Shown: one piece after another, positions 1 through 64,000 of the stretch
Layout of the letters: each line of letters starts with the position of its first letter
Position numbering within the stretch: the stretch's first letter is position 1
NCBI GenBank assembly: GCA_947175645.1
Contig: CAMWNP010000002.1
Coordinates: 96,835 to 160,834 of the forward strand
Direction of reading: 5' to 3'
Source: an uncultured Porphyromonadaceae bacterium
GTDB taxonomy: Bacteria; Bacteroidota; Bacteroidia; Bacteroidales; Muribaculaceae
DNA: 64,000 nucleotides
Translations under genes and position numbers: made by a program
The notes under the pieces: model-generated
Seen by the model: the letters and a program-made list of their open reading frames with translations, nothing else
What the model was told of the DNA's origin: nothing
Database searches by the model: none

Positions 1-227
1 GGGTCCATTATGGAGAAAGTAAGGATAGGCACCTTTTTACGCTTGCGGCGTGCTTCGGGTGCGCTCTGCCCCTCCTCATAATGCTCTGTTACCTCGGCCT
101 TTTCCTGCGTCATTTTGCAGGTGTTTTGGTAGGTCTTGCCGATTTTGCTGTAGGCAGTAGCCTCGCCGCCATCAGCAGCGATTTTGCCAACCTGTATTTC
201 CGAAAGACCCAGTGTAATTACTCCCAT
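1..227 (-). CDS. Major tail protein, 5' part only (copy of 57638..57864; the rest is cut by the window edge)
   Basis: Identical to the start of ORF 57334..57864. The ATG is at 227. Confidence 0.6.
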   Translation of the reverse strand, partial: MGVITLGLSEIQVGKIAADGGEATAYSKIGKTYQNTCKMTQEKAEVTEHYEEGQSAPEARRKRKKVPILTFSIMD

Positions 228-239
228 GTTGGTAATAGT

Positions 240-707
240 TTATGAGTTATGAAAATTAAAGCGTATTTTGAACCAAATGCGGTGGCAATTAAGGGCAGCC
301 TCCTCTATTACATCCTGTGCAACACACTCAAACGACCAGCCATTTTCACAGTAGTATTTTTTGAGTGAGGCGTATGCAAGCCCTGCAAGCTGCTTGATAC
401 GGTCGCTCGCGGCCTCCGTGTCTGCTGGCTCGCTTGCGTGTGTTGTGCAGGTGTTAATGTCGGGTACATAGATATTCACATTGCTGGTGCCAAACTGCAC
501 GCTGCCACTCTCAATGGAGAGGCTGCTGATAACGCAATCCTCTACCTTGGGGGGCTGGTTGCGCTGGGGCTTTTTGCTCTTGGTTATAGAGCCTGTAAGC
601 TGCTTGGCCAGCTCGGATTGAGTTAGCACCACATAGAGTATATCATCTTGCAGCGTGTTAAACTGCATATCCTCTTGCAATGGAATTTCTTCTACCTTTT
701 TTGCCAT
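240..707 (-). CDS. Neck or tail-terminator-like structural protein (155 aa)
   Basis: ATG start. It is the last gene before the major tail protein in transcription order. Function is assigned by synteny only. Confidence 0.45.
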   Translation of the reverse strand: MAKKVEEIPLQEDMQFNTLQDDILYVVLTQSELAKQLTGSITKSKKPQRNQPPKVEDCVISSLSIESGSVQFGTSNVNIYVPDINTCTTHASEPADTEAASDRIKQLAGLAYASLKKYYCENGWSFECVAQDVIEEAALNCHRIWFKIRFNFHNS

Positions 708-709
708 GC

Positions 710-1195
710 TTAATTGGCGTTTTTATAAATTTGAGTTTTGAGCATTTGCATGAGCTTGGGAACTCGCTGGAGGGCGTAACGCTCTGCGCTATCCAGCACA
801 TCCTTGTTAAGGCTCTCTACATAGTGGGCATAGTGCATACCAGCTACCACAATGAGGGCGTAGCCCTTTGTAAAGCGTTTTGCCAGCTCCTCTGCAAGAG
901 CTTGACCTTGGAGAATACCCTTGCCGTTTGCTGCATCAATTACCTTGGAGGCCACGCGCTCCTCAAAGTTTTTGCAGATTATATCGCCATTCTTTACCAG
1001 CACATAGCCAATAGAGTTGCGCAAATTTCCTGTAATGTCGTTATAGGTTCCTTGCTCCCTCGCAATCTTTACGCACTCCTCGCCAATAAACTGCATAACC
1101 GTTTCAATGGCTCGGTGTACGCGCAGTGCGTACTCGGCAAAGGTGTTGTGTACCTCGCCTTTGCCAAAGGCAGCACTAAACCCATATTTTGCCAT
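710..1195 (-). CDS. HK97 gp10-like head-tail joining protein (161 aa)
   Basis: The motif DITGNLRNSIGY resembles the tGnLrrSi signature of the gp10 family. It lies in the neck gene block. Confidence 0.55.
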   Translation of the reverse strand: MAKYGFSAAFGKGEVHNTFAEYALRVHRAIETVMQFIGEECVKIAREQGTYNDITGNLRNSIGYVLVKNGDIICKNFEERVASKVIDAANGKGILQGQALAEELAKRFTKGYALIVVAGMHYAHYVESLNKDVLDSAERYALQRVPKLMQMLKTQIYKNAN

Positions 1196-1499
1196 AATGC
1201 TTATAGCGTTTGTATCGCATTACTTTGCCCTCCACCTGTACCGTGCCATCCGCGCCCAATACTCGGATTTGGGCGTTTACTGGCACGGCAGGGGCGTTGG
1301 CAGGAAAGAAAATGTTGGAACTCTTGTTGATGGCACGCGCTGCAACCGTTGAAACCTCCTCGCCTCCATCGCTCGGCTCCTCGCGGCACATGGTTAGTGT
1401 TCTCCACTCGGAGGTACCACCCACCAAATCGCCTACGTCATTGCGCTCGGCCTCGGTGGTTACAAGCATTTGGAGTGTATCGGTATATCGGCTGGCCAT
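1176..1499 (-). CDS. Head closure or head-tail adaptor-like protein (107 aa)
   Basis: Size and position between the connector and the gp10-like gene. It overlaps the next gene by 20 nt. Confidence 0.45.
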   Translation of the reverse strand: MASRYTDTLQMLVTTEAERNDVGDLVGGTSEWRTLTMCREEPSDGGEEVSTVAARAINKSSNIFFPANAPAVPVNAQIRVLGADGTVQVEGKVMRYKRYKHYGKIWV

Positions 1500-1502
1500 G
1501 GC

Positions 1503-1850
1503 TTAAAATCTGTTTGAGGCGTGCGTTAGCGTTGTTACCGTTTCGGGCAGGAACTCCTCTACAGGCACCCCAGCCTCGCGGCACAGGAACGCAATGCGCT
1601 CCTTGAGCTTGTCATTGTAGCTCTGCGACCACTCGGCCTCTTTCTCACTGGAGAGTGAGAGGTATTTAACCAGTACCAGCACTGCTGCCAGCGCAATAAC
1701 GCGGTCGTTGTCGGGGGTGTAGTCCTCCTTTGCGGCCAGTGTAGCACCAGCACGCTTGCAAGCGGAGAGCAGAGCCTTTTCAAGCTCCAGCTCATTATCG
1801 CCGCTGCAATAGGGTAATACCTCGCTGGCTATTGCCTGTAGATTGTTCAT
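1503..1850 (-). CDS. Head-tail connector or adaptor protein (115 aa)
   Basis: First gene after the major capsid gene. Helical and acidic. Assigned by synteny. Confidence 0.45.
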   Translation of the reverse strand: MNNLQAIASEVLPYCSGDNELELEKALLSACKRAGATLAAKEDYTPDNDRVIALAAVLVLVKYLSLSSEKEAEWSQSYNDKLKERIAFLCREAGVPVEEFLPETVTTLTHASNRF

Positions 1851-1863
1851 GCTCTATTCGGGT

Positions 1864-3036
1864 TTAGGCGTTTTCCTCTGCGTTGCTCTTGGCATTAGCT
1901 GCCTCAAGGTTACGCACGCGGTAATTGACAATGCCCTCAATCTCGGTAATGGCAGGGAGCGCACGCCAGCTTGCCTGTGTGTACTCGCCTGCCTGCTGGC
2001 CTGTGCTTTCGCCAACCTGCCACTTGGCCACGCGAATGCCATGGTCGGCATCCATGTAGGTTACATCGGGTTCGGGGATAATGCTGTTATCCTCAAATGC
2101 AGGCTGCACCTCGCCGATTATGCCAGCAGGCTTAAAGCACAGCACATCATCGTTGTAGGGGTTGATGAGCGTTTCCTTACGTTTGCCATCCTCGGCCACA
2201 GAGTTGCGCTTGTTTACGATGGTAAATGCAGGCAGCTCAAAGGCAGCAAGCATATTGGTAAGCTCCACAGGGGTTACAGGCTGCCCCGACTTGTCGCTGC
2301 CCTTGATAGCACGGCGCACGGAGGGCAGGTTGATAAGCCAGTAGTACACGGAGGGGGAGATAAGAGTTTCTCCAAACGAAATGCCTTTGTTAGCAAAGGT
2401 GTAACGAATGTCGGCAAGCTCCTCAAAGGGGTTAATCTTGCTCTCGTTGCCTTTCTCCCACGCCGTAGTTGCCACAAGTTTGTTGGCATCGGGCATATCG
2501 TAGTCCACCTTGTAGCGGCGGCCATCGGGGTTATTGAGCTGGGGCTTGAACTCGGCCACACCGCCATTGGAGAGAGCTTGCAGGATAATGTGGTCGGCAG
2601 TATCCTTACAGCCCAAATATGCTTCACGCACATCCTTAATAAGCAGCTTTTTGACCTGTGCCATTTTCTGCTGGTCGGTGTAGCGTGGGCTTTCCAGTAC
2701 CTCCAGCAACTTGCGGAGGTTGTCGGCAGACATGGGGAACTTATGACCCATGCGCGGGATTTCGCCCTCAAAGGTGGTAAAACCATCAGTGGGGCGTGTA
2801 GGAGTGGCCGCATTGTTGCCGATAACGCTTGCCATAAAGCGCACTCTGTACTTTGACTGGAGTGTCTTACAGGTAAGCCCCATTTGAGGCAGGTTAAAGT
2901 CAAACCAGCGGTCAACGTAAAGCTGCTCAAAGAGAGCCTTCTGCTGCTGGCTGGCCGTGTCAAACATGATTTTGAGGGTGGCCAGCAGGCTCACAGGAAT
3001 AGTGGGTAAATTTACTTTGTTAAAAATTGACTCCAT
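1864..3036 (-). CDS. Major capsid protein (390 aa)
   Basis: Size and position after scaffold-like and decoration-like genes and before the neck genes. It is the only gene with a strong SD-like AAAGGAGGTA sequence 6 nt upstream of the ATG. Confidence 0.7.
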   Translation of the reverse strand: MESIFNKVNLPTIPVSLLATLKIMFDTASQQQKALFEQLYVDRWFDFNLPQMGLTCKTLQSKYRVRFMASVIGNNAATPTRPTDGFTTFEGEIPRMGHKFPMSADNLRKLLEVLESPRYTDQQKMAQVKKLLIKDVREAYLGCKDTADHIILQALSNGGVAEFKPQLNNPDGRRYKVDYDMPDANKLVATTAWEKGNESKINPFEELADIRYTFANKGISFGETLISPSVYYWLINLPSVRRAIKGSDKSGQPVTPVELTNMLAAFELPAFTIVNKRNSVAEDGKRKETLINPYNDDVLCFKPAGIIGEVQPAFEDNSIIPEPDVTYMDADHGIRVAKWQVGESTGQQAGEYTQASWRALPAITEIEGIVNYRVRNLEAANAKSNAEENA

Positions 3037-3055
3037 GTGTTACCTCCTTTCGGTT

Positions 3056-3691
3056 TTAGAGCGACTGGGTATAGGCTACCTTGGTACCCTTGAGCAGGTT
3101 GCCCTCAAGGTACTTGGCAGGCACAGGGGGCACGCGGCGAGCGTAAATCTCGCCACAACCGCTGTCGCGTGTAACATTGATTTGGGTATCGGCCAGCTCC
3201 TCCTTGACCTCGGCACTCTCGTAGGTGTCAATGGTAATGCTGTTGGGTTCTGCCACCAGCTTTACGTTGGTGCCATCAGCCACAACCTCAAAGAGTGCGG
3301 AGCCTACTGCAAGACCAGTAATGGCCTTGGAAAGCGTAATCTCCATGCCAGCCTCGGTGTTGGCCACCGCTGTGATGCTGGGGGAGTTTGCGAGAGTGGC
3401 AGAGAGGTCGCTTTGCACCGTATCGCCCACCATAAACAGGGGCTTGCTGAACTCATCTGCCTCCAGCGTTACCTTTTTGGCATCGGTACCAATGGCCACT
3501 ACTCGCGCACTCTTGATGAGCTTGCCGTAACGTGTGGCCTCGTTTACACAGGCCAGCGTGCCAAAGGGAACCAAAGCACCAACAGGCAGGTTGGTTTGAG
3601 CAGGGTCAAGCGTAAAGCCTCCTGTAACCATTACAGGGGGCTGGGTGCTGCACGGACGGGTGCCACCATAGCTTCTTTTCTTGGGTTTCAT
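3056..3691 (-). CDS. Capsid accessory or decoration-like protein (211 aa)
   Basis: It sits between the scaffold-like gene and the capsid gene, like lambda D before E. No motif recognised. Confidence 0.35.
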   Translation of the reverse strand: MKPKKRSYGGTRPCSTQPPVMVTGGFTLDPAQTNLPVGALVPFGTLACVNEATRYGKLIKSARVVAIGTDAKKVTLEADEFSKPLFMVGDTVQSDLSATLANSPSITAVANTEAGMEITLSKAITGLAVGSALFEVVADGTNVKLVAEPNSITIDTYESAEVKEELADTQINVTRDSGCGEIYARRVPPVPAKYLEGNLLKGTKVAYTQSL

Positions 3692-3705
3692 TGCTCTGTG
3701 ATTAA

Positions 3706-4302
3706 TTAGTTTGTTTTTACCTCACACTCGGCAAGCAGCTCCTTGGCCATGTCTGCCTCTGCCTGTTTCTGCGTTTCCGCAGCCACATCTTTGCTGGCAG
3801 GCTTTAAGCCTCGGTCTACAAGGCTCTGCTTGTACCTGCCCAAATAATCTGCCACATCGGCATCTTCGGGAATGGTTACAAACTCCATGTCGGCCTCTGT
3901 AAGACCCAGCTTTTTGGTCTCGGTGGCAATGAGGTTGTCGCGGTTGCTCTTTGCGAGCTGTGCCTGCAACTGGGAAATAGTTGTGGCCTGCTCATCAAAT
4001 TTGGTTTGGAACTTGGCGGTTACTGCCTCCACAATAGCCTCCACGTTGGCCTCAAGCGGTTTCTCGGTGGGCGGTGTTGCAGGGGGAGTGTTAGGCTTTT
4101 TGCCCTGCGCCCATCGGGTAGCCTCGGCCTGCATGGCTTTAAGGACAGGCAGGTACTCATTTGCGCGTTGCTCAATAGCCTCATCGGTCGCATCTTCTCC
4201 CAGCCCATTGCTTGCTATGGTGGCAATTTGCTGGATAGAATCCTTGGAAAGCCCCATGTCCGTGCATTTGGCCTCCAATACCTGTAAAAGTTTTTTCTTC
4301 AT
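3706..4302 (-). CDS. Scaffolding-like protein (198 aa from the ATG at 4302; the track ORF starts at a TTG at 4332)
   Basis: Helical, charged, Ala/Glu/Lys-rich. It is the first gene of the capsid block. Confidence 0.5.
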   Translation of the reverse strand: MKKKLLQVLEAKCTDMGLSKDSIQQIATIASNGLGEDATDEAIEQRANEYLPVLKAMQAEATRWAQGKKPNTPPATPPTEKPLEANVEAIVEAVTAKFQTKFDEQATTISQLQAQLAKSNRDNLIATETKKLGLTEADMEFVTIPEDADVADYLGRYKQSLVDRGLKPASKDVAAETQKQAEADMAKELLAECEVKTN

Positions 4303-4533
4303 TGCTCTACTTGCTTTAAGTGTTCGCTGCAAAGGTAATCAGTAATTTAATATGCGTACAAATACTGAACGCCTAATTTTTGAAAGTAATTCAACCTCAA
4401 TTCACTGCGAATATTGTTAAAGACTGTTAAATATTGCGGATTTTTGGCTTGAAAGTTTGGTATCTTAATTCTTTCCACTAACTTCGCAGCGTACAAAATA
4501 TGAACGCTTTTAGAAAATAAAAAAATCAAATAT

Positions 4534-5052
4534 ATGTTACAGCACGAATTTGAGAGCCGCGTAGGCATTGAGGTAAGCGCAAAAGAGTATGCCGCCATTG
4601 AGCAGGTTTACATGAGCAGCGATGTAGAAAAGGATGAGTTTTGCAAGCTGTGGGCAAAAATGAACCGTGTGCGCATTGCCAATGCTAAAGCCCAGCAAAA
4701 AGCCGCCGCCCAGTTTAAGGCACTCCGCATTGAGGAACAGGTAATTGTAAAAATGCTGGAGTTAGCAGAGCAGCGAGCTAACAACACAGGCTGCACGCTC
4801 CCTGTTAGCGACACCAACATTGATGCAAACAAGGTACGCGCACGCTACGAAGAAGCAGACGGCTTTACGGTGTATTTGGTATTGCGTGATACAGGAGCCG
4901 CAATTACTCACACCTATACAGAGGCCATGAATGAGGCAAAGGCTTTTAGCTCAAGCAATCCTACGGTTTATGAGTTTTTTGGCAACCGCACACTTAACCA
5001 TGGCTACTACAAAGTTGCTGGCTACACCTCTAACCCGAAACAAATATTTTAA
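4534..5052 (+). CDS. Hypothetical protein (172 aa), first gene of the plus-strand accessory island
   Basis: ATG start. It is divergent from the scaffold gene. Confidence 0.6.
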   Translation: MLQHEFESRVGIEVSAKEYAAIEQVYMSSDVEKDEFCKLWAKMNRVRIANAKAQQKAAAQFKALRIEEQVIVKMLELAEQRANNTGCTLPVSDTNIDANKVRARYEEADGFTVYLVLRDTGAAITHTYTEAMNEAKAFSSSNPTVYEFFGNRTLNHGYYKVAGYTSNPKQIF

Positions 5053-5071
5053 CACATAAATACTTACAGCT

Positions 5072-5302
5072 ATGATGATGTGCAGTGTATATGACAAGAC
5101 CACCCAAAAGAGCGAAACCTTTTGCAGCGTGGCAGCCGCTAAAAAACGTATGAAACAACTCCTCAAAGAGGGGCATGAGGTAAGCGGCAGTAAGACTAAA
5201 GTTTACTCAAACGGCGATTGGGTACCGTGCGGAGAAATAACCCTTACAGGCTCCAATGCCGTATTTGTAGCCAATACCAAACAAACTAAAGCAGGATATT
5301 AA
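5072..5302 (+). CDS. Hypothetical protein (76 aa)
   Basis: ATG start, followed by a hairpin at 5310..5330. Confidence 0.5.
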   Translation: MMMCSVYDKTTQKSETFCSVAAAKKRMKQLLKEGHEVSGSKTKVYSNGDWVPCGEITLTGSNAVFVANTKQTKAGY

Positions 5303-5309
5303 CTAACAC

Positions 5310-5330
5310 GGGGCTGGGCTGGCCAGCCCC
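5310..5330 (+). terminator. Stem-loop GGGGCTGG-GCTGG-CCAGCCCC
   Basis: Perfect 8-bp GC-rich stem directly after the stop at 5302. No clear U-tract. Confidence 0.45.
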
Positions 5331-5345
5331 ATAACAAACAAAAAT

Positions 5346-5579
5346 ATGAACGCAGCACGCAGAAAAGAACTTAACAAGCTCATTGAGCAGCTTGAGGATA
5401 TTAAGAGCCAAATTGAAAACCTCCAGCAGGAGGAACAGGACTCATACGACAACCTCCCCGAAAGCCTACAGGACAGCGAGCGTGGCGAGCGTATGCAGGA
5501 GGCCGCAGATGAGCTGGAGAATGCAGCCAGCAGCGTAGATGAAGTAATTGACTACATTAACAACGCAATAGAGCAATAA
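5346..5579 (+). CDS. Hypothetical acidic coiled-coil protein (77 aa)
   Basis: ATG start. Heptad-like Glu/Leu/Gln-rich sequence. Confidence 0.55.
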   Translation: MNAARRKELNKLIEQLEDIKSQIENLQQEEQDSYDNLPESLQDSERGERMQEAADELENAASSVDEVIDYINNAIEQ

Positions 5580-5581
5580 CC

Positions 5582-5785
5582 ATGGCAAAGAGAGTTAAGG
5601 CAAAGGCTCGCGTAAAGGTTATAACCGAATTTGGCAAATGGTGCCTTATGGAGATACGCGGCCTCAAGGAGGGCACAGAGCTTGAGGGCAGTTACAACCC
5701 TCGCAACAAAGCATTTGATTTTAGCTGGAATGGGCAAGACGCTATGCTTTGGGTAGGGCAAAATGCAGAACTAATAACAGAATAA
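5582..5785 (+). CDS. Hypothetical protein (67 aa)
   Basis: ATG 3 nt after the previous stop. Confidence 0.5.
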   Translation: MAKRVKAKARVKVITEFGKWCLMEIRGLKEGTELEGSYNPRNKAFDFSWNGQDAMLWVGQNAELITE

Positions 5786-5789
5786 CAAT

Positions 5790-6221
5790 ATGGCACAGGA
5801 AAGAAATAACACAGCCCTTGTGGCTACCACGCTCACGGCAGAGCAACAGCAGTACCTCAACGACATGGCCGCTTATGGCAAGAGGTTGCAAGAGTTAGCC
5901 TACAACTCGGTAGGCAAATGGGTGGCGGCAGGCTATGCCGATGGCAGAAATAATGTTGCAGGTATGTATTGCTATTGCGGCATGGGCAAAGGTTACAAGG
6001 GTGCGCCCATTGTGCCTGCCAGCGGTAATGCTGTAGTGTTTGCCTCAAAGGAGGCTGCCCAGCGTAAAGCCAGCCAGCTCAAGTATCAAAACGGCAGAGG
6101 CGAGCGCATACGGCTCACGGTAATACCTGCAAACGATTACTTTTGGCTGCTCTTTGATGATTTATGCAATACCATGAGCGTAGCAGAGCGCATGATGGTA
6201 GAGAACAATAAAAGCAAGTAA
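5790..6221 (+). CDS. Hypothetical protein (143 aa)
   Basis: ATG start, tightly packed with neighbours, followed by a hairpin. Confidence 0.55.
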   Translation: MAQERNNTALVATTLTAEQQQYLNDMAAYGKRLQELAYNSVGKWVAAGYADGRNNVAGMYCYCGMGKGYKGAPIVPASGNAVVFASKEAAQRKASQLKYQNGRGERIRLTVIPANDYFWLLFDDLCNTMSVAERMMVENNKSK

Positions 6222-6228
6222 TAATACT

Positions 6229-6252
6229 GGGGCTGGAGTAGTAGCCAGCCCC
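6229..6252 (+). terminator. Stem-loop GGGGCTGG-AGTAGTAG-CCAGCCCC
   Basis: Same 8-bp stem sequence as 5310..5330. It follows the stop at 6221. Confidence 0.45.
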
Positions 6253-6267
6253 ACAACACAAATAACC

Positions 6268-6534
6268 ATGGCAAGAGATAGCAAAACAAAGCAGCTTAAC
6301 GCACAGCTCCAAATAGTACGCCTTGATGGCCTCAAGTTTAAGGCACCCCTCGGCACAGCCAGCACTCGCGGCTGGGGGCTTTACATTGAGGGCAAGGGCT
6401 ACCTCAAATTTAAGAGCGACACCGATTATGTGCCTTATGCTCCCTGTGGAGGCCGTAAAGCACTGGAGAGCATACTGGCCGCTGGTGGCCTCCTCAACTA
6501 CGACAGCATTGAGTTTATTAACCCTGTAAAGTAA
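6268..6534 (+). CDS. Hypothetical protein (88 aa)
   Basis: ATG start in the same-strand gene array. Confidence 0.5.
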   Translation: MARDSKTKQLNAQLQIVRLDGLKFKAPLGTASTRGWGLYIEGKGYLKFKSDTDYVPYAPCGGRKALESILAAGGLLNYDSIEFINPVK

Positions 6535-6553
6535 TATATAACATCATAACAAT

Positions 6554-7435
6554 ATGGAACAAATAGAACGCAGAGCCTCTGTAATGGCTCTTAAACAACT
6601 GGCCTACCGTGCCACTCAAGGCACAAGTTTTGACCCCGACAAGCGCGGCGAAATGCTCCTCAATGATTGCGAAAAGGAGTTGCGCAGCTACACCTCCCAG
6701 CTCCCAGCAGAGCTGCATGAGCATTTTGAAAAGCGGTATCTTGAGCTATATTCAAACTGGCTCTCTGCAAGTAGCCGCTGTATCTCCAGCTTTATCACTG
6801 GACCTGCACGCTTTCCTGTGCGCCGTGCTGAAAGGTTGAGCTGCTGGGAGCGTAGCGCACGCGAAAAGCTGGATAGCTGGGCAGAGCGGTTTGTTAAGCG
6901 TGCCAACAGGCAGGCACGCCTCACTGGCTGGGAGGAGATTGCACGGCTGGAGGATAAGCTGGAAAAGCTCAAGGCGTGGCAGGAGCTTATGAAAGCCGCC
7001 AATAAGATTATCCGTAGCAACAAGTTCGGAGAGGTTGAAAAGGTTGATGAGCTGGTTGCACTCGGCATGAGCGAAAAGCAGGCCATGCTACTGCTTGAGG
7101 AACCCAAATACAGCTTTGAGCGCAGAGGTTTCCAAACATACCAGCTCACTAACAACAACGCCAAAATCAAGGACACAGAGGCACGCATTAAACGCCTCAC
7201 AAATATTGCCAGCACTCCCGACCGCTCTATTGAGCTGGAGGGCGTAACGGTGGAGCTGTGCAATAGTGAGGAGCGCATAAGGCTGCACTTTGATGGCAAG
7301 CCCGAACCCGATATGATTGCCAAACTCAAGCGAGCTGCATTTAAGTGGTCACCGCGCAATATGGCATGGCAGCGACAGCTCACAAATAATGCCCTCTACG
7401 AAACAAAACGCCTGCTGGGTGTAGAGGAACTTTAA
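6554..7435 (+). CDS. Hypothetical protein (293 aa)
   Basis: Long ORF with coding-like composition. The C-terminal FDGKPEPDMIAKLKRAAFKWSPRNMAWQRQ resembles tails seen in mobile-element proteins of unknown function. Confidence 0.6.
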   Translation: MEQIERRASVMALKQLAYRATQGTSFDPDKRGEMLLNDCEKELRSYTSQLPAELHEHFEKRYLELYSNWLSASSRCISSFITGPARFPVRRAERLSCWERSAREKLDSWAERFVKRANRQARLTGWEEIARLEDKLEKLKAWQELMKAANKIIRSNKFGEVEKVDELVALGMSEKQAMLLLEEPKYSFERRGFQTYQLTNNNAKIKDTEARIKRLTNIASTPDRSIELEGVTVELCNSEERIRLHFDGKPEPDMIAKLKRAAFKWSPRNMAWQRQLTNNALYETKRLLGVEEL

Positions 7436-7487
7436 TAACCCTGCCAGCGGAGTGTGCAGGCTCTCCGCTGGCTCTAATACTTACAAC

Positions 7488-7763
7488 ATGATTAAAGCAT
7501 CAGAACAACAGATACAGGCGGCCATTGAGGCTATTAGCGCACGCTTACAGGAGCCGCAAATAAACCAGTACCGTAATGCTCCAGTAAAAGAGGGCTATAC
7601 GGAGGCTCTGCACATATTGAGGGAGCGCATAGAGAGTTATGGAGGGATAAACAAACATTGCCACTCGGTACAAAGTAGAGCCATTGCGGTTTTGGCCGTT
7701 GATTTCCTCCGTGGAGATTGCACACATGAGGTACTTTGCAAGGTGCCCATAAAAAAGCTATAG
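7488..7763 (+). CDS. Hypothetical protein (91 aa from the ATG; the track ORF starts at a GTG at 7452)
   Basis: ATG at 7488 (MIKASEQQ...). Confidence 0.45.
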   Translation: MIKASEQQIQAAIEAISARLQEPQINQYRNAPVKEGYTEALHILRERIESYGGINKHCHSVQSRAIAVLAVDFLRGDCTHEVLCKVPIKKL

Positions 7764-7765
7764 CC

Positions 7766-7999
7766 ATGGCAGAGGGAGGCAACACAGCAGTGGTGGTACT
7801 GCTCAAGGGTGCGCCCTATGAGGGCAGCCGCACATGGCTCTTTGGGAGCAAAAAGGCCATATATGACCACCTGCCCCAGCACTTGCTGGGCATTGGACTG
7901 GTAACATTGCAGAACCGCAACATTACCCGAAAGCCCTATGAGAATAACCTTTGTATAATTCAAAAACTGGAGGTGTTACGCGCCTCTCGCAAAAAGTAA
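7766..7999 (+). CDS. Hypothetical protein (77 aa from the ATG; the track ORF starts at a TTG at 7736)
   Basis: ATG at 7766, 3 nt after the previous stop. Confidence 0.45.
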   Translation: MAEGGNTAVVVLLKGAPYEGSRTWLFGSKKAIYDHLPQHLLGIGLVTLQNRNITRKPYENNLCIIQKLEVLRASRKK

Positions 8000-8005
8000 G
8001 TAACA

Positions 8006-8788
8006 ATGATAGGAGCAATAATCGGCGATATGGTGGGCAGCACTTATGAGTTTGCCCCCACAAAGAACTACAATTTTGAGCTGCTGCCAGCAGGTAGCAC
8101 ATACACAGATGATAGCATCATGTGCGTGGCCGTGGCCGATGCAGTAATGCACGGCCAACGCTTTGCCTCTGCCATGCGTGATTGGGGGCGTAGGTACCCC
8201 ACACCAAAAGGCAGCTATGGCGGCAATTTCGCGGCATGGCTCCGCACAAAGAACCCTGCACCATATTACAGCTTTGGCAACGGCTCTGCAATGAGAGTGG
8301 CCGCTGTCGGCTGGGCTGGAGAGAACCTACTTGACGTGCAGCTAACGGCATACAATAGTGCAGAGTGTACCCACAACCACCCCGAAGGTATCAAGGGAGC
8401 CGTGGCCGTAGCTACTGCTGTTTACTTGGCTCGGTGCGGCCATACAAAGGCCGACATAAAGCAACGCATTGAGCAGCAGTTTAGCTACGATTTGAGCTTT
8501 GACCTGCTGGAACTCAAGCGCACATACAGCTTTAATGAGAGCTGCATGGGCACCGTGCCAGTGGCAATAAAGTGCTACCTTGAGAGCAAGGATTTTGAGG
8601 ATGCAATAAGGCTGGCCGTGGCCATGGGAGGCGATGCGGACACTCTCGGTTGTATTACTGGAGCCATTGCTGAAGCTGGCTATGGCACCCACTCAATACC
8701 CACGCCACTCTTTGAGGCGGCCATGAATGAGTTACCAACCGACATGAGGGAGGTGGTAGTGGAATTTATAGAGCGGTACCAGCGTTAA
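8006..8788 (+). CDS. ADP-ribosylglycohydrolase family protein (260 aa)
   Basis: N-terminal GAIIGDMVGSTYEF and C-terminal GGDADTLGCITGAIAEAGYG match the two metal-binding signatures of the ARH/DraG family. Confidence 0.85.
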   Translation: MIGAIIGDMVGSTYEFAPTKNYNFELLPAGSTYTDDSIMCVAVADAVMHGQRFASAMRDWGRRYPTPKGSYGGNFAAWLRTKNPAPYYSFGNGSAMRVAAVGWAGENLLDVQLTAYNSAECTHNHPEGIKGAVAVATAVYLARCGHTKADIKQRIEQQFSYDLSFDLLELKRTYSFNESCMGTVPVAIKCYLESKDFEDAIRLAVAMGGDADTLGCITGAIAEAGYGTHSIPTPLFEAAMNELPTDMREVVVEFIERYQR

Positions 8789-8820
8789 GCGCACTGGTAA
8801 TTAGATTGTTTAGGTTGCTG

Positions 8821-8851
8821 GCCAAATGGGGATATAATTGCCTCATTTGGC
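8821..8851 (+). terminator. Hairpin GCCAAATGGGG-N9-CCTCATTTGGC after the ARH gene
   Basis: 10 of 11 bp complementary, followed by T-rich CTGCTTTGTTTGG. Confidence 0.45.
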
Positions 8852-8942
8852 CTGCTTTGTTTGGTATATTCAAGAAAACCGACTAACTTTGCACTCATAT
8901 TGAGCTACAGGGGTAGCTCTAAAGACATAACACATTAGCCAA

Positions 8943-9073
8943 CTGCTCGCAAAATCACCACAACCGTAAGCAATGGGCTAAAAAAATGTAACTCACTATG
9001 GGTGTAGTGTATCTACGCACAGCGTAGGACTATGCCATGTGAGTTACAGGGTTGTGGTGACCCTTGCGAGCAG
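8943..9073. other. 131-nt three-tier nested inverted repeat (structured RNA or DNA element, function unknown)
   Basis: Hand-paired stems: P1 is 8943-8952/9064-9073 plus 8955-8965/9050-9060. P2 is 8987-9001/9035-9048 with a 1-nt bulge. P3 is 9013-9018/9022-9027. Confidence 0.5.
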
Positions 9074-9164
9074 GTGGCATCAGTCCTACGCATTTTTGCC
9101 TACGCAGAGCTGCTGCCATGCTGGCGCAAAATTAGGCAATAACACCAAACAACCCACAAGGCTA

Positions 9165-9584
9165 ATGAAACAATTTTTGAAAGTAACAGCAATGGCAGCC
9201 TGCCTGTTCCTCGGAGCTTGTGCCAGAACTCCCCAGCAGCAAGCGGAGGCACTTATTGAGGAGTATATGCAGAGCCATCTAAAAGACCCTGCCAGCTATG
9301 AGTGCATACACATGGGCAATCTCGGCAATGTAACGCCTATGAGTACGGCATTGGAACTAATAGAAAAGGGGTGTAAGGAGCATGGCTATCCCAACGATAG
9401 TATTAACCCCATGCTGGCACGTTTTAGAGCCATGAGAGAGCAGGAGGGCAAAGACCCTTACGAACTCCTCGGTTACACTCTTACGCTCAAGTATCGCGCC
9501 AAAAACTCCTTTGGAGGCAATGAGATACAAGAGAATGAGTTTATTTTCAATAAGGAGCTGACAACGATAGAGGCCGTAAAATAG
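9165..9584 (+). CDS. Lipoprotein (139 aa)
   Basis: The ATG at 9165 gives MKQFLKVTAMAACLFLGAC, a signal peptide with an L-G-A-C lipobox. Confidence 0.7.
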   Translation: MKQFLKVTAMAACLFLGACARTPQQQAEALIEEYMQSHLKDPASYECIHMGNLGNVTPMSTALELIEKGCKEHGYPNDSINPMLARFRAMREQEGKDPYELLGYTLTLKYRAKNSFGGNEIQENEFIFNKELTTIEAVK

Positions 9585-9661
9585 GCTTTCTTCCAAAAGT
9601 TAGGCACAACTTATGCAGGTGCGTGCGCGTTTTATGATTAACTTTGCAGAAAATTTCGCGC

Positions 9662-10300
9662 ATGAGCCAGCAAGATACTAAATACCTGTACTACAAAGGC
9701 GAGCGCACCAACCCTTTTGAGGAGATTAACGACAAGCAGGGGGCGTGGTGCGAGCGTTACAACGATACGGCCTCAATGCTGTGGTGTTTTGAATACCACT
9801 GGGCAAACGGCTGGGCAAAATACTCCCAGCTTGAGGAGCGTAACCCCAGCTATTATTTTGAGCTGCACAAAGAGCCTCAAAAGGAGTTTGGCAGCATACT
9901 GGAGGCATTACAGGTATTTGCATTGCACAGCTATTCGGGAGCCTTGAAAAACGGCTCAAAACGCTGGGTGCAGTATGTGTATGAGAATGGCATGGCAGAG
10001 CGTTTCTACAAGCCGCTGCACAACATTGTGCCAGCAACGGAGGTACCCAGTTATCTACACTGGTACCATGGGGAGGCTCAAGACCCCTATACGTTAGACA
10101 CTCGCGGCACTCGGAGCTTTTGGTGGGATTTTGAAAAGAACTGGTACACCACTACAGAGGAGCCGACACAAAAAACATGGGAGGAGCATTTGCATAACTG
10201 GTTCGTGCGTTGTGTGGATAAGCAGTGGGCAGCAATACCCGAAAAAGAGCAGGAGCGGCTGCTGGCAGCCTACAAAGCTGGAGAGAGGTTACAAGATTAA
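9662..10300 (+). CDS. Hypothetical Trp-rich protein (212 aa from the ATG; the track ORF starts at a TTG at 9644)
   Basis: ATG at 9662. Its stop overlaps the convergent stop of the MuF gene at 10297..10300. Confidence 0.55.
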   Translation: MSQQDTKYLYYKGERTNPFEEINDKQGAWCERYNDTASMLWCFEYHWANGWAKYSQLEERNPSYYFELHKEPQKEFGSILEALQVFALHSYSGALKNGSKRWVQYVYENGMAERFYKPLHNIVPATEVPSYLHWYHGEAQDPYTLDTRGTRSFWWDFEKNWYTTTEEPTQKTWEEHLHNWFVRCVDKQWAAIPEKEQERLLAAYKAGERLQD

Positions 10301-13300
10301 ACTATCTCCTCCAACTCAATACACCAATCGCCAACTTTACCCAGCCCTCGCGTTTTACACTGGTACGGAGCTTTAAGCAATCTAAATTTACTGCCAGCTC
10401 TAAATGTAATCTCACTCTCGCCACCCCCAAAATAACCTACTTTGTGTATATCTACGCCAGTTTTGCCGTAGATTTTCATTATTACACGCTGCCCTTTGGA
10501 GGCATGAACTATGCCGTCAGCGAAATGGTCGGCGGTATGTATGCTTGTTGTAGAGCTGGTGGGTGCAACCATTTGCCATGTCTTATCCTTGCTGTGCCAT
10601 GCCTGCATAATACTCTCCCAAAAGGCATCTTTTGCAGGGTTGGCAATAGCATCGGGGTATATGTTTAGACCTCGGTATGTTACGCCGTTATAGCGTGGCA
10701 TACTCTCAATGGCCTTATTGATGGCAGCCTTGAAATTGGCAAGCAACTGCTCAACATCAGCCTTAACGGCAGCATCAGTAATGAGGCTAACCTTACTTGC
10801 TCCATACAGGTAATCGCATATAAAGTTGGAGCTTTGAGTAAAGTTTGTTATCAGCGACAGCTCGCGTGCGCTCACATTACCACCCATGGCCTTAATCTCC
10901 TTTGCAAGTTGCTCACAGGCCGCTTTTCTACCAAACCAGTTTTCACCGCCAATCTTTTTACTCCAAATACCCCATGGCTCACTGGGAGCTGTAGGATTTA
11001 CAGGAGTATGGCTAAAATACTCCTTAATGGCCTTTTGTACCTGTGCCTCGGTAAGCCCATCTACATTTGCCAGCGTTGGCTGGAGGCTCGCATAACGCTC
11101 TCCTAATTGCGCAGTAAAGTCTGCCAGCCGTTGCATGGCAGAAATAACATTATAGTCGCGCTCATTGCCACTGGCCGCTGTAAGAGCTTTTTCATACTCA
11201 AACACCAGCTTATCCCTCTGTGCCTTGTCAGCGGCGGTATAGAATTGCTCAATATCGTAACCACCACCGCCTTTCTTGCGGAGCCGCGCCAGCCTCTCCT
11301 TGGTAAGCCTATCTACCTCTTTTTGCACCTCGGCCAGCTTGGTTTTTATAGCAGCCTCATTTGGGTGTGCCGCGCCAGTAAGGTTTTGCAGCTCCATTAC
11401 AAGGTTCTTAACCTTTGCGCTCTTGGTCGTTTGAGCAAACACCACCACTGCATCTATATCGGGCTGTATGGCATTGAGGGCAATTTTGGCCTTGTACTGC
11501 TCCTCCAGCTTTTCAAAATACTCAATAAACTTGCCTGTGGTAGGGTATTTTGTGGGGTTGAGCTTGGCATAATATAGTTCCTTTTGAATAACCTTTTGCA
11601 GGAACAGCTCATCGGTGGAGTAAATGCTACTCTTGGCCATGTGTTTGCTCCAGTTGGCCATAAAGGTTTTTGCATCCACCTCTCCAAACTCATTAACCAA
11701 TCCCCACATTGTAGGTTGCTCGGCATACTCGGCCACTGCAATCTTTTTGGCTGCTGCCATTTCCTTTGCCAGCTTTTTAGTGGCGGCCTGTATCTCGGAG
11801 GCAGTGCCATTAGCCACCACGCTCTCCAGTGCTGCGGTATCAATGCCCAGCAGGTCATAATGTCCCTTGCTGGCAGCTCCCAGTACGTTGTTGGCCACCT
11901 TAACCGCTTTGTTGTATGCTGCCACCTCGGCCTTGGCTTGAGCCTTGGCCGCCACAACCTCCTTAACAAAGTTGCTGCCATCATCTGTTAGCTCCAAATG
12001 GTAGTGCGTTACCTGCGTGGCCTTTCCTCCTCGCACAAGGGTTTTAACCTCGGTGCTTACGACCTTGAATTTGGTATTGGGGAGGAGCATGGCAGTAGGC
12101 TCTCCATTTGCCATGGTTTGCAGGTATCGGCTGCCCTTTGGCAAATCAAGTATGCACACTGCGCCACTATCAGCCCCGACAAGGCCATTTTCAAGCGCAG
12201 CAGAGCAAAGTTTGCTGTAATTCGTGCCAACATACCTGCTGGCCGTAAAAGTGGCTGTATCGCCACTTATCGCAGCCTCCAGCGTTTGCTTATCGAGAGC
12301 CACCATGAATTTGCCATTAGTCTTGGTTGCAAACTTGGCCTGTGTTGCAATATGCTCCATCTCTGCAAGCTGTTCGGGAGTGCAGTATTGTGCCAGTAAG
12401 TTGTTGCCCTTGGCAGCCTCGGCCAGTAGGTTTGCAAGCTCGCTGGGGTCTGTGAGCTTTGCCAGTTCCTCAAACTGCACACCGTTTGGAGTTACGGCAG
12501 TAGATAGAGGAAAGCCACCAGCCTTGCCAGCCTCTACAAAGTTGCTGGCCTCGGCAAACTCCTTGGCTGTGGCAGTTTGCATTTTGGTAAACTCATTAAG
12601 GTCTATCTCGGCTTTACCCATGAGCTTGCCAAAATTGGCCAGCCCAGCCTCATTTTTGTACTCATCAACCCACCGAAAGCCTTTGGCAATATTGCCGCCT
12701 TTGTAGTTCTCACGGATAAAGTATGGGAGGCTTTGAGCTGCCTGTATGCGCTCGGAGTTCTCGGCTATCCAGTTTGTAAACTGGGGCGGCATATCTGTAA
12801 CCATGCCAGCAGGTGCAAAGCCCTCGGTGTCCTCGCCTCGGAGTATTTGCCCTGTCAGCTCCTCCAGTTCCTCATCACTGCAAAGGAGGGGTACAATGTA
12901 GCAATAGCAGTGAGGGTGCCAACCCTCAAACATAAACTCTTTGGGATAGGTGCCAGCTAAATCATCGCAAATGTCACGGCAGGGGTGGTTTTTGCTCATT
13001 TTGACCTCAAACCCACATACAAAATTGAGCTGTTGCCAGCGAGTAATATCCGCATGGCGGTAGGCCATATTTGTTTCTGTGCGAGTGAGGCGCATGGCGT
13101 TTTTGTAGCTGCTCCTGTAAACACCTGTGCCAGTATGGTAATCCTTGGGGTTTGCATCAACCCAGTAAAAGCTGTCGGTGTCCTTGTCGTAGCACCTACG
13201 TTTCCACTTGCGGCCATAAATGGGGTTGCCCTCTGCATCCTCGCCCTTTTTGTAGCGAAAGCGGCGAAATAAATCATCGGGGTTTTGCAGGTACTCCCTT

Positions 13301-13806
13301 ACCTGCCTGCTCAAGGTGTCGGCACTCATGCCTTGCCCCAGCCCCAAATCCAGCGCAGCCTCAAGGTCGGTGCGAGCTTGCCCCACATAACGCCACACGC
13401 GCTGTGAGAGGTCAAGCCCTGCATCCTGCCTTGAGAGGAATGCCTGCATGGCCTGTTTGTTGCGCTGGAAAAACCGCGCATAATGGTTATCCTCAATACT
13501 GGCCTTGCCAAACAACCCCTTAACCAGTTTGTCGGTGGTGTCATTGGCATAGTTCCATTCTCTCACAATGTTGCCACGGATAGAGCGGTACACCTCCGCA
13601 TAAAGCTGGCGCAGCTTTTTATCTACCTTGGGGGCTATATCGTAATCGGCAAAAGCAAATGGTTTGCCCTCCTCCAGCTCCAGCCCCTCACACATGGCCA
13701 CAATCTCGCCAATACGTTTTTGGAACGTATCGCGCACGGCAAGCGCATACCACTCTGTGCGCTTGCCCAGTTTGCTGTAAACCTCTTTCCAGTTAATGTT
13801 TGCCAT
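10297..13806 (-). CDS. MuF / SPP1 gp7-like head morphogenesis protein with a C-terminal ADP-ribosyltransferase-like domain (1,169 aa)
   Basis: MuF signature NHPCRDICDD...GWHPHCYCY around residues 273-303. The C-terminus has an R-S-E triad: TYRG (R at 10672..10674), SSTTS, and GGGESE (ESE at 10411..10419). The gene follows the portal gene. Confidence 0.75.
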   Translation of the reverse strand: MANINWKEVYSKLGKRTEWYALAVRDTFQKRIGEIVAMCEGLELEEGKPFAFADYDIAPKVDKKLRQLYAEVYRSIRGNIVREWNYANDTTDKLVKGLFGKASIEDNHYARFFQRNKQAMQAFLSRQDAGLDLSQRVWRYVGQARTDLEAALDLGLGQGMSADTLSRQVREYLQNPDDLFRRFRYKKGEDAEGNPIYGRKWKRRCYDKDTDSFYWVDANPKDYHTGTGVYRSSYKNAMRLTRTETNMAYRHADITRWQQLNFVCGFEVKMSKNHPCRDICDDLAGTYPKEFMFEGWHPHCYCYIVPLLCSDEELEELTGQILRGEDTEGFAPAGMVTDMPPQFTNWIAENSERIQAAQSLPYFIRENYKGGNIAKGFRWVDEYKNEAGLANFGKLMGKAEIDLNEFTKMQTATAKEFAEASNFVEAGKAGGFPLSTAVTPNGVQFEELAKLTDPSELANLLAEAAKGNNLLAQYCTPEQLAEMEHIATQAKFATKTNGKFMVALDKQTLEAAISGDTATFTASRYVGTNYSKLCSAALENGLVGADSGAVCILDLPKGSRYLQTMANGEPTAMLLPNTKFKVVSTEVKTLVRGGKATQVTHYHLELTDDGSNFVKEVVAAKAQAKAEVAAYNKAVKVANNVLGAASKGHYDLLGIDTAALESVVANGTASEIQAATKKLAKEMAAAKKIAVAEYAEQPTMWGLVNEFGEVDAKTFMANWSKHMAKSSIYSTDELFLQKVIQKELYYAKLNPTKYPTTGKFIEYFEKLEEQYKAKIALNAIQPDIDAVVVFAQTTKSAKVKNLVMELQNLTGAAHPNEAAIKTKLAEVQKEVDRLTKERLARLRKKGGGGYDIEQFYTAADKAQRDKLVFEYEKALTAASGNERDYNVISAMQRLADFTAQLGERYASLQPTLANVDGLTEAQVQKAIKEYFSHTPVNPTAPSEPWGIWSKKIGGENWFGRKAACEQLAKEIKAMGGNVSARELSLITNFTQSSNFICDYLYGASKVSLITDAAVKADVEQLLANFKAAINKAIESMPRYNGVTYRGLNIYPDAIANPAKDAFWESIMQAWHSKDKTWQMVAPTSSTTSIHTADHFADGIVHASKGQRVIMKIYGKTGVDIHKVGYFGGGESEITFRAGSKFRLLKAPYQCKTRGLGKVGDWCIELEEIV

Positions 13807-13858
13807 AGGGTTTTATTTATAAATAGTGGGGCTGGTTGGAAAATGTGTGAAAACGCGG

Positions 13859-15280
13859 TTACTGGTAGTTAAAAACATTGTTTTTGGCTGTCTCCTCCTC
13901 TTTGGCTTCTTTCTCGGCCTGCTCATTAGAAATGCGCTCTTTTTCACGCTGTTTGTCGCGCACAAGGGGGTTAAGCTCTATAAATGTTTCATTACTCATG
14001 CCACCTGCATTTTTAGTCTTGACAGCATTGGAAATTGCTTCCTCAATATCCTCCCCAAACGGCTCTTGGTACTCATGTTGCACCAGTAACTGCTCAAGCT
14101 GGGCACGCATGGGAATATTGAGTACCTTGGAGAGTATGGCAATAATGAGGTTGGCAATGCGCATAAGATACTCATCGTGTGACTCTTTACGCATGGAGGC
14201 TTTAATGTCTGCCAACACCATCATTTGCTTGAGAGCCTTGGCTGATACGTTAGTAAGGCGGCTCATGCTCTCAAAATCAATATTGGGGGTAAAGGTTTCA
14301 CGAAATATGTGCCGTTCATTATCATCGCTCTCTTGCTTTTTAAGCTCGCTGGCGGTGTCGGGTGTGAGGTAGCGCAGCTCTCCCTTTTCGCCCAGCACAT
14401 AGAGCTTATTTTCGGTGTCCTTGTCGGGCAGAGAATTAACCACATCAACGGTGGCCACAAGAGCTGGGTCGGCCATGTAGTCGTTTACATCGGCTGTACG
14501 GCTCTTAACGTATTCCTGTCGCTCAATGAGGTGGTTGGCACCATCCCACTCTGTTTCCTGCTCAAGGAGTATTACAGGCTTTTTGCCACAGAAATTAACC
14601 TCTCGCTCCACCTGCCAGCCAAAATTTTTACGCTTGCAGTGGTATGTGTAGTTATCAGTGAAAACATCCACATAATAGGCTGTAGTATTGCCACGCTCAC
14701 GCATATAATACCCACGCGCAAAATACAGGAGGCGGTCTACATGGTCTTTTATGTAGTATAAATCATCGCCCAGCGATTTAGCCAGCACCTTTATAAGGCA
14801 GTCGGCTTTACCATCGCTATTTTGGTAGCAATGGAACAGCAGCGCACTCTTGGTCTCGGCACCAGCCAAACGCTTTGCCTGCCTAATGCGAGCGTTAAAA
14901 TGAGTGGTACGGATAAAGTCGGTAAATGCTTTGTACGCAGCATCTGTGTTTTGGCTACTCTGCACCCATTGCACAGGACGGCCATAAATAAACACAACGG
15001 CCATTTCGTTTATGTACTTGGCATAAGAGAGAGGAAGCCGCCAGCGTTTAACCCATCCCTTGAAATTGCCATCTTTATCATAAATAGGCTTATCCATGCG
15101 CTGCATTATGGGGTGCTGCTCCAAATTGTACTGCTTTAGAGCCTCAAGCTGCTTGGGGTTGTCGCAGGTCATAAGAGCAAGCGCATCGCCTATGTTGTGA
15201 GCCTCCAGCAGCTCCTCAAACGACTGCTGGTAGCCGACAGCCGTTTTTAATTTGCTTTGAACGTAATTAAAAAAACTCAT
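13859..15280 (-). CDS. Portal protein (473 aa)
   Basis: Size and position between the large terminase and MuF genes. Confidence 0.75.
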   Translation of the reverse strand: MSFFNYVQSKLKTAVGYQQSFEELLEAHNIGDALALMTCDNPKQLEALKQYNLEQHPIMQRMDKPIYDKDGNFKGWVKRWRLPLSYAKYINEMAVVFIYGRPVQWVQSSQNTDAAYKAFTDFIRTTHFNARIRQAKRLAGAETKSALLFHCYQNSDGKADCLIKVLAKSLGDDLYYIKDHVDRLLYFARGYYMRERGNTTAYYVDVFTDNYTYHCKRKNFGWQVEREVNFCGKKPVILLEQETEWDGANHLIERQEYVKSRTADVNDYMADPALVATVDVVNSLPDKDTENKLYVLGEKGELRYLTPDTASELKKQESDDNERHIFRETFTPNIDFESMSRLTNVSAKALKQMMVLADIKASMRKESHDEYLMRIANLIIAILSKVLNIPMRAQLEQLLVQHEYQEPFGEDIEEAISNAVKTKNAGGMSNETFIELNPLVRDKQREKERISNEQAEKEAKEEETAKNNVFNYQ

Positions 15281-15299
15281 ATCGTGTTACTTTTATGTG

Positions 15300-16829
15300 C
15301 TACAATAAGCCTGCAAAGCTGCCTTTGGTTATGCCCTCGGGCAGCTCTCTCGGCGCAATAAGGAAATACTCAATGGCGTAGTAGAGCAAATCCACAAACT
15401 CATCATGTGTTTGTGTGGGGAACCCTGCAATCTCCTCCACAAAGTCCTCATTCCATTCGCCCTCTACCAGCACCACGCGGCCACACTCAACCTTTGGGCT
15501 ACAGGTACACAGGCGCACACCCTTGCTGTCTATTGGCGTGGGTGTCTTGGTAACATTGAGGTCAGTGCTAACCTTGAGCTGCTGCACCACACTTATGCCG
15601 TTGGCCTTGGGTTCTATGCGCAGTGTACTGGTGCGCTTGTTAAAGCCCCATGCCTTGCAGTATTCGGGCAGGAACGCAATGAGGTCGGGGAATGTTTTCC
15701 ACACCTTTTTGGCATGGAGTATGTAAAGCTGCTGGCCAATTTTGCAGGCGGCCAGTATGCCGCTGGGGTCATTATCGCCCTTGCGGTGTTTCTCATCAAA
15801 AGCAGTGTCAAGGAAGAAATGCACTGTGGCATTGCCACGCATGGCCTCAAACTGGGCACGGCTAATGTACTGGAACCACTTTTTCTGTATAATGTTACCC
15901 TCCTCGCTGGCAGGTCTCTGCTCATACTGGCCTGCATAACCTCGTGTGCCCAAATCAATGCGAGCCTCGGCCAATACCTCTGCATCAAGGCGCACAGGGT
16001 CAAGGAGGCCGTTAATGTATCGGTCGCGCAGCACCACTGGGGTTACGTTGGGGGAAAGCTCGGCAGGGAGGCAAATGTGCCTTATCTTGTCGGCTTTCTT
16101 TTTGAGCAGGTAGCCTGTTACATCCTCCTCATGGAGCCGCTGCATAATGGTTATGGTGGGGGTGTTCTTTTTGTTTACCTTTCGTGTGGAGAGCGTTTTG
16201 GTAAACTCCACTGCCTGCTGCCTCAATGGCTCACTCTCTGCCTGTTTAGGGTTTTGGGGGTCATCGTTTATTATGAGGTGGGCGTGTTTACCAGTAACAG
16301 CGGACCCTGTACTGGTTACATACCTATCTCCTCCAGCCGTGTTGCCATAAAAGCCCTTACCGCTCTTGTCCCTACGCATAACCACTTCGGGGAACAGCCG
16401 CCTGTATTTCTCGCTGGTAATAATATCCTTACTCTTGGAGGCGTGGTCAATGCTCACATCGCTGGAGTAGGAGCTGGAGATAATGCGCAGGCTTGCATCT
16501 TGAGTCCATAGCCATGCTGGGAACATAATGGTTACAATAGTGCTTTTGGTAGTTCCTGGCGGTATGTTGATAAGGAGGTCATAAGGTTTTGGCTGGCGGC
16601 CTACAATGTAGGTGGCCAGCTCTTGCAGCTCATCGCACAGGTACTTTATGTGCCAGTTAAATACTGGTTCTTCGGGTATAATAACAGCCCAAAAAGTTTC
16701 TACAAACCTGTAAAAACTTTTCCTGCACATGAGAGCCTGCACTTTATCCAGCAGCTCATCAGTAAGCTCTATGTTACTGGGCTTTTTTGTCACGTTTAGC
16801 AGCAATGGCGTAGAGGGTTGCCAGCTCAT
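15300..16829 (-). CDS. terL: Terminase large subunit (509 aa)
   Basis: Walker A-like PPGTTKST and Walker B-like HLIINDDP, with a C-terminal nuclease-like half. Its start overlaps the end of TerS. Confidence 0.85.
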   Translation of the reverse strand: MSWQPSTPLLLNVTKKPSNIELTDELLDKVQALMCRKSFYRFVETFWAVIIPEEPVFNWHIKYLCDELQELATYIVGRQPKPYDLLINIPPGTTKSTIVTIMFPAWLWTQDASLRIISSSYSSDVSIDHASKSKDIITSEKYRRLFPEVVMRRDKSGKGFYGNTAGGDRYVTSTGSAVTGKHAHLIINDDPQNPKQAESEPLRQQAVEFTKTLSTRKVNKKNTPTITIMQRLHEEDVTGYLLKKKADKIRHICLPAELSPNVTPVVLRDRYINGLLDPVRLDAEVLAEARIDLGTRGYAGQYEQRPASEEGNIIQKKWFQYISRAQFEAMRGNATVHFFLDTAFDEKHRKGDNDPSGILAACKIGQQLYILHAKKVWKTFPDLIAFLPEYCKAWGFNKRTSTLRIEPKANGISVVQQLKVSTDLNVTKTPTPIDSKGVRLCTCSPKVECGRVVLVEGEWNEDFVEEIAGFPTQTHDEFVDLLYYAIEYFLIAPRELPEGITKGSFAGLL

Positions 16830-17454
16830 CCTCTGTAAGCTCCTCTACGGTTATGGTGGTGTTGGTTGTTGGTGGGTTAAGAGGCTGGCCGTTGGCACCA
16901 GTAACCTCTTTGCGGTCGGGAGCATACAGCCCCAGCAGCTTTGCGCGGTACTCCAGCAGCTTGCGTATCTCGGAAATGTAGCCTACATGGCCGTAGTTGG
17001 TTACATTCTCGCGGCTCTGTATCTGCTTTATGTACGGGGAGGGTATTTTGCGCTTGCCCTTGAGCTGGCCATCCTCGCCCTCGGAGGCTGGCACCTCAAA
17101 ATGGCCGCGCTCTTGCCGCTGCCTTACCTGCTCAAAATCTGTCTTGGATTTCTCCCATGCCTCATACAGCTCTGCAATGAGCATATCGACACGCGCCACC
17201 TCAAGCTGCACCCACTCCTCGGTGTTTTGGTTGTTATCCTCTCTCCATTGCTGGAGCAGCAGCTTGAGGTCGCTGTGTATGGTAAATGTGCTTACCTTTT
17301 TGGGGAGCTGGAGGCGAGCCGTTACTGCCTCCGCTATTTGGCGCACACTCTTACCCTGTAGGCGTAGCTCGGACACGATTTGCAGGCGTGCCTCGCGTAT
17401 CTGCCTACGCTTTTGGGTAGAGCGTTTGTTTATTTCTGTTCCGTCTAATGGCAT
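16774..17454 (-). CDS. terS: Terminase small subunit (226 aa)
   Basis: N-terminal HTH-like LRLQGKSVRQIAEAV. It lies immediately upstream of TerL and overlaps it. Confidence 0.6.
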   Translation of the reverse strand: MPLDGTEINKRSTQKRRQIREARLQIVSELRLQGKSVRQIAEAVTARLQLPKKVSTFTIHSDLKLLLQQWREDNNQNTEEWVQLEVARVDMLIAELYEAWEKSKTDFEQVRQRQERGHFEVPASEGEDGQLKGKRKIPSPYIKQIQSRENVTNYGHVGYISEIRKLLEYRAKLLGLYAPDRKEVTGANGQPLNPPTTNTTITVEELTEDELATLYAIAAKRDKKAQ

Positions 17455-17467
17455 ATCCTGTGAGGGG

Positions 17468-17878
17468 TTAATGGTTAATAGCCTTAATGAGCTTGCGCAG
17501 GGGCTTGGCTAAATATGAGAGCAACCCCTGCCAGCGTATGCGCAAAAGCCTGTAGTGGGCAATAATGCTGTGTTCCTTGCTCTGCTCATTGGGCTGGGGG
17601 TTAAACCTTGAGAGGAGCGAAAGGAAATGCTGGTACTTATCGCCGTTGCAGCTTGCCAGCTCAATGTAAGTGCGGCCATGTTCGGGGAATGTATGCACGG
17701 CCAAATGGCTCTCTGCCAGCAACCACAGGCAAGTGTAGCCTTGAGGCTGGAAATGATGCTCTACAACCTCCAGCACGTTAAAGCCACACAGGGAGAGCAT
17801 GGTGTCAAACAGGTGGCGCAGGTCACTCGGTTGTGTCGTTGTTATCCATGCCGAATGCTGCCAAATCTTCGCTTGCAT
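17468..17878 (-). CDS. S-adenosylmethionine decarboxylase-like (class 1 SpeD/SpeH, pyruvoyl) protein (about 136 aa)
   Basis: HHFQPQGYTCLWLLAESHLAVHTFPEHGRTYIELASC matches the AdoMetDC core (xxESH(L/I)xIHTWPE...D.F.C), including the Glu-Ser self-cleavage site. The start was chosen at the ATG at 17878; an alternative ATG is at 17800. Confidence 0.7.
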   Translation of the reverse strand: MQAKIWQHSAWITTTQPSDLRHLFDTMLSLCGFNVLEVVEHHFQPQGYTCLWLLAESHLAVHTFPEHGRTYIELASCNGDKYQHFLSLLSRFNPQPNEQSKEHSIIAHYRLLRIRWQGLLSYLAKPLRKLIKAINH

Positions 17879-19259
17879 AAGTAATTTCGTTATAGGTTGT
17901 TGGTATGGCTTTAATATCGCCCTTGTAGAACACCAGCACATTTTGGTGGCACTTGCCCACCTTACGGTTGCGCATATACCTCTGCACACGCTGGGGGAGT
18001 GTGCCTATAGGCTCCACAATAATGCACTCGTTATAGAGCGGCATACCATGAGCCTTAAACATTCGCTTTATATCGCCCACAAAGTCATAATAGTAGCCCT
18101 CTTTGTCGCGTATATCGCCCACCACAATTACAGCAAAGCGGTTTTGTTTGAGGCAGGTAATGGCATTGGCAAAGGCGTTTTCCAATATGCCCAAAAATGC
18201 CTCATAGGTGGGTTGGTTGCTCGCATCATTGGGCTTGTCGCTGTAAACCTCAAGGTCGTAGTACGGAGGGCAGCTAAAGAGCAAATCCTGTGAGCCAGCC
18301 GCAATGTGCTTGGCTACGTTCTGCCCATCATCGCAAATGTAGTGTGCGCTCATGCCCTCAACGCGCTCATTGTTGAGCCTTGCCTGCTCCTCGCGTAGCT
18401 CAATGCCTGTAAAGCTCATGCCCAGTGTGGCGGCCACATAGCCAAATACGGTATCGCCAGCAAAGCAATCAAAGGCCGCGCCTCCCTCCATACCAAACCA
18501 TCTGCAAACAATCTCGGCCATTACTGGGTCAAGCAGGCTAACACCGTTGTTGATGGTGGCCATGCAGTTTGTTTCGCCGTCTGCCAGCGTGCCCTCTCGG
18601 CTCTCGCCAAAGTCGGCGATGCGCTCACGCCACATGGCTTTGCGCTGCCTCCAGTAGCCCTGTCGGGTGTCAAGTATGGTAAACGGTGGTGCAATAAACT
18701 TGTCGGAGAGGCTGCCATGCTTGCCACTCTCGGAGCTGGAGCCAGCAGAGCCGTTGCCCTCGGCCTCGCCTCCATTGTCGGGCTGCCAGCAGTCAAGCCC
18801 CCACTCCTCAAGCTCCATCGGCTCCCACTCATTAGCGAGCATATCCCAATCCCATGCTCCATAAGAGAGGTTATCCTTAATGATAAACTCTCGCTTCTCC
18901 TCCTCGGAGAGCTGGGAGGCGTGCAGTATCTCCACCACTGGAGCCTTGAGCCACTTTGCCCAGTAGTTGCGCAGGTTCTCACGCTCCAGCTCGGTTTTTT
19001 GCGCATACCCATTGCATTTGCCCAGCATCATGTTTACCTCGGCAGGGCGCATTTTGGATATGGCAATGAGGGCACGGAGGCGCATATTGCCGCCCAGCAC
19101 AATATTGGCCTCATCTACAACCACAGGGCGCAGGTGCAGCATCTTGGGGAACATCAGCAGGCTCTTTTGGAGCTGTTCAAATTTATCCTGCTCAATGCCG
19201 CGTGGGTTCGCCTCATTGAGTATTATATCGGTTATTGGTACAAGGGGGCTTTTGGTCAT
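17823..19259 (-). CDS. ParB-like N-terminal domain fused to a DNA methyltransferase (478 aa)
   Basis: N-terminal ParB/Srx-like ITDIILNEANPRGI...LRPVVVDE...GGNMRLRA. SAM motif FDCFAGDTVFG and catalytic motif SCPPYYDL ((S/D)PPY type). Confidence 0.7.
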   Translation of the reverse strand: MTKSPLVPITDIILNEANPRGIEQDKFEQLQKSLLMFPKMLHLRPVVVDEANIVLGGNMRLRALIAISKMRPAEVNMMLGKCNGYAQKTELERENLRNYWAKWLKAPVVEILHASQLSEEEKREFIIKDNLSYGAWDWDMLANEWEPMELEEWGLDCWQPDNGGEAEGNGSAGSSSESGKHGSLSDKFIAPPFTILDTRQGYWRQRKAMWRERIADFGESREGTLADGETNCMATINNGVSLLDPVMAEIVCRWFGMEGGAAFDCFAGDTVFGYVAATLGMSFTGIELREEQARLNNERVEGMSAHYICDDGQNVAKHIAAGSQDLLFSCPPYYDLEVYSDKPNDASNQPTYEAFLGILENAFANAITCLKQNRFAVIVVGDIRDKEGYYYDFVGDIKRMFKAHGMPLYNECIIVEPIGTLPQRVQRYMRNRKVGKCHQNVLVFYKGDIKAIPTTYNEITYASEDLAAFGMDNNDTTE

Positions 19260-19301
19260 ATCGTTTTACACATTTGCGTTTTAGGTGGCAAAGAAAACAA
19301 T

Positions 19302-19328
19302 AAAAGCGCACAATATATGTACGCTTTT
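19302..19328. repeat. Conserved intergenic palindrome AAAAGCGCAC-N7-GTACGCTTTT (family copy 1)
   Basis: 10-bp arms with one mismatch (G-U compatible on the minus-strand transcript). Related copies lie at 44843..44869, with half sites at 26086..26097 and 4502..4513. Confidence 0.5.
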
Positions 19329-19351
19329 AGTCCAAAGTTTGAAAGTAGCCT

Positions 19352-19735
19352 CTATTTTACCATAAACGCCTCTTTGCACACCTGCATAAAGTCCTCAAGG
19401 CTCCTGCAAATGTGGTACTCATGCCCCAGCCGTTGCACATTGCGCTGGAACTCCTTTTGCGTTTCCTGCTGGGTGCCTTTTGGGGTTTTCATCTCAACAA
19501 ATACCACCTTGCCCTTACCAACCAGCACAAGGTCTGCAACTCCTGCCAGTGCGCCCTCCTCCTTGAGCTTAACCGCTGCTGGGGAGTAGGTGGCTATTGC
19601 GCCAGTTTTGGTTTGCACCGTTTTCTTCGGCCTCTTGCTGCCATTAGGCACTGCAAAGCACACAAGCCGTGGAAACTGGTAGCGAAACCATGTAACACAG
19701 GCCACCTGTATGTTGTGTTCTTGCTCGCTCATCAT
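19352..19735 (-). CDS. VRR-NUC domain nuclease (127 aa)
   Basis: PD-(D/E)xK-like GVADLVLV...VFVEMKTPKG...Q motif pattern. Confidence 0.7.
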   Translation of the reverse strand: MMSEQEHNIQVACVTWFRYQFPRLVCFAVPNGSKRPKKTVQTKTGAIATYSPAAVKLKEEGALAGVADLVLVGKGKVVFVEMKTPKGTQQETQKEFQRNVQRLGHEYHICRSLEDFMQVCKEAFMVK

Positions 19736-19737
19736 GG

Positions 19738-20244
19738 CTAAAATGGCAAATCGGGTTCCTGTTGTGGGTAATAGCCCCCATAATTGGCCGCTGTCTGCGT
19801 TTCTTGGCTCTGCTGGTATGATTGCACACCTTGAGGCTGATATTGCGTTGTCGGGGCTGTGTCGGCCTGCTGTGCAGCGTTTTCTCTTTCTCCTCCTCCA
19901 GCTCCATTACTGGAGAGCAACACAATGTTGGAGCAAACCACCTCCGCAACATAACGCTTTTGATGTGTGTCCTTGTCCTCATAGTTGCGGTAGCGCATTT
20001 TGCCTTCAACATATACCTGCTGGCCTTTTGCAAGGTAACGTTCTGCAATGGTGGCCATGCCTCCCCATGCAACAATGTTGTGCCATTCTGTTTTTGCGGC
20101 CACCTGCTTGCCCTGTTGGGTTGTGTAGGCTGGCTCGGTTGTGGCGAGTGTAAATGTGGCTACCTTTGCACCACCATCCAGCACTCTTACATCGGGCTGT
20201 TTGCCCAAATTGCCTATAAGCTCAATTTTGTTTAAGCTGCCCAT
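19738..20244 (-). CDS. ssb: Single-stranded DNA-binding protein (168 aa)
   Basis: OB-fold signature NKIELIGNLGKQPDVR...TEWHNIVAWG, a Gly/Gln/Pro-rich linker and a C-terminal DLPF tip. Confidence 0.9.
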   Translation of the reverse strand: MGSLNKIELIGNLGKQPDVRVLDGGAKVATFTLATTEPAYTTQQGKQVAAKTEWHNIVAWGGMATIAERYLAKGQQVYVEGKMRYRNYEDKDTHQKRYVAEVVCSNIVLLSSNGAGGGERENAAQQADTAPTTQYQPQGVQSYQQSQETQTAANYGGYYPQQEPDLPF

Positions 20245-20335
20245 ATTAGTATTATTACTTACTTATAGTATTATTATATATTATTACACACATACTGCAA
20301 TATACTTACTGCTGTATTAGGAGCTGGCAGAGGGG

Positions 20336-20899
20336 TTAAAACGTAAGCCGCTTGTAAACCTCATGCGTAAGCACAATATCATACAGAGTATCGTGCAGCC
20401 GCTCCTCCTCAATCACAATGCCCAGTTGCTCGGCCACGGTGCGGAGCTTGAAATCTTTCATCATGGGGCGTTGCTCCATGAGAGCCTGCGCTGCCAGCAC
20501 CATTACATCAATGGCACTGCTCCAAAACCAGCTCCCAAAGTAGTTATCGCCATTTTGCACAAACCACGCACGGAGGAACTGGTTATCAAACGATGCATTG
20601 TTGTAGCCACAGAGGAAAAACTTGTCGGTCTTGTCGTACTTATCAACATACTTGCCCAGCAGTTTTGTAAACTCCTCCTTTACTCCCCACATGGGAGGGT
20701 AAGCCATAATTTGCTCTCGCGTTACACCAGCAACCTGTAGTGCCTCCTCCTCAATTTCAGCCTTGGGGTTGGGCTGTACTTTGTAGTTAAAAACCTCCTT
20801 GACTTCTCCGTCAATTACCACAATGCCGCTTAACTGGTGTATGCCATTGCGCCAGTATTTTGTGCCAGTGGTTTCAAGGTCGTAAAATACCTGTTTCAT
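20336..20899 (-). CDS. DEDDh 3'-5' exonuclease (DnaQ-like, 187 aa)
   Basis: Exo I YDLETTG, Exo II YNNASFDNQFL, Exo III HDTLYDI. Confidence 0.8.
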   Translation of the reverse strand: MKQVFYDLETTGTKYWRNGIHQLSGIVVIDGEVKEVFNYKVQPNPKAEIEEEALQVAGVTREQIMAYPPMWGVKEEFTKLLGKYVDKYDKTDKFFLCGYNNASFDNQFLRAWFVQNGDNYFGSWFWSSAIDVMVLAAQALMEQRPMMKDFKLRTVAEQLGIVIEEERLHDTLYDIVLTHEVYKRLTF

Positions 20900-21420
20900 T
20901 GGTTTTGTATTATGTTGTTAAACTTGATTTTCATTCTTTCATGGGCGGCGGCAATATCCTGCTCGGCCAGCATGAGCTTGGCCTGTGCTTTTTGTAGCTG
21001 CTCATCGGTTGCAGGGTCAAAAAACAAATTGCCCTGCTGGCTGGCAATGTACTCCTCCACAGCTCGGAGCCGTTTTGTATGCTTGGCCTTGGCAGCCACC
21101 AGCCTGTTAATATCTTCCTGCCAGCCTACACGCCTGCCTTTGTATCGGTATTCATAGCAGTAGCAGGTGCTAACTGGAGCCTTGGGCTGCTCACAGGTGT
21201 AGCGAGCCACACGCCAGTTTATAACCCAGCTCCAACGCTCAAGCATGGCCACTGGCAGCTCATAGGTGTGCAGGGGTACGCGCTCGGAGCCTATGTTTCG
21301 CTCGATGGATATTCGCACCCACCGCTCCACCTCCAGCTCACGCTCGGCCTTTGCCTGTGCCTTGGCAAACTGGAGGTAGTCGGTGCCTATATCACTGCTG
21401 GATTTCAACTGCTGGCTCAT
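20896..21420 (-). CDS. Hypothetical protein (174 aa)
   Basis: ATG start with a 4-nt overlap with the next gene. Confidence 0.55.
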   Translation of the reverse strand: MSQQLKSSSDIGTDYLQFAKAQAKAERELEVERWVRISIERNIGSERVPLHTYELPVAMLERWSWVINWRVARYTCEQPKAPVSTCYCYEYRYKGRRVGWQEDINRLVAAKAKHTKRLRAVEEYIASQQGNLFFDPATDEQLQKAQAKLMLAEQDIAAAHERMKIKFNNIIQNQ

Positions 21421-21700
21421 GGTTGCGCATTATCTCCTGTGCCTTGTATGCTGCATAAGCCTCTATGCGCTTATCCAGTAGCAGTTCACTCTCGTTATTA
21501 ACATAAGCATTTGCCACTCCCTCCAGCAGGTCAGCCTCATAACGGAGGTCGCGCACCCTGTCTTTTAATATGCCAATAGTGGCAGCTCGGTGGTCTTGCT
21601 GGCCAATGGCCTCTGCTTGTTTGAGAAATTCCTTTATCTCATTTGCACAATTTTGCACGGCCTCAATGAGGCTCTTGGATAATTTTACGGTAAATTTCAT
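21392..21700 (-). CDS. Hypothetical protein (102 aa)
   Basis: ATG start, helical composition. Confidence 0.5.
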   Translation of the reverse strand: MKFTVKLSKSLIEAVQNCANEIKEFLKQAEAIGQQDHRAATIGILKDRVRDLRYEADLLEGVANAYVNNESELLLDKRIEAYAAYKAQEIMRNHEPAVEIQQ

Positions 21701-21712
21701 TGCTTAATCGGT

Positions 21713-22012
21713 TTAATCAAATAGAGTTGGCTGTTTCTTTATGCGAGTAAAACAATCAGAGTAATAAGTTATGGGAGCCAGCTCTATTTGGCCGCCAATA
21801 ACATTTTGCTTATACTCTAATAGGCCGCAATTAGCACACTTGTAATGCCCCTCAAGGAAATTATTTCCATTGCTGTGAGGAGCCTTAACTGCGCCATGAG
21901 TTTTGCAGCGTGGGCAAGTAAATCGGTACTCAAAACCATCCTCGTAAATACTATTAGCGACAAATGGCCTCCAGCTCACGATTTTACCCAGCGTGGTGTT
22001 ATTCTTTTTCAT
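21713..22012 (-). CDS. Zinc-ribbon protein (about 99 aa; start could instead be 22051)
   Basis: Cys pairs CPRC...CANC. Confidence 0.45.
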   Translation of the reverse strand: MKKNNTTLGKIVSWRPFVANSIYEDGFEYRFTCPRCKTHGAVKAPHSNGNNFLEGHYKCANCGLLEYKQNVIGGQIELAPITYYSDCFTRIKKQPTLFD

Positions 22013-22328
22013 GCAAAAACACCCTGTAGTCCATTGCAGACCAGCCACCATGTGCCTCTATGCGAGCAATGCGCATATCGTGGAAATATGGTGGTATTAC
22101 CAGCGGCTTGTTGCTGCCATGGTTATTATACTCAAAACTTGCTAATGCATCTTGGCCTAACCAGTTTTTGGGGTTAATGTAAACATTGCCCCATTCTCCT
22201 TTGCTGTTTACAAACTCAACAAACTGGGCAATGGTGCATGGTTGTCTCATCTCTATGCGGTAGGCACTCATGCAGTCACCATAAGGGCCACCTGTGCAAA
22301 CAGGCTTAAAAAGTTCGGTAATGCTCAT
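21999..22328 (-). CDS. Hypothetical protein (109 aa from the ATG; the track ORF starts at a GTG at 22373)
   Basis: The ATG at 22328 abuts the upstream stop at 22325. Confidence 0.45.
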   Translation of the reverse strand: MSITELFKPVCTGGPYGDCMSAYRIEMRQPCTIAQFVEFVNSKGEWGNVYINPKNWLGQDALASFEYNNHGSNKPLVIPPYFHDMRIARIEAHGGWSAMDYRVFLHEKE

Positions 22329-22531
22329 AACTCGGCCTCCTCTCCCTGTTGATTGCCTACTGCTGGGGCGCACTCATTGCAATAGAGTTTACCATTGAGC
22401 CATTGCCAGCCGCTTTCCAGTGCCTCCAGCTCTGCACCCTCGGCACTATCCCATGCCACAACCTCATCGCCAACTCCTTTACGCTGGCAGCGGTCGCACA
22501 CTGCTTGATACATTGTTGTTTTTTCTATCAT
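22325..22531 (-). CDS. Small zinc-ribbon protein (68 aa)
   Basis: CDRC...CNEC. Confidence 0.45.
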   Translation of the reverse strand: MIEKTTMYQAVCDRCQRKGVGDEVVAWDSAEGAELEALESGWQWLNGKLYCNECAPAVGNQQGEEAEL

Positions 22532-22908
22532 TGTTTTAGGCTTGAAATAATTTCTAACAAATCTTTAGGGAGATTGAGGATAGCCCAGTGGGTTACACGC
22601 TCTATGCCCAAATTTACCAGCATAGCACGCTGCCCTTGATATGCTCCATCTTGCCATGGCGCAAACTCAACGCTCACTCCCTCGGAACTTGCAATGAGCG
22701 TTAAATATTTGCCATCCTCTGCTGGATATTTTTGAGCGTCTACCCAGTTACAGGATTGTAATGGGTGATTATCTGCCCACTCGGCACCCATGCGAAAGCT
22801 CTCGGAGTGGTCGGGGTTATCGTTGTTGTGAGCTTGCAGGTAATTGTGATATGCCTCATATCCAGCACGGTCTATTTGCTCACTCCTTTCGGAAAATAAT
22901 ATTGCCAT
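22528..22908 (-). CDS. DUF551-like protein (126 aa)
   Basis: The C-terminal ERVTHWAILNLP resembles the VTHWMPLP motif of DUF551. Confidence 0.45.
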   Translation of the reverse strand: MAILFSERSEQIDRAGYEAYHNYLQAHNNDNPDHSESFRMGAEWADNHPLQSCNWVDAQKYPAEDGKYLTLIASSEGVSVEFAPWQDGAYQGQRAMLVNLGIERVTHWAILNLPKDLLEIISSLKQ

Positions 22909-22982
22909 AGTAAGTAATTATTATATTATATACATACACCAGTAATAATACTTGCCTATGTAGTAGGCAGAGGGCGTGCGCC

Positions 22983-23366
22983 CTAATGGTAGCCTCTACG
23001 CACACAAAAAGAGCGTGTGCGGTGCCAGTATGGTTTGGCTCGGTGTGGCTTGCGTGCCGCTGGGTTGAGCTTGGGCTTGTAACCCCAGCCCTGCATTACC
23101 CATTGCTTAATCTCATGCCGCCACTCTCTTTCTGCATCACATAGGCACTGGAGTTTATCCATTTCCTGTGCCGCTTGTGATGCTATTATTTCCAGTTCTT
23201 GCAGAGCTTTTGCCTGTAACTGGAGGCTCCTAATAAAGTGCAGTTGAGCTTCGGGGAGTTTAACAATGTCCTCCTCTGTAAGCTCTCGCGCCTCAGCCTC
23301 TCCGTTCTCTACCTGCTCAATTATGTAGAGCTTATGGTCTTGGGAGTTTATTACTATTTCTCCCAT
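22983..23366 (-). CDS. Hypothetical protein (127 aa)
   Basis: ATG start in the same-strand array. Confidence 0.5.
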   Translation of the reverse strand: MGEIVINSQDHKLYIIEQVENGEAEARELTEEDIVKLPEAQLHFIRSLQLQAKALQELEIIASQAAQEMDKLQCLCDAEREWRHEIKQWVMQGWGYKPKLNPAARKPHRAKPYWHRTRSFCVRRGYH

Positions 23367-23551
23367 GGCATTCTATCCTGTTTGGGGTCTGTTACTCGGT
23401 TGCAAATTCCCACATATTTGCGTAGCGGCAGCGGAATGAGTCTGCGTATAGCCTTACGCTGTTGCTGCGGTGTGTAAGGTTGTCGGTTTGTTTCAAAGCC
23501 TTTGTACCTACTCACTGCAATAAATATTTTTTCTGCTATTCTTCCTTTCAT
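23354..23551 (-). CDS. Possible small basic protein (65 aa)
   Basis: ATG start and it fills a gap, but the composition is only weakly coding-like. Confidence 0.3.
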   Translation of the reverse strand: MKGRIAEKIFIAVSRYKGFETNRQPYTPQQQRKAIRRLIPLPLRKYVGICNRVTDPKQDRMPWEK

Positions 23552-23751
23552 TTTACCTCGGTAATTAGTTTTACATCAGTGCGGCCAAACATTGCGGAGC
23601 TGGTTACAAAGCCCACGCTACGCCTCTCCAGTTCTACCTCATGCACTACATAGCCAGTGCGCACCTCAAAATCATGCACAAGCTCAGCAATGCGCTTTTC
23701 GCACTCCTGCTTGAGCTGTTTGGCCTCCTGTACGGTTATTTGTTCACTCAT
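23548..23751 (-). CDS. Hypothetical protein (67 aa)
   Basis: ATG start with 4-nt overlaps on both sides. Confidence 0.5.
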   Translation of the reverse strand: MSEQITVQEAKQLKQECEKRIAELVHDFEVRTGYVVHEVELERRSVGFVTSSAMFGRTDVKLITEVK

Positions 23752-24095
23752 GCTTTTTCGGTTTTGTAATATGCGAGCCGCACCACATCGTATGTCTGCC
23801 CCAGCACCACAAAAATGTGAGTGGTGCCAGTGGAGAGGCCAGCCACTTTTATTGCAGGGCGCGAAACACCCTCAATTTGGCACCTGTCGTTTGCGCTGTC
23901 GCTTTGAAAGTGCCGCGAAAGGCATTTTATTAGCTCAATGTAAAAAGGCTCTCCAAACGCCTCTTTTAGCTTATCTCGGTTGCGTAGTGCGTACCTCATG
24001 GGGCAGGGTGTATCTTTTACAGGATTGCCAGTAAAAACTTGGAGCGTGTAAAAGCTCCCTGTTACTGGCTCTCGCATGAGTTTATTTATTGCCAT
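23748..24095 (-). CDS. Hypothetical protein (115 aa)
   Basis: ATG start. It overlaps the end of the ParB-like gene. Confidence 0.5.
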   Translation of the reverse strand: MAINKLMREPVTGSFYTLQVFTGNPVKDTPCPMRYALRNRDKLKEAFGEPFYIELIKCLSRHFQSDSANDRCQIEGVSRPAIKVAGLSTGTTHIFVVLGQTYDVVRLAYYKTEKA

Positions 24096-24930
24096 CTTGC
24101 GCGGCTTTAGTGTAACCCTCTACCATTTCCAGCACAACATCCGTTTGTGTGGCCACGGCCTCTATTGAGGCGCGGCAGCATAATACGTCTGTAACCACAT
24201 CATCACTTAACTCCTCACGCAGAGCCATGGCCTGTTTTAATGCCAAACTGGCTTTCTTGAGAGCCTTGAGGAGTTTTACATGAGCAGGCACATCGTTGTT
24301 GTCTGCTGTACGCTTACCAGTAGCCTTTGCATTGGTTACGGCAGCACTCACAGCAGCCACCTGTGCGGCCTCATTCTCCTTGTTTTGGCCTACAATCTCA
24401 CGCACGGCATTGGTGGAGATTTCGCCACGCTCAAGGCTCTGCTGAATTTCGGGTGCCAGCTCCATGAGGCTCAAGCAGCGGCATACGAATGTGGGGCTTT
24501 TACCAAACTTGGCCGCTATCTCGGTCTGTGTGTAGCCAAAATCCCTAAAGCGGTTAAACATTATGGCACACTCATACTCGGTAAAGTTCTTGCCCTCATT
24601 GCGCATCATCTGCTGCACAAGCTGCTCCTCCTCGCTGGTATTGCGCGGCAGGAAAATAGCCTTAATTCGGGCAATGTCGGCACCCTCGGCAATAGCAGCG
24701 AGAGTGGCGCGTAACCTGCGCTCTCCATCCACCAGCCTGTAACGCTCGGTGCCGTCTGCTGCCTTGGTAGGTATAACCGTAATGGGGTTAAGCACTCCAT
24801 TGAGCTTGATTTGCTCTTTCAGCTCATCAATGGCAAACTCCCTGCGCACATTAAAGCCTGCCACTACATCTACATTGCGCGGGTCTATTTGGTAAATATC
24901 CGTGCGCTTGGTTGCATTTATTTCACTCAT
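24082..24930 (-). CDS. ParB-like nuclease/partition domain protein (282 aa)
   Basis: NGVLNPITVIP...YRLVDGERRLRA ParB N-terminal box plus an HTH. Confidence 0.75.
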   Translation of the reverse strand: MSEINATKRTDIYQIDPRNVDVVAGFNVRREFAIDELKEQIKLNGVLNPITVIPTKAADGTERYRLVDGERRLRATLAAIAEGADIARIKAIFLPRNTSEEEQLVQQMMRNEGKNFTEYECAIMFNRFRDFGYTQTEIAAKFGKSPTFVCRCLSLMELAPEIQQSLERGEISTNAVREIVGQNKENEAAQVAAVSAAVTNAKATGKRTADNNDVPAHVKLLKALKKASLALKQAMALREELSDDVVTDVLCCRASIEAVATQTDVVLEMVEGYTKAAQDGNK

Positions 24931-24955
24931 AGTTTGTTATTGTTTGGGTTATCAG

Positions 24956-25234
24956 TCATTTAATCATTAGCTCCAGTAACGTGTTGGCCACCATGAGGAG
25001 CAACACAGCGGCCAGTATGCCGCAAAAATCTGCCAGCAAATCCCACCAGCACCAGTGATTGCCAGTAGCATTTTTATCTCCATACTCCTTGCCCAGTGCC
25101 AGCCCAGCAGAGAGTGCAATGCCAACGGCACAACCTGTCTGTAAGCTGCTACTTGTGAGCCATGCGGCACAGCTCAATACCAGTGTGGCAATGAGGCACA
25201 CGCAAAAGTGCTTTATCTTATCTTGCTGTATCAT
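24956..25234 (-). CDS. Small integral membrane protein (92 aa)
   Basis: Three hydrophobic segments. Confidence 0.5.
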   Translation of the reverse strand: MIQQDKIKHFCVCLIATLVLSCAAWLTSSSLQTGCAVGIALSAGLALGKEYGDKNATGNHWCWWDLLADFCGILAAVLLLMVANTLLELMIK

Positions 25235-25575
25235 TTTCTGTTATGTTTCCTTAACTTGTAATTATTCTTGTTCTTTTTGTAAAACTTTTTGCGCCTTTCC
25301 ACCCACTCCAAATTATCAAGGCTCAAATGCTCATAGTTGCCGTCTTTTACATTGGGCTTGTAGCCTGCTGGCTGGGGGCAAACAAAAGCCTCCAGTACCA
25401 GTTTAGCTACCACCATGAGCTTGTAATTATCCCCACTGCGCAATGTTACCCTCCTCATGCCATAGCCAGCAACAAAGCGCAGAGGTGTGTGAGTGCCAAT
25501 TTTACGCACTATTCCCATATTGCTAACCTCGTAGCCAGCATAGCCCTCAACAGGTTTCCACATTTCGTTTTCCAT
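25231..25575 (-). CDS. NUMOD4 / HNH_3-type endonuclease-like protein (114 aa)
   Basis: The N-terminal WKPVEGYAGYEVSNMGIVRK is a NUMOD4 motif. KDGNYEHLSLDNLEWV is the HNH_3-like tail. Confidence 0.6.
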   Translation of the reverse strand: MENEMWKPVEGYAGYEVSNMGIVRKIGTHTPLRFVAGYGMRRVTLRSGDNYKLMVVAKLVLEAFVCPQPAGYKPNVKDGNYEHLSLDNLEWVERRKKFYKKNKNNYKLRKHNRK

Positions 25576-25596
25576 CGCCAGTGTGGGTATTACAGG

Positions 25597-26058
25597 TTAG
25601 TAGCGCATATCGGTAAAATGGAGTATTACACCCTCAAACTGGCTTACTCCCTTGAGGAACCAGTAATACCAATCCCAGTAGCTCAAGCCATCATTTTTGG
25701 AGAGCTTGGCCGCTCCTTGCTCAATGAGCTTGCCATCAACCATAATGGCTGGCTCATGGTCGGCTCCCATGCGCGTTATCTGCACACGCTGCACTCCCAG
25801 CTTTGTGAGGCGTGCCACCTCCACCTGCTGCGAGCGGTAGGGCTTGCCACTCCACACACGGATTGATAGCTCCATTTTGCCTGCATTTATCTGCTCGGCA
25901 CGCTTTGCCCATAGCTCATAATTGGAGCGTATGGTGTGGAGCTTGGTGCCACTCTTGAGCTTTTCTACAAACTCCGTGGGCAGCCCATCCTTGGGGTGTC
26001 CTTTTTGGTATTGCTGGCTCAATGTAAGCACAGCCACTTTTTTCTTTTCAGTTGCCAT
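25597..26058 (-). CDS. Hypothetical protein (153 aa)
   Basis: ATG start, coding-like composition. Confidence 0.5.
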   Translation of the reverse strand: MATEKKKVAVLTLSQQYQKGHPKDGLPTEFVEKLKSGTKLHTIRSNYELWAKRAEQINAGKMELSIRVWSGKPYRSQQVEVARLTKLGVQRVQITRMGADHEPAIMVDGKLIEQGAAKLSKNDGLSYWDWYYWFLKGVSQFEGVILHFTDMRY

Positions 26059-26100
26059 ATTTTAGGGGTTAAGTGTTCGTTATATGTACGCTTTTAGGGT

Positions 26101-26676
26101 TTAATAAGCCTTACCATGCTTGTAGGGTCTGCTTGCATTGTAGAGCATTTTGTGCCTTATATGCCACGTCAAATCAATGCCCAGTTGCTCTGCCAGCCAT
26201 TTAATTTGCACAAGCGAGCAGGCAATGCGGTGGTAGGTTGTAAGAGTGCGGCACAACACGCACTCCATAATGTTGCCTATGTTCTCGGTAAAACTCTTTT
26301 CAATGCTTACCATGCTGTTGTAGTTCCCAGCAAAGGGCTTACTGAAATCATAGTTGTAAGCCCCTGCAATATCCAGCAGGCGTATGGCCGCATCTGCCAG
26401 CTCATCCTCCACGGTGTCCTTTATGCGAGCCTCAAAATTAGAGAGGAAATGCACATTGCCAGTATGGAAAATTTGAGGGCTGCACCATGTGCCAGCAGGT
26501 ATGGGATTGGGTATGTGTGCCCACTTATTTTTACGGTCGGCCTCAACGGCTTCGGCCAGCTCACACACCACAAGGGTAAGGAAATGCTCGGTGCTGGGCT
26601 TATCCTCCCACCAGCCATGTTTTAGGCTATTGGCGTGTATGTCGGCGGCCAGTTGGTTGCAGTTTATCCTACTCAT
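26101..26676 (-). CDS. MazG-like nucleotide pyrophosphohydrolase (191 aa)
   Basis: HGWWE, then the ExxE-type CELAEAVEAD and a second acidic box EDELADAAIRLLD. Confidence 0.6.
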   Translation of the reverse strand: MSRINCNQLAADIHANSLKHGWWEDKPSTEHFLTLVVCELAEAVEADRKNKWAHIPNPIPAGTWCSPQIFHTGNVHFLSNFEARIKDTVEDELADAAIRLLDIAGAYNYDFSKPFAGNYNSMVSIEKSFTENIGNIMECVLCRTLTTYHRIACSLVQIKWLAEQLGIDLTWHIRHKMLYNASRPYKHGKAY

Positions 26677-27254
26677 TTCGCTGCCTCCAGTTGTTTGTGG
26701 TACCTGTTATCTCCCAGCTCGCTCTGCATGGCCAAAATGGCGGCTATCCTGCGGAGCTTGGCAGGGGTTAAATCCTCCTCTCTTGCATCACGCTCTGCCT
26801 GCTCCTCCTCGGAGAGAGTGCGGAAGATGTTATGCTTATTGACGTAAGCCTCTACAATGGTGTCCTGCATTGCAGCCAAATCCTTGAGGAAATTAGCCTT
26901 GTGCCACTCAAAGAGGCTGGAAAGCTCGGCATACTGGAGCGGTGTTAAATCCACTGCAATAGTGTTGCGAGAACGCTTAAAGTAGCTTAACGAGCCAACG
27001 CCAGTAACAACTCCATGGCATTGCACAAAGAGAGTGAGCATATACTTATATCTGCCAATCTCAAAAGTATAGCGTTTCTTTTCCTCAACACAAAGCACCT
27101 CCTCAAGCGTTACGCCATACTGGGCGCAAATACGCTCAATGGCTCGCTTGGCGGCCTCTGCCTCGCCTTGGTAGCCCTTTTCGGCAAGAGCTTGGAGCTT
27201 CAGCAGCTTTTGCTTAATGCTCTCATACTGGTTACTATTTTTATCCATAATCAT
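26673..27254 (-). CDS. DUF2786-like protein (193 aa)
   Basis: The N-terminal KLLKLQALAEKGYQGEAEAAKRAIERICAQYGV matches the DUF2786 pattern. Confidence 0.5.
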   Translation of the reverse strand: MIMDKNSNQYESIKQKLLKLQALAEKGYQGEAEAAKRAIERICAQYGVTLEEVLCVEEKKRYTFEIGRYKYMLTLFVQCHGVVTGVGSLSYFKRSRNTIAVDLTPLQYAELSSLFEWHKANFLKDLAAMQDTIVEAYVNKHNIFRTLSEEEQAERDAREEDLTPAKLRRIAAILAMQSELGDNRYHKQLEAAK

Positions 27255-27385
27255 ATTTTGTTGTAAATACTGCTAATTTGGCTGTCATTTGGCCGCTGTC
27301 GCATTTTGTTGCTCCGAATGGTAACTTATACCACCCACGGCCTTAAAGTGCGACAATCGGGCTGATTTTGGCCTTGTCGGGCGTT

Positions 27386-28306
27386 TTAGCGTCTGCTGCC
27401 ACCTCCCACTGGCACTATGTTGTAGGTCTTAAACCTGTCTATTAGCCTCCCAAAGCCATCTTTATACTCCTCCTTGAGCTGTTCAACCGTTAGGTTGGTG
27501 GTAACATGGGCAAATTTGTGGTAATGCACCCATATCTCATTGCGAGCGTGCAAAAACTGGTTTGTGAGGAGCTTGGTATCCATTCCAAAAAAGGTTATGC
27601 TGTCGGTGCCAATATCGTTTAGGCAAATGTTTACTGGCTTACACTGAAAACCCCTGTTTTCCTCCTCATAGTAGGTATAGCGGTCAAGGTTGTTATGCAG
27701 AGTGTAGTAGTTTACCATTTGCGTTACACTCAAGTTGTAAAAAGCGCGTGGGTTCTTGGTATAGTGCAGATACTCGGAGAATATTTGCATGAGCAGCGTT
27801 TTGCCAGTGCCCACCTCGCCCTGTAGCATGAGGTGCTTATGGAGCTTGTAATTTCTGTCAGGAAAAACCTCCTCGGCCAATGGGCAGCCGTTAAAGTAGT
27901 AGAGTAAAAAGCGCAAAATTTGGCGGTTGTTATCATCTACCACAAACTGCCTGCGCTGGTGTGCCAGCACAACATTGTTGGCTATCCACATGAGCATTCG
28001 GGCATGGGCTTGGAAAATATCCTCATTCTCCAACTGGGCATTAACCATGGCCTCCTTGCGCATTTCCTTTGTGGCCGCCTCAATGCCTCGGTTGAGCATA
28101 ATAATATTCTGCCTTAACAGCTCCTTTTCCTCGGCTTTTCTTTGTTCCTCCTCGGTTTGGGGCTGCGCGGCCATGCGTGCCTCATGCTCTTTGCTCATAG
28201 CCTCCACCAGCTCGCGATCCTTACGCTGTCGGGCATACTCCTGTGCCTCCCTTACAGAGCGCACGGTGTCGGCTACTGCGCTGCCTATGCTTGTAATTTC
28301 TGCCAT
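27386..28306 (-). CDS. DnaC/IstB-like AAA+ ATPase, putative helicase loader (306 aa)
   Basis: Walker A GEVGTGKT and Walker B-like ICLNDIG. It lies directly downstream of the replication initiator gene. Confidence 0.6.
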   Translation of the reverse strand: MAEITSIGSAVADTVRSVREAQEYARQRKDRELVEAMSKEHEARMAAQPQTEEEQRKAEEKELLRQNIIMLNRGIEAATKEMRKEAMVNAQLENEDIFQAHARMLMWIANNVVLAHQRRQFVVDDNNRQILRFLLYYFNGCPLAEEVFPDRNYKLHKHLMLQGEVGTGKTLLMQIFSEYLHYTKNPRAFYNLSVTQMVNYYTLHNNLDRYTYYEEENRGFQCKPVNICLNDIGTDSITFFGMDTKLLTNQFLHARNEIWVHYHKFAHVTTNLTVEQLKEEYKDGFGRLIDRFKTYNIVPVGGGSRR

Positions 28307-28316
28307 TGTCGTTAGG

Positions 28317-29393
28317 TTATTTGTCTATACTGCCAAAATCCGACCATGCGTAATCATTGCCAGTAGGAGGCATGGGGGCTTTAGGCTCTTGAGAGCTGGC
28401 AGGAGCGTTTATTACTGGCAGCTCCTCCGTCCAGCGGCGTTGGTTTATCCATGTTTGCAGGTGTGGCCATTGGGAAACCCATTTGCCTGCTGCCTCGGCA
28501 GCGGCATTGTACTCCTCCAGCCTTTGTAATGCTGGCATGAGGAGCGGCACAATTTCGCGCCAGTTCGGGTTTTTCTTTTTGAAATTCTCAAACTCCTCTT
28601 TGCGGCCACGTTTGCGGCCTTTGTAGGCTTTGCGGAACTCCTCAAACTGCTGCTCAAGCTCGCTGCTCGGTTCGGCTGGTTTGGGAGCGGTTTTTACTTG
28701 AGGCTCCACTGGCTCTGTATGCACGGCCTCTGCATTTTGCGATTTTTGCGAAAGAGTATTTATTATACTCTCTAATAAGTTAATTTCTTCTTTCTTTTCT
28801 ATAGATAATAAACTATATATATATTCTTGAATGTTGCCAATTTGTTTGCCATTGTGCTTGCCATTTGTTTGCCAAACAATTTGCAATAACTCCGTTAATT
28901 GCTCTGATGTTAAGCTAATTGAGTTTGCCATTTGTTTGCCAAAATCAGCACTCTCACTTTGCCAATCACCTTGCCATTTGTTTGCCATTTGTTTGCCAAA
29001 ATCTTGAGCCATACCCCCTGCATCTTCCAATAAGTCAGCAGGTTTTGTTTGCCCTTTGTTTGCCAATTCCTCATTTTCAAACTGGTACTCATTGTAATTG
29101 GTAATTGTAATAATGCTGTACTTTGCGCGTCCCTCAATTTGTATCTCGCCACTCTTGGCAAGCAGCTCAAGCCTATAGCGAACCTGTTTAATGGTCAGTC
29201 CAGTGTTATCTGCGAGCTGGGCAATGCTTGTTACCAACTGCCCAGCCTTAAATACCATGCCTTTCCACCTCCAACCCTCATCGCTGTTGGCCATGAGCAG
29301 CAAATGCACAAAGAGGGAGAGAGTGAGAGCATCGCCTGCCCACTCCCAATTCAGCATTTGCCTGTGTAGCTTTATCCAGCCTTTGTTTGCCAT
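28317..29393 (-). CDS. Replication initiator / replisome organizer (358 aa from the ATG; the track ORF starts at a GTG at 29426)
   Basis: N-terminal winged-helix pattern GWIKLHRQMLNWEW...LFVHLLLMAN...GQLVTSIAQLADNTGLTIKQVRYRL. An iteron array is embedded in the gene. Confidence 0.65.
   Translation of the reverse strand: MANKGWIKLHRQMLNWEWAGDALTLSLFVHLLLMANSDEGWRWKGMVFKAGQLVTSIAQLADNTGLTIKQVRYRLELLAKSGEIQIEGRAKYSIITITNYNEYQFENEELANKGQTKPADLLEDAGGMAQDFGKQMANKWQGDWQSESADFGKQMANSISLTSEQLTELLQIVWQTNGKHNGKQIGNIQEYIYSLLSIEKKEEINLLESIINTLSQKSQNAEAVHTEPVEPQVKTAPKPAEPSSELEQQFEEFRKAYKGRKRGRKEEFENFKKKNPNWREIVPLLMPALQRLEEYNAAAEAAGKWVSQWPHLQTWINQRRWTEELPVINAPASSQEPKAPMPPTGNDYAWSDFGSIDK
28834..29066. repeat. 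Iteron array (at least 8 copies of the 11-bp unit TTTGTTTGCCA); putative replication origin
   Basis: Units at 28841, 28864, 28931, 28977, 28988, 29044 (one mismatch) and 29055, plus partial copies. An A/T-rich stretch at 28785..28833 is adjacent. Confidence 0.6.
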
Positions 29394-29464
29394 GTGCCGT
29401 GTCGCTGTTTTTAAGCCCCCTGTCACGCTTTTGGGCGCAACAGGGGTACTGGGTTATTGATTGG

Positions 29465-29923
29465 TTACTTTTCGGCCTCTGTCGGGCATTTGTCGGCCAA
29501 TTTTACTGGGTACACATCCATGATGGGTGTTTCCTTAATGCAGAGGGCATTGAAATCGGCCATGGTGTCCTTCATGGTTGCATCAAAGCGGCTCATTGCA
29601 TCGTGCAGGTCGTTGGCTGCCAGCAAGAGCCTGCTGGCCGTCTTTTTCTCCGTGGCCGTGCGCTCATCAAGCGTTACAAACTCCACTTTGCACTCATACC
29701 AGCGGTCGGCATCATCGGCAAACACCACCTCGGAGTAATTCACACGCTTAATGCCTGCCACCTCAAACTCTCCGCTAATGTAGGGGGTAAGTTCCTCCAC
29801 AATGCGTGCCTCGGCCTCCGTAAAGGAGAGCGCATCCACAAGGTATGGCTCGGTAACTTTTTTGTTGGTGCCGTTTTCCTGCATTTTGTCGTAACGCACC
29901 TTACATTCAAACCACTTGCTCAT
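29465..29923 (-). CDS. DUF4494-like protein (152 aa)
   Basis: WFECKVRYDKMQENGTNKKVTEPYLVDALSFTEAEARI matches my recollection of the Bacteroidota DUF4494 family. Its ATG overlaps the upstream stop by 4 nt. Confidence 0.55.
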   Translation of the reverse strand: MSKWFECKVRYDKMQENGTNKKVTEPYLVDALSFTEAEARIVEELTPYISGEFEVAGIKRVNYSEVVFADDADRWYECKVEFVTLDERTATEKKTASRLLLAANDLHDAMSRFDATMKDTMADFNALCIKETPIMDVYPVKLADKCPTEAEK

Positions 29924-30501
29924 GCCTCGGCCTCCTCCTTAACCTTAATGCCGTAGCACTGGAAAATCAGAGCCTCAAACTGCTCTGCAACATACTCGGC
30001 CTTTTCCTTGCTGTTAAGCACAAGGGGGAAACCATAAAACGCATCCGTATACGAACACCGATAACTCGTACTCGCACAGCGGACACCCGAATACTCCGCA
30101 GTAGTCGCAAAAGCAGCAGAAAGGAGCTTAATGCCCTGTCTTTTACGCTCGTCCTCGCCCATGTCGGCAAGCTCCTGCTTGGTGTAAAACCAGTATATCG
30201 GGCACCATGTAGTGCCGTTCTCATCGTACTGCTGGCCGTTGTTGAGAGCCTTGCAGATAACCATGAGCTTGTAGGCCGCGCTGGCCATTTGCAGTGCCTC
30301 CTTGTCGCAGTCGGGAGTGCCACTAATCAAATGCTCACTCATGCCTAAATGGCGGCAGGCATCGCCGTAGGTTTTTATGGAGCGGAAATTAAACTTGAAA
30401 GCATCTGCTCCAAAAAGCTCTCTCAAAACCTCTTTGGTTTCTTCGCTGGCAGCATTGTAGTATTTTACTGCATCAGCCTTATTTGCTGTTAATTGTTCCA
30501 T
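29920..30501 (-). CDS. Remote DGR target protein (193 aa) carrying VR2
   Basis: Residues 125-160 (KLLSAAFATTAEYSGVRCASTSYRCSYTDAFYGFPL) are the TR sequence with substitutions at TR adenines. Confidence 0.85.
   Translation of the reverse strand: MEQLTANKADAVKYYNAASEETKEVLRELFGADAFKFNFRSIKTYGDACRHLGMSEHLISGTPDCDKEALQMASAAYKLMVICKALNNGQQYDENGTTWCPIYWFYTKQELADMGEDERKRQGIKLLSAAFATTAEYSGVRCASTSYRCSYTDAFYGFPLVLNSKEKAEYVAEQFEALIFQCYGIKVKEEAEA
30024..30129 (-). repeat. DGR variable repeat 2 (VR2)
   Basis: 106-nt alignment to TR 42775..42880. There are 11 differences at TR coding-strand adenines and 1 synonymous C-to-T near the 5' edge. Confidence 0.85.
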
Positions 30502-30664
30502 TCTTAATGGTTTTGTTATTTATTAAATCTCTTAATGCTATTTGTGCGAGCCGTATTTTGTTGGCCAGCCGTAGGCTATTGGAGGGTATTGCCTTGAGGT
30601 TGGCAATATGCTGCTCCAGCACCTCCTCAATGAGCTTGGCGTTAGCCTCGGTTATGCGCCTCAT
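30479..30664 (-). CDS. Hypothetical protein (61 aa)
   Basis: ATG start; it bridges the MBL gene and the DGR target gene. Confidence 0.4.
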   Translation of the reverse strand: MRRITEANAKLIEEVLEQHIANLKAIPSNSLRLANKIRLAQIALRDLINNKTIKNGTINSK

Positions 30665-31401
30665 AATGGCCTGCGGTTAATGTCTATTACCATGCCTGCG
30701 CTGGCAGCATATACACGCTTACCAGTAGCGGCCACGGTACGGTCTATAAACTGCGCCTCATCGCTGTTGCCATCGCTCAAGTGTACAAGTACAATGTTTC
30801 GTACAGCCTTGAGTGGGTTGCGCCGCAAAAAGGCTATGGTGTTGCCAATCTCCATGTGGCTTGTAAGGAGGCGGTCGCGTAACATGGCTGGCAGCCTCCC
30901 AGCGGCAATATTGGCCTCCAATCGCTCATCACAATAGTTGGCCTCAACAAGGTAGTGGTTTACGTCTGTAAAAGTGTGCTGGCAGGCGTAGGTGTCAGTA
31001 AAAAACACCAGCTTGCCGCACTCCTCATGGCATACCACATACCCCACACATGGCACATCGTGCATTACACCAAAAGGGTATATCGTAAAGCCTCCAGCTC
31101 TGTAGCCTTTGCCCTCCTCAACGGCCATGCAGTTGCGGCTTATACTCTTGGCCTCAAGCGTTGCCTGTAAGGCCAGCACCTTAATGCCAGCCTCGGCATA
31201 TTCAGCCGCATATCCTGCATGGTCATTGTGAGAGTGGCTAACTATGCAGCCCACAACCTTTGGGAAGTTGTCAAAGCCAATGGCACGCTTTACCTCCTTG
31301 AGCTTAATGCCAGCCTCTATCACAAGGCTCTCATGCTTTCCGTCCAGCACATAGGCATTGCCCTTGGAGCTGGAGCCGATAACTTTTAGCTGCATAGTCA
31401 T
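30661..31401 (-). CDS. Metallo-beta-lactamase-fold nuclease (246 aa)
   Basis: HSHNDH (HxHxDH) motif. It lies downstream of recT. Confidence 0.7.
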   Translation of the reverse strand: MTMQLKVIGSSSKGNAYVLDGKHESLVIEAGIKLKEVKRAIGFDNFPKVVGCIVSHSHNDHAGYAAEYAEAGIKVLALQATLEAKSISRNCMAVEEGKGYRAGGFTIYPFGVMHDVPCVGYVVCHEECGKLVFFTDTYACQHTFTDVNHYLVEANYCDERLEANIAAGRLPAMLRDRLLTSHMEIGNTIAFLRRNPLKAVRNIVLVHLSDGNSDEAQFIDRTVAATGKRVYAASAGMVIDINRRPL

Positions 31402-31407
31402 TACGGT

Positions 31408-32355
31408 TTAGAGTGGGCATTTACGGCCAGCAGCCTTGGGCTTGGGGGCGGCGGTAGCTGTGGCAGGTTCGGGTTGTAATACCTCTCCAGTAGCAGTATC
31501 TACCACCTCGGAGGCAGAGGCCGTTACGTCAATGTAGGGAGTAGTGGGGAGCGGTTCATGGGTGCCAGTGGAGAGCTGGGCGGCATCACGCTCTGCCATG
31601 GCCTCATCGGGGCGTGCCTCCTCATCCTCATCTTCGGAGGCTCCCAGCTCAACCTTGCAGGCGCGAGCAATCACGGTTTTCTTACACATTTGGTCGGTAA
31701 AGTTCTTATGCGCACCGCTCTGCCCCTTGGCTGCTCCCTGCTCCCATGATTTGCGGATTTGTGCAATGGTCATTACCTCAATGTGGCGGCTGCCATCTTT
31801 CATAACCACCACTGCATAGGCACCTATAATTTTGTTGATGTCAATGTTTGAAAGGTTGGTTTCGTGGCTCTCAAGCTGGTACTGGCCATTCTCATCTACG
31901 GAGTAGGCAAATTTATCGCCCTCGTAAATTACTTGCGGATGCACATCGGCAATCTCCGTGTCGCGCTTGGCTCGCATGAGCTTGCCACGGTAGTCCTCCC
32001 AAAATGAGAGCTGGTTTCCAGTAACTATAAAATAGCACTGCTTTTTGGCCACGCTCAAGCCCTTGATAACCATTTCAAGGAAGCAGTTACAAATGCTCTC
32101 CCTTGTGCATACATCAACTGCTGGGCGGTTGTTTTTGTCTGTTACCGTTTGCAGGTAGAGCCATGCCAGTTTTACGGCATTGCCTGCATGGTAATTGGCT
32201 GGCAGAACCAGCTCGCCAGCCTCAGTCATGGCCGATACGCGAGTTAATACCATGTCGGCTGTTTCCTCTTGGAAACGCTTTAACGCTCCTGCGCTTTGCG
32301 AGAGGGGCACGTTGCTTGGCTGTGCCGCCTGTGGGGTGTTGTTTGTTGTGTCCAT
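31408..32355 (-). CDS. recT: RecT-family single-strand annealing protein (315 aa)
   Basis: RecT-like core (CYFIVTGNQLSFWEDYRGKL...KNFTDQMCKKTVIARACK) with an acidic tail. Confidence 0.75.
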   Translation of the reverse strand: MDTTNNTPQAAQPSNVPLSQSAGALKRFQEETADMVLTRVSAMTEAGELVLPANYHAGNAVKLAWLYLQTVTDKNNRPAVDVCTRESICNCFLEMVIKGLSVAKKQCYFIVTGNQLSFWEDYRGKLMRAKRDTEIADVHPQVIYEGDKFAYSVDENGQYQLESHETNLSNIDINKIIGAYAVVVMKDGSRHIEVMTIAQIRKSWEQGAAKGQSGAHKNFTDQMCKKTVIARACKVELGASEDEDEEARPDEAMAERDAAQLSTGTHEPLPTTPYIDVTASASEVVDTATGEVLQPEPATATAAPKPKAAGRKCPL

Positions 32356-32374
32356 TTCTTTCCTTGTTTACAGG

Positions 32375-34357
32375 TTAGTGTTTAATTATTTGGAGTTGTT
32401 TATCTCGGCTAACTATGAGCTGTATGCACTGGCTCAACATGGGGAGAGGGTCGTTAATACTCTCCACGTTATCGATAAAGCACGGCACATAGGTATCGTT
32501 AAAGCGGCAAATGGCATTTATAATGTCAATGCCAGCATTAACCCTGTCGGCAGCATTGAGGTCGCGGTATGGTACACCGCCAATGCAGCACTCACAGGTG
32601 GGAGTAATTGAGCCATTCAGCTTACGGTCAAACATAGTAAATGTTACCACGCTGAAAAGCTGGTTTACGCGCTGCTCAAGCGCATCAATATTTGCAAGCT
32701 GGAATTCTTTTGCGGCCTCCTCCTTGCCCTCCATTACGGAGAGCTGGGCATTTAGCTTTTTCTCCTCATCCTCCAGCTCCTTAATGCGCTTGTTGGTGTT
32801 GGCTATAAGAGTACGCACGTTGAGTTTGTCGCGGAGGCTGTCGCGTTTGACCTGTAATGTGGCCTTATCCTCCTTGAGGCTGGCAATAATACTGGCCTTT
32901 GCAGCAACCTCGGCATTTTCGCTCGGCTTTTCCAGTTCAGCCGTGCGGCGGTCGGCCTCCTGCTGGAGCTTTGTAATCTCCGCATCCCCAGCAATACGCT
33001 GGTTGGCAGAGATAACCACCACGGCCATTGCAGCCTCCAGTGCGCTCTGCTCTTTTGTAAGCTGGGCAGTAAGCTCTTTTATGCTCTTGTCGGCCTCCGT
33101 AATCTCGGCCTCATATTTGGCCTTGCGTTGCTTAATTTGTGTGGCCTCGGCCTCAAGGTTGGCCATGGTCTGCTCATGGTGGCGATTAAAATCAGCCTCC
33201 ATGTTTGCTATTTTAGCAGCCTTATCGGCAGCCTCAAACTCCCTGTGGCAGGTAGGGCAAACCAAACGGCTCTCATCAATCACAAATTCCTCCTCATCGG
33301 CCGCATCCCAGCGAGTACGGAAATCCTCTGTGGCCTTTTCAATCTTGGCCAGTTCTTGCTGGGCGAACTGCTTGCGCTCCTCCTCGGCTGTAATACTGCG
33401 CTTGAGAGAGGCTATTTTGTTCCTATGGGTTGAGCAGGCCGTTTCATACTGGAACTGCTCCTGCTGGTATGCTGTACGGTGGTCATTGGAAAGCTGGAGT
33501 ATTTTTGCCTTGAGCTGGTTGATATTGTTACGCTCGGCACGCTTTGCAGCCTCCTCGCCATCTACAACCTTGCTGTTGTCGGCAATCTCCTCATCAATGC
33601 GCTCCATGGCATTTTCAGTAGCGGCTATCTCGGCCTCTATTTGTGCCCAGTTAGTGTCTGCCTCCGCATACTTTGTGAGGTTGTTGCGCTGCTCCTCAAT
33701 GCGTATGGGGTACTGCTTGAGCTTTTCCTTAATCTCGTTAATGCAATAGCCCATGTGCTTTAGGTAGTCCTCAAGGCTGGTGTCGTGCAGCTCGTTTAGC
33801 ACATTCATAAACTCCTCTTTTTGGCTGGCCACCTCGGCCATGCTGGGCACTACAACCATTTTAGAAAGAAGCTCACGCTGTATGTTGGCTTGCAGGTTGG
33901 GGAAATAGCTGGGGTTAGTAATTGTTTGGAAGAGGCCACGCTTGCACAGCCCATCTACATAGGCTTTGTAATCAGTTTCAGTGTACTTTTGGCCATTGAT
34001 GTAATACTCGGAGGGGAGAGAGAGGGTTTGTTCATTCTTGCCCTTTGTCTTAGTCCATTTCTCAATGAGGCAGCGTTTAAGCTCTACCTGCTGGCCGTCC
34101 ACCTCCAGCATAACCGTTACCTCATGGGGCAGGTCGGGTATTACTTTTCCGTTGGCATCTTTTGTGCGTATGCCAAAAGAGCTGCGCCCCTCGCTGTTCT
34201 CGCCATGCACACACCAGCCAAATGCATCTGCAATGGTGGTCTTGCCAGTTTTGTTTGCTCCCAGTATCTGTGTGAGCGTGGGGCTAAACTCCACTATGCG
34301 CTCACCCAGTATGCCCTTAAAATTAAGGGTTTTGAGCCATAAGATTTTTATTATCAT
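32375..34357 (-). CDS. SbcC/Rad50-like coiled-coil ATPase (660 aa)
   Basis: Walker A GANKTGKT, a long central coiled coil with a CPTC hook-like motif, and a C-terminal Walker B/D-loop PCFIDNVESI. Confidence 0.75.
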   Translation of the reverse strand: MIIKILWLKTLNFKGILGERIVEFSPTLTQILGANKTGKTTIADAFGWCVHGENSEGRSSFGIRTKDANGKVIPDLPHEVTVMLEVDGQQVELKRCLIEKWTKTKGKNEQTLSLPSEYYINGQKYTETDYKAYVDGLCKRGLFQTITNPSYFPNLQANIQRELLSKMVVVPSMAEVASQKEEFMNVLNELHDTSLEDYLKHMGYCINEIKEKLKQYPIRIEEQRNNLTKYAEADTNWAQIEAEIAATENAMERIDEEIADNSKVVDGEEAAKRAERNNINQLKAKILQLSNDHRTAYQQEQFQYETACSTHRNKIASLKRSITAEEERKQFAQQELAKIEKATEDFRTRWDAADEEEFVIDESRLVCPTCHREFEAADKAAKIANMEADFNRHHEQTMANLEAEATQIKQRKAKYEAEITEADKSIKELTAQLTKEQSALEAAMAVVVISANQRIAGDAEITKLQQEADRRTAELEKPSENAEVAAKASIIASLKEDKATLQVKRDSLRDKLNVRTLIANTNKRIKELEDEEKKLNAQLSVMEGKEEAAKEFQLANIDALEQRVNQLFSVVTFTMFDRKLNGSITPTCECCIGGVPYRDLNAADRVNAGIDIINAICRFNDTYVPCFIDNVESINDPLPMLSQCIQLIVSRDKQLQIIKH

Positions 34358-34372
34358 AAGTCTTGCAGGTTG

Positions 34373-34705
34373 TTATAAGGTTGTACCTCTAAAAATATCT
34401 TCTCTAATAGCCTCCTCAACTGCGAGTGCTTGCAGTATCTCTGCCTTGGAGTATATGAGGGGGCTGTTTTGCTTTGTGCCCTTGCGGCGTGGCTTGAGAG
34501 TGCCGTCTTGCACTTTGCGCTTTAGCCATGCCTCGCCATGCTCCCACTGGCCGCCAAACTCCGTATCACGCTTGCGCAAAAATGCGTATGCTTGGCGTTG
34601 GGTAAGTTGGTCGCTCTTTGGCTCCAGTGTAGCAATGGCCTTGGCAGCCCCACACGCGGCCACATTTTGCAAAAATTTGCGCACTTTGTATTGCTCATTC
34701 TCCAT
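34373..34705 (-). CDS. Hypothetical protein (110 aa), possibly Xis-like
   Basis: ATG start, basic. No firm motif. Confidence 0.4.
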   Translation of the reverse strand: MENEQYKVRKFLQNVAACGAAKAIATLEPKSDQLTQRQAYAFLRKRDTEFGGQWEHGEAWLKRKVQDGTLKPRRKGTKQNSPLIYSKAEILQALAVEEAIREDIFRGTTL

Positions 34706-34716
34706 GCTGCTGTGCT

Positions 34717-35028
34717 TTACAAGTTACCTGTTAAGAGGAGAGCAGCGGTAACTGCTGCCACAAATCCGAAAATGAAAATCGCCACCTCCTTAAACTGGTC
34801 TTTGCGCTTGAGCTGGTTTGCATACTCCTCTACACCCAGCAGGAGGCATTCGTACTCTTTTACTGGCATTTTGCCGTAATAGGCATTTACGGTATGGCCA
34901 TCAACCAATACCAGCACCTCGCCACGTTTAAGGTTTGCCTCAACCTTTACACGGTCGGTAAAAGTGTGTACCATGAGGCTCTTTGCCGTTTCAAACTTGG
35001 TTTCCCAGTTGTATTTTTTCTTGCCCAT
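34717..35028 (-). CDS. C-terminally membrane-anchored hypothetical protein (103 aa)
   Basis: ATG at 35028 (MGKKKYNW...). Hydrophobic tail VAIFIFGFVAAVTAALLL. The longer track ORF would overlap the LuxR-type gene. Confidence 0.45.
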   Translation of the reverse strand: MGKKKYNWETKFETAKSLMVHTFTDRVKVEANLKRGEVLVLVDGHTVNAYYGKMPVKEYECLLLGVEEYANQLKRKDQFKEVAIFIFGFVAAVTAALLLTGNL

Positions 35029-35035
35029 ATACTTG

Positions 35036-35596
35036 TTATTTATTGTTACTGAAAAGGTTGTTGGTAGCTGCGTATCGGTTAAACTCGGCCATGTTGTGTA
35101 GCCCCAATTTTCGCAAACTTGCTTTGCGGTGGTTGGCCACGGTGTTAATGCTGATATAAAGGAGGTCGGCAATATCGCCATCGTTCTTACCCTCATAGCA
35201 CAGGCGCATAACCTCAAGCTGTCGCTCACTCAATTTGCTGTCAAAAGCTGGCTGGCACAGGAGCTGGTCATGCTTACACTCTCCACGCAGAGGGCAGCTA
35301 ACAAACTCAAAATTGAAATTCCATTGTGCGTCTATGTCTATGGTGTTGTCGTACACGCCAAAATTGCACTTGATAAAGCGGCGCACGGCAAGGAAATCAC
35401 GGTAATGTTTATTACCCTCGCTCCCTCGGTAAATCTCCATGAGAGCCTTGTATGCCGTGGGGTAATACTCCATAATTACGCCTAAAAAGGCTTGTATAAA
35501 ATCGCTGTCGCTGGGCTTTAACTGGCGTTCTGCCTCGCCCTGTTCTTTCAGCGTTACCTCTCCTTCAGGAGTGGTGTAAAACTCTATTGCTCGCAT
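35036..35596 (-). CDS. LuxR/GerE-family HTH transcription regulator (186 aa)
   Basis: C-terminal LSERQLEVMRLCYEGKNDGDIADLLYISINTVANHRKASLRKLG. Confidence 0.75.
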   Translation of the reverse strand: MRAIEFYTTPEGEVTLKEQGEAERQLKPSDSDFIQAFLGVIMEYYPTAYKALMEIYRGSEGNKHYRDFLAVRRFIKCNFGVYDNTIDIDAQWNFNFEFVSCPLRGECKHDQLLCQPAFDSKLSERQLEVMRLCYEGKNDGDIADLLYISINTVANHRKASLRKLGLHNMAEFNRYAATNNLFSNNK

Positions 35597-35874
35597 TGTA
35601 CTTTAGGGGGAAAGAGGGTTGTTACTGGTATCTGCAAATGCTCCGCAATGAGCTTTTGCTTTAGAGCATCGGGGCGTTGCACTCCCGATATCCACATTCT
35701 CACTGTCTGCTGGTGTACGCAACACAGCTCCGCTATGCTTTCTACAAATGCCTGCTTGGGTGCCTTTGTAGCTGGAGGCAGTTTGCGGTAAATATCGCCA
35801 AACTCAAGAGTGGCATAGTCCGCAGGGGTCAATTTTTCCATTTTTGGCTGTAAAATGGTTGTCAGTGTCTCCAT
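35584..35874 (-). CDS. Cro-like HTH regulator (96 aa)
   Basis: HTH-like IAELCCVHQQTVRMWISG. Divergent from the CI-like gene. Confidence 0.5.
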   Translation of the reverse strand: METLTTILQPKMEKLTPADYATLEFGDIYRKLPPATKAPKQAFVESIAELCCVHQQTVRMWISGVQRPDALKQKLIAEHLQIPVTTLFPPKVQCEQ

Positions 35875-35886
35875 TTTTTGTTATTT

Positions 35887-35916
35887 TTGCATCGTTAATA
35901 TATTTTAGTGATGCAA
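35887..35916. promoter_or_regulatory. Palindromic operator candidate TTGCATC-N16-GATGCAA in the divergent switch region
   Basis: Perfect 7-bp inverted arms. TATTTTTG at 35882..35889 matches the Bacteroides -7 box TAnnTTTG on the plus strand. Confidence 0.45.
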
Positions 35917-35998
35917 ATATACAACCAAATCTGCTGTCGTTCCAAATATTTCGACAACTTTTTTTGAAGTATTTTTGCGGTAAATTATTTAATCTGTT

Positions 35999-36499
35999 AT
36001 GGGTCAGCAAAATAGCGTTGGCGAAAAAATTAAGGAATATTTTAAGGCACAGGGCATTTCTCAACGGAATGCCGCTGAAATGCTCGGTACTACCCAGCAA
36101 GTAGTTGGCAGCCTGCTTAATGGCAGGAGGTTTGGTCGGCGCACCGCTGAAAAGTGGCATGAGGTGTTTGGCTTTAACCCTGCATGGCTCATTACTGGAG
36201 CTGGAGATATGTTTGAGATTGACAGCAAAAATGAGTGTACCGCAAAAACTGCTGTCACTATCGGGGCGGATGCAGTAGCCAGTGAGGTGCTAAAGTTAAT
36301 TACCAATGGAGAGCTTTATCCTGCCTCCGTAGTAAAAGCCAAAGATGAGTTGATTGCAGAAAAGGACAAGGAGATACAGCGACTAAACAGGGAGCTGGGA
36401 GCCTTACGCAATGAGCTGGAACAAAAACGGCAAAAAAGCCTGCACACCTCCCACATGGTTAATCAAGATGCAGAAGTATTGGCTGAATTGAGTAAATGA
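35999..36499 (+). CDS. CI-like XRE-family repressor (166 aa)
   Basis: HTH ISQRNAAEMLGTTQQVVGSLLNG followed by WLITGAGDMF, with a C-terminal coiled coil. Confidence 0.7.
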   Translation: MGQQNSVGEKIKEYFKAQGISQRNAAEMLGTTQQVVGSLLNGRRFGRRTAEKWHEVFGFNPAWLITGAGDMFEIDSKNECTAKTAVTIGADAVASEVLKLITNGELYPASVVKAKDELIAEKDKEIQRLNRELGALRNELEQKRQKSLHTSHMVNQDAEVLAELSK

Positions 36500-36723
36500 T
36501 TATGGAATATAAAAGCCTATTTGCCGTTGCGGAGGGTTTACTGCTGGCTTTGCTCAAGGGCAAACCAGTAAATGTTAGCTCGCTCAATAATGCCCTCTTG
36601 AGTGTTAATATTGCCATTGATAATGCCTCGGTACTGGGAGAGCCAGTAAATGAGCTTGAGAGTATGCGGAGAGAATTACTAACTATACGCAAAGCTGTGT
36701 GGTATGCGAACAGAGGAGAGTAG
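36496..36723 (+). CDS. Hypothetical protein (75 aa)
   Basis: The ATG overlaps the upstream stop. Confidence 0.45.
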   Translation: MIMEYKSLFAVAEGLLLALLKGKPVNVSSLNNALLSVNIAIDNASVLGEPVNELESMRRELLTIRKAVWYANRGE

Positions 36724-37066
36724 AGCCATTGACAATGCTATCAAAAAGCGTTTTTTTGAGGCTATCGGTATGCTCATGGCCAGCAAAGCCTTGAGAGGGC
36801 GGCAAACCTATTGCAGGCTGCACGATATAAACAAACGGCACTTTTATGAACAGGAAAAAAATATTGAAAAGGCCATACTCAAACCTTACTGGCTGGTGCC
36901 ACTGGTAGCCTACTACAATATAAATGCAGAGTGGCTGCTTACTGGCAAAGGTGGTATGTTTAAGCCAGCACCCAAACCACGAAAAGAAAGGGCTGGCAGG
37001 TATAAGAACCCACCAGCCCCAGCGGCCGCTCCTTTGCAGGGAGAGCTTAATCTTGAGGAGCCTTAA
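36704..37066 (+). CDS. HTH-like regulator (120 aa)
   Basis: WLLTGKGGMF motif typical of Bacteroidales phage repressor-like proteins. Confidence 0.45.
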   Translation: MRTEESRAIDNAIKKRFFEAIGMLMASKALRGRQTYCRLHDINKRHFYEQEKNIEKAILKPYWLVPLVAYYNINAEWLLTGKGGMFKPAPKPRKERAGRYKNPPAPAAAPLQGELNLEEP

Positions 37067-38336
37067 AGCCTACCAGCTCCAGCACTCGCCTGTTGGCCTC
37101 ATCCTGCTTGCTGTAGTCTTTATCCAAATAAATATCCGTTATGCGCATTTGCTCATCCACATGGTTTAATGCCTCATGTATGGTGGCTTTGTCAATGTTT
37201 GCCTTGTTGCGTGCCAGTGTAGCCCATGTGTGGCGAGCTGCGTAAAACTCCAAATCGGGTATCTCTATCCCCTCCATGGCTCCAATGAGCTTTAGCCCTC
37301 GGTTAATATAGCCATTAAAGCCATTGGAGGTAGTATAACGGAGGTGGAAATCAAAAACACGTTGCCCTGTTGGGTCACGGTATTTCTCCACCAGCGGCAT
37401 TACACATGGCTCTATCTTTATGCTAATTGTTGCGTGGTCGGCACGCCTGCTGGAGGTTTTTGTGCGCTGGTAAGTAATGCGGTCACCCTCAATGCAGGTG
37501 CAGTTATACAAATCAACGCTATTCATGCCAATTAGGCCAAAGGAGAGCAGGAACATATCGCGTGCCAGCTCTTGCCTTGAGGTTGGGTACTTTGCGCTGT
37601 TTTGGTAGCCAACGCGGCGCGGCACTCGCATAATGGCCTGTAGTTGCTCAATGCTTATGGAGCGTTTGCGAGTGAGAGGAGGGCGCGGCACTTGGAAACG
37701 CTTAAATGGGCTTAACGGTATGCGTATAATGCCTGCATCTTCATCATTATACATGGCTTTCGCCTTGTTGTGGAGTATGCGGATATTACCCAAATATAGG
37801 GAGGGCGCACGCTCTCCTTTTGTCCTGTTTGGGCGTGCTGGCTCATTCAGTAGGAATTTGCAGAAATCAGTGAGGAGTTTAACCGTAACCTCATGTATTG
37901 AGAGGGTGTCGCGTTTTAGGAAGCGTACCAGTGCATTTACAGCACTCTCATAGCTGTGCGCTGTGCCAACTCTGCCAGCCGCCTCTGTCTCTTTAATTAC
38001 CTGTCGGGAAAAGGCAATAAAATCAAGCTCAAATATTCCGTTATTCCTGTTGTAGTTCTGTATGTAGTCCACCACTTGCTCAATGCTCATTACATTGGCT
38101 CTCTCAATGGGCAGAGTGGCCACAATTTTTTGGTAGCCATCAATCGTGCGCTTGAGTGTGTCATTGACTTGGGCGTTCTTGATTTTAAGCCCTCGCGTTA
38201 AATCCTCCTTTGTTACAAATATGGAGGTGGGCAGGTGTTTACGCTTTCGGTTGTGCGTAACTCTAATTTTTACGTTGTATGTGCCATCTTCTTTGCGGTG
38301 GTGTGCATATACAACGGCCTTAAATGTTGTACTCAT
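37047..38336 (-). CDS. int: Tyrosine recombinase / phage integrase (429 aa)
   Basis: N-terminal arm-binding-like domain (YAHHRKEDGTYNVKIRVTHNRK). Catalytic region ARHTWATLA...HEALNH...Y. Adjacent to the tRNA. Confidence 0.85.
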   Translation of the reverse strand: MSTTFKAVVYAHHRKEDGTYNVKIRVTHNRKRKHLPTSIFVTKEDLTRGLKIKNAQVNDTLKRTIDGYQKIVATLPIERANVMSIEQVVDYIQNYNRNNGIFELDFIAFSRQVIKETEAAGRVGTAHSYESAVNALVRFLKRDTLSIHEVTVKLLTDFCKFLLNEPARPNRTKGERAPSLYLGNIRILHNKAKAMYNDEDAGIIRIPLSPFKRFQVPRPPLTRKRSISIEQLQAIMRVPRRVGYQNSAKYPTSRQELARDMFLLSFGLIGMNSVDLYNCTCIEGDRITYQRTKTSSRRADHATISIKIEPCVMPLVEKYRDPTGQRVFDFHLRYTTSNGFNGYINRGLKLIGAMEGIEIPDLEFYAARHTWATLARNKANIDKATIHEALNHVDEQMRITDIYLDKDYSKQDEANRRVLELVGFKAPQD

Positions 38337-38379
38337 TACGTTGTTTTCTTGCAGGTTATATGGCTTGAAAGCTCCATTT

Positions 38380-38433
38380 GTGGCTCACAACATTTTTAGC
38401 TGTGTTGCATTTTGAGCCACATTTGAACCACAA
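38380..38433. repeat. GA(G/A)CCACA repeat cluster (putative integrase arm-type sites, left of the tRNA)
   Basis: GTGGCTC (inverted) at 38380, GAGCCACA at 38414 and GAACCACA at 38425. Confidence 0.45.
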
Positions 38434-38478
38434 ACCGCTGCAAATTTCGCCATAATGAGCCAAAAGTGCAGAAACAAA

Positions 38479-38507
38479 GAGAGCCAACTTTTGAAAGTTA
38501 GCTCTCT
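38479..38507 (-). terminator. Hairpin terminator after tRNA-Arg
   Basis: AGAGAGCCAACTTT/AAAGTTAGCTCTCT 14-bp stem with 1 mismatch, followed on the minus strand by TTTGTTTCTG. Confidence 0.5.
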
Positions 38508-38511
38508 TTTG

Positions 38512-38583
38512 TACTCCCGAAGGGAATCGAACCCTTATCATTGGAACCGGAATCCAGTATTCTATCCATTGAACTACAGGAGC
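38512..38583 (-). tRNA. tRNA-Arg (anticodon CCG), 72 nt, no encoded CCA
   Basis: Cloverleaf folded by hand: acceptor stem of 7 bp (2 G-U), D arm GTTC/GAAT, anticodon loop TTCCGGT, T arm AAGGG-TTCGATT-CCCTT. Confidence 0.8.
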
Positions 38584-38733
38584 TTACGTTATTTTTGGTT
38601 TTGACAAACTCTTTTGCCAATTTTGCGCTTTGTTAAAAATGTGCTATATTTGCATATAAGCACCGGAAACTCCTGTTCTTACGAGTTTAACCCCCTATGG
38701 GCGAGAATTTTAGCTTACTGCGTCTTGCGCCAC

Positions 38734-38760
38734 TGAACCACATTTGAGCCACAACTGCAA
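38734..38760. repeat. GA(G/A)CCACA repeat cluster (putative arm-type sites, right of the tRNA)
   Basis: TGAACCACATTTGAGCCACAACTGCAA mirrors TGAGCCACATTTGAACCACAAACCGCTGCAA at 38413..38443. Confidence 0.45.
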
Positions 38761-38814
38761 AAAACTCGCTTTTTGCTGCTCTCACATGGAGAGGCGTTTG
38801 ACGCTGCAAAGTTA

Positions 38815-39420
38815 CTACTTTTTTTTGGTAAAATCAACATAGCGAGCGTATTTTATGCTTGCATGAGGGTTGGAGTTTACAATATCCAACTCCACACGCT
38901 TGCACCCCCAGCGGAAGAAAAGGAAACGCTTGGGCACTCGGTGGGCTACTATGAGGAGGCTGTCATTACTCTCAAATTCTCCCTCAAAGTGGCCGCTGGT
39001 ATCAATGCACCCACTGGCACGCACCCAGCCATCGTTAAACTCAAAGCACTTTAGAGTGTCAAGCCTCGCCAGCATGGGCACATACACAATGCTGTCCTTA
39101 ACCTCTGTTCGCACCTCCACCTTGGTTTGTGAGCTGGAGGCAATAACCTGCTGGAGCCGTTTTGTCTTTATGCCCAGCCGCTCCACCTCGGCCTTGAGGT
39201 CGGCACACTGGGTTTCAAACTCGGAGGCTGTGAGCTGGAGCCGCTGCACCTTGGCTGCATTCTCTCCTGCCTCGGTCTTGTATAACTCAACATCGGCCAT
39301 GAGTGCCGACTGGTTGCCATGCAGCCGCTCATTGTCGGCCTTGAGCTGCTGGCAGCGGTGTATGGCACCGCCAGCAACCGCCAGCAGTGCCACAATAGCA
39401 ATTAGTAGATACTTTTTCAT
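38815..39420 (-). CDS. Membrane-anchored coiled-coil lysis accessory protein (spanin-like, 201 aa)
   Basis: N-terminal TM MKKYLLIAIVALLAVAGGA, then a coiled coil. Directly downstream of the amidase gene. Confidence 0.45.
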   Translation of the reverse strand: MKKYLLIAIVALLAVAGGAIHRCQQLKADNERLHGNQSALMADVELYKTEAGENAAKVQRLQLTASEFETQCADLKAEVERLGIKTKRLQQVIASSSQTKVEVRTEVKDSIVYVPMLARLDTLKCFEFNDGWVRASGCIDTSGHFEGEFESNDSLLIVAHRVPKRFLFFRWGCKRVELDIVNSNPHASIKYARYVDFTKKK

Positions 39421-40070
39421 TTGGCTACGCTTTTTATGTAGTTAAGTATGCCCTCAACATGGAGCTGGGCAATGGCAGCCTTGCCCTCATCGGAAAGCAG
39501 GTACTCCATATCGCTCTTGTTGTCTTGGAAAAGTGACTCCGTAAGTACAGCAGGGCATTTGGTGCCAGTAAGCACGGTAAACTTGGCCTCATAATCGGGG
39601 TCTCCATCGCTCCAGTCGGCACGGAACGGCACCTGCTTGGGGTCATAAGCACCCTTGGCCTGCAATACGCGGAACCGCTCGGCATAAGGAGCCAGCACGG
39701 TATTGGCTGCGTTCCACAGGCACGTTGCAAGTGCATCGGCCTTGGTAATTCTAGGCGATGTGTAAACACACCAGCCGCCAGCAGTTTTCCAGCGGCCATC
39801 AGCTCCAGCCGCATTGCAGTGGAGGCTCACGAAAATGCAGTTGGCGGTGCCGTACCTGTTGCATAAGGCATTGGCTCGGTTGCACCGCTCTTTGAGGCTG
39901 ATGTCTTTGTCCTCGGTTACTATTCGGATAGCCTCAATGCCATGGGCTTTTAACTGCTCCTGTAAGAGCAGGCCAACCTCACGCGCCCACTTATATTCAA
40001 GGAGCTGCCTGTCGGGGCTACACTTGCCAGCGGTATTAACACCGTGGCCATTGTCAATAATTACTATCAT
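39417..40070 (-). CDS. N-acetylmuramoyl-L-alanine amidase endolysin (217 aa)
   Basis: Amidase_3-like IIDNGHG...E...FVSLHCNA motifs. Confidence 0.8.
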   Translation of the reverse strand: MIVIIDNGHGVNTAGKCSPDRQLLEYKWAREVGLLLQEQLKAHGIEAIRIVTEDKDISLKERCNRANALCNRYGTANCIFVSLHCNAAGADGRWKTAGGWCVYTSPRITKADALATCLWNAANTVLAPYAERFRVLQAKGAYDPKQVPFRADWSDGDPDYEAKFTVLTGTKCPAVLTESLFQDNKSDMEYLLSDEGKAAIAQLHVEGILNYIKSVAK

Positions 40071-40081
40071 TTCACTGGGGG

Positions 40082-40681
40082 TTAATTGTGTTGAACTCGG
40101 TGGTAAAAATCTATTTTTATCCGCTTATATACAGCCTCCACATTAGTGTAAGCTCGGCCATTATTAACGGTGTCATTGTAAACCTCCTTTTCCACTACCT
40201 CGGCCACCCACTCAATCCATTGCACATTTGCATAGCTGGAGAGCGTGCGGCCTCGGTACAAAAAGCTATCAAGGCGGCTGTTTCTATCCTCATGCAGGTT
40301 CTCAATGAGAGTGCGTATTTTGGCCACGGTGGCCGCTCGGTCTGCAATGTGGTTTTCCTCACGCACGCGCTTAATAATGCGGCATACGCGCTCTATAGCA
40401 AGGTCAAAGCATATACTTGAGAGGTTTTTAACCTTTAACAGAGTTTCGGGGCGTAACCCCTCGGATATGTCGTTGAGCATTTCGTTCTGCTTGCGCGTTT
40501 CTGCCAGCAGGTCGGCATTAACCTTGGCATTACCCTTAATCATGCCGTCAATAATGCTCTTAAACCACTTGAAACAGGCCACCCATAATAACCCTGTGAG
40601 TACAAGGAAAAAGGCGGCAGTAATAGCCATCATGCCATAATTGGTAATGCCATGGGCTACGGAGTTTACATCTTCAACCAT
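40082..40681 (-). CDS. Membrane protein, holin-like by position (199 aa)
   Basis: A single N-terminal TM (MMAITAAFFLVLTGLLWVACF). Immediately upstream of the endolysin gene. Confidence 0.4.
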   Translation of the reverse strand: MVEDVNSVAHGITNYGMMAITAAFFLVLTGLLWVACFKWFKSIIDGMIKGNAKVNADLLAETRKQNEMLNDISEGLRPETLLKVKNLSSICFDLAIERVCRIIKRVREENHIADRAATVAKIRTLIENLHEDRNSRLDSFLYRGRTLSSYANVQWIEWVAEVVEKEVYNDTVNNGRAYTNVEAVYKRIKIDFYHRVQHN

Positions 40682-40682
40682 A

Positions 40683-41096
40683 TTAGCGTCTTTGTTTCAT
40701 GTAACTGCGCTTTTTAATGAGGTACATATTGAGCGCATCCACATCTTCCTGCGACACGGCCTCCCTTGCACTGCGGAACTCAAAGCCAGCCATATCTCGG
40801 ATAAACACCACCTTTATAATGGTATGGAATGGGAAACGTAATTTGGGATTTTGTAGCGTTTTGAGTAGCTTTTTACTGCTTGTCCAAAACGCCGTTTCTG
40901 CCTCCTCAAGCTCCCACTTAAATTTTACTACGGTGCGTTTGCCATTCTCGGTTTCTACGCCGTGGGAAAAGCCAGTACACCAAATAGGCTTGTTTATTAC
41001 CTCATCAATACTGGGGTAATCGCCTGTAGGGCGTTCAGAGCTTGCGTCTTCTCCTTGCAGCGAGAAATCGGCAAAATCAAATGTTTCCTCTGCCAT
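40683..41096 (-). CDS. Hypothetical protein (137 aa) immediately downstream of the DGR RT
   Basis: ATG 13 nt after the RT stop. No motif recognised. Confidence 0.5.
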   Translation of the reverse strand: MAEETFDFADFSLQGEDASSERPTGDYPSIDEVINKPIWCTGFSHGVETENGKRTVVKFKWELEEAETAFWTSSKKLLKTLQNPKLRFPFHTIIKVVFIRDMAGFEFRSAREAVSQEDVDALNMYLIKKRSYMKQRR

Positions 41097-41109
41097 ATTT
41101 ATGTTGCCA

Positions 41110-42576
41110 TTATGCTAAAGGTATGTTGTGGAGTTTACAATCGGCATCCACCATAGCGCGGAGTGCCTTGCGCTCTGAAAGGAAATCAAGGTAGGGCTGC
41201 TTTTTGGCCTCATCCTCTATGCCCAGCATAGCGGCGTTGTAGTCGTTGAGCAGCTTGGCCTCCTCGGTGCTGCTGTACTTGGCAGCAATGAGGTTTTCCA
41301 GTATGGTATTGGCCGTAACTGGAGCAGCCACCAGCAGGCTGTCATACACGTTTACCTTAACCTTTTTGCCCTCCTCATCGGCACGCTCCTCAATGTGCTG
41401 GTTGTGGTTGTAGAGCGTTGTGCCTTTGATGCGGTCAATCACATCAAACGTGGGCTGTGCCTCGGCACTGGTGATGCCCACTCTCAAGTTTTCTTTACTC
41501 ATTGGGTTTAACTGGTTTATTGTTAATTGTAATATGCGTTCAAAATGCTCTTTAGAGCAGTGTTGTAGCCAGCCATAATGTGCGGCCAGCTCCATTTTAA
41601 CCTCATGCTCCTGCGTAATGCCATAGCGTTTTTGCACTTGGCGCAACTTACGCCAGTAGGTCATAAGTATGCTTCTGCGAGCCAGCACATTGTAATGGTT
41701 GCTCTTGTAGCCCACGAAATCAATAGAGCGAGCATCTACAGGGAAAATTTGCCAGTTGCCTTTTATGGTCAGCTCCAGCTCCCTTAACAGGTAAGCCTCA
41801 ATTTGCTCAAATACCCAGTGCAAAGCCTCCTTATTGCCACACAGGAAAACCATATCATCCATGTAGCGGAAATAATACAGGCGTGCATGAAAGAGCTTTT
41901 TAACCATTGGCGTTAGCCACTCCTTTACCCAGTGGTCAAATGGTGTTAGGTACCAGTTGGCAAAATGCTGGGAGGTAAGGCGGCCAATAGGTATGCCCTC
42001 ATTGCCCTCGGTGCTATCTACTATTGTATCCATGAGCCAAAGCAAATGCCTATCGCCATAGCTTTTGCGGAAAATCAGTTTGAGTTTATCATGCTTTATG
42101 GTGTCATAATAATGGTGTACGTCTAATTTTAAGCAGTATTTTGTACCCTTTTTATCCTTTTGCAATGTACGGTTAAGGTCGCGGAGGCAAGCATGAATAC
42201 CTCGCCCTTTTATGCAGGCGTAGGTATTGGCAATAAAGAGTTTACGCAAATCATCTTCAATAACATCAATGAGGCAGTGGTCAATTATGCGGTCGGGCAT
42301 GAGCTTGGCTATTTTTAGCACTCGCGTTTTAACCTTGCCGCCTGTTTTCTCCTTAATGATTTTCTTTGTATAAGGAGAGGGTATGTACTTGCGCTTATCA
42401 AGCAGCTCCCATACCTCGGTTATTGCCTCAATAAAGCCCTCGTTTAGTAGCCGCTGCACATCGTGCCTGTGCCGCTTACCCCGTATGGTGTTTAGGGTTG
42501 CGTGCAGCACGTTTTGAGGGTCGCATACTTTCCAGTAGCTGTTGTTATCGTAGCTGTGGTAAATTTTATGTGCCAT
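41110..42576 (-). CDS. DGR reverse transcriptase (488 aa) with a C-terminal extension of about 125 aa
   Basis: The DGR-specific motif IGRLTSQHFANWYL lies at residues 197-210; IGRLTSQ itself is 41968..41988. YMDD is at 41854..41865. The gene is adjacent to the TR. Confidence 0.9.
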   Translation of the reverse strand: MAHKIYHSYDNNSYWKVCDPQNVLHATLNTIRGKRHRHDVQRLLNEGFIEAITEVWELLDKRKYIPSPYTKKIIKEKTGGKVKTRVLKIAKLMPDRIIDHCLIDVIEDDLRKLFIANTYACIKGRGIHACLRDLNRTLQKDKKGTKYCLKLDVHHYYDTIKHDKLKLIFRKSYGDRHLLWLMDTIVDSTEGNEGIPIGRLTSQHFANWYLTPFDHWVKEWLTPMVKKLFHARLYYFRYMDDMVFLCGNKEALHWVFEQIEAYLLRELELTIKGNWQIFPVDARSIDFVGYKSNHYNVLARRSILMTYWRKLRQVQKRYGITQEHEVKMELAAHYGWLQHCSKEHFERILQLTINQLNPMSKENLRVGITSAEAQPTFDVIDRIKGTTLYNHNQHIEERADEEGKKVKVNVYDSLLVAAPVTANTILENLIAAKYSSTEEAKLLNDYNAAMLGIEDEAKKQPYLDFLSERKALRAMVDADCKLHNIPLA

Positions 42577-42774
42577 TGCTGTTATAAGAGCTTTCGCGCT
42601 CGCGGCTGGTGCCGCGCTCTACTCGCACTTTACAATCTCCATATTCTTTTGCCAGTAACCAGCCCCACTAATGCTGGGGCGTGGCTACTCTTGAGAGGCA
42701 TGGTCTTGGTGGGGTTGTTGAGTGGCCTATACTCCCGAAAGAGCGTAGAACCGAAAAAGTAATAAACGGTATAA

Positions 42775-42880
42775 GGGGGAAACCATAATTCGCATTCGTA
42801 TTCGAACACCGATTACTCGTATTCGCACAGCGGACACCCGAATTCTCCGCATTATTCGCATTAGCAGCAGAGAGGAGCTT
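42775..42880 (-). repeat. DGR template repeat (TR)
   Basis: Intergenic, between the target gene and the RT. Coding sense reads KLLSAANANNAENSGVRCANTSNRCSNTNANYGFPL with nine AAT codons. Both VRs differ from it at its adenines. Confidence 0.9.
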
Positions 42881-43035
42881 CCCGAAACCACCGCAACCGC
42901 GTTTTTGACCGAAAGCCGTAACGCTTGCTATGGTAATGGCCATGGCCACGCACCGCTCAAGGCGGTGCTTTAGGGGGATTGTTCATTTCTATATTGTTTT
43001 GAGTTACTTTTTCACTTTGTTATGCTGCCAGCTTT

Positions 43036-44466
43036 TCAAATGCCCTCGGAGGCCGAAAATTCAAGGCACAGGGGGAAACCACAACCCGCAAGCGTAATCG
43101 AACACCGATAACTCGTATCCGCACAGCGGACACCCGAATTCTCCGCACCATGCGCAGTAGCAGCAGAGAGGAGCTGTCTCCAGCCCTCCTCGTTGTTATC
43201 ATCTGTAGCAGGGTAAGAGTGCCACCAGTAATCGCCGTAGTTTTTATTGGCAGCTCCACCTACAACGCTGTTGGGGAAAGTCCAGCCATTAGCATACCCC
43301 ATTTCGGAGATATAGCCAGCGTTTACAGGCACGGCTCCCAGCTCCTCATAACCTGCCAGCGTGCGCACTCGGTCATTGGCAGGGTTGGCAAACTGGGCAG
43401 GGTCATTGCAAAGGAAAATAAGGCCATCGCCTCCGTCACTGGGCTTGCTGTACCATACGCGCACATCATCGTTATGCTCCCACATATACCTTTGCGGAGC
43501 CTCCCAGCCACGGTAACTGGCCACCTGTACCACTTTATCCACGCCTGTTTTCCAGTTCTTAATGGTATAGTCCACCACGCCAGTATTGTTGCCCAGCTTG
43601 GCAGTTACGCCACAAGGGATAAATGGATAGTAGCCGTTATATGTGTTCCACTCGGTACCATTTACCAGTGTGCCCATACCCAGCCCACCCTGCGCAAAAC
43701 CATCTTCTGTTTTGGCAGAGTTAAATGCAGTATCGCTGCTCAAATCGCCAAACTCAATGGCCATGAGCCAGCTCATTTCTTCGCGGAAATGCCAGCCTCC
43801 AAAGTGCCACATGGCACCCAGCGAGCGGCAGCGTGTGCGGAACGTGGCCATGTTGGCACTGGCACTACTCATGGGCATACCCTGCACAGAGCGGTAGGTG
43901 CCATCCCATGCCGTTTGGTTGTTGCCCCCTCGGTACTCGGCAGCATTACTGGTAAGCTCCAGCAAGCCGTTGGCATCACGCTTGAGTGAGCCGTCTGCAT
44001 TCCACTGGAGGAAAGAGGCACAGGTGGGCAGGTTGGTTGTACGGTTACAGGTAGCGAGCCATGGGGAGCGCGACCGCTCTTTCATGTGGATAAATCCAGG
44101 CAGTGGCACCTCGCTAATGGCTACCAGCATATAATCGCCATCAAACTCAATGCGGCGGTAATAGTCGGGCTTGTAGAGCTGCACAATGCCGTCAAGGGCA
44201 TTAAGGCGAGCCGCACCGCCTCCCTCCTTGAGGGTGCTGTCGTTGGCTCCCAGCCAGTAATTAACACTGCCATCGGCATTGGCTATGTAACGCCGTATGC
44301 GCTTTTGTATGGGCAGCGAGCGGTGCAGGTCAAGGTTGCCCACGCGCTCCAGCTTGCCATCAGCTACGCAATGCCCTCCGTTCTTGAGGTTAATGCGTAT
44401 GCCATACCACGAATCTTTGTAGGGGAATTGTGGCACGGTGTTTCCTATTCCTATAAGTGTACCCAT
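43036..44466 (-). CDS. DGR target protein 1: tail-fibre / receptor-binding-like protein (476 aa) with C-terminal VR1
   Basis: Last gene of the tail module. Residues 431-466 match the TR sequence with adenine-site substitutions. Confidence 0.85.
   Translation of the reverse strand: MGTLIGIGNTVPQFPYKDSWYGIRINLKNGGHCVADGKLERVGNLDLHRSLPIQKRIRRYIANADGSVNYWLGANDSTLKEGGGAARLNALDGIVQLYKPDYYRRIEFDGDYMLVAISEVPLPGFIHMKERSRSPWLATCNRTTNLPTCASFLQWNADGSLKRDANGLLELTSNAAEYRGGNNQTAWDGTYRSVQGMPMSSASANMATFRTRCRSLGAMWHFGGWHFREEMSWLMAIEFGDLSSDTAFNSAKTEDGFAQGGLGMGTLVNGTEWNTYNGYYPFIPCGVTAKLGNNTGVVDYTIKNWKTGVDKVVQVASYRGWEAPQRYMWEHNDDVRVWYSKPSDGGDGLIFLCNDPAQFANPANDRVRTLAGYEELGAVPVNAGYISEMGYANGWTFPNSVVGGAANKNYGDYWWHSYPATDDNNEEGWRQLLSAATAHGAENSGVRCADTSYRCSITLAGCGFPLCLEFSASEGI
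43071..43176 (-). repeat. DGR variable repeat 1 (VR1)
   Basis: 13 differences from the TR over 106 nt. All are at positions where the TR has A on the coding strand. Confidence 0.9.
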
Positions 44467-44467
44467 G

Positions 44468-44809
44468 TTATTTGGTATTTACAATTAGTTGTGCTGCGCT
44501 ACCTGCACCCCAGTAAATATCGTAGCTGTTAAGCAGCTCCTCACTGGGGGCTATTTCAACAATGCAAAGCTCTACCCAGCCATAAAGAGTTACAGGCACC
44601 TCGCTAAACTCCTCCTCGGCATAGAGCTTGCAGTTAAGCAATACATCACGCTCCATGGTGGAGAGAGTTTTGGGGCGTACATAGACTGAAAAGGGCTTGC
44701 TCTCCTTGAGCCTAAAGCCATTGGAGAGGCTGCTGATTTTGCCCTTGGAAACGATACGGCCTGCGCTCATTTCGGGGCTGATATAGTTATTGTTATACTT
44801 GTTGCTCAT
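44468..44809 (-). CDS. Hypothetical protein (113 aa) upstream of DGR target 1
   Basis: ATG start. Its stop lies 1 nt before the target gene's ATG. Confidence 0.5.
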   Translation of the reverse strand: MSNKYNNNYISPEMSAGRIVSKGKISSLSNGFRLKESKPFSVYVRPKTLSTMERDVLLNCKLYAEEEFSEVPVTLYGWVELCIVEIAPSEELLNSYDIYWGAGSAAQLIVNTK

Positions 44810-44842
44810 TGTATAGTCGTTAAAAACAGGCTCAAAAGTAAC

Positions 44843-44869
44843 TAAAGCGTACCATATAAGTACGCTTTA
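44843..44869. repeat. Conserved intergenic palindrome TAAAGCGTAC-N7-GTACGCTTTA (family copy 2)
   Basis: Perfect 10-bp arms, followed by TTTGAAAGT at 44882..44890, as in the copy at 19302..19346. Confidence 0.5.
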
Positions 44870-44906
44870 GCTGTCCTAACTTTTGAAAGTGAGGCCATTT
44901 TGGTTA

Positions 44907-47900
44907 CTAACCCCAGTTATTCCACTCCTGTGTGTTATTAATCATAAACATAAAGCTCCCATCGTTAGAGGTCGCATCGTCACTCAAACCAACCTCAAAA
45001 TAAGAGCTTTGTTTGTTGAGTAGAGAGGCTTTTATGTAGGCGGTGCTTTTAGCGGTATTCTCGCCATAACTCCAACCTGTACCCTGTAGCCACACCATGT
45101 AATCATCCTTGCTGGAGAACCAACTGGAGGGGAACGAAACCTTGTAGCGGCCTTGTGATACTCGGCTAACCGTTAGCTTGGAGCCATCAACCGTCATGCT
45201 CTGTATTGTTGCACTGCTGCTGGTACCTGTTACGGAGCCTGTGGCTAATACCTTAAATGTGGAGCCATACATTCTATCAGTATATGCATCAATGCAGTTA
45301 AGCACAATCCAACCATAAAAGGTGTTACCTGTGCCGTAGCCTACAAGCTCCACAACCTGCCTGTTAAGTACCAGTTTGCTCTTACGCACGCCATCAATAT
45401 AAAAATACTTGCCGCTCGGCGCATCTATTCCTACTTCGCCACGCGATATTGAGCCATTCCAGTAAAAATTAGCAATTAACAGGCGGCGGCCTATTTGCTC
45501 GGCATCCCATGGGAGGCTGAAAGCAGCAGTCCAACCCTCACTGGTGGAGTACATGGCAACATTATCGTTGTACTTGGTATCAAAACTCCCCGACACAAGG
45601 GTAAATTTATTGCGCATGGAGCCTTGTATTAGCACATCCTTAAACGTGCCGCTGGTGGCATTGATAACGCCTGTAATCTCCGCATCCTTGGCCTTAAACT
45701 TACCATTGTGGTAAATTATGGTCATACCAGCTTTTGTGCCAGCCAGTGCCTCCGCATAGGTACCACCGAAATATGCAGCAATCTCATCGCGGTTGTTATA
45801 CATGGCTTTCAAGCCAGCACTCTCAACCCACTCACCGCTCTGCTGGAGTGCGCCCAGCTTAAAGAACGTGGAGAGTATAAGGCCGCCCTCAATTTGGGTG
45901 TAGTTCTCGGTTATTGCCTTGAGTAAATCCTTGCTGGCAGCTATCTGCGCATTAATCTCTTGGCTGCTCTCATTCCATTCGGGTGCCTTGTTGCCCTCTA
46001 CCAGTACAAACTTGGTAAAGTAGCAATAGCTAAAGGTTGCGGCGGTAGTTATGTAGAGGCGAGAGTTTACACTGCTCAAATTGTTGGCCGTAAAGGTATA
46101 GCTTACACGTTGCCATTTGGTTGTGGCTGTAAAGTCCTTGAGAGCGGCCACTACATTGCCGCCATTGCCATCCATTATGCCAACGCGCAAAGTAACGGTG
46201 CCACTGGCCTTAACCCAAAATGCCACGGTGTAGGTTACGCCATTTACAAACTTACCTTGAGGCAGGAGTATGTTGCCGCCTGCGGCTTTCATGCCTGTAC
46301 CAAAGTACCACCAGCCAGTAGCATTTGACTTGGTTACTCTCAATACTTTGCCCATGGTAGCCTCGGAGAAAAGCGATAAGGTTCCAGTTTGGCCAGCACT
46401 GCTGTTTACGCTCAAACTCCAGCCTGTGCTTTCCTCAAAAAATGCGCCATTGCCTATGTAGTTGCCACCACCCATTTCAATGCTATCAACATAGCCCTTA
46501 CTTATAGCATCAAGCAGGTTGGTGCGCTCGGTGTAGTAGGCATTGAAATTGGCATTGTAGGTGGTTTTATCAACCGTGCTGTTGCTGCTCATGCTGGCCA
46601 ATATGTTGTTGGTATAAGCCAACAGAGTGCTATAGGCTGCATCAAAAGAGGTGGTGCTGATGCTTGCTAACTGGGCACGCGCCTTAACGGTTGAATAGTC
46701 CACTTTAATATTGGCCATCTCATCCTTGAGAGTTATTTTTTCAGCAGGTGTAATAATGCTGTCGCTGGCCAAATCGGTAAGCTGCTGGAGTGCTTTGTTT
46801 GCCTGCGTATCATCGGTGTAACCTGCATCTTTCCACTCACTTGCAACGTAGCGTGTGCCGCTGGTGTTCTCTCGGCTCTTTATACAGATTTTGAATTTGT
46901 AGCTATCCAATGTTACCCACAAATCGCCCTCCTTGTATGGGCTTTGCGGAGTGCTGGCAGAGTTGGCAGTAACAAATACATGGTTTTTACTGCCTGCCAA
47001 ATTGAGGGCGTTATTGGCAGCTAATATGGCTTGGCCTACGCCTGTACTCGGCACCTCCTGCCAGCTATACACCCATTGGCGCACTAATTGGCCATTAACA
47101 ATAGAGGAGCGGCCAATACGGCTGTATCGGTACTCAAGGCCAGTATTGGTATCAGTATAGACATCGCCTAAATGAGCGGTGCGTGTGTCCTCATCAGTCC
47201 ACTGGTTTGCAGGTGCATTTGATAATGTTGGCGGCTCCGTGCCAAACCAATACTCAACGGCTCCGTCTATTTGGTCTTGCATACTGGCCAGCAACTCGCT
47301 CAACCCTGTAATTTCATCGTTTGTAGAGTTGATTTGCTGCTCCAGCTCGTTTATACTCATCAACTCGCCACTGGTGGAGCGGAATTTAATGCGGCCTCCA
47401 ATCTCTCCATTATCAAGGTCAAAGTATGTGCTTTTGTCTATACTCTCAATGCGGCCACAATTTATGCAGCGGCCTGTAATGCGTGTAGCTCCGTATGTTG
47501 TTGTTACCTCCCTGTAGCCATTGTAAACGGAGGAGAGAACACCTACAGGAAAATAGTAGTTGGTGCCAACCTCGGTGGCATATTTGGTGGCAGAGATAAT
47601 AAAGGAGCCAGTGGTGCCAGCCTTGGGGCACACAGCATAAATATAGAGGGCGGCACTGGTGTTGAGTGTTACCTGTAGGCCATTCATAGCCCATGTGCGG
47701 TCAGTTTCCTCAATGGCATAGTGTATGAGCTGGCCGCTGGCAGAGGTTATGCGTATGTAGTTGGGGTTAGGTTTTCCACTTACGGCAGCATTGGCCTCAA
47801 TGAAGATATTGCGGAGGACAAACTGGCCTGCACGGTTGCCAACACTCAACATGAGCGTTTCAATGGAGCTGGGGCGTATGTTGGTGGGGTCAAAATAACC

Positions 47901-49487
47901 ATCGCCATCAAACACCATGCCCAGCAACTCCTGTGTAGTACGCCAGTTGGCTCTTGCTCTCGCAACATTGGTAAGGTCGTTTAGTACCACAATGCGGCCT
48001 AACTCGGCATTATCCTCCAAAAGCTGCTGGATAATACTAACCTCTACCGTATCACTCAAGGTTACTTTATACTTGTATGGGTCGGCATAGCAATCGCGTG
48101 TAAAGCCCTTAATGCGTATGGCTTTATCCACGTTAATATCCGTGTCTTTTATGGGTAGGTAATCGCCCACATTAAACAGGTTTACAATGCCAGCCTCGCT
48201 GCCAAACTTACGCTTTAGCTCCAGCGAAGAAAGCTCAAGCTCATACTCAACCTTGGGCTGGCTATCCTGTGCTAAATCCTTTTCTCCAGCAGCTTTTAAC
48301 TCGGCCTCTGCATCTACTACATAGGGGTCGTTAGGCATAACAATATCGAGCAGCACATACTCTGCATTTTTCTCAATAGTGTATGCTCGGCCATCGGGTA
48401 TTTTAAGCCCTCGGCTATCCTCGTACAGGTTGAGAGTAAATGTTTTGGTTGCAGAGTCAAATTTGGCTACCTCAAACTGGTAGCCCGACAGGTTGCAGTT
48501 GCCTACAAATTTAACCTTGGCACAAGTGCCCTCCATGAGCCAGCGAGTTTGCCCACTCTCATCTTTCTCATTTAGGTCAAACATGGTATTATCCACAAAC
48601 TTGAGGCCATCGCCAGCTACCAGTGAGGTAACTTTGCCTGTACGGTGTGGGTAAATATCTTCGTATGTGCGGCTGCCCTCCTTAATACCAAAGGCGGCTA
48701 CAGCGGCACGGTTCTCGATGTAGCTTTCCTCATTATCTCCAATGCGGAGCCTCAAAGCACCGTTGCGATACTTACTGGTAATATTGCGCGTGCTACCCTC
48801 AAGGTACAGGCGAGTAATAATGTTGTTGCTGTTTACATTCTTGCGTGTGAGCTTATACACACCGCCGCCTCGGCCAAAGGTAAATGAGGCTGGAAAGAGC
48901 CGCCCCACTTTGCGGATATGGAGCCTAAAACGCTTGGTGGTTAATGCCTCAATCTCAAACTCCAGTTTGTTATCCTTACATACACGCTGCAATACCTCAA
49001 GGCAATTTTCATTACTGAAAGAATATTCTTTGTGTTCGGTTTCGGGGCACTCTCCCAGCTCCCACATCTCATTTAGAGAAATGGCCACACGGTTTATATT
49101 GCTAATGAGCAGTCGCATGAGGAGCCGCATATTGGCTACAATGGGAAACTCGGCACTGGGGTTGTGGCCAGCAGCGTCAGCATTACGGTACTGGGCATCT
49201 ATGAGCTTGTACTGCAAGCCCTCAAATACCATGGTGTTCTCAAATTTACGCTCGCTGATTTTGGTAGGCTCATTTACTTTATTGAGAGTGTATTTGCTAC
49301 CGTAAATCTCAATATAATCGCCCACCACCAGCTCCAACGGCTCCGCGCTGGAGGTCTTTATTGTTACCGTGTCCTCTCCCAGCAGCTCACGCTTTTGCTC
49401 TGCACTTTTTACGGTGCAGAGCTTTGCAAAGCTGTCAAGTCGGTAGCGCACGGTGCCATTGCGCTTGTAAATTACAATTTCTGCCAT
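44907..49487 (-). CDS. Tal-like tail tip / host-specificity protein (1,526 aa)
   Basis: Position after the Dit-like gene. The N-terminus resembles the siphovirus tail-tip (prophage tail endopeptidase) family. The C-terminal region looks like a carbohydrate-binding beta-sandwich. Confidence 0.55.
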   Translation of the reverse strand: MAEIVIYKRNGTVRYRLDSFAKLCTVKSAEQKRELLGEDTVTIKTSSAEPLELVVGDYIEIYGSKYTLNKVNEPTKISERKFENTMVFEGLQYKLIDAQYRNADAAGHNPSAEFPIVANMRLLMRLLISNINRVAISLNEMWELGECPETEHKEYSFSNENCLEVLQRVCKDNKLEFEIEALTTKRFRLHIRKVGRLFPASFTFGRGGGVYKLTRKNVNSNNIITRLYLEGSTRNITSKYRNGALRLRIGDNEESYIENRAAVAAFGIKEGSRTYEDIYPHRTGKVTSLVAGDGLKFVDNTMFDLNEKDESGQTRWLMEGTCAKVKFVGNCNLSGYQFEVAKFDSATKTFTLNLYEDSRGLKIPDGRAYTIEKNAEYVLLDIVMPNDPYVVDAEAELKAAGEKDLAQDSQPKVEYELELSSLELKRKFGSEAGIVNLFNVGDYLPIKDTDINVDKAIRIKGFTRDCYADPYKYKVTLSDTVEVSIIQQLLEDNAELGRIVVLNDLTNVARARANWRTTQELLGMVFDGDGYFDPTNIRPSSIETLMLSVGNRAGQFVLRNIFIEANAAVSGKPNPNYIRITSASGQLIHYAIEETDRTWAMNGLQVTLNTSAALYIYAVCPKAGTTGSFIISATKYATEVGTNYYFPVGVLSSVYNGYREVTTTYGATRITGRCINCGRIESIDKSTYFDLDNGEIGGRIKFRSTSGELMSINELEQQINSTNDEITGLSELLASMQDQIDGAVEYWFGTEPPTLSNAPANQWTDEDTRTAHLGDVYTDTNTGLEYRYSRIGRSSIVNGQLVRQWVYSWQEVPSTGVGQAILAANNALNLAGSKNHVFVTANSASTPQSPYKEGDLWVTLDSYKFKICIKSRENTSGTRYVASEWKDAGYTDDTQANKALQQLTDLASDSIITPAEKITLKDEMANIKVDYSTVKARAQLASISTTSFDAAYSTLLAYTNNILASMSSNSTVDKTTYNANFNAYYTERTNLLDAISKGYVDSIEMGGGNYIGNGAFFEESTGWSLSVNSSAGQTGTLSLFSEATMGKVLRVTKSNATGWWYFGTGMKAAGGNILLPQGKFVNGVTYTVAFWVKASGTVTLRVGIMDGNGGNVVAALKDFTATTKWQRVSYTFTANNLSSVNSRLYITTAATFSYCYFTKFVLVEGNKAPEWNESSQEINAQIAASKDLLKAITENYTQIEGGLILSTFFKLGALQQSGEWVESAGLKAMYNNRDEIAAYFGGTYAEALAGTKAGMTIIYHNGKFKAKDAEITGVINATSGTFKDVLIQGSMRNKFTLVSGSFDTKYNDNVAMYSTSEGWTAAFSLPWDAEQIGRRLLIANFYWNGSISRGEVGIDAPSGKYFYIDGVRKSKLVLNRQVVELVGYGTGNTFYGWIVLNCIDAYTDRMYGSTFKVLATGSVTGTSSSATIQSMTVDGSKLTVSRVSQGRYKVSFPSSWFSSKDDYMVWLQGTGWSYGENTAKSTAYIKASLLNKQSSYFEVGLSDDATSNDGSFMFMINNTQEWNNWG

Positions 49488-50722
49488 ACAATAATTGCAT
49501 TGGTGCTAAATGCCTCAATCTCCTCAATTACGCCAGTAATAACTGCGTAATACTCGCCATTGTCGGTATAGTCATGTGTTACGGTTACATTGGTGCCGCA
49601 TACGTCTTGGGTAGTTGTACCATCGCCCCAGTATATGTTTACCAGCTTGGTAGTGGTAATGGTTATGCTAATGCGCTTGGTGGCCTCGCTGGTTTTCATG
49701 TGCTTTAGCACTCGCTTTACTGGTTCGGGTTCGCGCAAAGAGAGTGTAAACGTGCCAATCATGCGCTTGTCGTTCCACTCCTTGTCTATGTTGGTTGCAT
49801 CGGGCAGGTAAACCTCATAAATGAGGGGTTTGGTGGGGTGTATATCTACCGTCAAGCGGTGCAGCCCTGCGGCACATGGCTCTGCATTTACAATGGAGCT
49901 GGCCGCCTTGTGCTTGGCATGGAACTGGGCGATAAATTCCTGTGCCGCCTGCACAAAGGCCATTTTACCACCTGCGCTGTCAATAAAGCACTCCAGCGTT
50001 ATCTCCCTTGCCTCAAAGCGTGGCCGTGTAAGGTCAATGGCCTCGCCATGATAGCCATCAAACTCAACCTTTAAGGGGTCTTTCATCTTGAGGCCATCCA
50101 TGAGGCCACGGCATTTGCTGACAAATACGCCGTAGGTCTTGAAATCTATGCCATCAAGCAGGTATGCAAGCTGCTTGGTATTATCCAGCTCTCCCATAAG
50201 CTCCTCCTGTGTGAGGGCTTTTTGGTACAGCTTCAGCTCATCAACGCAACCATGCCCCAGCTCTGTGTTATAGCAATCTTGGCATACATTTATGCCAATG
50301 GGGTTGCCATAACTGGTGGGTACGGTTGCACGCTCCAGCAGTGAGCCATTGAGGTACACACACAGCACCGTGCCATCGCGTGTGAGCGTAACATAATACC
50401 ATGTGTTAGGCTGGAGATTAACGACACACTTGTAGTAGTGGTCAATGCCGCTGTAATTAACCAGCACTATGAGGTTGTCGCTTACCTCATGGAGCTTAAC
50501 CCATGCGCACAGGGTAAATGAGCCATTGAGGTTAAGCACACTGGGTGACACCTCGCATTTGGCGGTGCCATCGTAGTTAATGCAGTTGCCCTGCTTGCCT
50601 GCCTCAAAATGGGCATTGGTAAGCACGCCATCTGCGCGGTTGGAGCTGAAATCGTATGTGGTTACGGCTCCCTCTGCCTCATCAAAGGGCAGGTGTAAGA
50701 CTAAATATTGTTCCTGTGCCAT
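49472..50722 (-). CDS. Distal tail (Dit-like) protein with an N-terminal LamG/ConA-like domain (416 aa)
   Basis: LamG-type pattern (FTLCAWVKL...WYYVTLTRDG...LYLNG...VDELKLYQKALTQEE). The middle region resembles the siphovirus tail family. Confidence 0.5.
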   Translation of the reverse strand: MAQEQYLVLHLPFDEAEGAVTTYDFSSNRADGVLTNAHFEAGKQGNCINYDGTAKCEVSPSVLNLNGSFTLCAWVKLHEVSDNLIVLVNYSGIDHYYKCVVNLQPNTWYYVTLTRDGTVLCVYLNGSLLERATVPTSYGNPIGINVCQDCYNTELGHGCVDELKLYQKALTQEELMGELDNTKQLAYLLDGIDFKTYGVFVSKCRGLMDGLKMKDPLKVEFDGYHGEAIDLTRPRFEAREITLECFIDSAGGKMAFVQAAQEFIAQFHAKHKAASSIVNAEPCAAGLHRLTVDIHPTKPLIYEVYLPDATNIDKEWNDKRMIGTFTLSLREPEPVKRVLKHMKTSEATKRISITITTTKLVNIYWGDGTTTQDVCGTNVTVTHDYTDNGEYYAVITGVIEEIEAFSTNAIIVWQKL

Positions 50723-50728
50723 ACTGGG

Positions 50729-51244
50729 TTATTTATAAGTTTCTGTATCATGGAGCGTACAGGTGGCACACTCGGCATGGCCACTTACCTGTACCTTACT
50801 ATTGCCATACTGGTTTATGTAAACCTTTGCATCGGGGCTGGCAATAACCACCTCCACGCTGGAGTTTTCAAAGCAATCAATATGCAGGCGGCTGTGCCCT
50901 GTAGCAATAACTTTGAGCTTGCTATTGTGGCGAACCCAGCACAGGTGTATATTGTACTGGGAGCAGGTAATTGAGGCATCGCAATCGCCTACAAATGCGT
51001 TGCGCCGTAACGGCTCCACCTCGCCCACGGTATCAATAAAGCCGCCATACTTTGCTGCCTCTACACCCATATAGGAGCGCATAAAAGCTATGTCGGGAAA
51101 ATCCTTTTTTACACACTCCTTTATGTAGTAAAAATAAGCCTCCACAAGCCTGCTGGTATGGTTGCGGCTGTTATGTACTCGGCTCAAGCTCTCAACACAA
51201 TGGCCATGCGCCATGAGCTGCTGTAAATGCTTTAATCGTTCCAT
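50729..51244 (-). CDS. Hypothetical tail-associated protein (171 aa from the ATG; the track ORF starts at a TTG at 51265)
   Basis: ATG at 51244, just after the tape measure stop. Confidence 0.45.
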   Translation of the reverse strand: MERLKHLQQLMAHGHCVESLSRVHNSRNHTSRLVEAYFYYIKECVKKDFPDIAFMRSYMGVEAAKYGGFIDTVGEVEPLRRNAFVGDCDASITCSQYNIHLCWVRHNSKLKVIATGHSRLHIDCFENSSVEVVIASPDAKVYINQYGNSKVQVSGHAECATCTLHDTETYK

Positions 51245-51257
51245 ACGCTCTACTGGG

Positions 51258-54200
51258 TTATGCAATGCCTTTAGCCCTCAATGGGTCGCTGGCTATTAAA
51301 GACCTTAAATTCTCAAGAGTGGTGCCAATGGCACGCAGATGGGTGTTGGCGGCTCCAGTGTTGGTTTGTATGCCTGCAAGATATGTGAGAGCTTGGCGAA
51401 TGTTGTTGTCAATGCTCAACATGGAGCTGTTAAACTCCTGCTGGAGCATGAGCATTTCCATTTGCCGTATGCGCATTGTGGTAAGCTCGCCAGCCACCAT
51501 GCTTGCGGTATCCTCCGTGCAGCCTTTTATCTGCCCCTCCAGCGTTTCCTTGGTGCCGTCTATATCATCGCTGAAATCCTTGAAATACTCCTCAAAACTT
51601 TGCAGCCCCTCGGTAAACGCATTGCCAGCGTTCTGCAACATACGTTTCCACTTGGCAAAGTCAAAGCCAGCCACGCTATTGTTATGGGCACCCATATAGG
51701 AGGCCAGTGCCTCTGTAAACTGATTTACAATCGGCTCAATGAGCTTTAGCTTGAGGGAGTTTTTAACGGCATTGGCAATGGTTGTGTTCCATACCTCTTC
51801 AAAGCTCTGTGCGCTGTCCTCCATATTGCCAAATGCAGTTGCCCATACATCGGCCAGCTCATTTGCCAAATCTCGGAAATTGGTTTGCACAAGGCTCTCC
51901 GTTATTTGCTTTTCTATGTCGGCAATATCACGCGCTGCCTGCTCGGCACTGGCCAAATACTCCTGTACCTTGTTATCATCGCGGTCTTTGCTCTTTTTAC
52001 TCTGCTCAAGGCGTGCAAGCTCCTTGTACTCCTGCTGCTGTTTTTTAAGGTTCTCAATGGCCTTGCGCTGCTCCTTGTAGTAGTCCTCGCCCACAGCATT
52101 ATCCACGCGCCATGTTATTTCACTATATACGCGCTGTAATGCCTTGAGCTGCTTTTCATGCTCGGCCATTTCTCGCTTTATGCGGCGGCTGGTGCTATCA
52201 AACAGGGATATGGCAGAGGTAATGAGGCCAATGCCGCCCTGTATAATATCCATGGGGTTACTGCTGGCAATACCCTTGGCAAGCTGGGCGGCTCCACCTA
52301 TCATGTTGCTTATATCGCCCAGCATTTCCTGTGTAACCTCATCGCCAGCAAGCCCCAGCTCCTTGAGGCCATTAACCACGCTGTCAAAGCCCTCTTTCAC
52401 AAACTCAATGCTCCCTGCAATGCTCTCAAACATTTGGGAGAACTTTTTGCTCTTTTCGGGGGTATTATCGGCAGTAGCGTTATAGGCTTTTATGGAGGTT
52501 ACAAGCAACTTGAAGGGGTTTTTGCTCCCCTCAACTTGCCGCTGCAACTCCTCAAGCTGCTGGGTAAGGCGTGCCTTAATATCAACATCGCCAATGGCAT
52601 CAACTTGTTTTTTGAGGTCTGCCAGTATGGTGTCAAAGGCACTGCTGCTTAAATACTGGGCATTGGCAAAGAGCTGTTTCCAGTTGTCTGTTGCCTGTAT
52701 GCGTGTGGCATCTATCTCTGCCACGGCCTTACGGCGTGCCTTTTCTGCAACCTCTGCCTGCTGGGTGTAACCATGCTGTCGGAGCCATGTTATTTCCTGC
52801 TCAAACTTTTGCTCTGTTTCAAGCCTTAACTGGGCATTGGTTTTGTATGTCTCAAGGAGCTGCTTTTGCAACTGCTCGGTAGTTTGGGTAATTTGGCGGT
52901 CAATCTCCTGTATTGCCTTGGCTCTATCCTCGCCTATGAGATTGCCCTTGCCCTGCTGCAATTCCATTTTGCGCTTGGCAAGCGTAGAGAGGTAATCGCC
53001 CAGCGTTTTGCTGTCCTCCTTGGCTTTGGTTAGAGCCTCGGAGAATTTCTCCATCTCGGTCTTCACACCCTGCACTTGGCGTAGCTGCTCTTGGTATGCA
53101 ATGAGGGCGTTGCCGTCTGCCTCTGTAATGGTGCCATTATCCATTTGAGTTTGGAGGGCGGCAATTTTACCCTTTAACCATGCCTCATAAGTGTTGCCCT
53201 GCTCAACAAGAGAGGCGTATTGTCTGTTAGCAACCTCGGTGCCGTATGCTTCTATCCATTTGTAATATTGGGTGTATTGCTTTTTACGTTCCTCAATTTC
53301 GGTGCTAACAAGGTCACTACGCTCAATCTCATAGCTGGCATTTTCATTGGCACGCAGCTCCTCATATTGCGCAACGACATCGGCAGGCATAGCCTTTTTG
53401 GCAGCCTTGTATTTCTCCTCAAGCTCTTTTTGCTCTTTGTCAATGCGAGCCAGTTCTTTGCGGTGCTGTGCCTCCAGCTCGGCCTGCCTTTTCTCAAAGC
53501 CATCTTTAATTAGAGCCAGTCGGCTTTGCTCAACCTCCAGCCCTAAATCAATAACTTTTTGGTCAATGGCTTTTTGTGCATCGGCCACCTTTTTAGCAGC
53601 ACTCTGTGCGGCATTGCCAGTCTTGGGGAGGCGAGCATTGAGAGTGTTAATTTGGTTGTTATACTCTTTCCATGCAGCACTGCCCAGCGTAACACCAGCA
53701 CGCAAATCCTTGAGGCGTTTAACCTCATCATTTATGCCGTTCTCGGTATTGAGGTTGTTTTGCTGTTTGGTTATCTCGCCCTTAACTGCATTGAGCATGG
53801 AGAGGGCATTTTCAAAGCCGTATGTTTGGCACTCAATGGTAACGGTGGAGCCGCTTAACTGGCCGACCAGTTTATGCAACTCCTCAAGGCTCAATGTTGT
53901 AATGTCAATTTGCTCCTTAACCTCATTGTCAATGGGCTGGCCGCTAAACATACCTGCCACCTGCTGCTCAATAATGGCCACGTTGGCCATACACTGCTGG
54001 CTGTCGGCAATGGTGTTATCCACAAAGGTTTTTACAACGTCTCGGAACTCGCTTAACTCCTCGCCAGTTGCGCCTGTTGTTTCCTGTATGCGAGTAAGTA
54101 TGTCGTTAATGAGCCTATCGTGTGCCTCGGTGTATGCGGTACCTGTGAGCTTGGCCAGCTCCTCTGCTCCCTGCACGGCACGCACCTGTACGCTTGCCCA

Positions 54201-56456
54201 TAGTGCATCAGTAGCGTTGCGTATATTGTCAGAGGCGTGTTCTACCGACTGGTAAGCCTGTGTGTAAATATCGCCAGCATACACGGTACTCATTTCAATG
54301 CGGTGGAAAGAGGCATCTTTCGCCTCATTGATAAGTTCTTCCAGCCTCTCCTCTTGTTTAGCTGTGAGTTTACCCTGTCCCTCCTCAATGTATTTGGCCT
54401 TGAGCTTGGCGGCAGTGCTACGCTCTACAGCCTCAATAAGCTCATCATGCTTTCTAATTTGAGCCTCCAGTGCTGCATTTTCCTCCAGTATGGCAATTTT
54501 ATGCTCCTCGCAAAGCTGGTTTACCTTTGCCAGTGCATCCTTGTACTCCTTGGAGCTGCTGGAGCTGTTTTTGAGGATAGAGAACCACAGGTTCATTTTG
54601 CTGTAGCTCTCCGATACGGCCTCATTAAACTCTCCCTGTATCTTTGTGGCTTCCTCCTCCTCTTTGCCAAACATCATAAGCACGCTAATGAGCGTTGTGG
54701 CAGCGGTAATAATAGCCGTAATGGGGTTGGCTATCATGGTTGCCCACAAAGCCTTTAATTTGGCGGTTAAGAACGTGGTGGCGGTACTTAACAGGCCGCT
54801 TGTGGTAGCCTGCATGGTATCGCTGGCAGCTTTCGCTTTGCCTGCAATACTTGCCTGCTGGGTTGCAAGTGTGGCAATCCTTTGTGTGGCGGCCTCCTTG
54901 GCCGTGCGTGTGGCCTTGAGGTCGCTGATAATAATGCTGTGCTGCTTGAGCTGGTTATGTTGCTGCTCCTTGAGCATGGCAGCGGCCTCGGCGTTACCCT
55001 CGGCATTGGCCAGCGCAATCTGCACACGGGTATGCTCTATTTTGTTTTGGCTGATACGGTACTCCTGTAGGAGTGTAGCCTGTTTCTGCTTGAGTGCGGC
55101 AGCCTCGGCTCGGAGAGTTGCCATCTGTGCGGCATTCTCCTGTTGTTGTGCCCTAATGGTGTTCTCAATGGCCACAACATACTGGGTGCTGTTGCGTGTG
55201 AGGTTCTGCTTGGCCAGTGCCTGCTGCTGGTCGGCTGTAAGTATGCTTTCGGCAGCGGCCAAATACTCAATACTGGTGTTATTGAGGTTTAGACGGCTCA
55301 AATATAGAGCCTGTTCCTGTGTGAGCAAACCCTGTATGGCCTGCACCTTGAGGCCACGCAATATGTTTTCCTGCTGCTCAAGAGTAAGCGTTTTTTGCAG
55401 CTCTGCGCTGTATGCCTGCTCTGCAACGGTTAATGCTCCCTGCTGTGCGACATAAGCCTTGCCATTAACAACAAGGCCACCCATGAGGAGTGTGCGAGCT
55501 TTGAGAACTAAATTATCCAGTGTGGCCATGCGCGTGCTGTTGCCATGAGCTATAGCTACAGCAGCCGTGGCCACTTTGTAGCTGCCATATACAGCAATGA
55601 GTGCGCCCATAACCTTGAGGCATTTATCGTAGTTTTCCACCAGTGTAGCCACGGCAGAGATACCACCCGACAAAATGCCCTCCATGTTGGTGCCCATTTC
55701 ATTGAGCATCATATCCCATGCGTCTTCAAGGTTGGAGATTTGGCCAGTAAGAGATTTTGATTGCTCCTCCATGAGGCCAAAGAACATACCACCCTCATTT
55801 GTGAGGTTTTCAATAACCTTTTGAACTTCGGGGAAACCAATTTGGCCAGCCGTAACCATGTTGTTAATCTCGGTTTCAGACTTACCCAGTACCTTTGTAA
55901 GCTCCTGCACAAGCGGTATGCCGCGCCCCATAAACTGCCTTACGTCTTGGGTAAAGAGCCGCCCCTGTACCATGGTGGTACCATAGAGCATTGTGAGGTC
56001 GTTAAGGGGTATGCTCAAGCCGCTGGCAATGTTGCCCAGCCGCACAAGAGTATCGTTTACCGTTTCGGCACTCTCGCCATAGGCAAGTAGTTGCTTTGCG
56101 CCATTGGCTATACCCTGCAAGTCAAAGGGAGTGGTGGCAGCAGTTGTTACCAGTTGCCCCATGAGGTTTTGCGCTTTCTCGGCACTCCCCAGCATGGTAC
56201 CAAAGGCAATTTCCAACTGCTGGAACTCGCCACGCACTGAAATCATATCGGACACCCAGCTCTTGAGCATGGCAGTAACGGCCAGCCCAGCTACAGCCTT
56301 GCCAATATTGCTAAAGCTCTGCACAATATCGGTGGAACTCTCCTCAACGGTGTCCTTAAACTGCATAATGCGCTGCTCATCACGCGCCAGCATTTCGTTT
56401 ATATTGCTGTCGCGGATAAGTACGTCAAAGGCTAATGCTCCATTGTTATTTTCCAC
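51258..56456 (-). CDS. Tail tape measure protein (1,732 aa, GTG start)
   Basis: TP901-type core (GIANGAKQLLAYGES...LVRLGNIASGLSIPLNDL...GRGIPLVQEL), a very long coiled coil, and position after the chaperone gene. Confidence 0.9.
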   Translation of the reverse strand: MENNNGALAFDVLIRDSNINEMLARDEQRIMQFKDTVEESSTDIVQSFSNIGKAVAGLAVTAMLKSWVSDMISVRGEFQQLEIAFGTMLGSAEKAQNLMGQLVTTAATTPFDLQGIANGAKQLLAYGESAETVNDTLVRLGNIASGLSIPLNDLTMLYGTTMVQGRLFTQDVRQFMGRGIPLVQELTKVLGKSETEINNMVTAGQIGFPEVQKVIENLTNEGGMFFGLMEEQSKSLTGQISNLEDAWDMMLNEMGTNMEGILSGGISAVATLVENYDKCLKVMGALIAVYGSYKVATAAVAIAHGNSTRMATLDNLVLKARTLLMGGLVVNGKAYVAQQGALTVAEQAYSAELQKTLTLEQQENILRGLKVQAIQGLLTQEQALYLSRLNLNNTSIEYLAAAESILTADQQQALAKQNLTRNSTQYVVAIENTIRAQQQENAAQMATLRAEAAALKQKQATLLQEYRISQNKIEHTRVQIALANAEGNAEAAAMLKEQQHNQLKQHSIIISDLKATRTAKEAATQRIATLATQQASIAGKAKAASDTMQATTSGLLSTATTFLTAKLKALWATMIANPITAIITAATTLISVLMMFGKEEEEATKIQGEFNEAVSESYSKMNLWFSILKNSSSSSKEYKDALAKVNQLCEEHKIAILEENAALEAQIRKHDELIEAVERSTAAKLKAKYIEEGQGKLTAKQEERLEELINEAKDASFHRIEMSTVYAGDIYTQAYQSVEHASDNIRNATDALWASVQVRAVQGAEELAKLTGTAYTEAHDRLINDILTRIQETTGATGEELSEFRDVVKTFVDNTIADSQQCMANVAIIEQQVAGMFSGQPIDNEVKEQIDITTLSLEELHKLVGQLSGSTVTIECQTYGFENALSMLNAVKGEITKQQNNLNTENGINDEVKRLKDLRAGVTLGSAAWKEYNNQINTLNARLPKTGNAAQSAAKKVADAQKAIDQKVIDLGLEVEQSRLALIKDGFEKRQAELEAQHRKELARIDKEQKELEEKYKAAKKAMPADVVAQYEELRANENASYEIERSDLVSTEIEERKKQYTQYYKWIEAYGTEVANRQYASLVEQGNTYEAWLKGKIAALQTQMDNGTITEADGNALIAYQEQLRQVQGVKTEMEKFSEALTKAKEDSKTLGDYLSTLAKRKMELQQGKGNLIGEDRAKAIQEIDRQITQTTEQLQKQLLETYKTNAQLRLETEQKFEQEITWLRQHGYTQQAEVAEKARRKAVAEIDATRIQATDNWKQLFANAQYLSSSAFDTILADLKKQVDAIGDVDIKARLTQQLEELQRQVEGSKNPFKLLVTSIKAYNATADNTPEKSKKFSQMFESIAGSIEFVKEGFDSVVNGLKELGLAGDEVTQEMLGDISNMIGGAAQLAKGIASSNPMDIIQGGIGLITSAISLFDSTSRRIKREMAEHEKQLKALQRVYSEITWRVDNAVGEDYYKEQRKAIENLKKQQQEYKELARLEQSKKSKDRDDNKVQEYLASAEQAARDIADIEKQITESLVQTNFRDLANELADVWATAFGNMEDSAQSFEEVWNTTIANAVKNSLKLKLIEPIVNQFTEALASYMGAHNNSVAGFDFAKWKRMLQNAGNAFTEGLQSFEEYFKDFSDDIDGTKETLEGQIKGCTEDTASMVAGELTTMRIRQMEMLMLQQEFNSSMLSIDNNIRQALTYLAGIQTNTGAANTHLRAIGTTLENLRSLIASDPLRAKGIA

Positions 56457-56788
56457 TATGAAAGGCTGTTAATATAGTTTACAAAATCATCTACATTGTC
56501 TTCGGTCAGCTCAATATCTCCGCTATCAAACTGGCTCTCGCTGGCTCCTCCTGCCTGCTCCTCCTCATCATCGTAGCGAGCTTGGTCGGCCAGCATACGC
56601 TGCACAACTGCCCATGCAATTCCTTTAGTGAGGTACTCCCACGTCCAGTGAAAGTATGCGCATATTGCCCCACGCTGGCCATACAGGCTATTTAATCCTG
56701 TTGGCTCTCTATGCGACTCGGAATTGTTGTCCTTGCGCTGGATAACAATCGCATAGAGTTTATAAAATCCGCTAAATTGTTTGTGAGG
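56456..56788 (-). CDS. -1 frame extension ORF of the tail assembly chaperone (GT-like frameshift product)
   Basis: The frame with codon starts one nt upstream of the chaperone frame is open from 56788 to the TAG at 56456..56458. It encodes a coding-like acidic peptide (...AWAVVQRMLADQARYDDEEEQAGG...FVNYINSLS) and has no good start codon of its own. Confidence 0.5.
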   Translation of the reverse strand, partial: PHKQFSGFYKLYAIVIQRKDNNSESHREPTGLNSLYGQRGAICAYFHWTWEYLTKGIAWAVVQRMLADQARYDDEEEQAGGASESQFDSGDIELTEDNVDDFVNYINSLS

Positions 56789-57252
56789 TCAATGGCCTGC
56801 ACCAGCTCCCACAGGGTGCTGTTCTTGAGCCAGTGAGAAAGGAACTCGGTACGCTCGGAGAGCTTTTTTTCATTCTCCCAGTCATTGCCCAGTGTGGCAA
56901 TGGCCACAATGCGAGCCATGCGCCTGTTATGCTTGGCAAAGAGCTTGCGAGCCTCCTGTCGGGGGTTGCCCTTTATCTGCTCCTCATCCATAGCAAGCTC
57001 AATATACTCAAGGGAGAGGCGGTCGAGCGTGTAGGCTGTAGGCTCTTTGATGATAAACTCTACCTGCTTTTCCTCCCTTACAACTTGCTTTTTGGTAAGG
57101 AGCCGCTGGAGGTGGCGGTAACGCGGTATGCGCACCACTTTATCCTCATAGTAATCTACCGTAAAACTTATGCCTTGGCCTATGAGTAGGCGCAACTCTT
57201 TTTTCTCGGCCTCCATGGCCTCAATTTCCTTTAGCTTATCTTCCTGCTGCAT
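56692..57252 (-). CDS. Tail assembly chaperone (186 aa from the ATG; the track ORF starts at a GTG at 57279)
   Basis: Position between the major tail and tape measure genes, with the overlapping -1 frame ORF described above. Confidence 0.6.
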   Translation of the reverse strand: MQQEDKLKEIEAMEAEKKELRLLIGQGISFTVDYYEDKVVRIPRYRHLQRLLTKKQVVREEKQVEFIIKEPTAYTLDRLSLEYIELAMDEEQIKGNPRQEARKLFAKHNRRMARIVAIATLGNDWENEKKLSERTEFLSHWLKNSTLWELVQAIDLTNNLADFINSMRLLSSARTTIPSRIESQQD

Positions 57253-57265
57253 TTGGTTGGAGATT

Positions 57266-57305
57266 AAAAAGCCCACCACGCACCTTTTGCGTGTGCATAG
57301 TGGGC
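57266..57305 (-). terminator. Intrinsic terminator after the major tail protein gene
   Basis: On the minus strand: GCCCAC-TATG-CACACGCA-AAAGG-TGCGTG-GTGGGC followed by TTTTTAAT. Confidence 0.6.
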
Positions 57306-57333
57306 TTGGGGTTGATTGTTATGGGTGCTTGGG

Positions 57334-57864
57334 TTAGGTGCTGGATTTGGCAGGGAATGTGGCCGTCTTTTTGCGTGCTCTCATCGTTTTCACGCCAGCC
57401 TTGGTGGGCTTGAGCGGAGTAACGGTAAAGTCCACAAGGTTAATGCCCTGAGCTGACATATCAGCGTTAAGCACGGCCTCAATGTCGGCACGCGGTATGG
57501 TGTAAACCAAACCGATTTCGGGCACAACTCGGATACTGGCCTCAATATCCTCATCGGTATCGCTCCAGCTCCATTCCATGTCATCGCCAGTGCCAGTTGT
57601 CTCGCCACCCAAATAGGCTTTGAGGAACGTGGGGTCGGGGTCCATTATGGAGAAAGTAAGGATAGGCACCTTTTTACGCTTGCGGCGTGCTTCGGGTGCG
57701 CTCTGCCCCTCCTCATAATGCTCTGTTACCTCGGCCTTTTCCTGCGTCATTTTGCAGGTGTTTTGGTAGGTCTTGCCGATTTTGCTGTAGGCAGTAGCCT
57801 CGCCGCCATCAGCAGCGATTTTGCCAACCTGTATTTCCGAAAGACCCAGTGTAATTACTCCCAT
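57334..57864 (-). CDS. Major tail (tube) protein (176 aa)
   Basis: Position between the neck genes and the chaperone, with a strong terminator after it. Confidence 0.6.
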   Translation of the reverse strand: MGVITLGLSEIQVGKIAADGGEATAYSKIGKTYQNTCKMTQEKAEVTEHYEEGQSAPEARRKRKKVPILTFSIMDPDPTFLKAYLGGETTGTGDDMEWSWSDTDEDIEASIRVVPEIGLVYTIPRADIEAVLNADMSAQGINLVDFTVTPLKPTKAGVKTMRARKKTATFPAKSST

Positions 57865-57876
57865 GTTGGTAATAGT

Positions 57877-58344
57877 TTATGAGTTATGAAAATTAAAGCG
57901 TATTTTGAACCAAATGCGGTGGCAATTAAGGGCAGCCTCCTCTATTACATCCTGTGCAACACACTCAAACGACCAGCCATTTTCACAGTAGTATTTTTTG
58001 AGTGAGGCGTATGCAAGCCCTGCAAGCTGCTTGATACGGTCGCTCGCGGCCTCCGTGTCTGCTGGCTCGCTTGCGTGTGTTGTGCAGGTGTTAATGTCGG
58101 GTACATAGATATTCACATTGCTGGTGCCAAACTGCACGCTGCCACTCTCAATGGAGAGGCTGCTGATAACGCAATCCTCTACCTTGGGGGGCTGGTTGCG
58201 CTGGGGCTTTTTGCTCTTGGTTATAGAGCCTGTAAGCTGCTTGGCCAGCTCGGATTGAGTTAGCACCACATAGAGTATATCATCTTGCAGCGTGTTAAAC
58301 TGCATATCCTCTTGCAATGGAATTTCTTCTACCTTTTTTGCCAT
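57877..58344 (-). CDS. Copy of 240..707 (neck or tail-terminator-like protein)
   Basis: Exact copy, offset +57,637. Confidence 0.45.
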   Translation of the reverse strand: MAKKVEEIPLQEDMQFNTLQDDILYVVLTQSELAKQLTGSITKSKKPQRNQPPKVEDCVISSLSIESGSVQFGTSNVNIYVPDINTCTTHASEPADTEAASDRIKQLAGLAYASLKKYYCENGWSFECVAQDVIEEAALNCHRIWFKIRFNFHNS

Positions 58345-58346
58345 GC

Positions 58347-58832
58347 TTAATTGGCGTTTTTATAAATTTGAGTTTTGAGCATTTGCATGAGCTTGGGAAC
58401 TCGCTGGAGGGCGTAACGCTCTGCGCTATCCAGCACATCCTTGTTAAGGCTCTCTACATAGTGGGCATAGTGCATACCAGCTACCACAATGAGGGCGTAG
58501 CCCTTTGTAAAGCGTTTTGCCAGCTCCTCTGCAAGAGCTTGACCTTGGAGAATACCCTTGCCGTTTGCTGCATCAATTACCTTGGAGGCCACGCGCTCCT
58601 CAAAGTTTTTGCAGATTATATCGCCATTCTTTACCAGCACATAGCCAATAGAGTTGCGCAAATTTCCTGTAATGTCGTTATAGGTTCCTTGCTCCCTCGC
58701 AATCTTTACGCACTCCTCGCCAATAAACTGCATAACCGTTTCAATGGCTCGGTGTACGCGCAGTGCGTACTCGGCAAAGGTGTTGTGTACCTCGCCTTTG
58801 CCAAAGGCAGCACTAAACCCATATTTTGCCAT
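58347..58832 (-). CDS. Copy of 710..1195 (HK97 gp10-like)
   Basis: Exact copy, offset +57,637. Confidence 0.55.
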   Translation of the reverse strand: MAKYGFSAAFGKGEVHNTFAEYALRVHRAIETVMQFIGEECVKIAREQGTYNDITGNLRNSIGYVLVKNGDIICKNFEERVASKVIDAANGKGILQGQALAEELAKRFTKGYALIVVAGMHYAHYVESLNKDVLDSAERYALQRVPKLMQMLKTQIYKNAN

Positions 58833-59136
58833 AATGCTTATAGCGTTTGTATCGCATTACTTTGCCCTCCACCTGTACCGTGCCATCCGCGCCCAATACT
58901 CGGATTTGGGCGTTTACTGGCACGGCAGGGGCGTTGGCAGGAAAGAAAATGTTGGAACTCTTGTTGATGGCACGCGCTGCAACCGTTGAAACCTCCTCGC
59001 CTCCATCGCTCGGCTCCTCGCGGCACATGGTTAGTGTTCTCCACTCGGAGGTACCACCCACCAAATCGCCTACGTCATTGCGCTCGGCCTCGGTGGTTAC
59101 AAGCATTTGGAGTGTATCGGTATATCGGCTGGCCAT
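58813..59136 (-). CDS. Copy of 1176..1499 (head closure-like)
   Basis: Exact copy, offset +57,637. Confidence 0.45.
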   Translation of the reverse strand: MASRYTDTLQMLVTTEAERNDVGDLVGGTSEWRTLTMCREEPSDGGEEVSTVAARAINKSSNIFFPANAPAVPVNAQIRVLGADGTVQVEGKVMRYKRYKHYGKIWV

Positions 59137-59139
59137 GGC

Positions 59140-59487
59140 TTAAAATCTGTTTGAGGCGTGCGTTAGCGTTGTTACCGTTTCGGGCAGGAACTCCTCTACA
59201 GGCACCCCAGCCTCGCGGCACAGGAACGCAATGCGCTCCTTGAGCTTGTCATTGTAGCTCTGCGACCACTCGGCCTCTTTCTCACTGGAGAGTGAGAGGT
59301 ATTTAACCAGTACCAGCACTGCTGCCAGCGCAATAACGCGGTCGTTGTCGGGGGTGTAGTCCTCCTTTGCGGCCAGTGTAGCACCAGCACGCTTGCAAGC
59401 GGAGAGCAGAGCCTTTTCAAGCTCCAGCTCATTATCGCCGCTGCAATAGGGTAATACCTCGCTGGCTATTGCCTGTAGATTGTTCAT
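59140..59487 (-). CDS. Copy of 1503..1850 (connector or adaptor)
   Basis: Exact copy, offset +57,637. Confidence 0.45.
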   Translation of the reverse strand: MNNLQAIASEVLPYCSGDNELELEKALLSACKRAGATLAAKEDYTPDNDRVIALAAVLVLVKYLSLSSEKEAEWSQSYNDKLKERIAFLCREAGVPVEEFLPETVTTLTHASNRF

Positions 59488-59500
59488 GCTCTATTCGGGT

Positions 59501-60673
59501 TTAGGCGTTTTCCTCTGCGTTGCTCTTGGCATTAGCTGCCTCAAGGTTACGCACGCGGTAATTGACAATGCCCTCAATCTCGGTAATGGCAGGGAGCGCA
59601 CGCCAGCTTGCCTGTGTGTACTCGCCTGCCTGCTGGCCTGTGCTTTCGCCAACCTGCCACTTGGCCACGCGAATGCCATGGTCGGCATCCATGTAGGTTA
59701 CATCGGGTTCGGGGATAATGCTGTTATCCTCAAATGCAGGCTGCACCTCGCCGATTATGCCAGCAGGCTTAAAGCACAGCACATCATCGTTGTAGGGGTT
59801 GATGAGCGTTTCCTTACGTTTGCCATCCTCGGCCACAGAGTTGCGCTTGTTTACGATGGTAAATGCAGGCAGCTCAAAGGCAGCAAGCATATTGGTAAGC
59901 TCCACAGGGGTTACAGGCTGCCCCGACTTGTCGCTGCCCTTGATAGCACGGCGCACGGAGGGCAGGTTGATAAGCCAGTAGTACACGGAGGGGGAGATAA
60001 GAGTTTCTCCAAACGAAATGCCTTTGTTAGCAAAGGTGTAACGAATGTCGGCAAGCTCCTCAAAGGGGTTAATCTTGCTCTCGTTGCCTTTCTCCCACGC
60101 CGTAGTTGCCACAAGTTTGTTGGCATCGGGCATATCGTAGTCCACCTTGTAGCGGCGGCCATCGGGGTTATTGAGCTGGGGCTTGAACTCGGCCACACCG
60201 CCATTGGAGAGAGCTTGCAGGATAATGTGGTCGGCAGTATCCTTACAGCCCAAATATGCTTCACGCACATCCTTAATAAGCAGCTTTTTGACCTGTGCCA
60301 TTTTCTGCTGGTCGGTGTAGCGTGGGCTTTCCAGTACCTCCAGCAACTTGCGGAGGTTGTCGGCAGACATGGGGAACTTATGACCCATGCGCGGGATTTC
60401 GCCCTCAAAGGTGGTAAAACCATCAGTGGGGCGTGTAGGAGTGGCCGCATTGTTGCCGATAACGCTTGCCATAAAGCGCACTCTGTACTTTGACTGGAGT
60501 GTCTTACAGGTAAGCCCCATTTGAGGCAGGTTAAAGTCAAACCAGCGGTCAACGTAAAGCTGCTCAAAGAGAGCCTTCTGCTGCTGGCTGGCCGTGTCAA
60601 ACATGATTTTGAGGGTGGCCAGCAGGCTCACAGGAATAGTGGGTAAATTTACTTTGTTAAAAATTGACTCCAT
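59501..60673 (-). CDS. Copy of 1864..3036 (major capsid protein)
   Basis: Exact copy, offset +57,637. Confidence 0.7.
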   Translation of the reverse strand: MESIFNKVNLPTIPVSLLATLKIMFDTASQQQKALFEQLYVDRWFDFNLPQMGLTCKTLQSKYRVRFMASVIGNNAATPTRPTDGFTTFEGEIPRMGHKFPMSADNLRKLLEVLESPRYTDQQKMAQVKKLLIKDVREAYLGCKDTADHIILQALSNGGVAEFKPQLNNPDGRRYKVDYDMPDANKLVATTAWEKGNESKINPFEELADIRYTFANKGISFGETLISPSVYYWLINLPSVRRAIKGSDKSGQPVTPVELTNMLAAFELPAFTIVNKRNSVAEDGKRKETLINPYNDDVLCFKPAGIIGEVQPAFEDNSIIPEPDVTYMDADHGIRVAKWQVGESTGQQAGEYTQASWRALPAITEIEGIVNYRVRNLEAANAKSNAEENA

Positions 60674-60692
60674 GTGTTACCTCCTTTCGGTT

Positions 60693-61328
60693 TTAGAGCG
60701 ACTGGGTATAGGCTACCTTGGTACCCTTGAGCAGGTTGCCCTCAAGGTACTTGGCAGGCACAGGGGGCACGCGGCGAGCGTAAATCTCGCCACAACCGCT
60801 GTCGCGTGTAACATTGATTTGGGTATCGGCCAGCTCCTCCTTGACCTCGGCACTCTCGTAGGTGTCAATGGTAATGCTGTTGGGTTCTGCCACCAGCTTT
60901 ACGTTGGTGCCATCAGCCACAACCTCAAAGAGTGCGGAGCCTACTGCAAGACCAGTAATGGCCTTGGAAAGCGTAATCTCCATGCCAGCCTCGGTGTTGG
61001 CCACCGCTGTGATGCTGGGGGAGTTTGCGAGAGTGGCAGAGAGGTCGCTTTGCACCGTATCGCCCACCATAAACAGGGGCTTGCTGAACTCATCTGCCTC
61101 CAGCGTTACCTTTTTGGCATCGGTACCAATGGCCACTACTCGCGCACTCTTGATGAGCTTGCCGTAACGTGTGGCCTCGTTTACACAGGCCAGCGTGCCA
61201 AAGGGAACCAAAGCACCAACAGGCAGGTTGGTTTGAGCAGGGTCAAGCGTAAAGCCTCCTGTAACCATTACAGGGGGCTGGGTGCTGCACGGACGGGTGC
61301 CACCATAGCTTCTTTTCTTGGGTTTCAT
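60693..61328 (-). CDS. Copy of 3056..3691 (capsid accessory-like)
   Basis: Exact copy, offset +57,637. Confidence 0.35.
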   Translation of the reverse strand: MKPKKRSYGGTRPCSTQPPVMVTGGFTLDPAQTNLPVGALVPFGTLACVNEATRYGKLIKSARVVAIGTDAKKVTLEADEFSKPLFMVGDTVQSDLSATLANSPSITAVANTEAGMEITLSKAITGLAVGSALFEVVADGTNVKLVAEPNSITIDTYESAEVKEELADTQINVTRDSGCGEIYARRVPPVPAKYLEGNLLKGTKVAYTQSL

Positions 61329-61342
61329 TGCTCTGTGATTAA

Positions 61343-61939
61343 TTAGTTTGTTTTTACCTCACACTCGGCAAGCAGCTCCTTGGCCATGTCTGCCTCTGCC
61401 TGTTTCTGCGTTTCCGCAGCCACATCTTTGCTGGCAGGCTTTAAGCCTCGGTCTACAAGGCTCTGCTTGTACCTGCCCAAATAATCTGCCACATCGGCAT
61501 CTTCGGGAATGGTTACAAACTCCATGTCGGCCTCTGTAAGACCCAGCTTTTTGGTCTCGGTGGCAATGAGGTTGTCGCGGTTGCTCTTTGCGAGCTGTGC
61601 CTGCAACTGGGAAATAGTTGTGGCCTGCTCATCAAATTTGGTTTGGAACTTGGCGGTTACTGCCTCCACAATAGCCTCCACGTTGGCCTCAAGCGGTTTC
61701 TCGGTGGGCGGTGTTGCAGGGGGAGTGTTAGGCTTTTTGCCCTGCGCCCATCGGGTAGCCTCGGCCTGCATGGCTTTAAGGACAGGCAGGTACTCATTTG
61801 CGCGTTGCTCAATAGCCTCATCGGTCGCATCTTCTCCCAGCCCATTGCTTGCTATGGTGGCAATTTGCTGGATAGAATCCTTGGAAAGCCCCATGTCCGT
61901 GCATTTGGCCTCCAATACCTGTAAAAGTTTTTTCTTCAT
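61343..61939 (-). CDS. Copy of 3706..4302 (scaffolding-like)
   Basis: Exact copy, offset +57,637. Confidence 0.5.
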   Translation of the reverse strand: MKKKLLQVLEAKCTDMGLSKDSIQQIATIASNGLGEDATDEAIEQRANEYLPVLKAMQAEATRWAQGKKPNTPPATPPTEKPLEANVEAIVEAVTAKFQTKFDEQATTISQLQAQLAKSNRDNLIATETKKLGLTEADMEFVTIPEDADVADYLGRYKQSLVDRGLKPASKDVAAETQKQAEADMAKELLAECEVKTN

Positions 61940-62170
61940 TGCTCTACTTGCTTTAAGTGTTCGCTGCAAAGGTAATCAGTAATTTAATATGCGTACAAAT
62001 ACTGAACGCCTAATTTTTGAAAGTAATTCAACCTCAATTCACTGCGAATATTGTTAAAGACTGTTAAATATTGCGGATTTTTGGCTTGAAAGTTTGGTAT
62101 CTTAATTCTTTCCACTAACTTCGCAGCGTACAAAATATGAACGCTTTTAGAAAATAAAAAAATCAAATAT

Positions 62171-62689
62171 ATGTTACAGCACGAATTTGAGAGCCGCGTA
62201 GGCATTGAGGTAAGCGCAAAAGAGTATGCCGCCATTGAGCAGGTTTACATGAGCAGCGATGTAGAAAAGGATGAGTTTTGCAAGCTGTGGGCAAAAATGA
62301 ACCGTGTGCGCATTGCCAATGCTAAAGCCCAGCAAAAAGCCGCCGCCCAGTTTAAGGCACTCCGCATTGAGGAACAGGTAATTGTAAAAATGCTGGAGTT
62401 AGCAGAGCAGCGAGCTAACAACACAGGCTGCACGCTCCCTGTTAGCGACACCAACATTGATGCAAACAAGGTACGCGCACGCTACGAAGAAGCAGACGGC
62501 TTTACGGTGTATTTGGTATTGCGTGATACAGGAGCCGCAATTACTCACACCTATACAGAGGCCATGAATGAGGCAAAGGCTTTTAGCTCAAGCAATCCTA
62601 CGGTTTATGAGTTTTTTGGCAACCGCACACTTAACCATGGCTACTACAAAGTTGCTGGCTACACCTCTAACCCGAAACAAATATTTTAA
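62171..62689 (+). CDS. Copy of 4534..5052 (hypothetical)
   Basis: Exact copy, offset +57,637. Confidence 0.6.
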   Translation: MLQHEFESRVGIEVSAKEYAAIEQVYMSSDVEKDEFCKLWAKMNRVRIANAKAQQKAAAQFKALRIEEQVIVKMLELAEQRANNTGCTLPVSDTNIDANKVRARYEEADGFTVYLVLRDTGAAITHTYTEAMNEAKAFSSSNPTVYEFFGNRTLNHGYYKVAGYTSNPKQIF

Positions 62690-62708
62690 CACATAAATAC
62701 TTACAGCT

Positions 62709-62939
62709 ATGATGATGTGCAGTGTATATGACAAGACCACCCAAAAGAGCGAAACCTTTTGCAGCGTGGCAGCCGCTAAAAAACGTATGAAACAACTCCT
62801 CAAAGAGGGGCATGAGGTAAGCGGCAGTAAGACTAAAGTTTACTCAAACGGCGATTGGGTACCGTGCGGAGAAATAACCCTTACAGGCTCCAATGCCGTA
62901 TTTGTAGCCAATACCAAACAAACTAAAGCAGGATATTAA
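62709..62939 (+). CDS. Copy of 5072..5302 (hypothetical)
   Basis: Exact copy, offset +57,637. Confidence 0.5.
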   Translation: MMMCSVYDKTTQKSETFCSVAAAKKRMKQLLKEGHEVSGSKTKVYSNGDWVPCGEITLTGSNAVFVANTKQTKAGY

Positions 62940-62946
62940 CTAACAC

Positions 62947-62967
62947 GGGGCTGGGCTGGCCAGCCCC
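62947..62967 (+). terminator. Copy of the stem-loop at 5310..5330
   Basis: Exact copy, offset +57,637. Confidence 0.45.
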
Positions 62968-62982
62968 ATAACAAACAAAAAT

Positions 62983-63216
62983 ATGAACGCAGCACGCAGA
63001 AAAGAACTTAACAAGCTCATTGAGCAGCTTGAGGATATTAAGAGCCAAATTGAAAACCTCCAGCAGGAGGAACAGGACTCATACGACAACCTCCCCGAAA
63101 GCCTACAGGACAGCGAGCGTGGCGAGCGTATGCAGGAGGCCGCAGATGAGCTGGAGAATGCAGCCAGCAGCGTAGATGAAGTAATTGACTACATTAACAA
63201 CGCAATAGAGCAATAA
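62983..63216 (+). CDS. Copy of 5346..5579 (hypothetical acidic coiled coil)
   Basis: Exact copy, offset +57,637. Confidence 0.55.
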   Translation: MNAARRKELNKLIEQLEDIKSQIENLQQEEQDSYDNLPESLQDSERGERMQEAADELENAASSVDEVIDYINNAIEQ

Positions 63217-63218
63217 CC

Positions 63219-63422
63219 ATGGCAAAGAGAGTTAAGGCAAAGGCTCGCGTAAAGGTTATAACCGAATTTGGCAAATGGTGCCTTATGGAGATACGCGGCC
63301 TCAAGGAGGGCACAGAGCTTGAGGGCAGTTACAACCCTCGCAACAAAGCATTTGATTTTAGCTGGAATGGGCAAGACGCTATGCTTTGGGTAGGGCAAAA
63401 TGCAGAACTAATAACAGAATAA
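63219..63422 (+). CDS. Copy of 5582..5785 (hypothetical)
   Basis: Exact copy, offset +57,637. Confidence 0.5.
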   Translation: MAKRVKAKARVKVITEFGKWCLMEIRGLKEGTELEGSYNPRNKAFDFSWNGQDAMLWVGQNAELITE

Positions 63423-63426
63423 CAAT

Positions 63427-63858
63427 ATGGCACAGGAAAGAAATAACACAGCCCTTGTGGCTACCACGCTCACGGCAGAGCAACAGCAGTACCTCAACGA
63501 CATGGCCGCTTATGGCAAGAGGTTGCAAGAGTTAGCCTACAACTCGGTAGGCAAATGGGTGGCGGCAGGCTATGCCGATGGCAGAAATAATGTTGCAGGT
63601 ATGTATTGCTATTGCGGCATGGGCAAAGGTTACAAGGGTGCGCCCATTGTGCCTGCCAGCGGTAATGCTGTAGTGTTTGCCTCAAAGGAGGCTGCCCAGC
63701 GTAAAGCCAGCCAGCTCAAGTATCAAAACGGCAGAGGCGAGCGCATACGGCTCACGGTAATACCTGCAAACGATTACTTTTGGCTGCTCTTTGATGATTT
63801 ATGCAATACCATGAGCGTAGCAGAGCGCATGATGGTAGAGAACAATAAAAGCAAGTAA
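63427..63858 (+). CDS. Copy of 5790..6221 (hypothetical)
   Basis: Exact copy, offset +57,637. Confidence 0.55.
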   Translation: MAQERNNTALVATTLTAEQQQYLNDMAAYGKRLQELAYNSVGKWVAAGYADGRNNVAGMYCYCGMGKGYKGAPIVPASGNAVVFASKEAAQRKASQLKYQNGRGERIRLTVIPANDYFWLLFDDLCNTMSVAERMMVENNKSK

Positions 63859-63865
63859 TAATACT

Positions 63866-63889
63866 GGGGCTGGAGTAGTAGCCAGCCCC
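63866..63889 (+). terminator. Copy of the stem-loop at 6229..6252
   Basis: Exact copy, offset +57,637. Confidence 0.45.
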
Positions 63890-63904
63890 ACAACACAAAT
63901 AACC

Positions 63905-64000
63905 ATGGCAAGAGATAGCAAAACAAAGCAGCTTAACGCACAGCTCCAAATAGTACGCCTTGATGGCCTCAAGTTTAAGGCACCCCTCGGCACAGCCAGC
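63905..64000 (+). CDS. Partial copy of 6268..6534 (hypothetical), cut by the window edge
   Basis: Exact copy of the first 32 codons, offset +57,637. Confidence 0.5.
   Translation, partial: MARDSKTKQLNAQLQIVRLDGLKFKAPLGTAS

Follow-up and report, generated by a model that had tools for sequence, protein, structure and literature searches.

The gene at 8006..8788 (+) of the window, by which we mean the whole 64,000-nucleotide stretch of DNA that was analysed, encodes an ADP-ribosylhydrolase (ARH) that a temperate Bacteroidales phage, as we read it with a probability of about 0.8, uses as the 'eraser', or enzymatic immunity component, of a MuF-ART polymorphic-toxin module. The arrangement formed by this ARH and its ADP-ribosyltransferase (ART) partner is a divergent new example of the Bxa/BAH/Bsi system rather than a system of a new kind. 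Toxins fused to MuF form a widespread, phage-borne class of polymorphic toxins whose biological role is poorly understood, and their ART/ARH/Bsi version has been linked to Bacteroides gut colonisation. Bxa itself was reportedly first described by Brown et al. in 2021.

The prophage MuF-ART Bxa has two neighbours that neutralise it: BAH, a hydrolase with catalytic residue E15, and Bsi, which acts by binding (Alexei et al., J Biol Chem 2024, PMC11699363). In B. stercoris, BAH strips Bxa-installed arginine ADP-ribose and rescues cells, and its E15A variant does neither; BAH suffices to neutralise Bxa, with rescue in E. coli; Bxa is also bound by Bsi, in which K89 and E92 proved important (PMC11699363). 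As this work had already published an ART/ARH pairing, the initial annotation, which held the presence of both activities in one phage genome to be the remarkable point, overestimated its novelty.

The ADP-ribosylhydrolase gene and its product

The ORF starts with ATG and encodes 260 aa. The initial annotation had assigned it to the ARH/DraG family from two metal-site signatures, and the assignment holds: GAIIGDMVGSTYEF occupies aa 3-16 and GGDADTLGCITGAIAEAGYG aa 208-227, Pfam PF03747 (ADP_ribosyl_GH) matches at E=8e-34 over profile positions 3-286 of 287 (118.1 bits, with a gathering score of 26.2 bits), PHROG 6572 'ADP-ribosylglycohydrolase' matches at E=7e-62, and the AF2 model agrees. Judged from sequence, the combination of two metal-site motifs with these family matches is far beyond chance. 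Degenerate catalytic residues had been named beforehand as a ground for giving up the idea of an eraser. The predicted catalytic glutamate (E15) and the metal-site residues (T34-D35-D36 and D210-A-D212-T213) are all intact, and E15, T34, D35, D36, D210, D212 and T213 are invariant in two independent alignments, one of 35 ARHs from MuF-ART loci and one of 34 database homologs. E15, within GDCVGSFYE, aligns with E41 of hARH3, and GGDADT aligns with its GGDTDT.

The AF2 prediction, which used database homologs as its alignment, gave a model with mean pLDDT 96.5, pTM 0.94 and 15 helices, corresponding to the all-alpha ARH fold. A Foldseek search of the PDB with this model returned ARH3 (TM 0.80), MJ1187 (0.78) and DraG (0.77), each at probability 1.00; ARH1 was absent from the top 50, which held ARH3, MJ1187, DraG and TTHA instead. 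A profile of the ARH family ranked PDB entries similarly (ARH3 4e-25, DraG 4e-17, Tri1 6e-11, ARH1 3e-10). Sequence and fold alike place the window ARH closer to ARH3 and DraG than to ARH1, the arginine-specific enzyme. ARH3 also hydrolyses O-acetyl-ADP-ribose. The ARH3-like affinity is a matter of lineage, not of substrate, for BAH, which was described in its paper as ARH1, acts on Arg-ADPr. The closest named relative of the window ARH comes from Muribaculum intestinale (73% identical), which suggests that the phage host lies in Bacteroidales, perhaps in Muribaculaceae and probably not in Bacteroides.

The MuF-ART gene and the slot beside it

The partner gene at 10297..13806 (-), stop codon included, encodes a predicted MuF-ART polymorphic toxin of 1169 aa, identified by PHROGs, family profile and fold. 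Immediately upstream of it, in the same orientation, is an SPP1-type portal gene (13859..15280, -), with the large terminase gene (15300..16829, -) beyond. The protein is matched by phrog_16625 'Bxa ADP-ribosyl transferase' at E=1e-157, and homologs of 1150-1270 aa are 50-96% identical to it. Its MuF domain (head morphogenesis / SPP1 gp7-like; aa 1-370, 12697..13806, -) is matched by PHROGs 7625, 1657, 115 and 4728 'head morphogenesis / minor head protein', carries the motifs HPCRD...HPHCYC at aa 274-302, and shows many invariant columns in an alignment of 18 sequences. Identity over this domain is 39-55% to most of 80 genomic loci and 90% to one of them (L001).

The C-terminal 269 residues (aa 901-1169, 10300..11106, -) form an ART domain of the R-S-ExE type, supported by HMM, PDB profile and AF2. 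Pfam gave no meaningful match for the whole protein or for its three thirds, even at E<=10, PF04233, PF01129 and PF03496 included, and a single-sequence PDB search with the C-terminus gave a marginal ExoT match (E=0.44), so that a family profile and a structure model were required to recognise the ART. The profile of the C-terminal family matched the arginine-specific ARTs Vis (2e-13), HopU1 (5e-11) and Tre1 (3e-9) in the PDB, and the AF2 model of the domain (pLDDT 89) had Vis, HopU1 and Tre1 as its best Foldseek matches. The predicted catalytic residues R1045 (T-Y-R-G), S1084-S-T and E1130-S-E1132 align to YRG, STST and EAEV of Vis; S1084, E1130 and E1132 are invariant in the ART family, and R1045 is replaced by S in an 818-aa subfamily. 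Searches by phmmer and an iterated HMM join the domain to MuF C-termini annotated with PF01129 or PF03496. Among these ART-linked relatives, L009 passes Pfam with PF01129 at 32.1 bits, and P0162, P0165 and P0191 with PF03496; PF04233 is precomputed on the relative P0220. The label MuF-ART given in the initial annotation is thus upheld by PHROGs, by the family profile against solved ARTs and by the predicted fold, with Pfam silent. The C-terminus is, on sequence and model, a genuine R-S-ExE ADP-ribosyltransferase whose activity is predicted.

Between the two domains, the middle region (aa 371-900, 11107..12696, -) has strong phmmer matches only in the long subclade of MuF-ARTs (1046-1270 aa) and contains no Pfam domain. 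A stretch within it (aa ~470-720, 'PKGSRYLQ...PNTKFKVV') was considered as a degenerate second ART, as in VIP2/iota toxins, and was rejected (hhalign E=0.054, Prob 1%).

The ARH gene lies on the opposite strand and converges with the MuF-ART gene; 1,508 bp separate its stop (8788) from the MuF stop codon (10297), in keeping with the distance of about 1.5 kb noted at first. This gap holds a Bsi-like gene and one cargo ORF. The Bsi-like gene (9662..10300, +) encodes a tandem-duplicated protein of 212 aa from ATG 9662 (218 aa if started at TTG 9644), a putative stoichiometric ART inhibitor, and its stop shares a 4-nt overlap with the stop of the MuF-ART gene, which converges on it. An HMM built by iteration from the Bsi ortholog of a related locus (L006) matched the 212-aa protein at E=5.6e-14, through its C-half (aa 133-193, iE=1.7e-11) and its N-half (aa 13-71, iE=0.14). 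Comparison of the N-half and C-half of the Bsi-like family by hhalign gave Prob 93% and E=3.4e-7, and both halves match the N-terminal motif of Bsi by BLASTP. The part of Bsi that holds the tested residues K89 and E92 could not be aligned to the 212-aa protein. A Bsi-like form of ~204-229 aa adjoins long MuF-ARTs in L001, L081-L083, L087, L088, L090 and L161.

The cargo ORF (9159..9584, +; 141 aa) sits between the Bsi-like gene and the ARH gene. It is lipoprotein-like, with the signal MKQFLKVTAMAACLFLGAC... and a lipobox-like LGAC, and belongs to phrog_21933 (unknown function). Homologs occur in few related loci (L002, L003, L085, L086, L091), and in a 90%-identical relative (L161) the same slot is occupied by two other ORFs (155 and 157 aa); the 141-aa ORF is probably variable cargo and not part of the immunity mechanism. 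At the other side of the ARH gene, 7 nt upstream of it, lies a conserved 87-aa ORF (7736..7999, +; phrog_10608). Its family adjoins an ARH in 83 of 113 match rows and is also found in loci with non-ART toxins, with short MuF genes or without an ARH. This distribution marks it as a backbone gene at the outer edge of the toxin-immunity slot that is not ART-specific. The same ORF was considered as a third immunity gene, a possible equivalent of BACSTE_RS09440, and was rejected, because almost every related locus carries a member of its family, whatever the toxin type and whether or not an ARH is there. The slot between the toxin gene and this backbone ORF amounts to an exchange site for immunity genes and cargo.

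The window covers a phage genome of 57,637 bp once and then re-enters it, positions 1..6363 being identical to 57638..64000. As this genome has an integrase, calling the phage temperate is reasonable. The same gene order is found in L161, which is integrated in a 304-kb bacterial contig. A megablast search of the INPHARED phage collection with 6000-14000 returned no match. Scans of 4000-11000 for sigma-70 promoters and intrinsic terminators stayed at chance level with models not suited to Bacteroidales.

Relation to Bxa/BAH/Bsi and to other systems

The window locus was compared with the published system through L006, which was tied to Bxa by the residue positions in Tables S1 and S2 of PMC11699363 and not by the sequence of B. 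stercoris ATCC 43185. All of the 16 published Bxa residue positions match in the 869-aa MuF-ART of L006 (16/16, including E818 and E820), 9 of 11 Bsi residues match in its 107-aa ORF once a shift of 3 residues is allowed for, and E15 is present in its ARH. Over the full length, the window ARH shares 48% identity with this BAH ortholog (E=6e-85), and the MuF N-terminal domains of the two loci are 52% identical. The window and Bxa-BAH-Bsi share the following: 1) a MuF N-terminus with a C-terminal R-S-ExE ART, encoded next to the portal gene within the head-morphogenesis block; 2) a convergent downstream order of Bsi-like gene, then ARH; 3) an ARH of ~257-260 aa with catalytic E15 and a full metal site; and 4) a conserved ~85-aa backbone ORF beyond the ARH.

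They differ in several respects. The window toxin has 1169 aa as against 869 aa, its ~530-aa middle region being found only in the 'long' subclade. Its ART belongs to the subfamily with PF01129-annotated relatives, whereas the Bxa type is PF03496, and BLASTP similarity to BxaCT is limited to the ExE strand. Where Bsi has 107 aa, the window encodes a fused tandem duplicate of 212 aa without an alignable K89/E92 region. The lipoprotein gene, an insertion, separates the Bsi-like gene from the ARH gene, and the gap is 1.5 kb in place of about 0.36 kb. The dual-immunity logic, a product-reversing enzyme together with an active-site binder, would thereby extend to a second ART subfamily, distinct in sequence, as well as to toxins of longer architecture and to a different Bacteroidales phage lineage. 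The 2024 picture is left unchanged, and the locus offers a natural variant for probing the specificity of each immunity component.

By analogy with Bxa, we propose that the module would work as follows. The MuF domain would place the 1169-aa protein in the capsid beside the portal, presumably, as gene position and the MuF literature suggest; the ART domain would move ADP-ribose from NAD+ onto protein arginines; and an ART of such promiscuity would kill its producing cell. Protection would come from two proteins whose genes close the convergent block on the + strand. The tandem Bsi-like protein would bind the window ART and occlude its active site, and the ARH would act on the products of the same ART, hydrolysing the remaining arginine-ADP-ribose via its binuclear metal site (T34-D35-D36, D210, D212, T213) and catalytic E15. 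Because the ART subfamily differs from BxaCT, its probable substrate and its linkage chemistry (arginine) are taken from homology to Vis, HopU1 and Tre1 and from Bxa. Protection of the producing cell from the phage's own ART was one of two roles first proposed for the ARH, and it draws support from the Bxa/BAH precedent, from the homology to L006 and from the ART-specific co-occurrence described below.

The other role models first named for the ARH, Tri1 with Tre1 and DraG, are apt as analogies. Both halves of PDB 6DRE (Tre1-Tri1) are matched by our profiles, Tre1 by that of the ART (E=3e-9) and Tri1 by that of the ARH (E=6e-11). The window ARH is, however, an equivalog of neither protein: it reaches 66.9 bits where the DraG model (NCBIfam TIGR02662) demands 337, and 43.5 bits where that of Tri1 (NF041672) demands 490, the latter match being limited to aa 89-234. 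Tre1-Tri1 of Serratia proteamaculans (PDB 6DRE/6DRH) likewise combines an arginine-ADP-ribosylating antibacterial toxin with an ARH-fold immunity enzyme. Its delivery is by T6SS, whereas the window toxin is a phage head protein fusion, and Tri1 binds and hydrolyses in one protein, two roles that in the window are apparently split between the Bsi-like protein and the ARH. DraT-DraG is also an arginine writer/eraser pair, and the ARH shares the DraG fold and metal site (E=4e-17, TM 0.77); its function, however, is the regulation of dinitrogenase reductase and not toxin-immunity, and the window is without nitrogenase context. A parallel in logic is Apk2-Aph1-Tis1 (PMC10083569), a MuF (p)ppApp synthetase toxin with a hydrolase immunity and a binder immunity: there too, a MuF-fused toxin is countered by a product-reversing enzyme and a small active-site blocker, all encoded beside the toxin in the head module. 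The chemistry is alarmone synthesis and hydrolysis, not ADP-ribosylation, and the toxin and immunity folds are unrelated to those of the window. Another ART/ARH pair, Lmo0066-Lmo0067 of Listeria, has no MuF fusion and is likened here by profile matches alone, the complex in PDB 8ZA7 being matched by the ART profile at E=4e-6 and by the ARH profile at E=2e-18, one chain each.

Co-occurrence of ARH and ART-type MuF genes

Co-occurrence across related phages, proposed at first as a check on the ARH/MuF-ART pairing, was counted in 68 non-redundant related loci from species-representative genomes whose downstream sequence was long enough. Of the ART-type MuF genes, 33/40 have an ARH downstream, as against 1/28 of the others (Fisher p=3.7e-11), counts that come from related phages and are not phylogenetically independent events. 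The lone ARH-positive locus of the non-ART class (L063) is a frameshift-split MuF+ART, so that the second count is effectively 0/27. The non-ART MuF C-termini are CdiA_C, glutamine deamidase, LPD3, metallopeptidase-like or unknown. In all 37 ARH-bearing genomic loci, the ARH converges on the MuF gene from its downstream side, with gaps of 226-2218 bp. The converse count started from 80 viral contigs with the closest ARHs: 57 carry MuF and ART in one ORF, 3 a truncated ART and 2 a split gene, giving 62/80 with an ART, and only 5 have room for a MuF gene yet are without one. MuF-ART/immunity co-occurrence had already been stated qualitatively (PMC11699363) and is now given in numbers.

The components have diverged to different extents across these loci. 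ARHs are about 40-55% identical, ART domains split into subfamilies that cannot be aligned outside the ExE strand, and Bsi-like proteins diverge along with the toxin, in the window even to the point of duplication and fusion. This pattern bears on the reading in which a prophage ARH mainly shields the lysogen from heterologous MuF-ART phages, with the Bsi-like protein left to self-protection. An ARH could cover foreign ARTs because its target is the product of the reaction, not the toxin itself; in line with this, ARHs have stayed 39-54% identical while ART domains diverged beyond alignment, and Bsi-like proteins co-diverge with the toxin. Non-cognate immunity was raised for a Bxa-type locus by the authors of PMC11699363, and MuF toxins have been proposed to be injected together with DNA (Jamet et al., PMC5576092). 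If foreign toxins were the main target, however, orphan ARHs would be expected, and the ARH is nearly always in cis with an ART. We consider superinfection protection unlikely as the main role of the ARH; it overlaps with the immunity-component reading rather than opposing it. The broader suggestion that the eraser is generic and the binder specific, such that the ARH may give lysogens wide cross-immunity to virion-delivered heterologous ARTs, is tentative and on balance unlikely. If true, it would make the ARH a superinfection or kin-discrimination determinant in gut Bacteroidales, beyond self-protection.

The second role first proposed for the ARH, reversal of host ART-based anti-phage ADP-ribosylation independently of the phage ART, gained nothing from these data. 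ARH-family enzymes can in principle erase defensive ADP-ribosylation, and four viral contigs (L122, L127, L133, L153) have a close ARH with no detectable MuF-ART within 8 kb. Against this, the ARH tracks the type of the neighbouring MuF toxin and not host context, as the counts above show, and it is always found in the immunity slot beside a Bsi-like gene. PADLOC returned no defence-system match among the island genes, the ARH included, and the homolog BAH suffices against Bxa (PMC11699363). A counter-defence function is improbable. That the ARH is an unrelated moron or metabolic enzyme acting on free ADP-ribose derivatives or O-acetyl-ADP-ribose, with its proximity to the ART coincidental, is scarcely credible: its closeness to ARH3 by sequence and fold and the cargo-like look of the neighbouring lipoprotein gene would fit, but coincidence cannot account for a linkage specific to ARTs that recurs in about 100 loci, and the experimental BAH data (PMC11699363) argue against it as well.

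For the ARH as an immunity component, the remaining observation concerns ART loci that lack it. Seven of the 40 have no ARH, and several of these (L010, L011, L053) have two Bsi-like genes instead, so that, as this gene content indicates, the ARH is dispensable in some lineages. Loci that have lost the ARH tend toward duplicated Bsi-like genes.

The hydrolase and its convergent partner

The 260-amino-acid open reading frame at 8006..8788 on the forward strand (hereafter ARH), proposed in the initial annotation to form a writer/eraser or toxin/immunity pair with a nearby MuF-ART gene, was confirmed to start at an ATG and to carry both of the motifs quoted for it. It matched Pfam PF03747 (ADP-ribosylglycohydrolase; E=8e-34) with near-complete model coverage as well as PHROG 6572 (E=7e-62), and its nearest named relative, from Muribaculum intestinale, is 73% identical. 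In an alignment with human ARH3, E15 fell on the catalytic Glu (GDCVGSFYE) and GGDADT on the metal motif GGDTDT. Degenerate catalytic residues had been named as grounds for rejecting the pair; all are intact, and E15, T34-D35-D36 and D210/D212/T213 are invariant among 35 ARHs of MuF-ART loci and 34 database homologs. An AlphaFold2 model built with database homologs (pLDDT 96.5) superposes on ARH3 (TM 0.80), MJ1187 and DraG. With every testable defining feature of the ARH superfamily found, ARH is an intact and presumably active ARH-fold hydrolase. It is not an equivalog of either DraG (66.9 bits against a cut-off of 337) or Tri1 (43.5 bits against 490). By both sequence and fold it is closer to ARH3 and DraG than to ARH1, so that "ARH1-like" denotes its expected substrate and not its lineage.

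The partner gene (10297..13806, reverse strand, 1169 amino acids) is convergent with ARH across a 1,508-bp gap, as annotated. Because Pfam found no domain on its product, whether searched whole or in thirds, the MuF-ART label needed a separate test, and it was upheld by PHROGs, a C-terminal family profile, predicted fold and R-S-ExE residues. Residues 4-373 matched head-morphogenesis/MuF PHROGs and, within the same stretch, phrog_16625 'Bxa ADP-ribosyl transferase' (E=1e-157). Immediately ahead of this gene, on its own strand, are those for the large terminase and the SPP1-type portal. Iterated HMM searches grouped the C-terminus (residues 901-1168) with the C-termini of about 95 MuF proteins; PF01129 or PF03496 annotation was precomputed for many of these. 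A profile of 14 sequences from this ART family matched the solved ARTs Vis (2e-13), HopU1 (5e-11) and Tre1 (3e-9), followed by SpvB, ExoS/T and iota toxin, and a fold search with an AF2 model of the window's ART domain (pLDDT 89) returned the same solved ARTs. The best of these matches, Vis, HopU1 and Tre1, are established arginine-specific ARTs. The triad in the window reads R1045 (T-Y-R-G), S1084-S-T and E1130-S-E1132. An 818-amino-acid, PF01129-annotated subfamily in the ART alignment possesses F-S-G in place of the canonical Y-R-G arginine, which the window keeps; this is unusual among R-S-E ARTs, and S-T-T and E-x-E are invariant despite it. Between the two domains lies a Pfam-blank middle region (residues 371-900; window 11107-12696) that is conserved only in a subclade of long MuF-ARTs (1046-1270 amino acids). 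A candidate degenerate ART strand in this region (PKGSRYLQ...PNTKFKVV) was rejected, the resemblance being not significant.

Relation to the Bxa system

Bxa, an 869-amino-acid MuF-ART of a B. stercoris prophage, kills E. coli by promiscuous arginine ADP-ribosylation (PMC11699363; Alexei et al., J Biol Chem 2024). Its adjoining ARH, BAH, strips off the ADP-ribose both in vitro and inside cells and restores growth, whereas BAH-E15A does neither; the small neighbour Bsi binds and blocks Bxa in a manner requiring K89 and E92, and a third neighbour, RS09440, is without effect (PMC11699363). The same authors draw a parallel to the Apk2/Aph1/Tis1 MuF toxins (PMC11699363). The main hypothesis of the initial annotation, together with most of its proposed tests, has already been addressed on this homologous system.

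One genome per species was searched with the MuF N-terminal domain, and 80 related loci were obtained. The related locus L006, from Bacteroides acidifaciens DSM 15896, encodes an 869-amino-acid MuF-ART with the published residue at 16/16 Bxa positions of Tables S1/S2 (E818 and E820 included), then a 107-amino-acid protein that shares 9 of the 11 tabulated Bsi residues when its numbering is shifted uniformly by 3, and then a 257-amino-acid ARH with Glu at residue 15. Judged from these published positions, L006 is a Bxa locus. Its ARH is 48% identical to that of the window over the full length (E=6e-85) and its MuF domain 52% identical, whereas the two ART domains are alignable only around the ExE strand. 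ARH of the window is, by sequence and context, a homolog of BAH.

A variable slot (8006..10300) holds ARH, a lipoprotein-like ORF and a double Bsi-like gene. Its outer edge is marked by an 87-amino-acid ORF just upstream of ARH (7736..7999, forward strand; phrog_10608), whose family occurs in almost every related locus independently of toxin type. If BACSTE_RS09440 belonged to this family, that would explain its failure to neutralise Bxa in the published assays. The lipoprotein-like ORF (9159..9584, forward strand) is regarded as cargo, since the gene is sporadic among relatives and is replaced by two other ORFs in a prophage whose MuF-ART is 90% identical.

When an iterated HMM was seeded with the Bsi ortholog of L006, almost all ART-type MuF genes proved to have a Bsi-like ORF directly downstream. 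The matching ORF in the window (9644/9662..10300, forward strand; E=5.6e-14) abuts the toxin stop codon and is about twice the usual length. As each half matches the Bsi N-terminal motif (YYKGE-x-NPF ... FW-x-x-E-x-x-W) and a profile comparison aligns one half with the other (Prob 93%, E=3.4e-7), its product is a fused tandem duplicate, a form that also accompanies the other 'long' MuF-ARTs. The K89/E92 region of Bsi gave no alignment with this protein, as co-evolution of the binder with another ART subfamily would predict; the protein is predicted to bind the window's ART. The window system is a divergent member of the kind characterised in 2024. What sets it apart is genuine, if incremental: an ART of a second subfamily, a 1169-amino-acid architecture with a Pfam-blank middle region of about 530 residues, a fused double Bsi-like protein and a cargo gene in the slot.

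ARH association with toxin type and the role of ARH

Clustering the 80 genomic MuF genes by C-terminal extension, with Pfam scans of representatives, placed 45 loci (46 with the window) in an ART cluster (PF03496/PF01129); the other loci had CdiA_C, glutamine deamidase, LPD3, metallopeptidase-like or unknown C-termini, or no extension at all. Once identical proteins had been removed, along with loci whose downstream sequence was too short, an ARH was present in 33/40 ART loci versus 1/28 others (Fisher p=3.7e-11, the counts coming from related phages and not being independent events), and the single exception, L063, has a MuF-ART split by a frameshift. In genomic loci the ARH gene always lies downstream of and convergent with the MuF gene, at a gap of 226-2218 bp. 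Conversely, among 80 viral contigs with the closest ARHs, MuF and ART shared one ORF in 57, the ART was truncated in 3 and the gene split in 2; 7 were too short to judge, and only 5 had room for a MuF gene but lacked one. The association tracks toxin type within a shared backbone, which is the relevant contrast. Absence of co-occurrence across related genomes had been named as counting against the pair; the two genes do co-occur. ART-type loci without an ARH (L010, L011, L053, L044, L050, L051 and L054) still have Bsi-like genes, two in tandem in the first three, which suggests that binder duplication can stand in for enzymatic immunity.

The best-supported mechanism applies the published Bxa scheme here: the ART carried by the MuF protein would attach ADP-ribose to arginines of the producing cell, the Bsi-like protein would block the enzyme, and ARH would erase whatever modification escapes that block. 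We put the probability that ARH is the cognate eraser/immunity enzyme at about 0.8; the proposed toxin/immunity pairing is supported by the Bxa/BAH precedent (PMC11699363), homology to L006 and ART-specific co-occurrence. Conservation of ARH across diverged ART subfamilies would also suit a complementary, though rather improbable, role in which a product-directed ARH also, or mainly, shields lysogens from heterologous injected ARTs. Counter-defence against host ARTs, the other alternative initially offered, found no positive evidence and is very unlikely. An unrelated metabolic role, likewise with no positive evidence, is the least credible of all.

Other arrangements occur among the viral contigs. 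In L101, L102, L105-L107, L110-L112 and L116, a MuF gene with a weak ART match (E~1e-8) lies directly upstream of an ARH gene on the same strand, and no Bsi-like gene was found. In L103 (3466-6953), genes for an ARH and a Bsi-like protein precede a convergent 802-amino-acid ORF matching neither MuF nor ART queries; this may be a toxin on another N-terminal carrier, or the two genes an orphan immunity pair.

Genome setting

The window runs right round a 57,637-bp genome and overlaps itself: 1..6363 equals 57638..64000 base for base, so features in the one duplicate those in the other. A forward-strand block (4534..10300) breaks the reverse-strand head module between the MuF and scaffold/major-capsid genes. 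The related loci come overwhelmingly from Bacteroidales. An integrase gene (37047..38336, reverse strand; phrog_1) adjoins a tRNA-Arg(CCG) gene (38511..38583, reverse strand), which fits a temperate phage possibly inserting at the tRNA gene. The relative with the 90%-identical MuF-ART and the same neighbours occupies 186-202 kb of a 304-kb contig as an integrated prophage; the phage lineage is therefore temperate.

The region 41110-44466 contains a reverse-transcriptase ORF (41110..42576, reverse strand; phrog_1423, E=1e-93) and a 106-nt direct repeat (42774-42879 and 43070-43175, 89% identical), the second copy of which falls in the 3' (C-terminal) end of a tail-protein gene (43036..44466, reverse strand). 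As this placement is that expected of a template/variable repeat pair, the region is likely a diversity-generating retroelement. Upstream of the terminase region, 17823-19259 encodes a ParB-like nuclease N-terminus fused to a DNA methyltransferase (phrog_620/940 and phrog_498).

Follow-up and report, generated by a model that had tools for sequence, protein, structure and literature searches.

A probable Bxa-type MuF polymorphic toxin gene with two antidote-like neighbours in a temperate Bacteroidota-type phage

Does the long open reading frame (ORF) behind the portal gene of this phage encode a head protein alone or a head protein that carries a toxin, and, if the latter, what would protect the cell that makes it? 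We addressed this question in a window of 64,000 nucleotides from an uncultured Porphyromonadaceae bacterium, to which all coordinates refer. Very probably, the gene, carried by a temperate phage of Bacteroidota type, encodes a MuF polymorphic toxin of the Bxa type, and two antidote-like genes flank it. Bxa is the toxin of the Bacteroides stercoris prophage PhiBxa, whose immunity proteins are BAH and Bsi (Brown et al. 2021; Alexei et al. 2024, PMC11699363).

A head-module gene with a MuF-type N-terminus

The putative toxin gene (10297..13806, minus strand) starts with ATG, ends with a stop codon at 10297..10299 and encodes 1,169 aa. Its upstream neighbour, 52 bp away, is an SPP1-type portal gene of the head-packaging module (13859..15280, minus strand; PF05133, 2.6e-29; phrog_64, 2.4e-46), which is itself preceded by the large terminase gene (15300..16829, minus strand; phrog_38, 2.7e-92; Terminase_6C, 3.2e-5). 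Since integrase and repressor-like genes are present among the phage genes, we read the phage, which is of gut or Bacteroidota type, as temperate. The ORF list and motif mapping confirmed the position of the ORF after the portal gene and of every motif quoted in an earlier sequence-only reading of this DNA. Among PHROG profiles, phrog_16625, annotated 'Bxa ADP-ribosyl transferase', matched the protein at 1.1e-157, and full-length homologues ranged from 96% down to 45% identity.

The first 380 residues (12667..13806, minus strand) form a MuF/SPP1-gp7-like head-morphogenesis domain, as judged by matches to the head-morphogenesis families phrog_7625 (6e-54), phrog_1657 (2.5e-28) and phrog_115 (2.3e-22) and by the 52% identity of aa 4-369 to a Bxa-like protein of 869 aa, which agrees with published Bxa in length and in E820 within ExE. 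The domain's own sequence fell below the curated Pfam and NCBIfam thresholds: PF04233 gave no match on the toxin sequence and weak matches in 6 of 19 relatives, and TIGR01641 reached 19.6 bits (E 8.7e-4; curated cut-off 39.65 bits) over aa 232-307, the Cys/His motif region. The Cys/His signature itself (aa 273-303; 12898..12990, minus strand) consists of NHPCRDICDD (aa 273-282; 12961..12990) and GWHPHCYCY (aa 295-303; 12898..12924), within which C280, G295, W296, H297, C300, C302 and Y303 were invariant in 19 N-terminal homologues.

Relatives sharing this N-terminus end in other ADP-ribosyltransferase (ART) subtypes, in HExxH or in CdiA_C, and the least conserved block of the protein lies just ahead of the toxin domain (aa 921-960). 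Variable C-termini together with low conservation at the junction are, at the level of sequence, the behaviour of a polymorphic toxin.

The C-terminal and internal ART folds

The C-terminal 230 residues (aa 940-1169; 10300..10989, minus strand) were assigned to the R-S-E class of ARTs by profile comparison, AlphaFold2 modelling, Foldseek and the Pfam matches of relatives. A profile of this family (A1), representing 30 C-terminal domains from 94% down to 27% identity, matched Vis (7.3e-13) and Tre1 (1.1e-8) in the PDB, and further HopU1, SpvB, CDTa, Ia, ExoT/S, Vip2 and C3larvin. The AlphaFold2 model (pLDDT 87.5) retrieved ARTs as all of its top 50 Foldseek matches in the PDB, and the viral folds nearest to it were ARTs joined to proteins of head morphogenesis, the minor capsid or the portal. 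The domain's own sequence lay below curated Pfam and NCBIfam thresholds; among 30 relatives, 20 matched PF03496 and 17 matched PF01129. The sequence-only reading, which had proposed a MuF-type head-morphogenesis domain fused to an ART toxin domain, was correct on both parts by the PHROG, profile and fold evidence.

The triad on which that proposal depended is conserved among homologues. The predicted NAD-binding Arg of the Y-R-G motif, R1045 (codon 10672..10674, minus strand), lies within VTYRG (aa 1042-1046), in register with the YRG of Vis and Tre1, and is kept in 22 of the 30 aligned domains, the exception being an FSG subgroup. The S-T-S motif, S1084-S1085-T1086 (10549..10557, minus strand), lies within APTSSTTS (aa 1081-1088), and the ExE of the ARTT loop, E1130-S-E1132 (10411..10419, minus strand), within GGGESEITF (aa 1127-1135), in register with the ExE of Vis, Tre1 and ExoT. 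S1084, E1130 and E1132 are all invariant in the A1 alignment; across 54 ART-type loci, sorted from non-ART loci by our own iterated HMM and including 4 members in which the motifs are absent, the corresponding residues were Ser in 49 and Glu in 49 and 51, respectively. E1132 is the predicted catalytic Glu. Because the triad is conserved across the 30-sequence alignment and its columns are in register with the Vis and Tre1 motifs, it exceeds what chance would be expected to produce in such sequences. Profiles and model alike place the domain among the R-S-E ARTs, with predicted arginine-ADP-ribosylating activity.

A second domain (aa 430-629; 11920..12519, minus strand), unremarked in the sequence-only reading, was recognized from its AlphaFold2 model (pLDDT 92.5, pTM 0.87), for which the top 50 Foldseek matches in the PDB were ARTs, one being the VIP2-like domain of anthrax lethal factor. 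The matches included C3larvin (2.5e-7), CDTa, Ia, C2-I and Vip2, at TM-scores of 0.32-0.48; profile comparison with hhalign was weak (E 0.002-0.05), and a sequence search against the PDB gave no match. At the ExE position this domain has E569-P-T571, and the catalytic-Glu column holds Glu in 0 of 28 homologues. As modelled, aa 430-629 are a second ART fold whose catalytic residues have been lost.

The remaining part, a conserved Ala/Lys-rich connecting region (aa 630-939; 10990..11919, minus strand), was delimited by composition and per-block conservation: it opens within the most Ala/Lys-rich stretch (aa 617-700) and closes at the junction of aa 921-960. Strong Ala/Lys/Glu enrichment (45-48% A+K+E) was limited to aa 381-429 and 617-700. 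The long Ala/Lys-rich linker proposed earlier therefore holds for these two stretches, but not for aa 430-629, which are folded, nor for aa 700-920, which are conserved like the N-terminal domain (51-75% identity among homologues). By sequence and modelling, the architecture is that of a head-morphogenesis domain, a degenerate ART fold, an Ala/Lys-rich region and a triad-intact R-S-ExE ART.

Could the C-terminal ART be an inactive structural remnant like the internal one, leaving a head-assembly factor alone? One degenerate ART fold is already present in the protein, and the C-terminal sequence by itself is under the Pfam ART threshold. However, R, S-S-T and ExE, lost from the internal domain, are intact here and conserved to 27% identity, and the adjoining hydrolase and Bsi-like genes have been retained; we consider this reading highly improbable.

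Neighbouring genes and proposed mode of action

Two plus-strand genes, neither of them noted in the sequence-only reading, are convergent with the toxin gene. The nearer (9662..10300; mechanical ORF start TTG at 9644) encodes 212 aa, and its 3' end shares 4 bp with the toxin stop codon. Its product gave no Pfam or NCBIfam match, and its 29 database relatives are all unannotated. An independent HMM, built from the ORF that occupies the Bsi position in a Bxa-like locus, matched the whole protein at 1.7e-12 and found two tandem modules, aa 7-86 (6e-4) and aa 129-184 (1.8e-9). All 14 loci of the same ART subtype have a homologue, in most cases at a distance of 0-59 bp from the toxin. When co-occurrence was counted across about 75 related loci, a Bsi-like ORF accompanied 39 of 47 ART-type C-termini and 2 of 28 others. 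By its sequence relationships, the product is a candidate structural immunity protein.

The second gene (8006..8788) encodes a BAH-like ADP-ribosylglycohydrolase (ARH) of 260 aa (PF03747, 8e-34; phrog_6572, 7e-62). Among NCBIfam families it also matched DraG (1.7e-18) and Tri1 (1.7e-11), and its identity to the ARH of a Bxa-like locus is 48%. It has a GGDADT motif and, within MIGAIIGDMVGSTYE, a Glu15 at the same position as the published catalytic residue of BAH (PMC11699363). We regard it as a candidate enzymatic immunity protein of the ADP-ribosylarginine-hydrolase type. Alternatively, it might be an independent counter-defence or regulatory gene of the same cassette with no immunity role against the toxin: one close relative phage with an HExxH C-terminus retains it, 7-10 ART loci are without it, and 1.5 kb and two genes separate it from the toxin gene here. 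The usual distance in related loci is, however, 230-680 bp, and an ARH was present in 36 of 46 loci with ART-type C-termini vs 2 of 25 without (Fisher p 7e-9, a value that overstates independence because the loci are phylogenetically related). BAH, whose counterpart in a Bxa-like locus is 48% identical to this ARH, is moreover an experimentally established immunity enzyme (PMC11699363); an independent role seems unlikely.

In the reading that we prefer, a Bxa-type toxin with its antidotes, which draws on SPP1 gp7, Bxa, Tre1-Tri1 and the ExE rule, the protein would be produced together with the late head genes, and its MuF domain would place a small number of copies at the portal or procapsid; we propose that this docking leads to carriage of the toxin in the virion. 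The ART domain would mono-ADP-ribosylate arginine of target proteins and consume NAD+. In cells that produce the toxin or are lysogenic, the Bsi-like protein would occlude the active site and the hydrolase would strip ADP-ribose from arginine, and the two activities together are proposed to avert self-intoxication. For Bxa, experiments have demonstrated arginine modification and neutralization by BAH and Bsi, and the published activities concern epithelial cells, once the toxin has been released, and bacteria that express it themselves (PMC11699363). Our ART domain is alignable to the C-terminus of the Bxa-like protein over 38 residues only, so its target and specificity may differ.

Two other accounts of what the enzyme does were weighed. 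In one, a few virion copies would be ejected with the DNA, as for T4 Alt, which is packaged in the head and injected (PMC9503650), and would modify particular host proteins (RNA polymerase or defence factors, for example) by ADP-ribosylation, favouring infection or the lysis-lysogeny decision instead of killing, with the hydrolase resetting the modification. The MuF fusion and portal-adjoining position are compatible with packaging, head-protein-fused phage ARTs are common, T4 ModA/ModB/Alt-like ARTs are among the structural matches, and the standard hypothesis in the literature on MuF toxins is ejection with the DNA (PMC5576092, PMC9503650). Nevertheless, bacterial toxins (Vis, Tre1, Certhrax and C3) outrank the T4 enzymes in structure and sequence, co-variation of a dedicated binding-type immunity gene with toxin subtype is easier to reconcile with a promiscuous toxin than with a tuned regulator, and Bxa kills E. 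coli and modifies many proteins (PMC11699363); we hold this account to be plausible but not likely. In the other, the whole protein or its C-terminal domain would be freed at prophage induction as an exotoxin or fitness factor whose targets would be competitor cells or mammalian epithelial cells, and the immunity genes would shield the producer only before release. The gene family and the ARH/Bsi-like neighbourhood are those of Bxa-like loci, the phage is temperate and epithelial cells are the published site of the Bxa effect (PMC11699363), but the ART domain is only distant kin of its Bxa-like counterpart, and in the protein we identified neither a signal peptide nor a cell-entry domain. This account, too, we can entertain only tentatively.

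Relation to known systems

The enzymatic components of binary toxins (Vip2, iota Ia, CDTa and C2-I) have two ART folds per polypeptide, an N-terminal one without catalytic residues and an active C-terminal one. The present protein also has two, both of which match these toxins, but about 310 residues apart and after a phage head domain, with no pore-forming B component and at modest TM-scores (0.4-0.5). Like the minor capsid protein SPP1 gp7, it is encoded after the portal gene and matches TIGR01641 weakly over the Cys/His region, at 19.6 instead of 39.65 bits; unlike it, it has a toxin domain. T4 Alt, ModA and ModB are likewise phage-encoded R-S-E ARTs, and ModA, ModB and an RNA-polymerase ART were among the viral fold matches; toxin-type ARTs ranked above them, however, and Alt is not known to have a MuF domain, nor T4 a cognate Bsi/ARH-type immunity pair.

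Vis of Vibrio splendidus (PDB 4xzj), named NAD(+)--arginine ADP-ribosyltransferase in its PDB entry, was the best profile and fold match (7.3e-13; TM 0.58-0.61), with YRG, STS and ExE aligned, but it is a deposited chain of 239 residues without a MuF module, at 16-18% aligned identity. Tre1-Tri1 of Serratia (PDB 6dre, 6drh), a type VI secretion system (T6SS) ART effector and its ADP-ribosylarginine hydrolase immunity protein, are also top matches (Tre1 by profile and fold, 1.1e-8; the Tri1 family to our ARH, 1.7e-11) and share the predicted dual logic of occlusion and enzymatic reversal. Tre1, however, is delivered by the T6SS via a PAAR domain and not by a phage head protein, and one Tri1 protein unites the two immunity functions that two genes would provide here.

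The MuF polymorphic toxins, including the E. faecalis EFV MuF-ART toxin, share a MuF domain with a variable C-terminal toxin, a packaging-module location in temperate phages and a neighbouring gene that is a candidate for immunity (Jamet et al. 2017, PMC5576092). [quoted passage not shown] Their immunity genes are co-directional and encode <150 aa, whereas ours are convergent and one encodes 212 aa. Bxa is similar in its homologous N-terminal MuF domain (phrog_16625, 1e-157; 52% identity to the Bxa-like 869-aa protein), its C-terminal ExE ART, its location within the head module, behind the portal gene, and its convergent Bsi-like and ARH genes, the latter with Glu15 and 48% identity. It differs in length (869 vs 1,169 aa), in the middle region, which is unalignable here and holds the extra degenerate ART fold, in ART subfamily (YRG...SST...ESE here, with 38 residues alignable), in its Bsi gene (about 107 aa vs a tandem-duplicated 212 aa) and in the distance to the ARH gene (about 0.35 vs 1.5 kb). 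MuF toxins, Bxa, BAH and Bsi are all in print already, and the family is known from prophages of Bacteroidales; the system is no new kind and belongs to the described Bxa/MuF phage toxin family.

Position and N-terminal domain of the toxin gene

The toxin gene (10297..13806, minus strand) begins with ATG, encodes a predicted protein of 1,169 aa and lies directly behind an SPP1-type portal gene (13859..15280, minus strand; PF05133, 2.6e-29), which is preceded on the same strand by the large terminase gene, TerL (15300..16829, minus strand). The portal and toxin genes are separated by only 52 bp, and the same TerL-portal-MuF gene order was found in the related loci L001-L005. A megablast search of positions 9000..17000 against 50,697 phage records returned no match. 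The sequence-only reading had described this gene as a MuF head-morphogenesis protein fused to an ADP-ribosyltransferase (ART)-like toxin domain, and every motif it quoted was located exactly where it had been placed: NHPCRDICDD (aa 273-282) and GWHPHCYCY (aa 295-303) in the N-terminal part, and VTYRG (aa 1042-1046, with the R1045 codon at 10672..10674), APTSSTTS (aa 1081-1088) and GGGESEITF (aa 1127-1135, with the ExE codons at 10411..10419) in the C-terminal part. The fusion itself was borne out by matches of the N-terminus to head-morphogenesis PHROG profiles, by the position of the gene behind the portal gene and by a predicted ART at the C-terminus.

The strongest N-terminal match was to phrog_16625, annotated 'Bxa ADP-ribosyl transferase' after the toxin of the Bacteroides stercoris prophage PhiBxa (1.1e-157, aa 4-369 to profile positions 7-377), and further matches were obtained to the head-morphogenesis or minor head profiles phrog_7625 (6e-54), phrog_1657 (2.5e-28), phrog_115 (2.3e-22) and phrog_4728 (1e-9). 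Over aa 4-369, the toxin is also 52% identical to a Bacteroides acidifaciens protein of 869 aa (locus L011), whose length and Glu820 within GENEI agree with the published description of Bxa (PMC11699363). These alignments point to homology between the toxin N-terminus and BxaNT (residues 1-322), the N-terminal part of Bxa. Among the curated MuF models, TIGR01641 aligned to aa 232-307, spanning the Cys/His motif, at E 8.7e-4 (19.6 bits against a cut-off of 39.65); PF04233 did not match the toxin sequence and gave weak matches in 6 of 19 relatives (best E 5.7e-4). We therefore call the N-terminus a putative divergent MuF-type domain on the basis of the PHROG homology, the Bxa homology and the gene position rather than of the curated MuF models.

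Two predicted ART folds, one probably active and one degenerate

In the C-terminal domain, Y-R1045-G, S1084-S-T and E1130-S-E1132 occur in the order of the R-S-E catalytic triad motifs. We aligned 30 non-redundant C-terminal domains ranging from 94% down to 27% identity (alignment A1), and E1130, E1132, S1084, G1046 and R1038 were invariant in all 30, whereas R1045 was kept in 22, the eight exceptions forming one subgroup. The sequence-only reading had named conservation of the triad among homologues and recovery of an ART fold as checks on its claim, and both outcomes favour it. The A1 profile matched PDB sequences of Vis (7.3e-13), Tre1 (1.1e-8), HopU1 (2.7e-8) and SpvB (2.5e-7), followed by Lmo0066, CDTa, iota Ia, ExoT/S, Vip2 and C3larvin, and the YRG, S-T-S and ExE motifs of the toxin were in register with those of Vis and Tre1 in the profile alignment. 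The AlphaFold2 model built from A1 (pLDDT 87.5, pTM 0.84) retrieved only R-S-E-class ARTs among its top 50 Foldseek PDB matches (probability 1.00, TM 0.47-0.61); this support for the ART fold comes from a predicted model, not a solved structure. Among viral folds, the model came closest to ARTs in fusions with head-morphogenesis, minor-capsid or portal proteins; T4-type ModA and ModB and an RNA-polymerase ART ranked lower. The C-terminal domain is thus a predicted ADP-ribosyltransferase of the R-S-E class.

This homology is transitive or profile-level only, because the domain's own sequence had no Pfam match at E <= 1 (PF03496 and PF01129 included), and its relatives did: PF03496 was found in 20 and PF01129 in 17 of the 30 A1 members. 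Pfam searches with the whole protein and with its last 200 aa gave nothing useful, and searching PDB sequences with the last 210 aa as a lone query brought up weak matches only (ExoT, E 0.31; Vis, E 0.79). With the C-terminal 230 aa, a word-indexed search returned only three near-identical fragments, for which reason homologues of the ART domain were reached via the full-length query, which had 1,603 relatives. BLASTP of the last 230 aa then gave E values of 1e-9 to 1e-26 against C-termini with precomputed PF03496 or PF01129. An exhaustive phmmer search of 1.84 billion representative proteins or clusters yielded 47 matches at E <= 1e-3 and 16 at E <= 1e-10, most of them close to the C-terminus of proteins whose lengths range from several hundred to about 1,400 aa; the ART subtype of the toxin is a small one.

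Relatives of 817-824 aa (P0075-P0120, from loci L009, L013, L014, L017-L019, L022 and L045) carry FSG, with Ser in place of the YRG arginine, and retain STS, ExE, a neighbouring ADP-ribosylglycohydrolase (ARH) gene and a neighbour resembling Bsi, an immunity protein of Bxa. They are R-S-E ARTs that lack the canonical Arg, for which the invariant R1038 (PRYNG) might compensate.

The region between the two ends had been read as a long Ala/Lys-rich linker. Enrichment in Ala, Lys and Glu is real at aa 381-429 and 617-700 and is limited to these segments. Identity among full-length homologues is 51-75% over aa 700-920, and the least conserved block of the toxin, aa 921-960, lies directly before the ART domain, as expected of a recombination junction. 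The segment aa 430-629 (11920..12519) is conserved in 59 of the relatives listed, and its model (pLDDT 92.5) had only ARTs among its top 50 PDB fold matches, one of them the VIP2-like domain of anthrax lethal factor; C3larvin ranked first (2.5e-7), followed by CDTa, Ia, Plx2A, C2-I, Vip2 and C3 (TM 0.32-0.48). Sequence comparison did not establish an ART identity for this segment: BLAST of aa 500-600 against the toxin's own C-terminal domain reached only E 3.7, hhalign probabilities were 0.7%, 1% and 13%, and the aa 430-629 profile found nothing among PDB sequences. The sole hhalign segment was in register with the strands on either side of the ARTT loop and placed E569-P-T571 at the ExE position, and the catalytic column was never Glu in 28 homologues. 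We read aa 430-629, from its predicted structure, as a second and catalytically dead ART fold (pseudo-ART). Paired with the predicted active ART at the C-terminus, it is reminiscent of binary-toxin A components, which likewise join a pseudo-ART to an ART.

Phage context and candidate immunity genes

The terminal 6,363 bp of the window (57638..64000) are an exact copy of 1..6363, with 0 mismatches and no bacterial flanks, indicating that the window spans more than one full length of a phage genome of 57,637 bp, either circular or terminally redundant. A lysogeny module (35999..38583) comprises an HTH_3 repressor-like gene (35999..36499, plus strand), a Bacteroidota-type tyrosine integrase gene (37047..38336, minus strand; Phage_int_SAM_5 and Arm-DNA-bind_5) and an adjoining tRNA-Arg(CCG) (38511..38583, minus strand), which may mark the attachment site; the integrase and the HTH gene place the toxin in a temperate phage. 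The genome also carries a diversity-generating retroelement (41110..44466) with a reverse transcriptase gene (41110..42576, minus strand; RVT_1, 9e-14), a 106-nt template repeat (42774..42879) and a variable repeat (43070..43175) at the 3' end of an ORF on the minus strand (43036..44466); on the coding strand, every mismatch between the two repeats coincides with an adenine of the template. Further cargo or replication functions are encoded at 17823..19259, 24082..24930 and 32375..34357, by an N6/N4 DNA methylase gene, one for a ParB-like protein and one for an SMC/AAA_23 ATPase.

Downstream of the toxin gene, 11 plus-strand genes (3872..10300) form a cassette that splits the minus-strand head operon, which continues beyond it with scaffold-like genes and the major capsid gene. 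The cassette is conserved in L001 and L003, where a KilA-N/ANT gene replaces the lipoprotein-like gene (9039..9584); for several of its small ORFs, which fall outside known families, a role as orphan immunity genes is conceivable. Its ARH gene (8006..8788, plus strand; PF03747, 8e-34) has DraG and Tri1 as its closest curated families and is 48% identical to the ARH of the Bxa-like locus. The protein begins MIGAIIGDMVGSTYE, has Glu15 at the position of E15, the catalytic residue of the Bxa immunity protein BAH (PMC11699363), and contains the GGDADT metal motif.

The 212-aa gene (9662..10300, plus strand), whose 3' end overlaps the toxin stop codon by 4 bp, had no Pfam or NCBIfam family and no strong PHROG match, and its 29 database relatives were all without annotation. 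We seeded a Bsi-like HMM on the 107-aa ORF at the Bsi position of L011, which contains K-Y-A-E (K-Y-x-E) like the published Bsi K89/Y90/E92 at a 3-residue offset, and left the 212-aa group out of training. This HMM matched the 212-aa protein twice, at aa 7-86 (6e-4) and aa 129-184 (1.8e-9; overall 1.7e-12), and the shared motif reads [FY]-Y-[KH]-G-E-x(2,3)-P-[FY]...W..E..W. The two matches to an independently trained model identify the protein as a putative tandem, or duplicated, Bsi-like protein and a candidate non-enzymatic immunity factor; the view of this neighbour as an unrelated new family was dropped on the same grounds.

The association of these genes with the toxin was assessed in 80 loci, almost all of Bacteroidota, taken from species-representative genomes and in five metagenomic loci, counting de-duplicated proteins with enough downstream sequence; ART calls came from our own iterated HMM, 4 of whose 54 members lacked the motifs. 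An ARH gene was present beside 36 of 46 ART-type C-termini and in 2 of 25 cases with another C-terminus or none (odds ratio 41, Fisher p 7e-9, a value that overstates independence because the loci are related), and a Bsi-like ORF accompanied 39 of 47 and 2 of 28, respectively. All 14 loci with the window's ART subtype had a homologue of the 212-aa gene, in most cases at a distance of 0-59 bp from the toxin gene. The ARH gene was on the opposite strand to the toxin gene in 42 of 42 loci, Bxa-like ones included, and usually 230-680 bp away; convergent orientation therefore does not argue against an immunity role.

The conserved N-terminus carries alternative C-termini, which is the polymorphic-toxin pattern: P0121 ends in CdiA_C, several other ART subtypes occur among relatives that share the N-terminus, and P0058, encoded at L005, has an N-terminus 89% identical to that of the toxin with an HExxH metallopeptidase-like C-terminus in place of the ART. 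Locus L005 keeps the ARH gene and has a different, non-Bsi-like adjacent ORF; from these sequences, it looks like a recent toxin-cassette swap. The closest public relatives (locus L006 and proteins P0027 and P0127) are labelled as Bacillota, Lachnospiraceae or Roseburia metagenome-assembled genomes. The phage contigs in these assemblies are probably mis-binned, given the Bacteroidota-type integrase and the predominance of Bacteroidota among the 80 related loci.

Proposed mechanism and known systems

The analysis established the domain architecture, the intact catalytic triad, the toxin-linked neighbours and the temperate phage context. We propose that the toxin would be made late, with the head genes, and that a few copies would dock at the portal through the MuF domain, for which SPP1 gp7 is a precedent (cited in PMC5576092). 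The ART domain would then catalyse NAD+-dependent mono-ADP-ribosylation of arginine, a target suggested by the presence of ExE, under the rule for R-S-E ARTs, by a neighbouring hydrolase of the Arg type and by the fact that Bxa modifies arginine (PMC11699363). Its site of action might be the cell just infected (PMC5576092, PMC9503650) or, as with Bxa, other cells after release at lysis. Neutralisation could be twofold, the Bsi-like protein occluding the active site and the ARH reversing the modification.

A further reading takes the pseudo-ART and the ART together as a functional module rather than debris, in which the pseudo-ART would serve to dock the toxin or to thread it through the portal-tail channel and the duplicated Bsi-like protein would engage both folds. 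By analogy, this resembles the way in which binary-toxin A components (Vip2, Ia, CDTa and C2-I) combine an adaptor with an enzyme; we consider it improbable. Were it true, long-form phage MuF toxins could be evolutionary kin to, or a source of, binary-toxin enzymatic subunits, and the system would be a tractable model of a folded enzyme leaving the capsid.

MuF-ART fusions, their position in the head module and the Bxa-BAH-Bsi triad of Bacteroidales prophages are already published (PMC5576092, PMC9503650, PMC11699363). The present locus is one more member of this kind, which a specialist would find unsurprising, and the established picture of MuF polymorphic toxins is left unchanged. For phage-borne ARTs of gut Bacteroidales, a link with host colonisation and bacterial killing is already described (Bxa), and to these the locus contributes a distinct subtype; because a complete 57.6-kb temperate phage genome is available with likely antidotes, toxin, immunity and delivery could be tested together. 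On how such toxins are built and neutralised, the locus adds two minor new details, a pseudo-ART domain and a duplicated gene of the Bsi-like type. The toxin C-terminus and the Bxa-like C-terminus share a 38-residue local match around ExE (E 4e-5 to 1e-3), and our HMM of the window's ART subtype scores Bxa-like C-termini at about 1e-4. These comparisons do not support the ART domain as an orthologue of BxaCT, the C-terminal part of Bxa; it belongs to another ART subfamily, whose closest matches are Vis and Tre1. The toxin body is longer than that of Bxa and includes a degenerate ART fold; unlike the Bxa locus, the window has a duplicated Bsi-like gene and an ARH gene 1.5 kb away, displaced by the inserted lipoprotein-like gene.

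What the first reader, a model, noticed from the sequence alone, without database searches (positions are those of the whole stretch)
17468..17878. Phage-encoded SAM-decarboxylase-like (pyruvoyl) enzyme overlapping the 3' end of a DNA methyltransferase gene
Seen:
- The ORF contains HHFQPQGYTCLWLLAESHLAVHTFPEHGRTYIELASC. This is a close match to the class 1 AdoMetDC core, including the Glu-Ser bond where self-cleavage generates the pyruvoyl cofactor.
- From the ATG at 17878 it overlaps the ParB-methyltransferase gene (stop at 17823) by 56 nt.
- It lies immediately upstream of the terminase genes.

Established knowledge: this family normally makes decarboxylated SAM for polyamine synthesis. Some phage and bacterial homologues have been reported to have switched substrate to arginine or ornithine.

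Inference: possible roles are polyamine supply for DNA packaging, lowering SAM to blunt host SAM-dependent restriction or defence, or feeding a DNA modification pathway with the adjacent methyltransferase.
Basis: partly seen in the sequence, partly recalled or inferred. Interest (0 to 1): 0.6.

Follow-up and report, generated by a model that had tools for sequence, protein, structure and literature searches.

The report
Phage SAM decarboxylase beside DNA methylase
A prophage of a gut-type Bacteroidota bacterium carries a small, intact S-adenosylmethionine decarboxylase gene that overlaps a DNA-methylase-type gene. The enzyme is of a known, already tested kind, but the host cannot use its product to make polyamines. 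The neighbour's changed cofactor pocket suggests that it uses decarboxylated SAM to modify phage DNA, a chemistry I could not find described.

Summary
Observation confirmed. Window 17468-17878 (-) encodes a 136-aa protein. Residues 1-94 are a complete class 1b pyruvoyl AdoMetDC core: PF02675 E 8e-17; Glu56-Ser57, His62, Cys77; best fold matches 2III and 1TLU. Its conserved MQAKIW start lies 56 nt inside the ParB-methyltransferase gene, just upstream of terS/terL in a 57.6-kb prophage.

The closest characterised relative is Croceibacter phage P2559S gp67 (57% identity, same gene order), a proven AdoMetDC. The gene's identity is therefore ordinary.

Its role is not. The host has no spermidine synthase. 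Neither do the 18 other genomes sampled from its family, and none of them has a speD. The host has speA and nspC, the carboxyspermidine route.

I collected 140 non-identical ParB-methyltransferases. A decarboxylase gene follows 70 of 71 with the cofactor loop FAG-D-x-x-F-G, and none of 69 with FAGGSVRG, FAGDTQKG or other loops. Two positions switch with it: Arg/Lys to Phe272 and Phe to Leu243. Only about five independent gains or losses underlie this, so it is suggestive, not proven.

Best reading: the enzyme makes decarboxylated SAM for its methylase-like partner, which modifies phage DNA, possibly by aminopropylation. Nucleoside mass spectrometry of P2559S or ZRG1 DNA would decide.

The parts
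17468..17878 (-). speD-like CDS, 136 aa (class 1b pyruvoyl S-adenosylmethionine decarboxylase proenzyme)
   Evidence: PF02675 E 8.4e-17. phrog_27309 E 1.4e-41, starting at this ATG. AF2 model pLDDT 87.8. Foldseek top hits 2III, 1TLU and 1VR7.
17597..17878 (-). Catalytic core, residues 1-94: b1, a1, b2, b3, b4, b5, a2
   Evidence: pLDDT 88-98. Only 2 amino-acid changes in 94 codons against L004, with 15 of 19 nucleotide differences at third positions. Matches the whole length of the ~92-aa short relatives.
17708..17713 (-). Glu56-Ser57, predicted self-cleavage site; Ser57 becomes the pyruvoyl group
   Evidence: Coordinates checked. Invariant in 84 sequences. Aligns with the ES of T. maritima and A. 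aeolicus AdoMetDC. S63 is the T. maritima equivalent (PMC10407285).
17693..17695 (-). His62, equivalent of T. maritima His68
   Evidence: PMC10407285.
17648..17650 (-). Cys77, equivalent of T. maritima Cys83, 20 residues after the Ser
   Evidence: Cys at +20 is kept in 68 of 70 decarboxylases that follow D..F-loop methyltransferases.
17471..17596 (-). C-terminal extension, residues 95-136; predicted as one long helix over 98-135; fast-evolving
   Evidence: Present only in the closest relatives, which are 131-148 aa. 21 amino-acid changes in 40 aligned codons against L004. Block-mean pLDDT 60-82. Absent from the active 106-aa P2559S protein.
17823..17878 (-). 56-nt overlap of the speD start with the 3' end of the methyltransferase gene, in different frames
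   Evidence: In relatives the overlap is 11-74 nt, or the genes abut.
17823..19259 (-). ParB-N / DNA-methyltransferase-like fusion, 478 aa; proposed user of decarboxylated SAM
   Evidence: PF01555 at 34.6 bits, cut-off 26.7. phrog_498 and ParB phrogs. PDB profile hits to ParB/Noc and to methylase TTHA0409, 2ZIE.
18438..18470 (-). Cofactor loop (motif I), residues 264-274, DCFAGDTVFGY, with Asp269 and Phe272
   Evidence: Coordinates. The loop type D..F co-occurs with a downstream speD in 70 of 71 cases. GSVRG, DTQKG and other loops: 0 of 69. Aligns to DPFAGTGTT of 2ZIE.
18519..18542 (-). VSLLDPVM, residues 240-247; Leu243 is the second position that tracks speD presence
   Evidence: Leu in 100% of the speD-linked enzymes. 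Phe in 100% of both the GSVRG and DTQKG classes.
18258..18275 (-). SCPPYY, motif IV (target-base pocket), residues 329-334
   Evidence: C330, P331, P332 and Y333 are invariant in speD-linked and unlinked enzymes alike.
16774..17454 (-). TerS-like gene, 226 aa; matches PHROG family phrog_645, which is labelled 'Rnase E'
   Evidence: Starts 13 nt after the speD stop and overlaps terL. phrog_645 E 5.5e-20. Same position in P2559S (gp68) and in ZRG1 (DUF1441 protein).
15300..16829 (-). Terminase large subunit
   Evidence: phrog_38 E 2.7e-92 and Terminase_6C.

Best explanation
**What it is.** The ORF encodes a bona fide class 1b pyruvoyl AdoMetDC. The 136-aa proenzyme should cleave itself between Glu56 and Ser57. 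Ser57 becomes the pyruvoyl cofactor, with His62 and Cys77 assisting. The enzyme then converts SAM to decarboxylated SAM (dcSAM). My odds for this step: about 0.85. It rests on sequence and fold here, and on an assay of a 57%-identical relative.

**What it is for.** It is translated together with the upstream ParB-methyltransferase-like protein, just before DNA packaging. I infer that the dcSAM is made for that partner and not for polyamines (odds about 0.6). The partner's cofactor pocket has lost the basic residue and gained Asp269, Phe272 and Leu243. It would therefore bind a SAM that lacks its carboxylate and use it to modify phage DNA at an exocyclic amine, held by the unchanged SCPPY pocket.

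**Which group is transferred is not known.** Aminopropyl transfer, with MTA as by-product, seems to me more likely than methyl transfer, because decarboxylation has no obvious point if only a methyl group is needed.

**The tail.** The C-terminal helix (residues 95-136) is a weakly constrained appendage and is not needed for catalysis.
For: **Identity**
- PF02675 scores 61.9 bits against a cut-off of 25.
- E56, S57, H62 and C77 are invariant in 84 homologues.
- The AF2 model has pLDDT 87.8. Its top Foldseek hits are the class 1b AdoMetDC structures 2III, 1TLU and 1VR7.
- Purifying selection acts on the core.
- It is 57% identical to P2559S gp67, which has the same gene order. That protein restored spermidine in E. 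coli BL21 delta-speD (PMC9992855).

**Not for polyamines**
- The host genome has no PF01564 match. A tblastn search with a Bacteroidota spermidine synthase also found nothing.
- None of 19 genomes of the host's family has a PF01564 match above the cut-off. None of the 30 relatives sampled has any AdoMetDC gene.
- The host has nspC at 466 bits and speA at 783 bits.
- Of 14 genomes that carry the phage-type pair, 8 have no PF01564 match.

**Coupling to the methyltransferase**
- The order ParB-MTase, speD, terS recurs in P2559S (Bacteroidota host), in Pseudomonas phage ZRG1 (Gammaproteobacteria host), in 15 GTDB loci and in about 60 IMG/VR contigs.
- Among 140 non-identical methyltransferase domains, 70 of 71 with the loop FAG-D-x-x-[F/M/L]-G have speD directly downstream. 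The count is 0 of 69 for FAGGSVRG (59), FAGDTQKG (6) and others.
- Only two columns track speD in both contrasts: F272 (Arg or Lys when speD is absent) and L243 (Phe when absent). F272 lies in the segment that aligns to motif I of the solved methylase 2ZIE.
- speD is the only neighbouring gene family exclusive to one class (70 v 0). Terminase types are shared by both classes.
- 68 of the 70 linked decarboxylases keep ES..H..PE and the Cys.

**Precedent.** Phage CmoA makes carboxy-SAM for the methyltransferase homologue CmoX (PMC12783734).
Against: - No biochemistry exists for this protein or for any D..F-loop methyltransferase.
- The co-occurrence rests on few independent events. On the methyltransferase tree there are about 6 changes of speD presence. 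The loop changes the same way in 4-5 independent pairs and never the opposite way, with sign-test p 0.06-0.125. Shared ancestry could explain much of the raw 70:0.
- Asp269 alone is not diagnostic. The FAGDTQKG class has it without speD.
- One D..F-loop enzyme (L152) has no speD beside it.
- That Asp269 is equivalent to the gatekeeper Asp of spermidine synthase is only my reading of the motifs. A profile-profile comparison gave no usable alignment.
- The protein scores below NCBIfam's equivalog cut-off, 50.8 v 75.65. The validated P2559S protein also does.
- In hosts that do have speE (possibly Croceibacter and Stutzerimonas), a polyamine role remains possible.
Confidence: 0.5

Rival explanations
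1. Auxiliary metabolic gene for polyamines. The phage AdoMetDC raises dcSAM so that a host spermidine synthase makes more spermidine for translation or for charge neutralisation during DNA packaging.
For: - This is the published reading of phage speD genes. The P2559S enzyme supports spermidine synthesis when E. coli speE is supplied (PMC9992855).
- The chromosomal members of this short subfamily sit directly downstream of a membrane-fused spermidine synthase in 56 of 80 GTDB loci.
- The gene lies next to the packaging genes.
Against: - The host has no spermidine synthase. No genome of its genus or family has one above the cut-off.
- The host has speA and nspC, the SAM-independent route.
- 8 of 14 genomes with the phage pair lack any PF01564 match.
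- This reading does not explain the strict linkage to one loop class of methyltransferase.
Confidence: 0.12
2. Counter-defence by cofactor manipulation. The enzyme lowers SAM or floods the cell with dcSAM, which disables SAM-dependent host systems (type I/III restriction, BREX). The phage methyltransferase's pocket changed only so that it keeps working under those conditions.
For: - There is a precedent for SAM destruction by phage SAM lyases (PMC7877911, listed; PMC12783734 discussion).
- The host has no sink for dcSAM, so it would accumulate.
- It would explain why methyltransferase and decarboxylase co-vary.
Against: - Losing the basic residue and gaining an Asp in the cofactor loop should weaken SAM binding, not preserve it.
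- The pyruvoyl decarboxylases of this fold that have been measured are slow, with kcat 0.008-0.9 per s for the Arg/Orn-active homologues. That is poor for depleting a pool.
- The gene sits in the late packaging operon and not among early genes.
- Some close relatives instead carry a MetK next to the methyltransferase (L112). That is the opposite of SAM depletion.
Confidence: 0.17
3. Neofunctionalised SpeD. The protein decarboxylates L-arginine or L-ornithine (SpeDA/SpeDC type) and feeds putrescine into the host's carboxyspermidine pathway.
For: - speD without speE in a genome is the criterion that led Li et al. to such enzymes (PMC10407285).
- The host could use extra putrescine through nspC.
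- The score is below the NCBIfam equivalog cut-off.
Against: - It is 57% identical, and nearly identical in the catalytic centre, to the validated AdoMetDC of P2559S.
- Both prolines of the central region are kept: P45 nearly invariant, P65 invariant. SpeDA proteins lose a Pro that is fully conserved in true AdoMetDCs.
- The host already has a canonical speA, unlike the genomes with anomalous SpeD.
- Strict linkage to a SAM-binding enzyme is unexplained.
Confidence: 0.07
4. A true AdoMetDC whose dcSAM goes to some other, unidentified acceptor (a small molecule, RNA or protein). Linkage to the methyltransferase would then be only inherited gene order.
For: There are few independent evolutionary events behind the correlation. 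One D..F-loop enzyme lacks speD.
Against: No other gene family is specific to speD-positive loci. The pocket residues change on loss of speD in a clade nested among speD-positive ones (DTQKG).
Confidence: 0.1

Closest known systems
Croceibacter phage P2559S gp67 (YP_006560687), a phage AdoMetDC assayed in Li et al., PNAS 2023 (PMC9992855)
   Same: 57% identity over residues 1-91. Same MxAKIW start inside the 3' end of a ParB-methyltransferase gene with the same FAGDTVFG loop. Followed by the same TerS-like gene. Same Ser, His and Cys.
   Different: P2559S gp67 is 106 aa and lacks the 42-residue helical tail. Its host is a marine flavobacterium, and I could not check whether that host has speE. 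The published paper treats the enzyme as polyamine metabolism; a search of its text for 'methyltransferase' found no occurrence.
Class 1b AdoMetDC of Thermotoga maritima (1TLU, 1VR7) and Aquifex aeolicus (2III)
   Same: Same fold, and same Glu-Ser, His(+5) and Cys(+20) arrangement.
   Different: 20-23% structural-alignment identity. The N-terminal strand is divergent: the Pfam match starts at profile position 16. In the model, a single long helix follows helix a2. From memory, the solved enzymes have further beta strands there; I did not check this.
Chromosomal speE-speD pairs of Cytophagales and Flavobacteriales (membrane-fused spermidine synthase followed by a ~100-aa SpeD)
   Same: Same short SpeD subfamily, 45-57% identity. 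These are the likely source of the phage gene.
   Different: There the upstream partner is a recognisable aminopropyltransferase that acts on polyamines. Here it is a ParB-fused DNA-methyltransferase-type enzyme, and no spermidine synthase exists in the genome.
Neofunctionalised SpeD homologues (SpeDA arginine and SpeDC ornithine decarboxylases; PMC10407285, PMC9992855)
   Same: A speD homologue in a genome without speE; phage-borne examples exist.
   Different: The central region matches the bona fide AdoMetDC pattern, and the nearest assayed relative is an AdoMetDC. The host has its own speA.
CmoA-CmoX of Synechococcus phage S-B43 (PMC12783734)
   Same: A phage enzyme that remakes SAM into a derivative is encoded beside a DNA-methyltransferase homologue. 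That homologue's pocket is adapted to the derivative and transfers a non-methyl group to DNA. ParB-domain proteins are frequent neighbours.
   Different: The derivative there is carboxy-SAM and the enzyme is a C5-cytosine methyltransferase homologue. Here the derivative would be decarboxylated SAM and the enzyme is an N6/N4-type (PF01555-like) one. Nothing here has been shown biochemically.
Spermidine synthase (SpeE, PF01564) with its partner SpeD
   Same: A Rossmann-fold SAM-family enzyme encoded next to AdoMetDC. It has an acidic residue in the glycine-rich cofactor loop that, from established knowledge of SpeE (GGGDG), excludes the carboxylate of SAM.
   Different: The methyltransferase has no PF01564 match. 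Profile comparison with SpeE gave no alignment. The target pocket is the (S)CPPY motif of DNA amino-methyltransferases.

Membership tests
Class 1b pyruvoyl AdoMetDC (SpeD/SpeH, PF02675) | Significant match to the family profile above the curated threshold | tested here: met
   PF02675 at 61.9 bits, cut-off 25, E 8.4e-17. phrog_27309 'S-adenosylmethionine decarboxylase' E 1.4e-41.
Class 1b pyruvoyl AdoMetDC (SpeD/SpeH, PF02675) | Glu-Ser self-processing site with His at +5 and Cys at +20 (T. maritima S63, H68, C83) | tested here: met
   E56-S57, H62 and C77. All are invariant in 84 homologues. They align to the solved enzymes. Roles are taken from PMC10407285.
Class 1b pyruvoyl AdoMetDC (SpeD/SpeH, PF02675) | Alpha/beta sandwich fold of the prokaryotic enzyme | tested here: met
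   AF2 pLDDT 87.8, with the core at 88-98. Foldseek top five hits are 2III, 1TLU, 1VR7 and 1TMI, E 1e-6 to 1e-4.
Class 1b pyruvoyl AdoMetDC (SpeD/SpeH, PF02675) | Autocatalytic cleavage and SAM decarboxylase activity | not testable with these tools
   Only indirect: the 57%-identical P2559S protein complements E. coli delta-speD.
Class 1b pyruvoyl AdoMetDC (SpeD/SpeH, PF02675) | Reaches NCBIfam equivalog TIGR03330 cut-off | tested here: not met
   50.8 bits v 75.65. The validated P2559S protein also fails at 63.3. ZRG1's passes at 86.1. The model was evidently not built on this short subfamily.
Class 1b pyruvoyl AdoMetDC (SpeD/SpeH, PF02675) | Obligatory partner spermidine synthase (speE) in the same genome | tested here: not met
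   No PF01564 match in the host. tblastn best E 0.08. None above the cut-off in 19 genomes of the family.
Neofunctionalised SpeD (SpeDA arginine / SpeDC ornithine decarboxylase) | speD homologue present without speE | tested here: met
Neofunctionalised SpeD (SpeDA arginine / SpeDC ornithine decarboxylase) | SpeDA: loss of the Pro that is fully conserved in true AdoMetDCs | tested here: not met
   Both central prolines are kept: P45 in FQPQG and P65 in HTFPE. P65 is invariant and P45 at least 90% conserved in 84 sequences. Criterion.
Neofunctionalised SpeD (SpeDA arginine / SpeDC ornithine decarboxylase) | SpeDC: four diagnostic residues (Gln, Thr, Phe, Tyr) in the central region | tested here: inconclusive
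   The positions are defined only in a figure that the library does not hold. The validated P2559S AdoMetDC has the same central residues as this protein.
Neofunctionalised SpeD (SpeDA arginine / SpeDC ornithine decarboxylase) | Genome lacks canonical ADC/ODC | tested here: not met
   The host has speA at 783 bits, cut-off 624.
N6-adenine/N4-cytosine DNA methyltransferase (PF01555), for the partner gene | Profile match above threshold and a (D/N/S)PPY-type motif IV | tested here: met
   PF01555 at 34.6 bits, cut-off 26.7. SCPPY is invariant. Profile hit to methylase 2ZIE, E 1.6e-13.
N6-adenine/N4-cytosine DNA methyltransferase (PF01555), for the partner gene | Canonical motif I cofactor loop (DPFxG[ST]GT[ST], or FAGGSVRG in this ParB-fused family) | tested here: not met
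   The window has DCFAGDTVFG. Asp replaces Gly/Ser/Thr, and Phe replaces Arg/Thr.
Aminopropyltransferase (SpeE-like), for the partner gene | PF01564 membership, or a profile alignment that places Asp269 on the GGGDG gatekeeper Asp | tested here: inconclusive
   No PF01564 hit. hhalign against 33 Bacteroidota SpeE domains gave only a spurious 17-column match, probability 2.4%. The equivalence is my motif-level reading only.

The most novel reading that the evidence does not exclude
The ParB-methyltransferase-like enzyme is a DNA aminopropyltransferase. It would use dcSAM made by the overlapping AdoMetDC to attach a 3-aminopropyl group to the exocyclic amine of adenine or cytosine in phage DNA shortly before packaging. 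The product would be a cationic hypermodified base that blocks restriction and partly neutralises DNA charge.

This would be a new DNA modification and the first use of decarboxylated SAM outside polyamine synthesis. It would be spread over phages of several bacterial phyla.
Probability: 0.33. Interest if true: 0.9.

Novelty: new variant of a known kind. Interest (0 to 1): 0.68.

Why it matters
On its own the gene is one more phage speD, a kind already catalogued and assayed. What matters is the context. It is the only AdoMetDC in a host lineage that has no enzyme known to consume dcSAM. It is also locked to a DNA-methyltransferase-type enzyme whose cofactor pocket changes with the presence of the decarboxylase.

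If the partner really uses dcSAM, phages would have a further way, besides carboxy-SAM (CmoA-CmoX), to re-tool SAM for DNA hypermodification. That bears on several things:
- how gut Bacteroidales phages escape restriction;
- how modified phage DNA reads in nanopore or PacBio data;
- possible new enzymes for labelling DNA.

The question is directly testable, because two cultured phages (P2559S, ZRG1) carry the same pair.

Tried and rejected
- **Nucleotide search.** Megablast of 8 kb around the gene against 50,697 phage records gave no match, so context had to come from protein-level searches.
- **Shorter start.** I considered the ATG at 17800, which would avoid the overlap. I rejected it because the PHROG profile and all relatives begin at MQAKIW.
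- **Frameshift fusion.** I considered that the overlap hides a programmed frameshift fusing methyltransferase and decarboxylase. I rejected it because the two genes merely abut, with no overlap, in six relatives with the same conserved ATG start.
- **The tail.** I considered that the C-terminal tail supplies the C-terminal part of longer, canonical-length enzymes, or is a separate function. The model shows one long helix of moderate confidence, and the tail evolves almost freely. I treat it as an appendage.
- **Asp269 as the SpeE gatekeeper.** I tried to show by profile-profile alignment that Asp269 equals the SpeE gatekeeper Asp. There was no usable alignment.
- **SpeDC residues.** I tried to test the SpeDC diagnostic residues, but they are defined only in a figure.
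- **Literature.** I searched for dcSAM-dependent DNA modification and for the gene pair and found nothing on it. An earlier scan note mentions a 2013 survey; I could not locate it. The P2559S genome note (PMC3421703) is not held.
- **Other neighbours.** I checked whether any other neighbouring gene family is specific to the speD-linked class. None is.
Full report
**Observation**

On the minus strand, ORF 17468..17989 contains the quoted peptide. From the ATG at 17878 it encodes 136 aa. That start lies 56 nt inside the ParB-methyltransferase ORF (17823..19259). The decarboxylase stop is followed after 13 nt by a TerS-like gene (16774..17454), then TerL (15300..16829) and the portal (13859..15280).

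The ATG at 17878 is the true start. PHROG family phrog_27309 aligns from exactly that residue (E 1.4e-41). The N-terminus MQAKIW is conserved in 20 of 21 aligned relatives and in phage loci whether the two genes overlap by 11-74 nt or merely abut.

**Identity**

- Pfam PF02675 (AdoMet_dc) matches at 61.9 bits against a cut-off of 25.
- Sequence search of the PDB finds the class 1b enzymes of Aquifex (2III, E 1.6e-10) and Thermotoga (1TLU, 1VR7).
- The residues needed for self-processing and catalysis in the Thermotoga enzyme are S63, H68 and C83 (PMC10407285). They correspond to S57, H62 and C77 here (coordinates checked). Together with E56 they are invariant in an 84-sequence alignment.
- An AlphaFold2 model built on that alignment has pLDDT 87.8. 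Its order of elements is b1, a1, b2, b3, Ser57, b4, b5, a2. Its five best Foldseek matches in the PDB are all class 1b AdoMetDC structures.
- Against an 81%-identical relative (L004), the first 94 codons show 19 nucleotide differences, 15 at third positions, and 2 amino-acid changes. The last 40 aligned codons show 21 amino-acid changes.

The functional unit is therefore residues 1-94, the same as the ~92-aa proteins that make up most of the subfamily. Residues 95-136 form a predicted long helix found only in the closest relatives, which are 131-148 aa.

**What is already known**

The nearest cultured-phage relative is Croceibacter phage P2559S gp67: 57% identity, and its alignment starts at residue 1. 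It has the same order of genes: methyltransferase-domain gene, overlapping decarboxylase, then a gene annotated 'Rnase E' in the TerS position. Li et al. (PNAS 2023, PMC9992855) expressed that protein in E. coli BL21 delta-speD with speE and recovered spermidine, so they call it a bona fide AdoMetDC.

The window's protein scores below NCBIfam's equivalog cut-off (50.8 v 75.65), but so does the validated P2559S protein at 63.3.

In GTDB genomes the subfamily has at least 264 members, mostly Bacteroidota. In 56 of the 80 loci fetched, the short SpeD lies just downstream of a ~513-aa membrane-fused spermidine synthase. This marks the subfamily as true AdoMetDCs and suggests where phages got the gene. 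On a poorly resolved tree, the phage-context proteins cluster apart from the chromosomal ones.

**Why the role is open**

- The window lies in a 3.17-Mb genome that is 99.9% complete. It has SusD-family genes, a Bacteroidota hallmark among the control genomes.
- Its only two PF02675 matches are the two copies of this prophage gene.
- It has no PF01564 (spermidine synthase) match in six frames. A tblastn search with a Bacteroidota fused spermidine synthase found nothing either (best E 0.08).
- Among 30 related genomes, none of the 18 from the same family has a PF01564 match above the cut-off, and none of the 30 has any AdoMetDC.
- The host has speA (783 bits) and nspC (466 bits). This is the arginine decarboxylase plus carboxyspermidine route, which needs no SAM.
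- Of 14 other genomes that carry the phage-type pair, 8 have no PF01564 match. The two strong matches are in MAGs labelled Bacillota, where the phage contig may be mis-binned.

So in this host the product, dcSAM, has no known consumer.

**The partner**

The same order (ParB-methyltransferase, overlapping decarboxylase, TerS, TerL) also occurs in Pseudomonas phage ZRG1, whose host is a gammaproteobacterium. There the methyltransferase is 41% and the decarboxylase 33% identical to the window's. More distant homologues of the methyltransferase in phiFL3A, HCTV-2 and Mae-JY30 have no decarboxylase.

Notes from earlier agents of this scan claim that the cofactor loop of the methyltransferase differs between the two situations. 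I treated this as a lead and tested it on data of my own. In a 10-sequence alignment, the seven linked enzymes have FD[CT]FAGD[TS][VI]FG and the three unlinked ones have DPFAGG[SP].R[GA].

I then made two scans of IMG/VR, one seeded with each class. I merged the results with the GTDB and GenBank loci, removed identical catalytic domains, and kept loci with at least 450 nt downstream. That left 140 enzymes:

| Cofactor loop | Decarboxylase ORF directly downstream |
|---|---|
| FAG-D-x-x-[F/M/L]-G | 70 of 71 (exception: L152) |
| FAGGSVRG | 0 of 59 |
| FAGDTQKG | 0 of 6 |
| other loops | 0 of 4 |

- Column by column, only two positions follow the decarboxylase in both contrasts. Residue 272 is Phe when the decarboxylase is present, and Arg or Lys when it is absent. 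Residue 243 is Leu when present and Phe when absent. Asp269 is shared with the unlinked DTQKG class, so it is not sufficient alone.
- The loop aligns to motif I (DPFAGTGTT) of the solved methylase TTHA0409 (2ZIE).
- The target-base motif SCPPY is invariant in all classes.
- No other neighbouring gene family is specific to either class, and terminase types are shared between them.
- 68 of the 70 linked decarboxylases keep ES..H..PE and the Cys.

**Limits of that test**

On the methyltransferase tree, presence of the decarboxylase changes about six times. In independent pairs the loop changes the same way 4-5 times and never the other way. Five pairs cannot reach p 0.05 (sign test 0.06-0.125), and the loop columns were part of the tree.

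That the changed residues touch the carboxylate of SAM is an inference from motif equivalence with other methyltransferases. I could not dock a ligand. A profile-profile comparison with spermidine synthase gave nothing. I found no paper describing a DNA-modifying enzyme that uses dcSAM, or this gene pair.

The closest published analogue is CmoA-CmoX. A phage carboxy-SAM synthase feeds a methyltransferase homologue in which a key Arg contacts the carboxy group of Cx-SAM (PMC12783734). ParB-fold proteins have also been shown to activate a phage DNA-modifying dioxygenase (PMC13229309).

**Conclusion**

- *Shown:* the gene is real, intact, under purifying selection, has the AdoMetDC fold and catalytic residues, and has a validated close relative.
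- *Shown:* the host lineage lacks the speD/speE pathway.
- *Shown as a correlation:* the decarboxylase is locked to one cofactor-loop class of ParB-methyltransferase.
- *Inferred:* the methyltransferase-like enzyme uses dcSAM, and the product is a DNA modification, possibly aminopropylation.

The rivals are polyamine supply, SAM/dcSAM-based counter-defence, an Arg/Orn decarboxylase, and an unknown other sink. They are weighed in their own sections. The gene is a new member of a known family; the module it belongs to looks like an undescribed variant use of that family.

Noticed in passing
window 1-38668 and 38662-64000 (contig C2 77859-135502 and 135496-193139): The prophage is present as a perfect head-to-tail tandem duplication. 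The period is 57,637 bp and the two copies are 100% identical. Host DNA flanks it on both sides. The second copy of the speD gene lies outside the window (C2 171939-172349). This is either a tandem double lysogen or an assembly of replicating concatemers; I cannot tell which.
   Followed up: partly
window 38662-38668 (junction core ACCGGAA) and 38511-38583 (-): The prophage sits inside the anticodon loop of a host tRNA-Arg(CCG) gene. Joining the two host flanks restores an intact tRNA-Arg(CCG) (ARAGORN). The repeated core is only the 7-nt loop sequence. The phage carries its own tRNA-Arg(CCG) gene about 80 nt from its right end, apparently replacing the gene it splits.
   Followed up: yes
window 17471-17596 (-): The 42-residue C-terminal extension of the decarboxylase is predicted as one long basic helix. 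It occurs only in the closest relatives and evolves nearly freely. Its purpose, if any, is unknown; docking to the methyltransferase is one possibility.
   Followed up: partly
L018-L083 (GTDB loci), e.g. L050 280-1821 and L031 6303-7343: In Cytophagales and Flavobacteriales the ~100-aa SpeD lies between a ~513-aa membrane-anchored spermidine synthase (56 of 80 loci) and, in two ORF clusters (22 and 18 loci), a K+ channel-type gene with a GYGD selectivity-filter motif (TVGYGD in one cluster). Upstream there are DUF350-like membrane genes. This is a conserved membrane-associated polyamine cluster.
   Followed up: no
L112 1461-2507 and 2495-4063: A close relative of the phage has a MetK-like SAM synthetase gene overlapping the start of a ParB-methyltransferase with the loop FAGDTQKG, and no decarboxylase. 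This is a different way of coupling SAM supply to the same enzyme family.
   Followed up: no
L137 3792-4049: A P2559S-like IMG/VR contig encodes a decarboxylase with an internal deletion that removes the ES..H..PE catalytic core. It is the only clearly broken copy among 70.
   Followed up: no
window 16774-17454 (-): The 226-aa protein in the TerS position matches phrog_645, whose label 'Rnase E' (also used for P2559S gp68) looks like a propagated misannotation. Position, size, and overlap with terL fit a small terminase subunit. ZRG1's counterpart in the same position is annotated DUF1441.
   Followed up: partly
L014 5902-6279: A phage-clade short SpeD stands alone in a bacterial chromosome. 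Upstream is a 553-aa ORF whose N-terminus looks like a signal peptide, and downstream a 557-aa ORF on the other strand; I ran no domain search on either. There is no methyltransferase or spermidine synthase nearby.
   Followed up: no
G036, G037, G039, G041 (same order as the host): Several genomes of other families in the host's order have 670-780-aa open frames with partial Spermine_synth matches (49-85 bits) but no AdoMetDC gene at all. These are aminopropyltransferase-like proteins without a dcSAM source.
   Followed up: no
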